In this document: piece by piece, positions 1 through 21,427 of the stretch
Position numbering within the stretch: the stretch's first letter is position 1
Layout: the number at the start of each line of letters is the position of its first letter
From: Perkinsela sp. CCAP 1560/9
Lineage: Eukaryota; Protista; Euglenozoa: Kinetoplastea
Length of the DNA stretch: 21,427 nt
Reading direction: 5' to 3'
NCBI GenBank assembly: GCA_965644495.1
Contig: CBFFSA010000083.1
Span: 1-21,427, forward strand
Notes under the pieces: generated by a model
Database searches by the model: none
The model's input: the letters and a program-made list of their open reading frames with translations, nothing else
Told to the model about the DNA's origin: nothing
Program-made: the position numbers and the translations under genes

Positions 1-483
1 ATCTGTTGTTCTCATCACGTGTCCCTCTCGAGGTGTTGCTTGCCTGGAGGCCTTCTCTCCAATGGCATTACCCATCTTCTTCAATACTATGCCTCCTCTG
101 ACTTCCTGATTATCTTTTCAGACGCCTTGCTGTTAAGCTTGTTGTCTAATACGCTTTCCTTTGCGAATAATCAGGACCTCCCACGTTCACTGTATTACTT
201 TAATATCATGCCATGCTCTCGGACCCCGGGAGTGCTACGCATGGCTTCCCATTTCGTCATGCGTGGTGTTGTCTTCTGGCTAAGGCAAACCATCGACCAC
301 TCCGACAAGCAAATTTTCGAGGCTCAATCACTTCGGCTTTCGCCTACGGCCTAATATCTCCCTATCTACGCTTAACCAACTGTGTTACCACAGCTCGCCC
401 AAGACTCAGTACGGTGTGTAGTGGGCTCTACTTCACCGGCGGTACTTTCAACCGCTAGTAATACAGCGCTTCGTGGCGCGCAC
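1..483 (-). mobile_element. Group II intron, 5' part (domains I-III and start of DIV); RT ORF and DV/DVI expected beyond the left edge
   Basis: Minus strand starts GTGCGC at 483 (GUGYG consensus). It contains typical bacterial IIB-like motifs: GCGAAAGC hairpin, TGAGCCTCGAAA, CCGGGGTCCGAGAGCATGGCATG, GAACGTGGGAG, and a DIII-like AAGTCAGAGGAGGCATAGTA...GAAG...GGTAATGCC...GGAGAGAAGG. Confidence 0.85.
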
Positions 484-677
484 CAAACATTAGCTTATCA
501 TCTGCTGCTTTAGTCGATCAGTTTAGTGGAATTATGAGTCAACAGAGTGGTATGGAGGAAGAACCTGAATCTTCACTAGTCATTCAAGGAGAGCAAAGTA
601 GCAAAGAGAAGTCGGACTCGCCGACGCAACCGCAACAACAACCTAAGCTAACGCGAAGATCCTCGTCAACGATTCCT
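484..677 (+). pseudogene. Fragment of a low-complexity S/E/Q/P-rich protein gene, bounded on the left by the antisense intron
   Basis: The frame of ORF 534-722 is open from the intron boundary (NISLSSAALVDQFSGIMSQQSGMEEEPESS...RRSSSTIP). No family recognised. Confidence 0.3.
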
Positions 678-851
678 CTGCGTGCTAAGTATGCTATTTG
701 TAAAACTGCAGATATGACCTAGGTTTGCACAAATCTATTTTATTTCGTACAGTGCTACGTATAGACCAGTTCAAACGAGCACGGGTTAACCACAATATCG
801 CTGGCTTACCAGCCACGCACACTCATGTGCTTTAGTTGCTAAAGTACGTAG
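678..851. mobile_element. Possible internally deleted IS remnant or MITE
   Basis: Imperfect terminal inverted repeats: CTGCGTGCT at 678 versus CTACGTACT (reverse complement ending at 851). No TSD and no ORF. Confidence 0.22.
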
Positions 852-1052
852 TTTTTAGAGGATTGGTAATTTTAAGGCAAGAAATTAGAAAAAATCGCCA
901 AAATTTAGCAAACTGAAATCAACGAATCGTCCCCCAAGCCCTCTGTATTACTAAGTGCTTTTTTTTTCAAGCTCAGATTTAGTTATAGAAACCACCATGG
1001 CCATCTAGGATTGGCCATCCTCGAATATGAAACTCCTTTTGTGCATAATACC

Positions 1053-1193
1053 CCAGCACCGAGTCCGACGTATTCATTGCAGGCTAGAGGCAATCAAGCG
1101 AGACTCAGTCAACCGATTCCGGTAATTTACGGCAGACACATTGTCTATCCTGATTTAGCCAGCACACCCTATGCACATTATGCCAACAATGAA
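1053..1193 (+). pseudogene. Phage tail-tip (TipJ/host-specificity J-like) gene, N-terminal fragment, 5'-truncated
   Basis: PAPSPTYSLQARGNQARLSQPIPVIYGRH is a typical J-like N-terminal motif. It joins in frame to the sequence after 2891 once the IS and one TSD are removed. Confidence 0.8.
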
Positions 1194-2886
1194 CCTAAAT
1201 TCCTCAGTTGAAAGAAGCTGTATAATGGCTTGAGCTTATAGAATAAGGGATTATGCAATGAAAATGTTACGGCCAAGTATTCACCCCGAGGGTGAAAGCT
1301 CTAGTCAAGCAGTTGAGGCCAAAGAATTACCATTAGAAGTAGATACCTATGCAGGCAAGCTGCATGTTGAATGGGATCCGGACGCATCGGTTACGCCGTT
1401 TGGTCAGTTACCATTTTTTATCGACTACTTGAAACTGGGTCACCGCTTTTTACCGTGGGTAGAAGATTGCCCTCTGGAATACACCAGTAATAACGCACCA
1501 GAAAAGGTAGATGTGCTAGGGTCTTTGTTTTTATCAGTGCTGTCAGGTCATACTCGCTATGCCCATATGAAAATGCTGGCAAATGACCGAGTGAATAGAG
1601 AGTTACTAGGCATGAACAAAATAGTCAGTGATGATTCTGCACGCCGTGCGTTAAAAAAGATTGAAGAAGCAGAAGGAATTGCGTGGATGCAACGTCACTT
1701 ATATTCAACCTGTGAACCATTGCTAACAATGCCGTGGATACTAGATGTCGATACAACAATCAAACCGATTTACGGTCATCAAGAAGGAGCAAAGATTGGT
1801 TATAACCCAAAGAAATCAGGGCGTCCATCGCATACCTATCATACGTACATGATAGCGAACCTTCGCTTGGTATTAGAAGTTTGTGTTAAAGCAGGTAACG
1901 AAAGTCAATCGAGTCATTCATTAGAAGGGCTGATTGAGTTGCTGGATAAAATACCATTGGGTAGTAAACCGTATTTAGTGCGAGGAGATTGTGATTGGGG
2001 AACAAATACAATCATGGAAGAATTAGAGTCGCGGGCCAAGGTTATTTGTTCAAGTTAAAGAAATCAAAATACGTGCAAGAGCTGATAATTAAGCATCATG
2101 GTGCCGGCGAATGGACTACCCTTGACTCAGATTGGGAAGCTAAAGAAGCGACATTGCAACTATCGAGTTGGAACAAAACTCGTCGAGTTGTTATTGTAAG
2201 ACAGAAGTTGTCTACGTCAAGAGATACGATTGCGTTAGAGCATGAAGAAAGTGGTCAGCAACAATTATCATTTGTTGAAAGACCAGAAGATTTAAAATTA
2301 TTTCGTTACTCAGTTTTGATAACCAATAGAGATGACGACTTGGTTAGTGTGGTTTGCCATTATCGTGATAGAGCGGATTGTGAAAACCAATTTGATGAAA
2401 TTAAAAACCAATGGGGCTGGGGAGGTTATACCACGTCTGATTTAAAGAGCAGTCAGTTGATGTCGAGGATGATTGCTCTGATTTATAATTGGTGGACGTT
2501 GTTTGTTAGATTAGCTAATCCAGATAATCATTTTGAAGCCATTACATCACGCCCACTGTTATTGAGTAGTGTGGGTAAGTTAACCCAGTCAGGGCGACAA
2601 AAGAAAATGCTATTGACCAGTCAACATGGTTCTGCTCATAAAATAAAACACTATTGTCAGCGGATTGTTAGCTTTTTTTACGTCACTTAAGCGTATTGCG
2701 CCGCAGTTGACCCCTCAGGAATGCTGGAAAGCCATTTTGATGAAAGCAACCGAGAAATTTAACTGGAAAAATCAGACTGCTGTTCCTCTGTTGCTACCCG
2801 CGCCAGGATAAATTGCAAAAGGAAGATATTTTTTCAAATTTTCCTGGAAAAATACTACGCCGGGAGAATCAACTGAGGAATTTAGG
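1194..2886 (+). mobile_element. IS1380-family insertion sequence
   Basis: Perfect 18-bp TIRs CCTAAATTCCTCAGTTGA (1194-1211 and 2869-2886). 5-bp TSD ATGAA (1189-1193 and 2887-2891). Encodes a DDE transposase. Confidence 0.92.
1258..2811 (+). pseudogene. IS1380-family DDE transposase with two frameshifts
   Basis: Motifs LDVDTT..YGHQEGA..GYNP, VRGDCDW and YRDRADCENQFDEIK. Frameshifts at ~2033 (ESR/GQGYLFK) and in the T7 run 2673-2679. The shifted frame continues SFFTSLKRIAPQLTPQECW...LLLPAPG to a stop at 2811. Confidence 0.85.
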
Positions 2887-2888
2887 AT

Positions 2889-4565
2889 GAACAATACCTC
2901 TATCAGTTACATTGCATTGGCCAAGGTGAATACGACATTGAAAGTATTCGTATTGAAGATACGCCCATTAGTGCCTTTGCTGAAATCACGTATGAAGTGG
3001 TGCCGCCTGGCAGTCAAGTTACCTCATTCTCACCGAATGTCATCACCGCACCGGAAATCGCGGGTCAAGAATTGTTATCAACCAGTGATGGGGGCGGTTA
3101 CGTTGGTGGCTTTGTGGTGAACCCAGCGGATACCACTGCAACAGAATTAAGCATCGACATTATCATGCCACGAGGATTGTACTATGCCAATGATGGTGGT
3201 GGTTTAGATGCACGCACCATAACGTGGATTGTTGAGGCAAGACAAATTAATGATGAAGGTAATCCATTACAGGATTGGCAGCGCTTAGGCAGTGAAACCA
3301 TGACAGCCGCTACCAATACGCCACAACGGTTAACCTATCATTATGTTGTTGCGCCAGGGCGTTATGAAGTCAGGCTACTCAGAACCAATAATAAAGATAC
3401 GTCAGCTCGTAGTGGCAATGAATTACGTTGGGCAGGATTGAAAGCTACGCTTAATCAACGTGTTGAGTTGGGTAACGTCACGTTGCTCGCCATTAAAATG
3501 CGTGCCACCGATAACTTATCACAGCGTGCCTCGCGATTAGTGAATTGCATTGTTACGCGCAAGTTACCAACGTGGAATAGAGAAACAGGTTGGAGTGCAC
3601 CCAAGGCAACACGCTCAATTGCTTGGAGCTTAGCGGATATTGCAAAAAATGAATACGGTGGTAACTTGCCTGATAGCCGTATTGATTTACAAGCGTTAGC
3701 GAACTTAGATGCGATATGGCAACAACGCAATGATTTTGTGGATGTAGTATTTGACCAACCGATTACCGTGTGGGAAGCGATGACACGTGTTGCTCGTTGT
3801 GGGCGAGCAGTATGTTTTATGCAAACGGGGATTGTGCGGTTTGTTAGAGACGAGCCAAGAGAAATTCCAGTTGCCCTATTCTCACCACGCAATATTGTTA
3901 AGCACAGTTTGAAGTTGCAATACTTACTTGCTAGTGATGATACCGCTGACAGTGTCATTGTTGAATATTTTTGTAACCAAACTTGGCGACCCGATGAAGT
4001 GGAAGTGAGTTTACCTAACAGCACCAGTGAACAACCGGCAAGAGTGAGATTATTAGGCTGTACCGATAAGAGTCAAGCCATACGTGAAGGCAAATACATG
4101 GCAGCCACCAATCACTATCGCAGGCGTCTTGTTACCTTTCAAACAGAGCTAGAGGGATTGATACCAACCTATGGTGATTTAATTGCGATTACGCACGACA
4201 TGCCAAGCTGGGGACAAGGGGCTGAAGTCGTTAGCGTTGATGGTAACACGTTAACTTTATCGGAGCCATTAACGTGGGATGAAGATAAACTGGATGAACA
4301 TGTTATTGGTCTTCGCAAGCAAGATGGTAGTGTCAGTGGCACGTATCAAGTGTTACCAAGTAATAATGCTAATCAAGTCATCATTCAAGGTGACTTTGAT
4401 TTCAAACCCTATACCGGTGAATCACAAGAGCGCACACATGTGGCCTTTGGTGTTGGCAATGCGTGGAGCACATTGGCTCGCGTTACCGCTGTGCGTCCTA
4501 GAGGAGATATCATTGAAATTAGTGCCGTTACCGAACATCCAGTCGTGCATAGTTCAGATGTGTAA
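2889..4565 (+). pseudogene. Phage tail-tip/host-specificity J-like protein, C-terminal part of the IS-interrupted gene
   Basis: Open frame EQYLYQLHCIGQGEYD... leading into the 522-aa ORF, with GRYEVRLLR, ATRSIAW, VRFVRD, FSPRNIV and QAIREG motifs characteristic of lambdoid J-like tail proteins. Confidence 0.85.
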
Positions 4566-4576
4566 CCTTCTTACGT

Positions 4577-4933
4577 TTAATCAACATGTTTACGTTCACC
4601 CAGAGATTGAGCAATCATAGAAATAACCAATGTATTTAAACTAACACCATCTAATTTGGCTTGTTGAGCTAAACGTCTGTGTAATGATTTAGGCGCACGC
4701 TGCACCCATCTGCCGCTGGCGGTCGTTAAATCATTTGGACTTGGAATATCACGATTGGCTTCTTTAGCGGCTTCAATCCAGCACTGTACGGCATCGATTC
4801 CATTTTCAATGGTTTCCTCAACTGTTTCACCATCAGACATACAGCCAGGCAAATCAGGAAATTCAATCAAATATCCACCACCTTCTTCCTTGGAGAGATG
4901 GCGTACAGTAAACGGGTAATCAAGCTCTTTCAT
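4577..4933 (-). CDS. hicB: HicB-family antitoxin with C-terminal ribbon-helix-helix
   Basis: EEGGGYLIEFPDLPGCMSDGETVEE motif plus SGRWVQRAPKSLHRRL...GVSLN. Confidence 0.93.
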   Translation of the reverse strand: MKELDYPFTVRHLSKEEGGGYLIEFPDLPGCMSDGETVEETIENGIDAVQCWIEAAKEANRDIPSPNDLTTASGRWVQRAPKSLHRRLAQQAKLDGVSLNTLVISMIAQSLGERKHVD

Positions 4934-5175
4934 GACAAGGTATCTCCAATAAATTAATCAAGGCAACAAACTTTTTAATATAAACAGGCTTTACTGGCCG
5001 ATGAGCAGGGACACATAGCAATTCTATCCAAGCAGGATGGTTAAATACCACGTGACTACCTTTGCCCTTTCTCACATTAATACCATAATGCTTAGCCACT
5101 GTTTCCAGTTGCTCAATCCTCCAATCCCGAGGATTTTCGTTCATTTTTTTTGATGATTTTGCTAGCATTTCTCAT
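4920..5175 (-). CDS. hicA: HicA-family mRNA interferase toxin (start 5168, or 5175 if the T8 run carries an extra base)
   Basis: NPRDW...GKGSHVVF.H...VPAHRPVKPVYIKK motif. Overlaps the hicB start. Confidence 0.88.
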
Positions 5176-5183
5176 AATCATGC

Positions 5184-5205
5184 ATGATACTGCATATAGT
5201 ATCAT
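5184..5205. promoter_or_regulatory. Palindromic operator upstream of hicA (putative HicB site)
   Basis: ATGATACT-gcatat-AGTATCAT, a perfect 8-bp inverted repeat just upstream of the hicA start. Confidence 0.6.
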
Positions 5206-5246
5206 TTGTCCAGCTTTTTTATATCAATGACAGAGGAAACTTGCCC

Positions 5247-5549
5247 ATGACGAGCAATAACACTGAGCCATCTAACGATGGCATCACACTATCACAGGCA
5301 CAGCTTGACGAATTAATTGAAAGAGCCTCAACACGTGGCGCACGCAAAGCGCTTATTGAAATGGGTTTGATGGATGATACGGTCAATGACCTGCGTACAC
5401 TGCGAGGGCTAGCAAAAACCCTCAAGACGATGCAACACACGTTTGTGCAAACGATGGTGCGTTGGTTAACCATCGGCATGTTGGTGCTATTTTTCGCGGG
5501 GATTTCTGGGAAACTCGATTCACTATTTCACTTAAACAATAGCAAATAA
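5247..5549 (+). CDS. DUF6127-like small phage membrane protein
   Basis: GAGGA RBS. LDELIERASTRGARKALIEMGL...DLRTLRGL motif with a C-terminal TM helix. Located downstream of the tail gene. Confidence 0.7.
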   Translation: MTSNNTEPSNDGITLSQAQLDELIERASTRGARKALIEMGLMDDTVNDLRTLRGLAKTLKTMQHTFVQTMVRWLTIGMLVLFFAGISGKLDSLFHLNNSK

Positions 5550-5600
5550 ATAAGGAATAATAGGATGGTAACCTTACTAGCTACATTGGTGGGTTTTATA

Positions 5601-6164
5601 GTCCTCTAAATGGTTAAAACCCCCGTCTTCCAGACGGGAAAATCTTCAGATCTTGTTGTATGATGTGGGCATGGGCAACTATACGCACAGTCACCATACG
5701 GTCTACCACCATCGATACCACATTGTTTGGGTAACGAAGTATCGTTATAAAGTTTTGCAAGGTGAGCTACGTCTTCGCGTTCGTGCTCTTGTAGCGCAAG
5801 TAGCTGAGGAAATGGGGGTTGAAATACTCAATGGAGTATTGTCAACAGAGCACATCCATCTTTTTGTTAGTATTCCACCGCATATTTCAGTAAGTGATTT
5901 TGTTAAAAAGGCAAAGGGTCGTTCATCGCGCAAAATCCAGCAAGAGTTTCCTAGTATTCGCAAACGCTATTGGGGCAGGCATTTTTGGGGTCGTGGATAT
6001 TTTAGTAGCACAAGTGGCAATGTAACAGATGATATCATTAATGCTTACATTGATAATCATGTTGATGCTCATAAAGTGGATTATGAATCGAATATGTCTT
6101 TAGACTGATACCGGCTTCAGCCTAGATCTCCAACCCACCAACTTCTAGTTGGTGGTGGTTGAGT
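5601..6164 (+). mobile_element. IS200/IS605-family element (tnpA only)
   Basis: Subterminal hairpins CCCGTCT-tcc-AGACGGG (5622-5638) and CCACCAACT-tct-AGTTGGTGG (6135-6155). Inserted after TTTTATA with no TSD. Ends inferred from restoring the host frame, so +/- a few nt. Confidence 0.88.
5671..6108 (+). CDS. tnpA: Y1 HUH transposase TnpA
   Basis: YHIVWVTKYR, HIH (HUH), KGRSSR, FWGRGYF, and catalytic Tyr in INAYIDNH. Confidence 0.93.
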   Translation: MGNYTHSHHTVYHHRYHIVWVTKYRYKVLQGELRLRVRALVAQVAEEMGVEILNGVLSTEHIHLFVSIPPHISVSDFVKKAKGRSSRKIQQEFPSIRKRYWGRHFWGRGYFSSTSGNVTDDIINAYIDNHVDAHKVDYESNMSLD

Positions 6165-6592
6165 TCTTCAGCTTTTCCTGACATGTTAAAACTTGTCAGA
6201 GACAGAGCCGACAGGAAACATGAGCTAGCAATCTTGGACAGGCAGCTTGAAGCACAACGTGAAGGCCATGTTCAGCGTTTAGAAGAAATTGAAGTGCAAG
6301 CTGACATGGCTGAAAGCAAAGCACTGTATCAACATGCCAGTCTTCCAAGTCATGTAAAGTGGGTCGAAGCCTTGCGTGCATCGGTAAGGCCGGTAATAAC
6401 GTATGCGTTCTTTGCTTTGTTTGTCTTTGTTAAAGTGATGGCATTAATTGCATTACTGCAACAAGGGTTCACAATAGTAGACAGTGTGTTAACGATTTGG
6501 GACGATGAAACGCAAGCGTTATTTGCGGCAGTAATGGCCTTCTGGTTCGGGCAGCGCAGCGTCACAAAATCCCGTCAATTGCATCAGTGATG

Positions 6593-6649
6593 ACTGCTTA
6601 AATAAATAGGCATAAATGACTGGCTATGTTTTCGATAGTAAGCGTTAAT
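6593..6649 (+). repeat. 57-bp direct repeat, copy 1 (probable promoter/regulatory module)
   Basis: 52/57 identical to 7144-7200 by manual alignment. Lies ~35 bp upstream of ORF 6684. Confidence 0.85.
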
Positions 6650-6683
6650 GGTGATAAGAAAACATTTACTGGAGATTAAAGCC

Positions 6684-6995
6684 ATGAACACAAACGCAAA
6701 CACTTGCCACGTTAACATCACTATGATTGAAAATCCTGATGATAATTGCACACAAAGCGAAGTAAACGCCCTTATTACAGTATTTCGAGATGCACTCACC
6801 TGCATTGTTCCTACTCGCGCTAGCGAAGTGTGGATAAACCTAGGTGATTCTACCACAACACCCAAAAACGTTAAGGACTTTCAAGTGCGTTTAGGACGCT
6901 GTGAGCGGTTTGCCGGAAAACCGGAAAAATGGGCAGGGGAATTTACTACCGCCAGCAAGAAAGTTACCTTGATTGCACGAATAGATAATCACTAA
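6684..6995 (+). CDS. Hypothetical protein (103 aa)
   Basis: GGAG RBS at 6671, ATG at 6684, followed by a terminator. No recognised family. Confidence 0.65.
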   Translation: MNTNANTCHVNITMIENPDDNCTQSEVNALITVFRDALTCIVPTRASEVWINLGDSTTTPKNVKDFQVRLGRCERFAGKPEKWAGEFTTASKKVTLIARIDNH

Positions 6996-7013
6996 TTGTC
7001 TCTCCTTGAGTTT

Positions 7014-7053
7014 GGCAACAGGCGCCTAATGTTGGCGTTTGTTGCCCTTTTTT
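7014..7053 (+). terminator. Rho-independent terminator
   Basis: GGCAACAGGCGCC / GGCGTTTGTTGCC stem followed by C-T6. Confidence 0.75.
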
Positions 7054-7143
7054 ATTGGGTTAAACCCAATCTCCCCTACTCCATCACCAAGCCCTGTAAA
7101 GCCGATTATTCCAGCCACATTAATGGTCTGCACATCAGCGATA

Positions 7144-7200
7144 ACTGCTCGAATAAATAGGCATAATTGACTGGCTATGTCTTCGATAGTGAGCGTTAAT
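7144..7200 (+). repeat. 57-bp direct repeat, copy 2
   Basis: Matches 6593-6649. Ends 8 nt before the retroelement junction. Confidence 0.85.
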
Positions 7201-7208
7201 TACAACGT

Positions 7209-8505
7209 AAGGGTTTCCTGTCTCCATAGGTCCGAGTACTCTTGTTCCGCCCAACGCTGCATGCATTTATACGCATGTGAGGCATATGCCATGTGGCCTT
7301 TGCGGCCCCCTCGATGCGGAGCTGGTAAAACGCATTTGGGAAGCATGGCCAGAAGCGTCCATGCCTGTAAGGAGTTTTCAGAGACCGCGTTCCGAATGGC
7401 GGAGGAGAGGATTTCTTCCCAGATCTGGCGGCAACGATAAGGCACGTCTTTGCACGTACTCAGCTGAAGAGAGCAGACAGAAGGAAGAGGTGGGAGCTCA
7501 AAGTTGGTGTTCTCTGGTGTTGGTGCGGTGCTCACTTCGTTGGGTGGAGTAAGAAGTTCGGGAGAAAGGAGCGCAACGGTTTTCGTTCCTTTGCAGCTGT
7601 GTCTGTGCGATGATCGTTTGTGGTTGTCGTAGTGGCGTCCGCATGAGGTGCATAGAAAACGGCCTTCTCTGTACCACCATTCATTAGGGATGCTGTTACC
7701 GTGCCGGCATGCGACATGGTTATAGAAGGCTTGCCAGGATCCGCCATGCGACGGACTGCGCCATGAACATCCCTGGGCCGGGCACTCTCGGAGCGCGGCA
7801 GACTTTCCTTGGGACAATGAGTTGGGCTCAGCGAGGCTAACGCCAGCGTTTTCAATATTCTGGGTTTCGTGTCTTCTTCCTGGTTGCTCTTGAGATGGAC
7901 CCGGAATAAGTTCATAAGGATGCAAGAGTGAAGGTGTCTCTGGGTCTACCCGGTATCGGATGAGCTTATTTCTCCGTGGAGTAGGGGTTTTCTTGGAGTG
8001 ACCTTTAATGTCCTCATTGCTACGTGCTTGGGCGGATAGAGCAGTTTTGAGTGGTGTACTTAGATGCTGTGTAGCATTCAAAGCCTCTTTCGTCTTCTTC
8101 GCTGGCGTTACTTGCCTGATAACAGCGGAGTGTTGCATCTCTTCATTTTCGACCTCCGTGTGACCTGTGTCCGGTGTTTCATTAATCCCACCTACGATCG
8201 CGTTCGTTCGGCGGATCCAATCTTCAGGAATATTCTGAGGGATGGGGGTCGTGTAAAGGTCTTCATGGTATGTGCTCGTCCCCGTGAATAAATGTTCGTT
8301 TCCTTTAAATTGGTCCCAAGACCCCGGTCGGTGAGTTCTGCCATTAATTTCTAAGCATTTGTCGTCCGTCTCCATGGCTTCGGCTTCGTGGTCCGGATTT
8401 CCGCTGTTGTCGATTATGGGAGGAAGTGTGTCTGCGGGGGGGGTGATACCAGACATAAAAATTAACCCGTACCTCGGAAAGAGATGAAATAGAAAAAATT
8501 CAACA
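7209..8505 (-). mobile_element. Retrotransposon copy 1: 5' portion only (zinc fingers), 3'-truncated at the bacterial junction
   Basis: Matches the other copies down to ...LWRQETL, then reads into bacterial sequence (stop at 7200-7202). Confidence 0.93.
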
Positions 8506-11500
8506 TTTTTTTTTTTTTTTTCTTACTTACTTTCCTACTTACTTTACTTCGCCCTTATCAACTTCGCCCGCTTCTCTCCCTTATCTCCACCCCCCCAAAG
8601 AAACCATCCGTGACTTCCCGACTTCACCCGCTTCTTTCCCTCACTTCCCCCCCCCGAGCATCCATCCGCGCCTTCCAAACTTTGCCCTCCTCTTTCCCTC
8701 ACTTCCCCCCAGAAATCAATCCGCGCGTGCTCCACCCCTTCTTCCAGCAGTGCGCGCTTCGGACCGGGTCTCTCGACCTCTCCACGGCCTGGCTTGGGAA
8801 CCCTTCCCTTGTTATGCGGGAGGGCGCAGGCGCGGGCATGTGCCGACAGCGGCACGGTCACGAAGTTGGGTTTTGATCGCCGGATTCGGATGAATGTTCC
8901 GAATCCATACCTGTCTCACATTGGGGTACCTTGCTCGTGAAAGCGAGGCGTGAGGATAGGCACTGTCGGCTCGATCGGCCTCGGGCCGCTCTGGAGGCTA
9001 TTCCTCCAGAGTTGCGATGGGGTCTTCGGAAGGTGAACGAGAAACCATCATGCGCGCTTGAAAGCGCATAAGGGTTATGTTTAGTTCAGCGAAGATTCGG
9101 CTCGTTGCCTCACCTTCCGAAAGTAGACCCCCCGAGGCGTGCGAACACCTCTCACCGACTTTGCGGAGCACGGCTGAAGCGCTGGGGCTCCAGGCGCCAT
9201 AACTTTCGACAACCATGGCCGTAAAGTCGCATCCTGCTTCTACGGCTTCTCGACGCTGCTTGCCCTTCTCCATTGAGGAATAATGTTCGGCAAATGACCC
9301 CGCGGCAACCCAGCTAGCGTTTCGGACTTTGTCCGTATATTTTAATTGCTGAGCATGGGTGACCGCGAAGTAAAGCACAATGGGATTTCCAAGAAAAAGG
9401 CTGGGCAAGTATATGTCGCCAGGTCTGGTGAGGGCCCCGCCTGGGCCCCTGTTCCCGAGACTCTTTTCTCGTTGAGGGGCGAGGCGGGCTCGACTGCACA
9501 CGTCCGCGAACTGGTCCGTAACAGCGTTGTGCCTGGTCACAATACCATGGCCATGTTTGCAAGACAGTGCATGGTCCCCTTTGCTGTCAAGGGGGAGCGA
9601 GCATTTCGGCATGGGGCACGTGCTATCTTCATGGTAGATGTCCACGCCTAACCACCAACGGGCCAAGGTTCGGAATTGTGTGGGGGTAAAGGCGTGCCCA
9701 AGGTCTTTCGAAGGAGTCACAAAGGCCCAGCTGCTCGCTCCCGTGCCACACTGGGAGATCCACCTTGCACGGGTTCGTGCGTCAGTTGTCTCATATTCCT
9801 GGGAAAAGGCATGGGCTGCAATAGCATAACTGATTACCCGCTGGCGCGGGATCTTCCCTTTCGGCCACTGTGGGGGTAACATGTCCTGGCATTCTTCAGA
9901 ACCGTAGAGGGGAGTCGAGAGTGGGTAGGCATCCGTGGGTGTGTTGGCCGTGCGGGAAGTCGTACGAAGAATATATCCCGGAGGCTCGTCCGGGGGGTGA
10001 GGATCATTCCCTGGCGGAGGGCGCCTTCTCTTCCGGTAGGAGTACGGCGCGCTCAGGGCCTTCTCGCATGGGGCGTTGGGAGTTGTGAGAACACGACCTC
10101 GGGGATCGAGGAGAGCAGTGCCGGCCTTCTGATTGATGTCGAGGATGGCCTCCGAGAAACCTTCAGCGTCTGTGGGATCCCAGGAATCTGTGGCAGAGGC
10201 AAAGGCGACGGATGCAACGTAAGCCGCGGAGGCGTGGAGGGCTGCGGATCTCAGACCTAATCCACCATGACGCTTCAGTCGCTGTGCTTGAGATTGTGCT
10301 GACCTGTCAAGAGGACAGATGATTGCCTCTATAGCGGTCATGAGAAAGTCGTCTAAACGGGAGCAAAGGTGAATCAGGGACTGTGGGGGCGTGCTTCTCA
10401 TGGCATACACCATTTGACAGAACCCCGCACATTGACGAATTAGGGCAAGCGCGACCTGGGGGTCCTGAATGTTGGTGATGGCATCGAGGGTATCCTCGGC
10501 TGGTTCTAGGGCGTGAGAAAGAAGATAAGCAGAGCAGTGGTCGGCGGATCCTACAGGACTCCCTAGTATGTCAAAGTTCCCCTGCGAATTGATCTTCTCG
10601 TCGGGTATGTCTGGGAAGTAATCAGCCTGGTGGGCCGAGCTGGGGGAAGTAATAATTTCGCATTTCGACGTATTGAGATGCAAGCCCCATTGAGGTCCTA
10701 CTCGGGCGATCGTGTCTAGGGCGTCTCTAACTTCCTGCGCCTGGCCAACGAGGACGCCATCGTCGAGATACCAGAGTTGGGCGGGAATATCAGTTTGAAG
10801 GTTAATGGCTTCTGAGAGCTCCAGGGCCACTAACGAGAAGAGCAATGGTCCTAGGGGATCGCCCTGTTGTACTCCTTCCTCGGAGGAGATGAATCGGGCC
10901 CCGTAGGTAAGAGAGCTGGGGTCGGAATAGCACCAATTGATCCAAGGGAAGAGTTCCGGGAAATATTCCTGTACTAGTGGAAGGAAGGCAGCCCTGCTTA
11001 CGTTATTGAAAGCGTTACGTAGGTCCACTTTGCACATGACGAAGTTCGGGTTTTCCATATTGGACGACATGGCCAGGCGACACATGTGAATGACTCTTTC
11101 GGCCCCGGCTGGCGCTGCCACTCCGTACTGTTTGCCTTCAAAGAGCTCGCTCGCTTTGGGTCGGATTGCGTTGCATACGGCTTTGCTCGCTAATCGCCGA
11201 AGGGTTTCCTGTCTCCATAGGTCCGAGTACTCTTGTTCCGCCCAACGCTGCATGCATTTATACGCATGTGAGGCATATGCCATGTGGCCTTTGCGGCCCC
11301 CTCGATGCGGAGCTGGTAAAACGCATTTGGGAAGCATGGCCAGAAGCGTCCATGCCTGTAAGGAGTTTTCAGAGACCGCGTTCCGAATGGCGGAGGAGAG
11401 GATTTCTTCCCAGATCTGGCGGCAACGATAAGGCACGTCTTTGCACGTACTCAGCTGAAGAGAGCAGACAGAAGGAAGAGGTGGGAGCTCAAAGTTGGTG

Positions 11501-12496
11501 TTCTCTGGTGTTGGTGCGGTGCTCACTTCGTTGGGTGGAGTAAGAAGTTCGGGAGAAAGGAGCGCAACGGTTTTCGTTCCTTTGCAGCTGTGTCTGTGCG
11601 ATGATCGTTTGTGGTTGTCGTAGTGGCGTCCGCATGAGGTGCATAGAAAACGGCCTTCTCTGTACCACCATTCATTAGGGATGCTGTTACCGTGCCGGCA
11701 TGCGACATGGTTATAGAAGGCTTGCCAGGATCCGCCATGCGACGGACTGCGCCATGAACATCCCTGGGCCGGGCACTCTCGGAGCGCGGCAGACTTTCCT
11801 TGGGACAATGAGTTGGGCTCAGCGAGGCTAACGCCAGCGTTTTCAATATTCTGGGTTTCGTGTCTTCTTCCTGGTTGCTCTTGAGATGGACCCGGAATAA
11901 GTTCATAAGGATGCAAGAGTGAAGGTGTCTCTGGGTCTACCCGGTATCGGATGAGCTTATTTCTCCGTGGAGTAGGGGTTTTCTTGGAGTGACCTTTAAT
12001 GTCCTCATTGCTACGTGCTTGGGCGGATAGAGCAGTTTTGAGTGGTGTACTTAGATGCTGTGTAGCATTCAAAGCCTCTTTCGTCTTCTTCGCTGGCGTT
12101 ACTTGCCTGATAACAGCGGAGTGTTGCATCTCTTCATTTTCGACCTCCGTGTGACCTGTGTCCGGTGTTTCATTAATCCCACCTACGATCGCGTTCGTTC
12201 GGCGGATCCAATCTTCAGGAATATTCTGAGGGATGGGGGTCGTGTAAAGGTCTTCATGGTATGTGCTCGTCCCCGTGAATAAATGTTCGTTTCCTTTAAA
12301 TTGGTCCCAAGACCCCGGTCGGTGAGTTCTGCCATTAATTTCTAAGCATTTGTCGTCCGTCTCCATGGCTTCGGCTTCGTGGTCCGGATTTCCGCTGTTG
12401 TCGATTATGGGAGGAAGTGTGTCTGCGGGGGGGGTGATACCAGACATAAAAATTAACCCGTACCTCGGAAAGAGATGAAATAGAAAAAATTCAACA
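8506..12496 (-). mobile_element. Retrotransposon copy 2 (CRE-clade-like, RLE-type non-LTR)
   Basis: 49-nt leader, single ORF, ~480-nt 3' UTR, GTAA repeats, A16 tail (8506-8521). Confidence 0.92.
8998..12447 (-). CDS. 1149-aa zinc finger-RT-RLE polyprotein (probably defective)
   Basis: C2H2 finger CPAQGC..HVACRH and CCHC finger CTSC..HRHSC. RT motifs VDLRNAFN, GVQQGDPLGPLLF, WYLDD (YLDD at 10759-10770), GLHLNTSK, ILGSPVG and GGLGL. Knuckle CPMPKC..HALSC, then RHN, RPGDI and VVESYGAW. Confidence 0.92.
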   Translation of the reverse strand: MSGITPPADTLPPIIDNSGNPDHEAEAMETDDKCLEINGRTHRPGSWDQFKGNEHLFTGTSTYHEDLYTTPIPQNIPEDWIRRTNAIVGGINETPDTGHTEVENEEMQHSAVIRQVTPAKKTKEALNATQHLSTPLKTALSAQARSNEDIKGHSKKTPTPRRNKLIRYRVDPETPSLLHPYELIPGPSQEQPGRRHETQNIENAGVSLAEPNSLSQGKSAALRECPAQGCSWRSPSHGGSWQAFYNHVACRHGNSIPNEWWYREGRFLCTSCGRHYDNHKRSSHRHSCKGTKTVALLSPELLTPPNEVSTAPTPENTNFELPPLPSVCSLQLSTCKDVPYRCRQIWEEILSSAIRNAVSENSLQAWTLLAMLPKCVLPAPHRGGRKGHMAYASHAYKCMQRWAEQEYSDLWRQETLRRLASKAVCNAIRPKASELFEGKQYGVAAPAGAERVIHMCRLAMSSNMENPNFVMCKVDLRNAFNNVSRAAFLPLVQEYFPELFPWINWCYSDPSSLTYGARFISSEEGVQQGDPLGPLLFSLVALELSEAINLQTDIPAQLWYLDDGVLVGQAQEVRDALDTIARVGPQWGLHLNTSKCEIITSPSSAHQADYFPDIPDEKINSQGNFDILGSPVGSADHCSAYLLSHALEPAEDTLDAITNIQDPQVALALIRQCAGFCQMVYAMRSTPPQSLIHLCSRLDDFLMTAIEAIICPLDRSAQSQAQRLKRHGGLGLRSAALHASAAYVASVAFASATDSWDPTDAEGFSEAILDINQKAGTALLDPRGRVLTTPNAPCEKALSAPYSYRKRRRPPPGNDPHPPDEPPGYILRTTSRTANTPTDAYPLSTPLYGSEECQDMLPPQWPKGKIPRQRVISYAIAAHAFSQEYETTDARTRARWISQCGTGASSWAFVTPSKDLGHAFTPTQFRTLARWWLGVDIYHEDSTCPMPKCSLPLDSKGDHALSCKHGHGIVTRHNAVTDQFADVCSRARLAPQREKSLGNRGPGGALTRPGDIYLPSLFLGNPIVLYFAVTHAQQLKYTDKVRNASWVAAGSFAEHYSSMEKGKQRREAVEAGCDFTAMVVESYGAWSPSASAVLRKVGERCSHASGGLLSEGEATSRIFAELNITLMRFQARMMVSRSPSEDPIATLEE

Positions 12497-15400
12497 TTTT
12501 TTTTTTTTTTTTTCTTACTTACTTTCCTACTTACTTTACTTCGCCCTTATCAACTTCGCCCGCTTCTCTCCCTTATCTCCACCCCCCCAAAGAAACCATC
12601 CGTGACTTCCCGACTTCACCCGCTTCTTTCCCTCACTTCCCCCCCCCCGAGCATCCATCCGCGCCTTCCAAACTTTGCCCTCCTCTTTCCCTCACTTCCC
12701 CCCAGAAATCAATCCGCGCGTGCTCCACCCCTTCTTCCAGCAGTGCGCGCTTCGGACCGGGTCTCTCGACCTCTCCACGGCCTGGCTTGGGAACCCTTCC
12801 CTTGTTATGCGGGAGGGCGCAGGCGCGGGCATGTGCCGACAGCGGCACGGTCACGAAGTTGGGTTTTGATCGCCGGATTCGGATGAATGTTCCGAATCCA
12901 TACCTGTCTCACATTGGGGTACCTTGCTCGTGAAAGCGAGGCGTGAGGATAGGCACTGTCGGCTCGATCGGCCTCGGGCCGCTCTGGAGGCTATTCCTCC
13001 AGAGTTGCGATGGGGTCTTCGGAAGGTGAACGAGAAACCATCATGCGCGCTTGAAAGCGCATAAGGGTTATGTTTAGTTCAGCGAAGATTCGGCTCGTTG
13101 CCTCACCTTCCGAAAGTAGACCCCCCGAGGCGTGCGAACACCTCTCACCGACTTTGCGGAGCACGGCTGAAGCGCTGGGGCTCCAGGCGCCATAACTTTC
13201 GACAACCATGGCCGTAAAGTCGCATCCTGCTTCTACGGCTTCTCGACGCTGCTTGCCCTTCTCCATTGAGGAATAATGTTCGGCAAATGACCCCGCGGCA
13301 ACCCAGCTAGCGTTTCGGACTTTGTCCGTATATTTTAATTGCTGAGCATGGGTGACCGCGAAGTAAAGCACAATGGGATTTCCAAGAAAAAGGCTGGGCA
13401 AGTATATGTCGCCAGGTCTGGTGAGGGCCCCGCCTGGGCCCCTGTTCCCGAGACTCTTTTCTCGTTGAGGGGCGAGGCGGGCTCGACTGCACACGTCCGC
13501 GAACTGGTCCGTAACAGCGTTGTGCCTGGTCACAATACCATGGCCATGTTTGCAAGACAGTGCATGGTCCCCTTTGCTGTCAAGGGGGAGCGAGCATTTC
13601 GGCATGGGGCACGTGCTATCTTCATGGTAGATGTCCACGCCTAACCACCAACGGGCCAAGGTTCGGAATTGTGTGGGGGTAAAGGCGTGCCCAAGGTCTT
13701 TCGAAGGAGTCACAAAGGCCCAGCTGCTCGCTCCCGTGCCACACTGGGAGATCCACCTTGCACGGGTTCGTGCGTCAGTTGTCTCATATTCCTGGGAAAA
13801 GGCATGGGCTGCAATAGCATAACTGATTACCCGCTGGCGCGGGATCTTCCCTTTCGGCCACTGTGGGGGTAACATGTCCTGGCATTCTTCAGAACCGTAG
13901 AGGGGAGTCGAGAGTGGGTAGGCATCCGTGGGTGTGTTGGCCGTGCGGGAAGTCGTACGAAGAATATATCCCGGAGGCTCGTCCGGGGGGTGAGGATCAT
14001 TCCCTGGCGGAGGGCGCCTTCTCTTCCGGTAGGAGTACGGCGCGCTCAGGGCCTTCTCGCATGGGGCGTTGGGAGTTGTGAGAACACGACCTCGGGGATC
14101 GAGGAGAGCAGTGCCGGCCTTCTGATTGATGTCGAGGATGGCCTCCGAGAAACCTTCAGCGTCTGTGGGATCCCAGGAATCTGTGGCAGAGGCAAAGGCG
14201 ACGGATGCAACGTAAGCCGTGGAGGCGTGGAGGGCTGCGGATCTCAGACCTAATCCACCATGACGCTTCAGTCGCTGTGCTTGAGATTGTGCTGACCTGT
14301 CAAGAGGACAGATGATTGCCTCTATAGCGGTCATGAGAAAGTCGTCTAAACGGGAGCAAAGGTGAATCAGGGACTGTGGGGGCGTGCTTCTCATGGCATA
14401 CACCATTTGACAGAACCCCGCACATTGACGAATTAGGGCAAGCGCGACCTGGGGGTCCTGAATGTTGGTGATGGCATCGAGGGTATCCTCGGCTGGTTCT
14501 AGGGCGTGAGAAAGAAGATAAGCAGAGCAGTGGTCGGCGGATCCTACAGGACTCCCTAGTATGTCAAAGTTCCCCTGCGAATTGATCTTCTCGTCGGGTA
14601 TGTCTGGGAAGTAATCAGCCTGGTGGGCCGAGCTGGGGGAAGTAATAATTTCGCATTTCGACGTATTGAGATGCAAGCCCCATTGAGGTCCTACTCGGGC
14701 GATCGTGTCTAGGGCGTCTCTAACTTCCTGCGCCTGGCCAACGAGGACGCCATCGTCGAGATACCAGAGTTGGGCGGGAATATCAGTTTGAAGGTTAATG
14801 GCTTCTGAGAGCTCCAGGGCCACTAACGAGAAGAGCAATGGTCCTAGGGGATCGCCCTGTTGTACTCCTTCCTCGGAGGAGATGAATCGGGCCCCGTAGG
14901 TAAGAGAGCTGGGGTCGGAATAGCACCAATTGATCCAAGGGAAGAGTTCCGGGAAATATTCCTGTACTAGTGGAAGGAAGGCAGCCCTGCTTACGTTATT
15001 GAAAGCGTTACGTAGGTCCACTTTGCACATGACGAAGTTCGGGTTTTCCATATTGGACGACATGGCCAGGCGACACATGTGAATGACTCTTTCGGCCCCG
15101 GCTGGCGCTGCCACTCCGTACTGTTTGCCTTCAAAGAGCTCGCTCGCTTTGGGTCGGATTGCGTTGCATACGGCTTTGCTCGCTAATCGCCGAAGGGTTT
15201 CCTGTCTCCATAGGTCCGAGTACTCTTGTTCCGCCCAACGCTGCATGCATTTATACGCATGTGAGGCATATGCCATGTGGCCTTTGCGGCCCCCTCGATG
15301 CGGAGCTGGTAAAACGCATTTGGGAAGCATGGCCAGAAGCGTCCATGCCTGTAAGGAGTTTTCAGAGACCGCGTTCCGAATGGCGGAGGAGAGGATTTCT

Positions 15401-16489
15401 TCCCAGATCTGGCGGCAACGATAAGGCACGTCTTTGCACGTACTCAGCTGAAGAGAGCAGACAGAAGGAAGAGGTGGGAGCTCAAAGTTGGTGTTCTCTG
15501 GTGTTGGTGCGGTGCTCACTTCGTTGGGTGGAGTAAGAAGTTCGGGAGAAAGGAGCGCAACGGTTTTCGTTCCTTTGCAGCTGTGTCTGTGCGATGATCG
15601 TTTGTGGTTGTCGTAGTGGCGTCCGCATGAGGTGCATAGAAAACGGCCTTCTCTGTACCACCATTCATTAGGGATGCTGTTACCGTGCCGGCATGCGACA
15701 TGGTTATAGAAGGCTTGCCAGGATCCGCCATGCGACGGACTGCGCCATGAACATCCCTGGGCCGGGCACTCTCGGAGCGCGGCAGACTTTCCTTGGGACA
15801 ATGAGTTGGGCTCAGCGAGGCTAACGCCAGCGTTTTCAATATTCTGGGTTTCGTGTCTTCTTCCTGGTTGCTCTTGAGATGGACCCGGAATAAGTTCATA
15901 AGGATGCAAGAGTGAAGGTGTCTCTGGGTCTACCCGGTATCGGATGAGCTTATTTCTCCGTGGAGTAGGGGTTTTCTTGGAGTGACCTTTAATGTCCTCA
16001 TTGCTACGTGCTTGGGAGGATAGAGCAGTTTTGAGTGGTGTACTTAGATGCTGTGTAGCATTCAAAGCCTCTTTCGTCTTCTTCGCTGGCGTTACTTGCC
16101 TGATAACAGCGGAGTGTTGCATCTCTTCATTTTCGACCTCCGTGTGACCTGTGTCCGGTGTTTCATTAATCCCACCTACGATCGCGTTCGTTCGGCGGAT
16201 CCAATCTTCAGGAATATTCTGAGGGATGGGGGTCGTGTAAAGGTCTTCATGGTATGTGCTCGTCCCCGTGATTAAATGTTCGTTTCCTTTAAATTGGTCC
16301 CAAGACCCCGGTCGGTGAGTTCTGCCATTAATTTCTAAGCATTTGTCGTCCGTCTCCATGGCTTCGGCTTCGTGGTCCGGATTTCCGCTGTTGTCGATTA
16401 TGGGAGGAAGTGTGTCTGCGGGGGGGATGATACCAGACATAAAAATTAACCCGTACCTCGGAAAGAGATGAAATAGAAAAAATACAACA
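12497..16489 (-). mobile_element. Retrotransposon copy 3
   Basis: A17 tail at 12497-12513. Near-identical to copy 2. Confidence 0.92.
12991..16440 (-). CDS. 1149-aa zinc finger-RT-RLE polyprotein
   Basis: As copy 2, with four substitutions (T>I, F>I, A>S, A>T). Confidence 0.92.
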   Translation of the reverse strand: MSGIIPPADTLPPIIDNSGNPDHEAEAMETDDKCLEINGRTHRPGSWDQFKGNEHLITGTSTYHEDLYTTPIPQNIPEDWIRRTNAIVGGINETPDTGHTEVENEEMQHSAVIRQVTPAKKTKEALNATQHLSTPLKTALSSQARSNEDIKGHSKKTPTPRRNKLIRYRVDPETPSLLHPYELIPGPSQEQPGRRHETQNIENAGVSLAEPNSLSQGKSAALRECPAQGCSWRSPSHGGSWQAFYNHVACRHGNSIPNEWWYREGRFLCTSCGRHYDNHKRSSHRHSCKGTKTVALLSPELLTPPNEVSTAPTPENTNFELPPLPSVCSLQLSTCKDVPYRCRQIWEEILSSAIRNAVSENSLQAWTLLAMLPKCVLPAPHRGGRKGHMAYASHAYKCMQRWAEQEYSDLWRQETLRRLASKAVCNAIRPKASELFEGKQYGVAAPAGAERVIHMCRLAMSSNMENPNFVMCKVDLRNAFNNVSRAAFLPLVQEYFPELFPWINWCYSDPSSLTYGARFISSEEGVQQGDPLGPLLFSLVALELSEAINLQTDIPAQLWYLDDGVLVGQAQEVRDALDTIARVGPQWGLHLNTSKCEIITSPSSAHQADYFPDIPDEKINSQGNFDILGSPVGSADHCSAYLLSHALEPAEDTLDAITNIQDPQVALALIRQCAGFCQMVYAMRSTPPQSLIHLCSRLDDFLMTAIEAIICPLDRSAQSQAQRLKRHGGLGLRSAALHASTAYVASVAFASATDSWDPTDAEGFSEAILDINQKAGTALLDPRGRVLTTPNAPCEKALSAPYSYRKRRRPPPGNDPHPPDEPPGYILRTTSRTANTPTDAYPLSTPLYGSEECQDMLPPQWPKGKIPRQRVISYAIAAHAFSQEYETTDARTRARWISQCGTGASSWAFVTPSKDLGHAFTPTQFRTLARWWLGVDIYHEDSTCPMPKCSLPLDSKGDHALSCKHGHGIVTRHNAVTDQFADVCSRARLAPQREKSLGNRGPGGALTRPGDIYLPSLFLGNPIVLYFAVTHAQQLKYTDKVRNASWVAAGSFAEHYSSMEKGKQRREAVEAGCDFTAMVVESYGAWSPSASAVLRKVGERCSHASGGLLSEGEATSRIFAELNITLMRFQARMMVSRSPSEDPIATLEE

Positions 16490-19400
16490 TTTTTTTTTTT
16501 TTTTTTTCTTACTTACTTTCTTTACTTACTTACTTCTTACTTACTTACTTTACTTCGCCCTTATCAACTTCGCCCGCTTCTCTCCCTTATCTCCACCCCC
16601 CCAAAGAAACCATCCGTGACTTCCCGACTTCACCCGCTTCTTTCCCTCACTTCCCCCCCCCGAGCATCCATCCGCGCCTTCCAAACTTTGCCCTCCTCTT
16701 TCCCTCACTTCCCCCCAGAAATCAATCCGCGCGTGCTCCACCCCTTCTTCCAGCAGTGCGCGCTTCGGACCGGGTCTCTCGACCTCTCCACGGCCTGGCT
16801 TGGGAACCCTTCCCTTGTTATGCGGGAGGGCTCAGGCGCGGGCATGTGCCGACAGCGGCACGGTCACGAAGTTGGGTTTTGATCGCCGGACTCGGATGAA
16901 TGTTCCGAATCCATACCTGTCTCACATTGGGGTACCTTGCTCGTGAAAGCGAGGCGTGAGGATAGGCACTGTCGGCTCGATCGGCCTCGGGCCGCTCTGG
17001 AGGCTATTCCTCCAGAGTTGCGATGGGGTCTTCGGAAGGTGAACGAGAAACCATCATGCGCGCTTGAAAGCGCATAAGGGTTATGTTTAGTTCAGCGAAG
17101 ATTCGGCTTGTTGCCTCAACTTCCGAAAGTAGACCCCCCGAGGCGTGCGAACACCTCTCACCGACTTTGCGGAGCACGGCTGAAGCGCTGGGGCTCCAGG
17201 CGCCATAACTTTCGACAACCATGGCCGTAAAGTCGCATCCTGCTTCTACGGCTTCTCGACGCTGCTTGCCCTTCTCCATTGAGGAATAATGTTCGGCAAA
17301 TGACCCCGCGGCAACCCAGCTAGCGTTTCGGACTTTGTCCGTATATTTTAATTGCTGAGCATGGGTGACCGCGAAGTAAAGCACAATGGGATTTCCAAGA
17401 AAAAGGCTGGGCAAGTATATGTCGCCAGGTCTGGTGAGGGCCCCGCCTGGGCCCCTGTTCCCGAGACTCTTTTCTCGTTGAGGGGCGAGGCGGGCTCGAC
17501 TGCACACGTCCGCGAACTGGTCCGTAACAGCGTTGTGCCTGGTCACAATACCATGGCCATGTTTGCAAGACAGTGCATGGTCCCCTTTGCTGTCAAGGGG
17601 GAGCGAGCATTTCGGCATGGGGCACGTGCTATCTTCATGGTAGATGTCCACGCCTAACCACCAACGGGCCAAGGTTCGGAATTGTGTGGGGGTAAAGGCG
17701 TGCCCAAGGTCTTTCGAAGGAGTCACAAAGGCCCAGCTGCTCGCTCCCGTGCCACACTGGGAGATCCACCTTGCACGGGTTCGTGCGTCAGTTGTCTCAT
17801 ATTCCTGGGAAAAGGCATGGGCTGCAATAGCATAACTGATTACCCGCTGGCGCGGGATCTTCCCTTTCGGCCACTGTGGGGGTAACATGTCCTGGCATTC
17901 TTCAGAACCGTAGAGGGGAGTCGAGAGTGGGTAGGCATCCGTGGGTGTGTTGGCCGTGCGGGAAGTCGTACGAAGAATATATCCCGGAGGCTCGTCCGGG
18001 GGGTGAGGATCATTCCCTGGCGGAGGGCGCCTTCTCTTCCGGTAGGAGTACGGCGCGCTCAGGGCCTTCTCGCATGGGGCGTTGGGAGTTGTGAGAACAC
18101 GACCTCGGGGATCGAGGAGAGCAGTGCCGGCCTTCTGATTGATGTCGAGGATGGCCTCCGAGAAACCTTCAGCGTCTGTGGGATCCCAGGAATCTGTGGC
18201 AGAGGCAAAGGCGACGGATGCAACGTAAGCCGCGGAGGCGTGGAGGGCTGCGGATCTCAGACCTAATCCACCATGACGCTTCAGTCGCTGTGCTTGAGAT
18301 TGTGCTGACCTGTCAAGAGGACAGATGATTGCCTCTATAGCGGTCATGAGAAAGTCGTCTAAACGGGAGCAAAGGTGAATCAGGGACTGTGGGGGCGTGC
18401 TTCTCATGGCATACACCATTTGACAGAACCCCGCACATTGACGAATTAGGGCAAGCGCGACCTGGGGGTCCTGAATGTTGGTGATGGCATCGAGGGTATC
18501 CTCGGCTGGTTCTAGGGCGTGAGAAAGAAGATAAGCAGAGCAGTGGTCGGCGGATCCTACAGGACTCCCTAGTATGTCAAAGTTCCCCTGCGAATTGATC
18601 TTCTCGTCGGGTATGTCTGGGAAGTAATCAGCCTGGTGGGCCGAGCTGGGGGAAGTAATAATTTCGCATTTCGACGTATTGAGATGCAAGCCCCATTGAG
18701 GTCCTACTCGGGCGATCGTGTCTAGGGCGTCTCTAACTTCCTGCGCCTGGCCAACGAGGACGCCATCGTCGAGATACCAGAGTTGGGCGGGAATATCAGT
18801 TTGAAGGTTAATGGCTTCTGAGAGCTCCAGGGCCACTAACGAGAAGAGCAATGGTCCTAGGGGATCGCCCTGTTGTACTCCTTCCTCGGAGGAGATGAAT
18901 CGGGCCCCGTAGGTAAGAGAGCTGGGGTCGGAATAGCACCAATTGATCCAAGGGAAGAGTTCCGGGAAATATTCCTGTACTAGTGGAAGGAAGGCAGCCC
19001 TGCTTACGTTATTGAAAGCGTTACGTAGGTCCACTTTGCACATGACGAAGTTCGGGTTTTCCATATTGGACGACATGGCCAGGCGACACATGTGAATGAC
19101 TCTTTCGGCCCCGGCTGGCGCTGCCACTCCGTACTGTTTGCCTTCAAAGAGCTCGCTCGCTTTGGGTCGGATTGCGTTGCATACGGCTTTGCTCGCTAAT
19201 CGCCGAAGGGTTTCCTGTCTCCATAGGTCCGAGTACTCTTGTTCCGCCCAACGCTGCATGCATTTATACGCATGTGAGGCATATGCCATGTGGCCTTTGC
19301 GGCCCCCTCGATGCGGAGCTGGTAAAACGCATTTGGGAAGCATGGCCAGAAGCGTCCATGCCTGTAAGGAGTTTTCAGAGACCGCGTTCCGAATGGCGGA

Positions 19401-20502
19401 GGAGAGGATTTCTTCCCAGATCTGGCGGCAACGATAAGGCACGTCTTTGCACGTACTCAGCTGAAGAGAGCAGACAGAAGGAAGAGGTGGGAGCTCAAAG
19501 TTGGTGTTCTCTGGTGTTGGTGCGGTGCTCACTTCGTTGGGTGGAGTAAGAAGTTCGGGAGAAAGGAGCGCAACGGTTTTCGTTCCTTTGCAGCTGTGTC
19601 TGTGCGATGATCGTTTGTGGTTGTCGTAGTGGCGTCCGCATGAGGTGCATAGAAAACGGCCTTCTCTGTACCACCATTCATTAGGGATGCTGTTACCGTG
19701 CCGGCATGCGACATGGTTATAGAAGGCTTGCCAGGATCCGCCATGCGACGGACTGCGCCATGAACATCCCTGGGCCGGGCACTCTCGGAGCTCGGCAGAC
19801 TTTCCTTGGGACAATGAGTTGGGCTCAGCGAGGCTAACGCCAGCGTTTTCAATATTCTGGGTTTCGTGTCTTCTTCCTGGTTGCTCTTGAGATGGACCCG
19901 GAATAAGTTCATAAGGATGCAAGAGTGAAGGTGTCTCTGGGTCTACCCGGTATCGGATGAGCTTATTTCTCCGTGGAGTAGGGGTTTTCTTGGAGTGACC
20001 TTTAATGTCCTCATTGCTACGTGCTTGGGCGGATAGAGCAGTTTTGAGTGGTGTACTTAGATGCTGTGTAGCATTCAAAGCCTCTTTCGTCTTCTTCGCT
20101 GGCGTTACTTGCCTGATAACAGCGGAGTGTTGCATCTCTTCATTTTCGACCTCCGTGTGACCTGTGTCCGGTGTTTCATTAATCCCACCTACGATCGCGT
20201 TCGTTCGGCGGATCCAATCTTCAGGAATATTCTGAGGGATGGGGGTCGTGTAAAGGTCTTCATGGTATGTGCTCGTCCCCGTGAATAAATGTTCGTTTCC
20301 TTTAAATTGGTCCCAAGACCCCGGTCGGTGAGTTCTGCCATTAATTTCTAAGCATTTGTCGTCCGTCTCCATGGCTTCGGCTTCGTGGTCCGGATTTCCG
20401 CTGTTGTCGATTATGGGAGGAAGTGTGTCTGCGGGGGGGGTGATACCAGACATAAAAATTAACCCGTACCTCGGAAAGAGATGAAATAGAAAAAATTCAA
20501 CA
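16490..20502 (-). mobile_element. Retrotransposon copy 4
   Basis: A18 tail at 16490-16507, with a GTAA-repeat tract about 20 bp longer than in other copies. Confidence 0.92.
17004..20453 (-). CDS. 1149-aa zinc finger-RT-RLE polyprotein
   Basis: As copy 2, with A>E and G>V substitutions. Confidence 0.92.
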   Translation of the reverse strand: MSGITPPADTLPPIIDNSGNPDHEAEAMETDDKCLEINGRTHRPGSWDQFKGNEHLFTGTSTYHEDLYTTPIPQNIPEDWIRRTNAIVGGINETPDTGHTEVENEEMQHSAVIRQVTPAKKTKEALNATQHLSTPLKTALSAQARSNEDIKGHSKKTPTPRRNKLIRYRVDPETPSLLHPYELIPGPSQEQPGRRHETQNIENAGVSLAEPNSLSQGKSAELRECPAQGCSWRSPSHGGSWQAFYNHVACRHGNSIPNEWWYREGRFLCTSCGRHYDNHKRSSHRHSCKGTKTVALLSPELLTPPNEVSTAPTPENTNFELPPLPSVCSLQLSTCKDVPYRCRQIWEEILSSAIRNAVSENSLQAWTLLAMLPKCVLPAPHRGGRKGHMAYASHAYKCMQRWAEQEYSDLWRQETLRRLASKAVCNAIRPKASELFEGKQYGVAAPAGAERVIHMCRLAMSSNMENPNFVMCKVDLRNAFNNVSRAAFLPLVQEYFPELFPWINWCYSDPSSLTYGARFISSEEGVQQGDPLGPLLFSLVALELSEAINLQTDIPAQLWYLDDGVLVGQAQEVRDALDTIARVGPQWGLHLNTSKCEIITSPSSAHQADYFPDIPDEKINSQGNFDILGSPVGSADHCSAYLLSHALEPAEDTLDAITNIQDPQVALALIRQCAGFCQMVYAMRSTPPQSLIHLCSRLDDFLMTAIEAIICPLDRSAQSQAQRLKRHGGLGLRSAALHASAAYVASVAFASATDSWDPTDAEGFSEAILDINQKAGTALLDPRGRVLTTPNAPCEKALSAPYSYRKRRRPPPGNDPHPPDEPPGYILRTTSRTANTPTDAYPLSTPLYGSEECQDMLPPQWPKGKIPRQRVISYAIAAHAFSQEYETTDARTRARWISQCGTGASSWAFVTPSKDLGHAFTPTQFRTLARWWLGVDIYHEDSTCPMPKCSLPLDSKGDHALSCKHGHGIVTRHNAVTDQFADVCSRARLAPQREKSLGNRGPGGALTRPGDIYLPSLFLGNPIVLYFAVTHAQQLKYTDKVRNASWVAAGSFAEHYSSMEKGKQRREAVEAGCDFTAMVVESYGAWSPSASAVLRKVGERCSHASGGLLSEVEATSRIFAELNITLMRFQARMMVSRSPSEDPIATLEE

Positions 20503-21427
20503 TTTTTTTTTTTTTTTTCTTACTTACTTTCCTACTTACTTTACTTCGCCCTTATCAACTTCGCCCGCTTCTCTCCCTTATCTCCACCCCCCCAAAGAAA
20601 CCATCCGTGACTTCCCGACTTCACCCGCTTCTTTCCCTCACTTCCCCCCCCCGAGCATCCATCCGCGCCTTCCAAACTTTGCCCTCCTCTTTCCCTCACT
20701 TCCCCCCAGAAATCAATCCGCGCGTGCTCCACCCCTTCTTCCAGCAGTGCGCGCTTCGGACCGGGTCTCTCGACCTCTCCACGGCCTGGCTTGGGAACCC
20801 TTCCCTTGTTATGCGGGAGGGCGCAGGCGCGGGCATGTGCCGACAGCGGCACGGTCACGAAGTTGGGTTTTGATCGCCGGATTCGGATGAATGTTCCGAA
20901 TCCATACCTGTCTCACATTGGGGTACCTTGCTCGTGAAAGCGAGGCGTGAGGATAGGCACTGTCGGCTCGATCGGCCTCGGGCCGCTCTGGAGGCTATTC
21001 CTCCAGAGTTGCGATGGGGTCTTCGGAAGGTGAACGAGAAACCATCATGCGCGCTTGAAAGCGCATAAGGGTTATGTTTAGTTCAGCGAAGATTCGGCTC
21101 GTTGCCTCACCTTCCGAAAGTAGACCCCCCGAGGCGTGCGAACACCTCTCACCGACTTTGCGGAGCACGGCTGAAGCGCTGGGGCTCCAGGCGCCATAAC
21201 TTTCGACAACCATGGCCGTAAAGTCGCATCCTGCTTCTACGGCTTCTCGACGCTGCTTGCCCTTCTCCATTGAGGAATAATGTTCGGCAAATGACCCCGC
21301 GGCAACCCAGCTAGCGTTTCGGACTTTGTCCGTATATTTTAATTGCTGAGCATGGGTGACCGCGAAGTAAAGCACAATGGGATTTCCAAGAAAAAGGCTG
21401 GGCAAGTATATGTCGCCAGGTCTGGTG
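20503..21427 (-). mobile_element. Retrotransposon copy 5, 3' end (continues beyond the window)
   Basis: A16 tail at 20503-20518, 3' UTR, and RLE-coding C-terminus with stop at 20995. Confidence 0.92.

What the first reader, a model, noticed from the sequence alone, without database searches (positions are those of the whole stretch)
7144..21427. Eukaryotic-type non-LTR retrotransposon array directly joined to a bacterial prophage
Seen: an abrupt switch at 7208/7209 from AT-rich bacterial DNA (group II intron, IS elements, hicAB, phage tail genes) to more than 14 kb of a poly(A)-tailed ZnF-RT-RLE element. Known: RLE non-LTR elements (CRE1/SLACS/CZAR, Cnl1, MoTeR) are eukaryotic and are not bacterial RT classes. 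Inference, three options: (a) a host retrotransposon captured and amplified in an intracellular bacterium or its prophage; (b) endosymbiont DNA integrated into a host chromosome; (c) a chimeric contig. Options (a) and (b) would be notable, but (c) is a serious possibility.
Basis: partly seen in the sequence, partly recalled or inferred. Interest (0 to 1): 0.9.

Follow-up and report, generated by a model that had tools for sequence, protein, structure and literature searches.

The report
Likely chimera: symbiont plus host retrotransposons
Both halves are real DNA, a piece of a prophage-rich bacterial chromosome and a tandem array of damaged eukaryotic-type retrotransposons, but the join between them is most likely a sequencing or assembly artefact, because the bacterial chromosome continues normally at that point.

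Summary
The switch at 7209-7210 is real in the window, but the join is most likely an artefact (about 85%). Window 1-7210 matches the single-contig 2.45-Mb gammaproteobacterial genome G001, differing only by three one-base homopolymer indels. G001 carries on into phage genes there and has no match to the element. In contigs of four runs (one study) holding both halves, bacterial records continue as in G001. No listed record crosses the join: depth sums leave no room for one in three runs, and the fourth is unresolved. Bacterium-to-element depth varies from about 3 to over 26, so they are not one replicon. The right part is 3 full and 2 partial copies of a CRE-like RLE non-LTR element whose named relatives are all eukaryotic. 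The copies are likely dead: a 168-residue RT deletion and a D-to-Y change in the endonuclease motif. The joined copy lacks its 3' end and poly(A), so the join is not a retrotransposition product. A recent insertion of symbiont DNA into a host chromosome is not excluded (about 11%), since these contigs drop rare variants. The join lies oddly close to the element's deletion point.

The parts
1..7210 (+). Bacterial chromosome fragment, equal to G001:C1:1345820-1353028 apart from three one-base homopolymer indels (near 783, 2673 and 5144)
   Evidence: the extra base at 5144 is 'left out' in contigs of all 4 runs
1..487 (-). 5' part of a group II intron (domains D1-D4 at 214-448) with a broken RT start; repeated elsewhere in G001
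1195..2886 (+). IS1380-type element (DDE_Tnp_1_4, below cut-off) splitting the tail gene; bounds inferred from matches to uninterrupted paralogues
2887..4565 (+). Phage tail tip protein J, C-terminal part (N-terminal piece at 1045-1194)
   Evidence: paralogue matches phrog_31 central tail fiber J
4577..5168 (-). hicB (4577-4933) and hicA; the hicA start is shifted in the window by the extra base at 5144
5184..5549 (+). DUF6127 phage protein
5595..6164 (+). IS200-like element, transposase at 5653-6108
6159..6590 (+). Phage membrane protein of unknown function (paralogue matches phrog_6637); a holin role is inferred only from its place before the endolysin
7133..7200 (.).
7209..7210 (.). Join between bacterial and element DNA; 2-nt overlap, no poly(A), no further homology beyond chance; likely an artefact
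7209..8505 (-). Partial copy u0: only the 5' 1.3 kb of the element, cut 8-13 nt past the internal deletion point
8506..12496 (-). Full unit u1; ORF 8998-12447 (1,149 aa; zinc-finger-like motifs, RT with a 168-aa deletion, C-terminal Cys/His knuckle, RLE with D-to-Y), 49-nt 5' leader, 476-nt 3' region with a 58-bp repeat, A16
12497..16489 (-). Full unit u2; ORF 12991-16440, same lesions
16490..20502 (-). Full unit u3; ORF 17004-20453, same lesions, longer simple repeat before the poly(A)
20503..21427 (-). Partial copy u4: 3' end of the element, cut by the window edge

Best explanation
The window is most likely a chimera of two separate real molecules: 7.2 kb of an intact gammaproteobacterial chromosome and 14.2 kb of a tandem array of damaged CRE-like retrotransposons that likely belongs to a eukaryotic host. 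Shown: each half continues in its own sequence elsewhere, and the two vary independently in depth. Inferred: the join arose in the library (two fragments ligated and read as one long read, then kept as a poorly corrected contig) or in the assembler at a branch point. The bacterium is very deep in these samples, so a stray host fragment would most often be joined to its DNA. Also inferred: the array grew by recombination or by help from intact sister copies, since its own copies cannot be expected to transpose.
For: (1) G001 matches 1-7210 with 0 substitutions and 3 homopolymer indels, then continues into phage ORFs, an endolysin and a 2,996-aa gene. It has no DNA or protein match to the element, nor do the 30 other genomes searched with alignment A2. 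(2) In 4 of 4 runs, records end at 7210 with loose letters equal to G001's continuation. In X3 and X4 all depth at 7222-7247 is one record (232; 111.2) that starts at 7209 with 21 unlike letters, so nothing bridges. In X1 the depth sums fit the same picture. Records at depth 8-9 are kept beside depth near 10,000 in X3 and X4, so weak branches can survive. (3) Depth of a bacterial record over the element record is about 2.6 in X1, 26 in X2 and higher in X3 and X4. (4) Two of the three indels break frames that are open in G001, and one is absent from all four runs: the pattern of an uncorrected read. (5) The joined copy is 3'-truncated and has no poly(A). (6) The same deleted, D-to-Y form occurs in another 23,767-bp ENA contig, and the full-length form on a 59-kb contig. 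(7) Precedent: 89 interspecies chimeric HiFi reads without breakpoint homology, 8 of 8 tested negative by PCR (PMC13288022, passages); multi-domain chimeric contigs (10.1101/2025.04.22.649783, passages).
Against: No raw long reads were available. Logan contigs drop rare variants, so a junction in few cells or at low host depth could be lost. In X2 only 8 of 20 laid records are listed and the depth sums cannot exclude a bridge. The four runs are one study and may include the window's own source; G001 may come from the same material. The join lies 8-13 nt from the element's deletion point (about 0.7% by chance, computed after the fact), which random ligation does not explain. Whether the window is a whole contig could not be shown. 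The excess of indels on the bacterial side (3 in 7.2 kb against 0 frameshifts in 12.0 kb of element ORF) is weak, p about 0.05 (my estimate).
Confidence: 0.85

Rival explanations
1. Very recent insertion of symbiont DNA into a host chromosome: a double-strand break inside a dead array copy was mended by end joining with a bacterial fragment, leaving 2 nt of microhomology.
For: Microhomology of 2 nt and no retrotransposition marks fit end joining. The nearness to the deletion point could mean a break-prone site. The bacterium looks host-associated (giant WD40/Sel1/OTU proteins). Near-identical Wolbachia insertions laced with host retrotransposons are known (PMC4299567, passages). Bacterial depth would hide the inserted copy.
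Against: No bridging record in X1, X3 or X4, although depth 8-9 records survive in X3 and X4. The only differences from G001 are homopolymer indels, with no substitution in 7.2 kb. No host single-copy DNA is in the window.
Confidence: 0.11
2. A host array fragment was captured into the bacterial prophage end in a rare subpopulation of the bacterium, by illegitimate recombination.
For: Precedent of a 685-bp L1 fragment beside a prophage end in Neisseria gonorrhoeae, confirmed by PCR and without target-site duplication (PMC3042738, abstract and passages). The join lies near the prophage end that, in G001, carries eukaryote-like genes.
Against: G001 is uninterrupted. Element depth is 3 to over 26 times below bacterial depth instead of several times above. 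No CRE-like match in 50,697 phage or 72,556 plasmid records or in IMG/VR. A 14-kb array of near-identical repeats would be unstable in a recA-positive genome (recA present; instability is my inference).
Confidence: 0.03
3. The element retrotransposed into the bacterial prophage and amplified there by its own activity.
For: Only the adjacency and three uninterrupted ORFs.
Against: The end facing the bacterial DNA is a mid-ORF break of a 3'-truncated copy, with no poly(A). All copies lack 168 residues of the RT N-terminal region and have Y for the second RLE aspartate, which is D in 12 of 12 other aligned proteins. G001 lacks the element.
Confidence: 0.01

Closest known systems
CRE-clade RLE non-LTR retrotransposons (CRE1/CRE2, SLACS, CZAR; related MoTeR)
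   Same: Single ORF with N-terminal Cys/His motifs, RT, C-terminal Cys/His knuckle and PD..D-type endonuclease; internal repeat region; poly(A) tail (features as in PMC12278014 passages). RT region 41% identical to a Diplonema protein annotated as SLACS-like, and 41-45% to sponge proteins.
   Different: These copies are internally deleted and RLE-mutant, lie head to tail with no target gene or target-site duplication seen between them, and fall in an unnamed 19-member clade of ENA proteins. No Repbase CRE sequence was available for a tree.
Interspecies chimeric HiFi reads and multi-domain chimeric contigs (PMC13288022; 10.1101/2025.04.22.649783)
   Same: Sudden shift in GC, depth and taxonomy; no homology at the breakpoint; no recurrence in other data.
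   Different: Raw-read clipping and PCR could not be checked here; the join lies close to an internal branch point of the repeat.
Nuclear Wolbachia transfers with host retrotransposons in Drosophila ananassae (PMC4299567)
   Same: Near-identical symbiont DNA adjoining host retroelements.
   Different: There the transfer is multi-copy, seen as read coverage and located by FISH; here no bridging record was found and the element end is not an insertion end.
nL1 fragment in Neisseria gonorrhoeae (PMC3042738)
   Same: A eukaryotic LINE 5' fragment next to a prophage end, with no target-site duplication.
   Different: That case is 685 bp, flanked by bacterial DNA on both sides, found in about 11% of isolates and confirmed by PCR; here it is over 14 kb, one-sided, and absent from the matching genome.

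Membership tests
RLE (R2-group) non-LTR retrotransposon | Single ORF with an RT domain | tested here: met
   RVT_1 E 1.2e-15; the only PDB matches of full-length P0052 are RT-like and R2 retrotransposon proteins (5 sequences)
RLE (R2-group) non-LTR retrotransposon | C-terminal Cys/His knuckle followed by a PD..D endonuclease motif | tested here: met
   C1112, C1117, H1127, C1131, R1140-H1141, P1177, D1179 and D1194 of P0052 are near-invariant in 19 homologues; in the window's copies the second D is Y
RLE (R2-group) non-LTR retrotransposon | 3' poly(A) or simple-repeat tail | tested here: met
   A16-A18 after a short simple repeat in 4 of 4 copies that have a 3' end
CRE clade | RT phylogeny grouping with CRE1/SLACS/CZAR against R2, NeSL, R4 and HERO | tested here: inconclusive
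   Quick tree of 56 rows without reference CRE or outgroup sequences; the only link is 41% identity to a SLACS-annotated Diplonema protein
CRE clade | Site-specific insertion (spliced-leader genes or similar) with target-site duplication | tested here: inconclusive
   Poly(A) abuts the next 5' end; Rfam finds no RNA gene in the array; no natural outer boundary lies in the window
Autonomous (active) element | Complete RT N-terminal motifs and intact endonuclease acidic residues | tested here: not met
   168-residue deletion against P0052 and D-to-Y in all copies that cover these sites
Retrotransposition (TPRT) junction | Element 3' end with poly(A) joined to the target, usually with a target-site duplication | tested here: not met
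   The join is a mid-ORF break of a copy holding only its 5' 1.3 kb
Genuine physical junction | Independent molecules spanning the join | tested here: inconclusive
   No bridging record listed in 4 runs, excluded by depth in X3 and X4 and by arithmetic in X1, open in X2; contigs only, rare variants dropped
Element resident in the bacterial chromosome | Present in the matching genome and at depth at least equal to the bacterium | tested here: not met
Intact prophage | Head, tail and lysis modules in order at this locus | tested here: not met
   In G001 a 2,548-aa gene and an intron fragment stand where tape measure and minor tail genes lie in sister copies, and tail J is split by an IS

The most novel reading that the evidence does not exclude
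A rare subpopulation of a host-associated gammaproteobacterium has captured more than 14 kb of its host's tandem CRE-like retrotransposon array at a prophage end, a eukaryote-to-bacterium transfer some 20 times larger than the Neisseria L1 case.
Probability: 0.03. Interest if true: 0.85.

Novelty: not a real feature. Interest (0 to 1): 0.1.

Why it matters
If real, capture of a host LINE array by a symbiont's prophage would be a rare eukaryote-to-bacterium transfer, and a fresh symbiont insertion into a host array would catch such a transfer in the act. The evidence points to an artefact, so the value is a caution: read-length contigs from host-associated samples can fuse domains, and CRE-like ORFs already sit in prokaryote genome bins (54 loci), apparently as host DNA. 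The genuine lead is beside the finding: G001 holds about a dozen related prophage regions, most of those examined ending in a giant eukaryote-like protein.

Tried and rejected
The window's own assembly is not held, so the far end of the array could not be followed. Exact look-up of 10 window proteins, including the junction-spanning 418-aa ORF: 7 not in the collection, 3 found only on the 2,447,832-bp contig; this says nothing on recurrence, as start-codon choice can hide a protein. A 35-nt junction pattern found nothing in JGI metagenome or IMG/VR contigs; uninformative, since no relative of the element was found in either. No RNA holder listed. Extended homology or a hairpin at the join: local alignment scores 19 and 21 against shuffled means of 19.7 and 20.0; longest inverted arm 6 nt; rejected. 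CRE-like loci in GTDB as support for bacterial residence: 30 of 54 lie on contigs under 10 kb and 21 of the other 24 come from two MAGs. For 17 of 54 loci I measured ORF cover: 0.12-0.58 on 13 large-contig loci against 0.81 for a G001 stretch, and 0.77-0.97 on 4 short GC-rich ones. Of 29 flanking ORFs from 14 loci, 4 matched Pfam, all transposon or retroelement families; rejected as probable host DNA in bins, though 25 ORFs had no match. The careful tree did not finish; the quick tree was used, with P0037 dropped for short coverage. The protein atlas did not complete. The host species was not identified. Three look-ups of earlier scan findings returned nothing. One literature search on non-LTR elements in bacterial genomes listed the Neisseria paper as the only such case among 9 titles; this is not a full survey. 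Supplements were not read.
Full report
VERDICT. Both halves are real, but the join is most likely an artefact (0.85). A recent insertion of symbiont DNA into a host chromosome stays possible (0.11). Residence in the bacterium is unlikely (0.04 in all).

OBSERVATION. GC is 43.3% up to 7208 and 54.4% after it. Self-alignment shows that 7209-21427 is a head-to-tail array with a period near 4 kb and 99.4-99.95% identity. It has three full units (3,991, 3,993 and 4,013 bp) and two partial ones, each 3' end carrying A16-A18 on the minus strand. The left part holds group II intron domains, an IS1380-type transposase, tail protein J, hicAB, DUF6127 and an IS200 transposase.

THE LEFT HALF HAS AN INTACT HOME. 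Window 1-7210 matches G001:C1:1345820-1353028, a single contig of 2,447,832 bp rated 97% complete. There are no substitutions and three one-base indels, all in homopolymers. Two of them break frames that are open in G001. The one at 5144 is absent from contigs of all four runs laid. After 7210 G001 continues with small phage ORFs, an endolysin and a 2,996-aa gene. It has no match to the element as DNA or protein; the same family search finds its own three RTs, so the search can ring there. None of 31 genomes (G001 and 30 relatives) matches the element alignment. Named RecA neighbours are mostly Gammaproteobacteria, at 82-88% identity.

THE RIGHT HALF IS A DAMAGED EUKARYOTIC-TYPE ELEMENT. The RT region of the full-length form finds 927 proteins at E 1e-10 or better. 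Among the 120 listed, those with an organism name are sponges and Diplonema, one annotated as a SLACS protein; the first search added Symbiodinium and Effrenium. The closest relatives are unnamed ENA proteins on contigs of 6-185 kb, forming a 19-member clade in a quick tree, which suggests one host with many sister families (inference). A full-length version exists: P0052, 1,317 aa, about 98-99% identical over the shared parts. Against it, the window's 1,149-aa ORF lacks 168 residues spanning the RT N-terminal motifs. It also has Y in place of the second endonuclease aspartate, which is D in 12 of 12 other aligned proteins. That these lesions abolish activity follows from general knowledge of RT and PD-(D/E)xK enzymes and was not tested. 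The same deleted form lies on another contig of 23,767 bp, so the array is not an invention of this contig.

THE JOIN IS NOT A RETROTRANSPOSITION PRODUCT. These elements insert by target-primed reverse transcription from their 3' end, and CRE elements make target-site duplications (PMC3636483 and PMC12278014, passages). The copy at the join holds only the 5' 1.3 kb and breaks off mid-ORF. The overlap with bacterial DNA is 2 nt, and wider similarity is at chance level.

RUN EVIDENCE. Four runs of one study hold 68-85% of the sampled words of 3200-11190. All are Logan contigs, not reads. In 4 of 4, bacterial records stop matching at 7210 and go on with G001's letters. In X3 and X4 the whole depth at 7222-7247 (232 and 111.2) is a single record that starts at 7209 with 21 unlike letters, so no record bridges. 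In X1, 8 of 13 records are listed. The residual depths are 8.3 at 7196-7208, 9.0 at 7209-7221 and 30.4 at 7222-7247. They fit a depth-109 bacterial record ending at 7196, a deleted-form branch starting at 7209 and a full-length branch at 7222; this reading is my arithmetic. X2 cannot be resolved this way. Records at depth 8-9 survive beside depth near 10,000 in X3 and X4, so weak branches are not always pruned. Single bacterial records against the element record give 73 to 28 in X1, 7,261 to 281 in X2, 13,183 to 232 in X3 and 12,061 to 111 in X4; the last two may sum paralogues, and the tool warns that depth is no copy number. Still, an array inside the bacterial chromosome should be deeper than the chromosome, not shallower.

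MECHANISM. Shown: two molecules with separate continuations and unlinked depth. Inferred: a ligation chimera read as one long read and kept with read-level errors, or a join made by the assembler. In a fungal two-species HiFi set, 89 interspecies chimeric reads lacked breakpoint homology and 8 of 8 tested failed PCR (PMC13288022, passages). Long-read assemblers also make multi-domain chimeras marked by shifts in GC, coverage and taxonomy (10.1101/2025.04.22.649783, passages). ENA contigs of 12-41 kb also carry tail proteins of G001's family, one 99.7% identical to a G001 copy, which fits leftover read-length contigs but could also be excised phage.

AGAINST THIS READING. No raw reads were seen, rare junctions can be dropped, and the runs are one study that may include the source. 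The join lies 8-13 nt from the element's deletion point and 10 nt past a 68-bp bacterial repeat. The first coincidence has about 0.7% chance, computed after the fact. It fits an assembler join at a branch point or a real break-prone site, and not random ligation. Near-identical symbiont insertions with host retrotransposons do exist (PMC4299567, passages), as does an L1 fragment beside a gonococcal prophage (PMC3042738, abstract and passages).

ARE SUCH ELEMENTS EVER BACTERIAL? No match was found in 50,697 phage records, 72,556 plasmid records or IMG/VR. GTDB genomes gave 54 loci: 30 on contigs under 10 kb, and 21 of the other 24 from two MAGs. Flanks of the 13 large-contig loci examined are gene-poor (ORF cover 0.12-0.58). 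The 4 of 29 flanking ORFs with a Pfam match are transposon or retroelement proteins. These look like host DNA in bins.

'PROPHAGE'. G001 has 11 terminase matches over the cut-off, 12 portal matches (two of them halves of one split gene) and at least 13 tail J paralogues. At this locus only the distal end remains.

SCORE. The junction is probably not a real feature; the element is a new, damaged member of a known kind. Interest 0.1.

Noticed in passing
G001:C1, loci L011, L012, L014-L025 (e.g. L012:3611-12601, L011:4809-12455): The 2.45-Mb genome holds about 11-13 related lambda-like prophage regions (11 terminases over cut-off). In 9 of the 12 fetched regions with an endolysin, it is followed by a member of one family of very large proteins; the 2,996-aa one has WD40, Sel1 and OTU-like domains. 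This recalls the eukaryotic association module of phage WO (PMC5062602, search listing only) in an unnamed gammaproteobacterium, and is a better lead than the junction.
   Followed up: partly
window 7209-7222: The bacterial join lies 8-13 nt from the breakpoint of the array's 168-codon deletion, which is also a graph branch point in runs X1 and X2. Unexplained.
   Followed up: partly
window 7209-21427; proteins P0003, P0052-P0057: A doubly damaged copy (RT deletion plus endonuclease D-to-Y) is tandemly amplified with open frames. Runs differ: X1 and X2 branch at 7222 as if both forms are present, while X3 and X4 show one record starting at 7209, so the arrays may differ between samples.
   Followed up: partly
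proteins P0004-P0018, P0058-P0096: Sister families at 49-62% identity share contig lengths (9,488; 12,831; 17,563 bp), suggesting mixed clusters of different CRE-like families at a common host site.
   Followed up: no
L028-L081: 54 CRE-like loci sit in GTDB prokaryote genomes; one Dehalococcoidia MAG holds 18 and one Nitrospirales MAG holds 5, on gene-poor contigs up to 2.6 Mb, probably host DNA binned as bacterial.
   Followed up: partly
window 6582-6649 and 7133-7200: A 68-bp repeat with about 10 matches in G001 lies at the distal prophage ends, flanking a variable small ORF; run contigs show skips and returns between the copies, as if it bounds exchangeable gene cassettes.
   Followed up: no
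window 1995-2058: The IS1380-type transposase is split into two frames at the same place in G001, so this frameshift is natural and not a read error.
   Followed up: no

Follow-up and report, generated by a model that had tools for sequence, protein, structure and literature searches.

The window (the whole stretch of DNA analysed, 21,427 nt) contains a tandem repeat with a unit of about 4 kb, which self-alignment traces from 7209 to the window end, and the GC content changes from 43% left of this boundary to 54% right of it. The question raised by this locus is whether the boundary is the native end of an amplified retrotransposon array or was produced in another way. The features of the window are as follows.

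1–7210, plus strand: bacterial chromosome segment with a prophage-like tail region, IS elements and a hicB-type antitoxin gene (G001 alignment, Pfam, 43% GC)
7133–7200, plus strand: 68-bp bacterial repeat ahead of small ORFs (next ORF in G001 begins 27 nt past 7209)
7209–7210, no strand: join, AA common to the bacterial and element sides (2-nt microhomology), likely artefactual (alignments, no bridging contig)
7209–21427, minus strand: head-to-tail array of an internally deleted non-LTR retrotransposon, 54% GC, continuing off the window end
7209–7217, minus strand: remnant of 7–9 nt from the reverse transcriptase (RT) side of the deletion junction, codons E-T-L
7218–7221, minus strand: 4-nt filler where the full-length element has 508 nt (in-frame change, net 168 codons)
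11209–11212, 15202–15205 and 19215–19218, minus strand: recurrences of the filler in later copies
7222–8505, minus strand: innermost element copy, 5′ part; ORF start at 8456
8506–8521, minus strand: poly(A) tail adjoining the 5′ end of the next copy
8998–12447, minus strand: single 1149-aa ORF; RT without N-terminal motifs, endonuclease motif D to Y at residue 1026
12991–16440 and 17004–20453, minus strand: further whole ORF copies
16017–17119, no strand: likely exchange tract, carrying nine of the 11 substitutions that separate copies plus a 20-nt expansion of the tail

The bacterial flank

The nearest match to the flank left of the boundary is a complete bacterial genome (G001; one contig of about 2.4 Mb, 97% complete). 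Positions 1–7210 align with G001:C1:1345820–1353028 at 99.96% identity, with no substitutions and three one-base homopolymer indels. The genes left of 7209 were assigned with Pfam to a split DDE transposase, a phage tail protein, a HicB-like antitoxin, DUF6127 and an IS200 transposase. An extra T at 2673 in the window shortens a transposase frame by 42 residues relative to the longer frame in G001.

The window was also compared with the Logan contigs of four public runs (X1–X4, four of the six runs listed, all from one study); these contigs drop rare forms, and the window's own library may not be among the four. A second extra T in the window, at 5144, is absent from the contigs of all four runs.

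Past 7210, G001 continues into a 103-aa ORF that begins 27 nt further on, and this bacterial continuation is likewise found behind 7210 in the contigs of all four runs. Fourteen G001 matches were obtained to 301 nt around the site, six of which reach the far end of the bacterial continuation at 93–100% identity; these six are the locus itself and five paralogs (93–96%). A search of the complete G001 genome with the retrotransposon unit gave no match anywhere.

The conserved 68-bp element occurs twice in the window (6582–6649 and 7133–7200; L001:8632–10209), ahead of a series of small ORFs, each about 103 aa long. Each of these ORFs is followed by a hairpin-like stretch and many paralogs are present in G001; the one small ORF examined had no Pfam match. 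The prophage-like tail module (window 1045–6650; L002–L015) has at least 12 further copies in G001 at 71–90% identity. In the window module a frameshifted DDE transposase element (about 1195–2886) interrupts a tail gene, and an IS200 element lies at 5595–6165.

The retrotransposon array

The repeated element is a eukaryotic non-LTR retrotransposon with a predicted RT and a predicted restriction-like endonuclease. The RT domain is of the non-LTR type (RVT_1 match; all five PDB matches are R2-type or RT-like proteins), and a C-terminal series of CCHC plus RHD/N, E, R/KPD and D/E motifs is present in the full-length protein P0129, with motif spacers (4, 9, 3, 8, 19, 13 and 14) that fall slightly beyond the published ranges. 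The named relatives among the best 120 of 598 protein matches are eukaryotic (Ephydatia muelleri, Symbiodinium natans), most matches being unnamed. The full-length element protein had matches in none of 21 genomes related to G001, in a search run without a positive control. A scan of 7000–12700 with Rfam for an RNA-gene target returned one chance-level match (E = 0.16).

In each array unit a lone minus-strand ORF of 1149 aa encodes an RT domain, and a poly(A) tail adjoins the 5′ end of the next copy. The periods are 3991, 3993 and 4013 nt, and the poly(A) tracts at the four unit joints (8506, 12497, 16490 and 20503) are 16, 17, 18 and 16 nt long. The window end falls within a unit, 21427 being equivalent to unit position 9430. 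The three whole ORFs (10.3 kb) contain no frameshift and 36 homopolymer runs of at least five, versus 29 in the bacterial part. A 58-bp repeat (2.6 copies) lies in the 3′ untranslated part of the element (window 8560–8710 and equivalents).

The innermost copy keeps its 5′ part (7209–8505) and is without the 3′ half of the RT, the endonuclease, the 3′ UTR and the poly(A). An earlier reading of the sequence alone (the sequence-only reading) had placed the start of unit identity at 7209 and noted the missing 3′ end and poly(A) of this copy, and both points are confirmed by the self-alignment and the ORF layout. The same reading held that the boundary is not an end of the kind that target-primed reverse transcription (TPRT) leaves; in agreement with this, the element 3′ end and poly(A) are absent at the join, which lies inside the RT region.

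Eleven substitutions were found among the copies, nine of which fall within 16017–17119 (1.1 kb) together with the 20-nt tail expansion (clustering P about 6e-8). The expansion is of a CTTA type, and three alleles of the tract also occur in the run contigs. A second public contig, of 23,767 nt, contributes four more proteins with the same deletion junction, and in the window and this contig taken together every one of the four combinations of the protein variants at residues 5 and 221 is present. Since the residue-221 variant is present in both contigs, it is not a read error. The allele combinations point to exchange among the array copies, and unequal exchange or conversion inside the array may have spread and mixed the deleted subfamily. 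A fresh rolling-circle concatemer (in vivo or MDA) would have copies identical but for scattered errors, which is contradicted here by the clustered variants and the four-way allele combinations; with its polymorphic, recombined copies, the array is not a single fresh concatemer.

The internal deletion

The window ORF (1149 aa) shows a 168-aa gap at residue 413 relative to full-length P0129 (1317 aa); P0129 and P0002 are near-identical to the window ORF and carry 168 more residues after position 413. The deleted residues cover the N-terminal RT motifs up to RPIAAG. The run contigs place the breakpoints between 7217 and 7218 and between 7221 and 7222, the former resting on contig ends and arithmetic rather than on the letters of a full-length allele. 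By arithmetic from the contigs, 508 nt are replaced by 4 nt, a net loss of 168 codons: for X1 on 7090–7390, the deleted-allele contig is 64 nt (30+4+30) and the full-length contig 568 nt (30+508+30). In X1 and X3, contigs end at 11208 and begin at 11213, which correspond to 7217 and 7222 in the first copy. X1 and X3 contain both alleles, X2 the deleted junction and X4 the full-length form only. The array and its internal deletion are demonstrably real, forming an in-frame deleted subfamily alongside full-length copies. The deleted allele is found in the contigs of X1, X2 and X3 and not in those of X4, contigs that drop rare forms, and samples may differ in whether they have the deleted subfamily.

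In the endonuclease motif series, the last aspartate is a tyrosine in all four window copies and in the three covering pieces of the 23,767-nt contig. The residue is D in three proteins without the deletion and in 49 of 50 pattern-matched homologues among the best 120. Because this aspartate is replaced by tyrosine, the deleted copies are likely to be non-autonomous. The 1149-aa frame has stayed intact in these copies despite the missing RT motifs and the D-to-Y change (window 9370–9372 and equivalents), and such a dead protein, if translated, could affect the RNA that encodes it or the full-length copies.

Visual inspection led to the rejection of a splicing-like origin for the deletion, there being no GT/GC–AG fit with the 4-nt filler. 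The filler plus one flanking base per side (6 nt, 7217–7222) is found again, in inverted orientation, some 20 nt into the deleted segment, which is a weak hint of templated end joining. A 26-nt pattern spanning the deletion junction was found at no locus in metagenome_contigs and genome_contigs, collections from which the organism may be absent.

The join is ambiguous over the AA at 7209–7210, so its distance to the deletion breakpoint is 7–9 nt. The sequence-only reading had proposed such closeness, which could have been overturned by a true breakpoint far from 7209–7217 once a full-length allele was aligned; with P0129 and the run contigs aligned, the proposal stands. A random junction would fall in the 22-nt zone around the deletion with a frequency of 0.55% per 3991-nt unit, or 1.1–2.2% if two to four landmarks are allowed.

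Evidence at the join

Over the region 7090–7390, 68 contig records aligned, 32 of which were listed individually; the depth table covers all 68. Three of the four runs show the deletion junction continuing into the element. The depth over 7211–7221 is 9, 232, 110 and 0, in each run matching that of its one deleted-allele contig, and all such contigs continue left into the element. No contig bridging bacterium and element was found in any of the four runs (contigs only, one study, rare forms dropped). The junction of a bacterium-to-eukaryote transfer would be looked for in independent reads or samples, and here it is present in none of the four runs, whose contigs drop rare forms. The bacterial-to-element contig depth ratios are 2.6, 66, 26 and 45; such depth does not represent copy number and is a hint at most.

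There is no homology at the join beyond the AA (flanking identity 12/40 and 13/40) and no template-switch tract. Neither the join nor the unit site nor the bacterial site forms a hairpin above shuffles (z = 0.74, 0.67 and −0.30, respectively). The four element proteins of the window, including the join-specific truncated one, had no exact match in the protein collection. The window shares the hallmarks of chimeric contigs in that its two sides match separate genomes, both of which continue elsewhere, and that composition and gene taxonomy both shift, with phage and IS genes on the left versus a eukaryote-type RT on the right. Left and right are both ordinary pieces of separate genomes, continuing each in its own way in other data.

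Origin of the join

The odd array end is likely to be a piece of bacterial chromosome joined artefactually to the tandem retrotransposon array of a eukaryote. An artefact of one kind or another, whether a library chimera or an assembler join, is very likely, and its probable form is one chimeric long-read molecule kept as its own contig. In a library with abundant bacterial DNA, two sheared fragments would have been joined end to end as a chimera of ligation or amplification, the one from the array would by chance have ended 7–9 nt from the deletion, and the chimeric molecule would have survived assembly as a separate contig. The three homopolymer indels in 7.2 kb agree with the HiFi read figure of 5 errors per 10 kb given in the accessible text of 10.1101/2025.04.22.649783, a source that also describes cross-domain chimeric contigs from long-read assemblers. 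In the accessible parts of other sources, chimeric reads are put at 0.02–3.17% in ONT libraries, with a warning for the validation of transfers (PMC8495745), and MDA chimeras are documented (PMC11660948). A chimeric molecule leaves the proximity of 7–9 nt unexplained, as a coincidence (0.5–2%). In addition, ORF frameshifts might be expected in a single raw read, the probability of their absence being about 0.09 by arithmetic, and the frameshift-free array part would require correction by other reads.

The distance of 7–9 nt is accounted for without chance if the join was made or placed by the assembler or polisher: where full-length and deleted copies stop aligning, a graph node would arise, onto which the bacterial path was glued. 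This is the main point for an explanation that we nevertheless consider doubtful. The allele branch is real, with both alleles seen and with contig ends on either side of it in X1 and X3; the bacterial side of the join also lies in a multi-copy repeat, about 10% of 1–7210 being within 10 nt of a paralog alignment end; and cross-domain chimeras produced by long-read assemblers are reported in the text available of 10.1101/2025.04.22.649783. However, two shared nucleotides are too few for an overlap or k-mer join, and the join lies to the left of the branch, leaving the deleted-allele junction whole. The uncorrected-looking homopolymer indels in the bacterial part also suit a single read better than a consensus. 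An assembly-graph branch between deleted and full-length alleles had been offered as the alternative in the sequence-only reading. The alleles do diverge here (both are present in X1 and X3), and that suggestion came close to the artefact preferred here, but the branch is no more than a possible cause of the join.

The closeness to the deletion could also arise from a fragile site, if the join were a real and very recent capture in which the DNA of an associated bacterium was end-joined into an array break at a site broken before, by the deletion. The two-base microhomology is compatible with end joining, and both sequences occur in the same runs. On the other hand, none of the four runs has a bridging contig, the 7.2 kb of bacterial sequence carry homopolymer indels and not one substitution, and hairpins above shuffles are lacking at all three sites, so that such a capture appears improbable. 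The more specific proposal that a prophage-like fragment was captured in vivo at a recurrently breaking site of the RT gene, which had earlier yielded the in-frame, nuclease-dead subfamily, is very improbable. Should the join be real after all, it would show a lateral transfer just as it begins and would point to a fragile site of the array.

The boundary would be native if a fragment of two adjacent elements had circularised at the deletion junction, been amplified by rolling circle and been inserted from breakpoint to breakpoint, as the sequence-only reading had suggested with its circularly permuted unit. Its position 7–9 nt from the breakpoint and the sharing of one deletion by all copies seen are in keeping with such a circle, and a rolling-circle origin is proposed for Bari1 arrays with partial end copies in the accessible part of 10.1101/158386. 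This model is contradicted by the flank, which is bacterial and not host DNA and which continues in G001, at five paralogous loci and in all four runs, none of which has a contig bridging the join. The copies, moreover, are polymorphic and recombined, with nine of 11 substitutions in 1.1 kb (P about 6e-8) and residues 5 and 221 in four combinations. The spread of an internal deletion by unequal exchange gives the same array interior, as for the R1 array (10.1101/158386, accessible part). A circle with its native end at this boundary is therefore extremely improbable, the least probable of the explanations considered. An old circle is possible as the origin of the deleted subfamily, but the boundary is no evidence for it, because spread of the deletion by unequal exchange leads to the same interior.

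Comparison with known systems

Bacterium-to-eukaryote lateral transfers, for example Wolbachia inserts, place bacterial DNA beside eukaryotic repeats. The window join differs from Wolbachia-type transfers in that its junction is without independent support and its bacterial part shows no substitution from the bacterial genome. Known chimeric long reads and cross-domain contigs resemble the window in their abrupt shift of GC content and taxonomy (10.1101/2025.04.22.649783; PMC8495745; accessible parts), and in chimeric contigs, as here, all other assembled sequence diverges at the join and the error pattern is like that of a single read. Unlike those cases, the window comes without read-level proof, and proximity to an allele branch point is not covered in the accessible parts of these sources.

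Two Drosophila arrays are comparable with that of the window as far as the accessible text of 10.1101/158386 goes. In the R1 tandem array, internally deleted variants rose in copy number, and the Bari1 array has partial end copies. The ends of the R1 and Bari1 arrays lie in host DNA, whereas the only visible array end in the window adjoins a bacterial chromosome.

The element itself resembles the REL-endonuclease elements of the CRE/SLACS/MoTeR/CNL1 group, for which a REL motif consensus is given in PMC12857005 (accessible part). Both have a single ORF with RT and C-terminal CCHC, RHN, E, R-P-D and D motifs; the spacers of the window element (C-X4-C-X9-H-X3-C-X8-RHN, RPGD) are slightly different, and a CRE-like label would denote a motif resemblance. 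Unlike the group as described in that text, the window copies are missing 168 aa and the last motif aspartate, and no target gene was found for them. The contig calls for caution: neither bacterium-to-eukaryote transfer nor the rolling-circle amplification of a LINE fragment should be concluded from it. The tandem subfamily, which varies between samples and combines an in-frame deletion in the RT with a changed nuclease motif, is real and of a known kind. Elements of the CRE/SLACS/MoTeR/CNL1 group form tandem arrays as the window element does, and CNL1 is present as 16 to 39 copies in subtelomeric arrays (PMC12810828, accessible part).

Follow-up and report, generated by a model that had tools for sequence, protein, structure and literature searches.

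Non-autonomous derivatives of non-LTR retrotransposons, and arrays of such elements, have been described before. The R2 SIDEs of Drosophila are internal-deletion derivatives of an element with a restriction-like endonuclease (RLE), which keep both ends of the parent and occur with it in the same genome; a template jump and non-homologous joining have been proposed as their origins (PMC3414825). The MoTeR1/MoTeR2 elements of Magnaporthe, with a CRE/SLACS-like reverse transcriptase (RT), an RLE and a defective partner, form head-to-tail arrays, some of them homogeneous, which expand and contract (PMC7367193). Cnl1 of Cryptococcus forms non-LTR arrays of 5–80 kb with many fragments, for the growth of which recombination has been proposed (bioRxiv 2021.08.11.455996). 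The dead, full-length-like R2Br-deg copy of Bacillus rossius is numerous beside a functional one, and is thought to have spread by unequal recombination (PMC4370867). The trypanosomatid elements CRE1, CRE2, SLACS and CZAR consist of a single ORF with zinc-finger-like motifs, RT and RLE, and carry a poly-A tail (PMC12278014).

From position 7211 onward, the window (the whole stretch of 21,427 nucleotides analysed here) contains five head-to-tail units of approximately 4 kb on the minus strand. Three units are whole, each with an ORF of 1149 aa: copies 2 (8506–12496, 3991 bp), 3 (12497–16489, 3993 bp) and 4 (16490–20502, 4013 bp). Copy 1 (7211–8505) is a 5′ part cut at a join to bacterial DNA, and copy 5 (20503–21427) is a 3′ part cut by the window end. 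Copy 2 comprises a short 5′ leader, the ORF (8998–12447; 12991–16440 and 17004–20453 in the other two whole copies, according to the ORF list), a 3′ UTR, a (TAAG)n-like stretch and poly-A. All four unit junctions show the same 5′ start and 16–18 A at the unit end; one deviates in the TAAG stretch, which in copy 4 is 19–20 bp longer. Judging from its translation, the full-length copy P0126 appears to have about 30 more bases between poly-A and unit start. On the minus strand of copy 2 the ORF encodes two retained N-terminal zinc-finger-like motifs (11584–11775; aa 225–252, C2H2, and aa 269–288, CCHC spacing; pLDDT 80–94 in the predicted model), a retained RT core (10615–11202; Pfam RVT_1 model positions 18–194, with KVDLRNAF, QQGDPLGP and WYLDDG, by the Pfam match and alignment to P0129), and a CCHC knuckle with an RLE motif (9370–9618; by profile alignment and motif pattern).

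Two non-coding segments deserve mention. The 49-nt leader at 12448–12496 has a GAG/GT step and, ahead of the ATG, a T-rich run, which we take to recall a spliced-leader gene; an Rfam search of the element gave no match at a meaningful score, and the leader folds no better than its shuffles (z 0.2). The 3′ UTR at 8752–8870 folds better than 198 of 200 shuffled sequences (z -2.8). Its segment 8760–8864 (minus strand) also occurs in a host repeat that is far more abundant: in bin means its summed contig depth exceeds that of the element 15–60 times, and by more at single positions, its flanks there are different, and it is absent from the bacterial genome described below. A SINE-like partner, or a 3′ motif common to many sister families, is the likely explanation.

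By its architecture and by motifs, YLDD among them, which we take to be of CRE type, the array element can be classed as CRE-like, the RT tree made here containing unnamed relatives only. The named relatives of the ORF found in a protein search are eukaryotic, e.g. from Ephydatia, at ∼30–41% identity. A near-identical full-length parent, P0129, has a single ORF in which a non-LTR RT is followed by a CCHC knuckle and a PD-(D/E) endonuclease, as in RLE-type (R2-group) elements. A profile search matches R2 proteins in both RT and RLE (E 4e-31), and by fold the predicted model of P0002 best matches seven R2 structures (E 1e-21 to 5e-17); no CRE-like protein was found among the solved structures in that search. 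The zinc-finger-like motifs (aa 225–288) and the 3′ poly-A of 16–18 A are traits of the CRE clade. The consensus of the SLACS/CRE REL reads C-C-H-C-RH(D/N)-E-(R/K)PD-(D/E) (PMC12857005); residues 1112–1194 of P0129 fit a loosened form of it, three knuckle spacings (4, 9 and 8) being one outside the printed ranges, and the window copy departs from it at the final acidic position. P0004–P0021 represent at least several sister families (52–63% identity) which form one well-supported clade with P0129 in an 8-row tree, some of them lying on contigs equal in length to those of the present family, and are probably a burst of CRE-like families in one host. In P0003, a member of the family itself, the reading frame runs through into an RNase H domain (aa 890–1033), which probably belongs to another element inserted near the 3′ end.

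In the minus-strand ORF of the three whole copies, WAEQEYSDLWRQ is directly followed by ETLRRLASK. The DNA junction is identical at all four joints, at 7217/7218, 11208/11209, 15201/15202 and 19214/19215; only ETL remains past the joint in copy 1, because the array ends at 7209–7211, where bacterial DNA begins. A preliminary description of this DNA had proposed that all copies share an in-frame deletion of RT subdomains 0–2, having noted that no RT0, RT1 or RT2 motif precedes ETLRRL, and comparison with the parent bears this out. P0129 contains 1317 residues (1149 + 168), and in the alignment its residues 412–581 (170 aa) are exchanged for RQ at each of the four window junctions. In the DNA, a 4-nt filler (ACAG in the sense direction) takes the place of 508 nt, a length deduced from the protein, so that the net loss is 504 nt; the filler lies on the minus strand at 7218–7221, 11209–11212, 15202–15205 and 19215–19218 in copies 1 to 4, respectively. 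Beyond the block, P0129 and copy 2 differ at nine single residues, seven of which are common to all deleted copies compared.

The deleted block comprises RT motif 0 (SSAGTMG in P0129), motif 1 (CALSK) and the first half of motif 2 (RPIAAG), none of which is present in the window copies, and, placed by spacing alone, probably also motif -1. The RT motifs 0–7 of an autonomous element are thus incomplete. Profile alignment places the parental SSAGTMG opposite SAPGPDG of R2Tg, and CALSK...RPIAAG opposite the motif 1–2 region of R2Tg. Consistent with the loss, the match to Pfam RVT_1 begins at model position 3 in P0129 but not until position 18 in the window protein. The block contains 24 positions conserved at 85% or more. 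It is kept in 95 of the 96 proteins covering both flanks (among 120 listed of 1094 matches) and in all 59 loci that cover both flanks (of 80 distant loci); P0002 has it entirely, and P0126 and P0003 have its start and end. The sole exception among the proteins, P0001, comes from another contig and represents the same deleted form. Relatives with both flanks therefore do not naturally lack the block, the deleted form itself excepted. A joint-region search for shorter proteins with the joint returned 2 matches among 154 candidates, both of which contain block sequence.

Clustered changes in motif 0 or motif -1 of R2Bm have been reported to reduce target-primed reverse transcription to <10% and <5%, respectively (PMC4117753). 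According to a published prediction, the incoming nucleotide is bound in R2Bm by K452 and R463, while I465 stacks on the template base (PMC8857657); K570, R576 and I578 of the parent, which we mapped as their equivalents, lie inside the block, and R586 is retained. Losing these three residues together with motif 0 would disable target-primed reverse transcription. The earlier proposal that the RT lacks part of its fingers agrees with the predicted structures: the model of P0002 (mean pLDDT 89.8) contains a fingers hairpin with strands E313–320 and E324–331, both of which are absent from the model of the deleted form. The remainder of the latter folds, with a dip to pLDDT 65 just past the joint; its mean pLDDT of 75.6 is lowered by a disordered N-terminus.

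A further lesion is located in the endonuclease. The parental endonuclease motif is RPGD-x14-D, and alignment places a Tyr codon at its second acidic residue (D1194Y) at 9370–9372 in copy 2 and at 13363–13365, 17376–17378 and 21367–21369 in the other copies, all on the minus strand. The change is found in all four window copies that reach the site, leaving them without one of the two acidic residues of an autonomous element, and also in P0121, P0124 and P0125 of a second long contig. The residue is Asp in 103 of 105 aligned protein matches and in 62 of 63 loci, and in the predicted model it lies on the third endonuclease strand, as in PD-(D/E)xK enzymes. The first acidic residue, D1179, is Asp in all 104 protein matches but in 42 of 63 loci, 20 having Gly, which is probably a one-residue alignment shift. 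Point changes at such acidic residues abolish cutting in related nucleases (PMC4838377), and the D1194Y copies would thus have no endonuclease activity. The preliminary description had judged the copies probably non-autonomous; the motif loss, joined by D1194Y, makes this reading of the sequence probable.

The deleted form is not restricted to the window. Contigs of runs X1, X3 and X4 contain its joint, extending 30 letters beyond the filler on their shorter side, one under the 31-letter bridging rule, and its presence in X2 was deduced from bin depths; X1–X4 are four samples of one study under one species label. Deleted and intact forms coexist in these runs, the deleted share of contig depth being ∼0.63 in X1, 0.28–0.35 in X2, 0.30 in X3 and 0.53 in X4; these are rough shares, not copy numbers, and those of X1 and X4 are probably overestimates because their contigs run on into shared sequence. 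The second contig, of 23,767 bp, contains four N-termini, all of the deleted form, so no full-length copy was seen among these or the four window joints; no 5′-truncated copy was seen either. Three of the four ORFs of the second contig end early, two at the same residue, which may reflect decay or read error. Copies 3 and 4 carry 10 substitutions in 8006 bp, more than read error accounts for, since none is found in the 7210 bp of bacterial sequence (p = 0.002, Fisher test), and some window variants are met again in the second contig. At residues 5 and 221 the copies include all four allele pairs, a pattern that could also arise from read errors in unpolished contigs.

Positions 1–7210 match a 2.4-Mb single-contig bacterial genome (G001) without substitutions and with three one-base indels (782, 2673 and 5144). 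No match to the array unit was found in G001. The join, at 7209–7210, consists of two shared letters (AA), shows no poly-A and severs copy 1 in the middle of its ORF, and is therefore not a retrotransposition junction. The bacterial side continues as in G001 in all four runs, and the element side continues as element in X1 and X4; no piece spanning the join was present among those listed in the four runs, although a rare join could be pruned. The join is very likely a library or assembly chimera, and the fact that a window taken as bacterial holds eukaryotic repeat DNA is a warning. The join lies ∼10 bp from the deletion joint (7201–7221), a proximity of 0.5% for a random break, noticed after the fact, and the unit's only AGGGTTT, presumably a telomere-like heptamer, is situated between the two. 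A bacterial intergenic motif at 7137–7204, with ∼10 times its neighbours' depth, ends at the join; a similar stretch is found at ∼6600. The bacterial part further contains a group II intron fragment within 1–484 (Rfam RF02005, 214–448, minus strand; identical copies in G001), a phage tail (host-specificity J-like) gene at 2887–4565, split by an IS1380-like transposase at 1195–2886 and with at least 12 further copies in G001 (L001–L010 among them, 71–90% identity), and a HicAB toxin-antitoxin pair plus an IS200 element inserted between small phage genes (4577–5168 and 5595–6165). The DDE transposase reads in two frames at 1258–2690; given the one-base indels versus G001, some of these frame breaks may be read errors.

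Taken together, the array is best explained as an internally deleted offshoot of a CRE-like element, whose protein, by prediction, can neither copy RNA nor cut DNA, and which was likely built mainly by duplication and exchange at the DNA level; we put the probability of this reading at roughly 0.7. The parental breakpoints can be read from contigs of the public run X2, which depart from the window sequence at 11208 and 11213; translated, their loose ends give ENDVRPIAAG and SEAIVACRKK, with which the P0129 block ends on either side. On the sense strand the lost DNA starts with CG and ends with GT (AC...CG on the other strand), no register shift being possible, and the ACAG filler matches neither parental end, with no shared letters at the joint. 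These ends and the filler therefore make the deletion neither a GT-AG intron nor a plain microhomology deletion, the two origins that the preliminary description had suggested from a junction reading CAG|G. The letters themselves are present, but they belong to the filler and not to the parent, because a parental CAG ahead of the Glu codon would specify Gln, whereas 115 of 117 aligned homologs have Gly (G581) at this place. Cryptic splicing of the element RNA followed by reinsertion, in the manner of SpIREs, can thus be rejected, although the CAG|G letters would suit it and spliced L1 insertions have been described (PMC5860796). No template of five or more letters for the filler occurs in the 80 nt of retained flank on either side, on either strand, and no hairpin at the joint is supported by folding (z -0.2). 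A 6-letter inverted match 15–20 nt inside the lost block, spotted by eye, has a chance of ∼5% by a rough count and was set aside as filler source. The R2 RT has been reported to add 3–5 non-templated bases before a template jump (PMC4117753), and the filler fits such an addition as well as end-joining repair. The deletion would have arisen once, through break repair with filler or through an RT template jump after non-templated addition, which are not distinguishable here, and the one deleted insertion would then have expanded by unequal exchange or break-induced copying.

The array could instead have multiplied as RNA, the parent protein copying the deleted transcript in trans and inserting it at the head of the last copy, or chaining copies by template jumping. 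Both the poly-A and the 3′ UTR, which includes the high-copy folding segment, are undamaged, so that mobilisation in trans is possible; the deleted form accounts for a considerable share of the family (by contig depth, ∼0.3 to 0.6), the R2 SIDEs provide a precedent (PMC3414825), and the filler length suits the R2-type additions. We nevertheless consider multiplication as RNA rather unlikely, since 5′ starts and tail lengths are uniform at 4/4 junctions, no copy is 5′-truncated, neither array contains a parent copy, and the spacing upstream of the unit start in P0126 appears different. The uniform junctions, the lack of admixed parent copies and the presence of all four allele pairs rather point to DNA-level duplication and exchange, as proposed for R2Br-deg and Cnl1, with the limits that four junctions are few, that one of them deviates in its TAAG stretch, and that all three whole window ORFs are open. 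The open frame, as first described, is confirmed in all three whole copies, and might indicate that the deleted protein is useful, e.g. as a DNA- or RNA-binding decoy damping the active element, or that the array has a chromosomal role, the frame being kept by selection. The protein retains zinc fingers, palm, thumb and endonuclease fold, all of which model well, a domesticated scaffold would be expected to have lost both activities, and the deleted form is abundant in all four runs (by deduction in X2). If true, a protein without copying or cutting ability would have been amplified to at least a third of the family copies, as a host-serving decoy or structural array unit. Such a function is improbable, however. 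The frame would owe its openness to the youth of the copies and to a net loss, 504 nt, that is divisible by three: the prior chance that a deletion stays in frame is one in three, and 20 random substitutions leave the frame open in ∼43% of cases, so that at ∼0.5% divergence the open frame is the chance expectation, without need for selection. Six of the seven variable ORF sites among the window copies change a residue, as neutral drift predicts, and the early ends of 3/4 second-contig ORFs, if not read errors, point the same way. Between the deleted form and majority contigs, 7 replacement and 7 silent codons were counted among the differences listed, under the neutral 75% (p = 0.03); this ratio shows purifying selection somewhere on the path, which may have acted on the parent's branch. 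That deletion or array is an artefact of assembly or amplification, such as a rolling-circle concatemer, is very improbable: the window does contain one probably chimeric join, but the deletion joint recurs in contigs of three runs from different samples and in the second long contig, and the excess of substitutions among the copies, with its recurrent variants, is foreign to such an artefact. The deleted offshoot, which likely expanded at the DNA level, provides a clean natural case of a dead element that spread alongside its parent and whose two breakpoints are known, and P0129 with its 1149-aa counterpart forms a ready comparison for the role of the motif -1/0/1/2 block in a CRE-like enzyme; its significance would grow only if expression of the crippled protein, and selection on it, were demonstrated.

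Although the described systems share several features with this locus, each differs from it in organization. Like the R2 SIDEs, the array element has an internal deletion, both ends and a parent in the same genome, but the SIDEs are short and lie singly in their rDNA target (PMC3414825), whereas the array element loses ∼11% of its length, keeps a frame of 1149 aa and forms its own tandem array. The RT region of MoTeR2 is replaced by unrelated DNA and its units are spaced by telomere repeats (PMC7367193), while a TAAG-rich stretch and poly-A separate the units here. Cnl1 arrays contain many full-length copies (bioRxiv 2021.08.11.455996), unlike the window array. R2Br-deg, which no longer has its ribozyme, is carried along by rDNA units (PMC4370867); here the element itself is the unit. 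CRE1, CRE2, SLACS and CZAR insert in spliced-leader RNA genes with target duplications (PMC12278014), and the window holds no host flank of the element. Among the titles and abstract openings listed in a literature search there was no in-frame-deleted tandem non-LTR element, which does not prove that none has been reported. In its combination of an internal deletion with retained ends and of a defective partner in head-to-tail arrays, the array element works like the R2 SIDEs and MoTeR2, and is of a kind already known.
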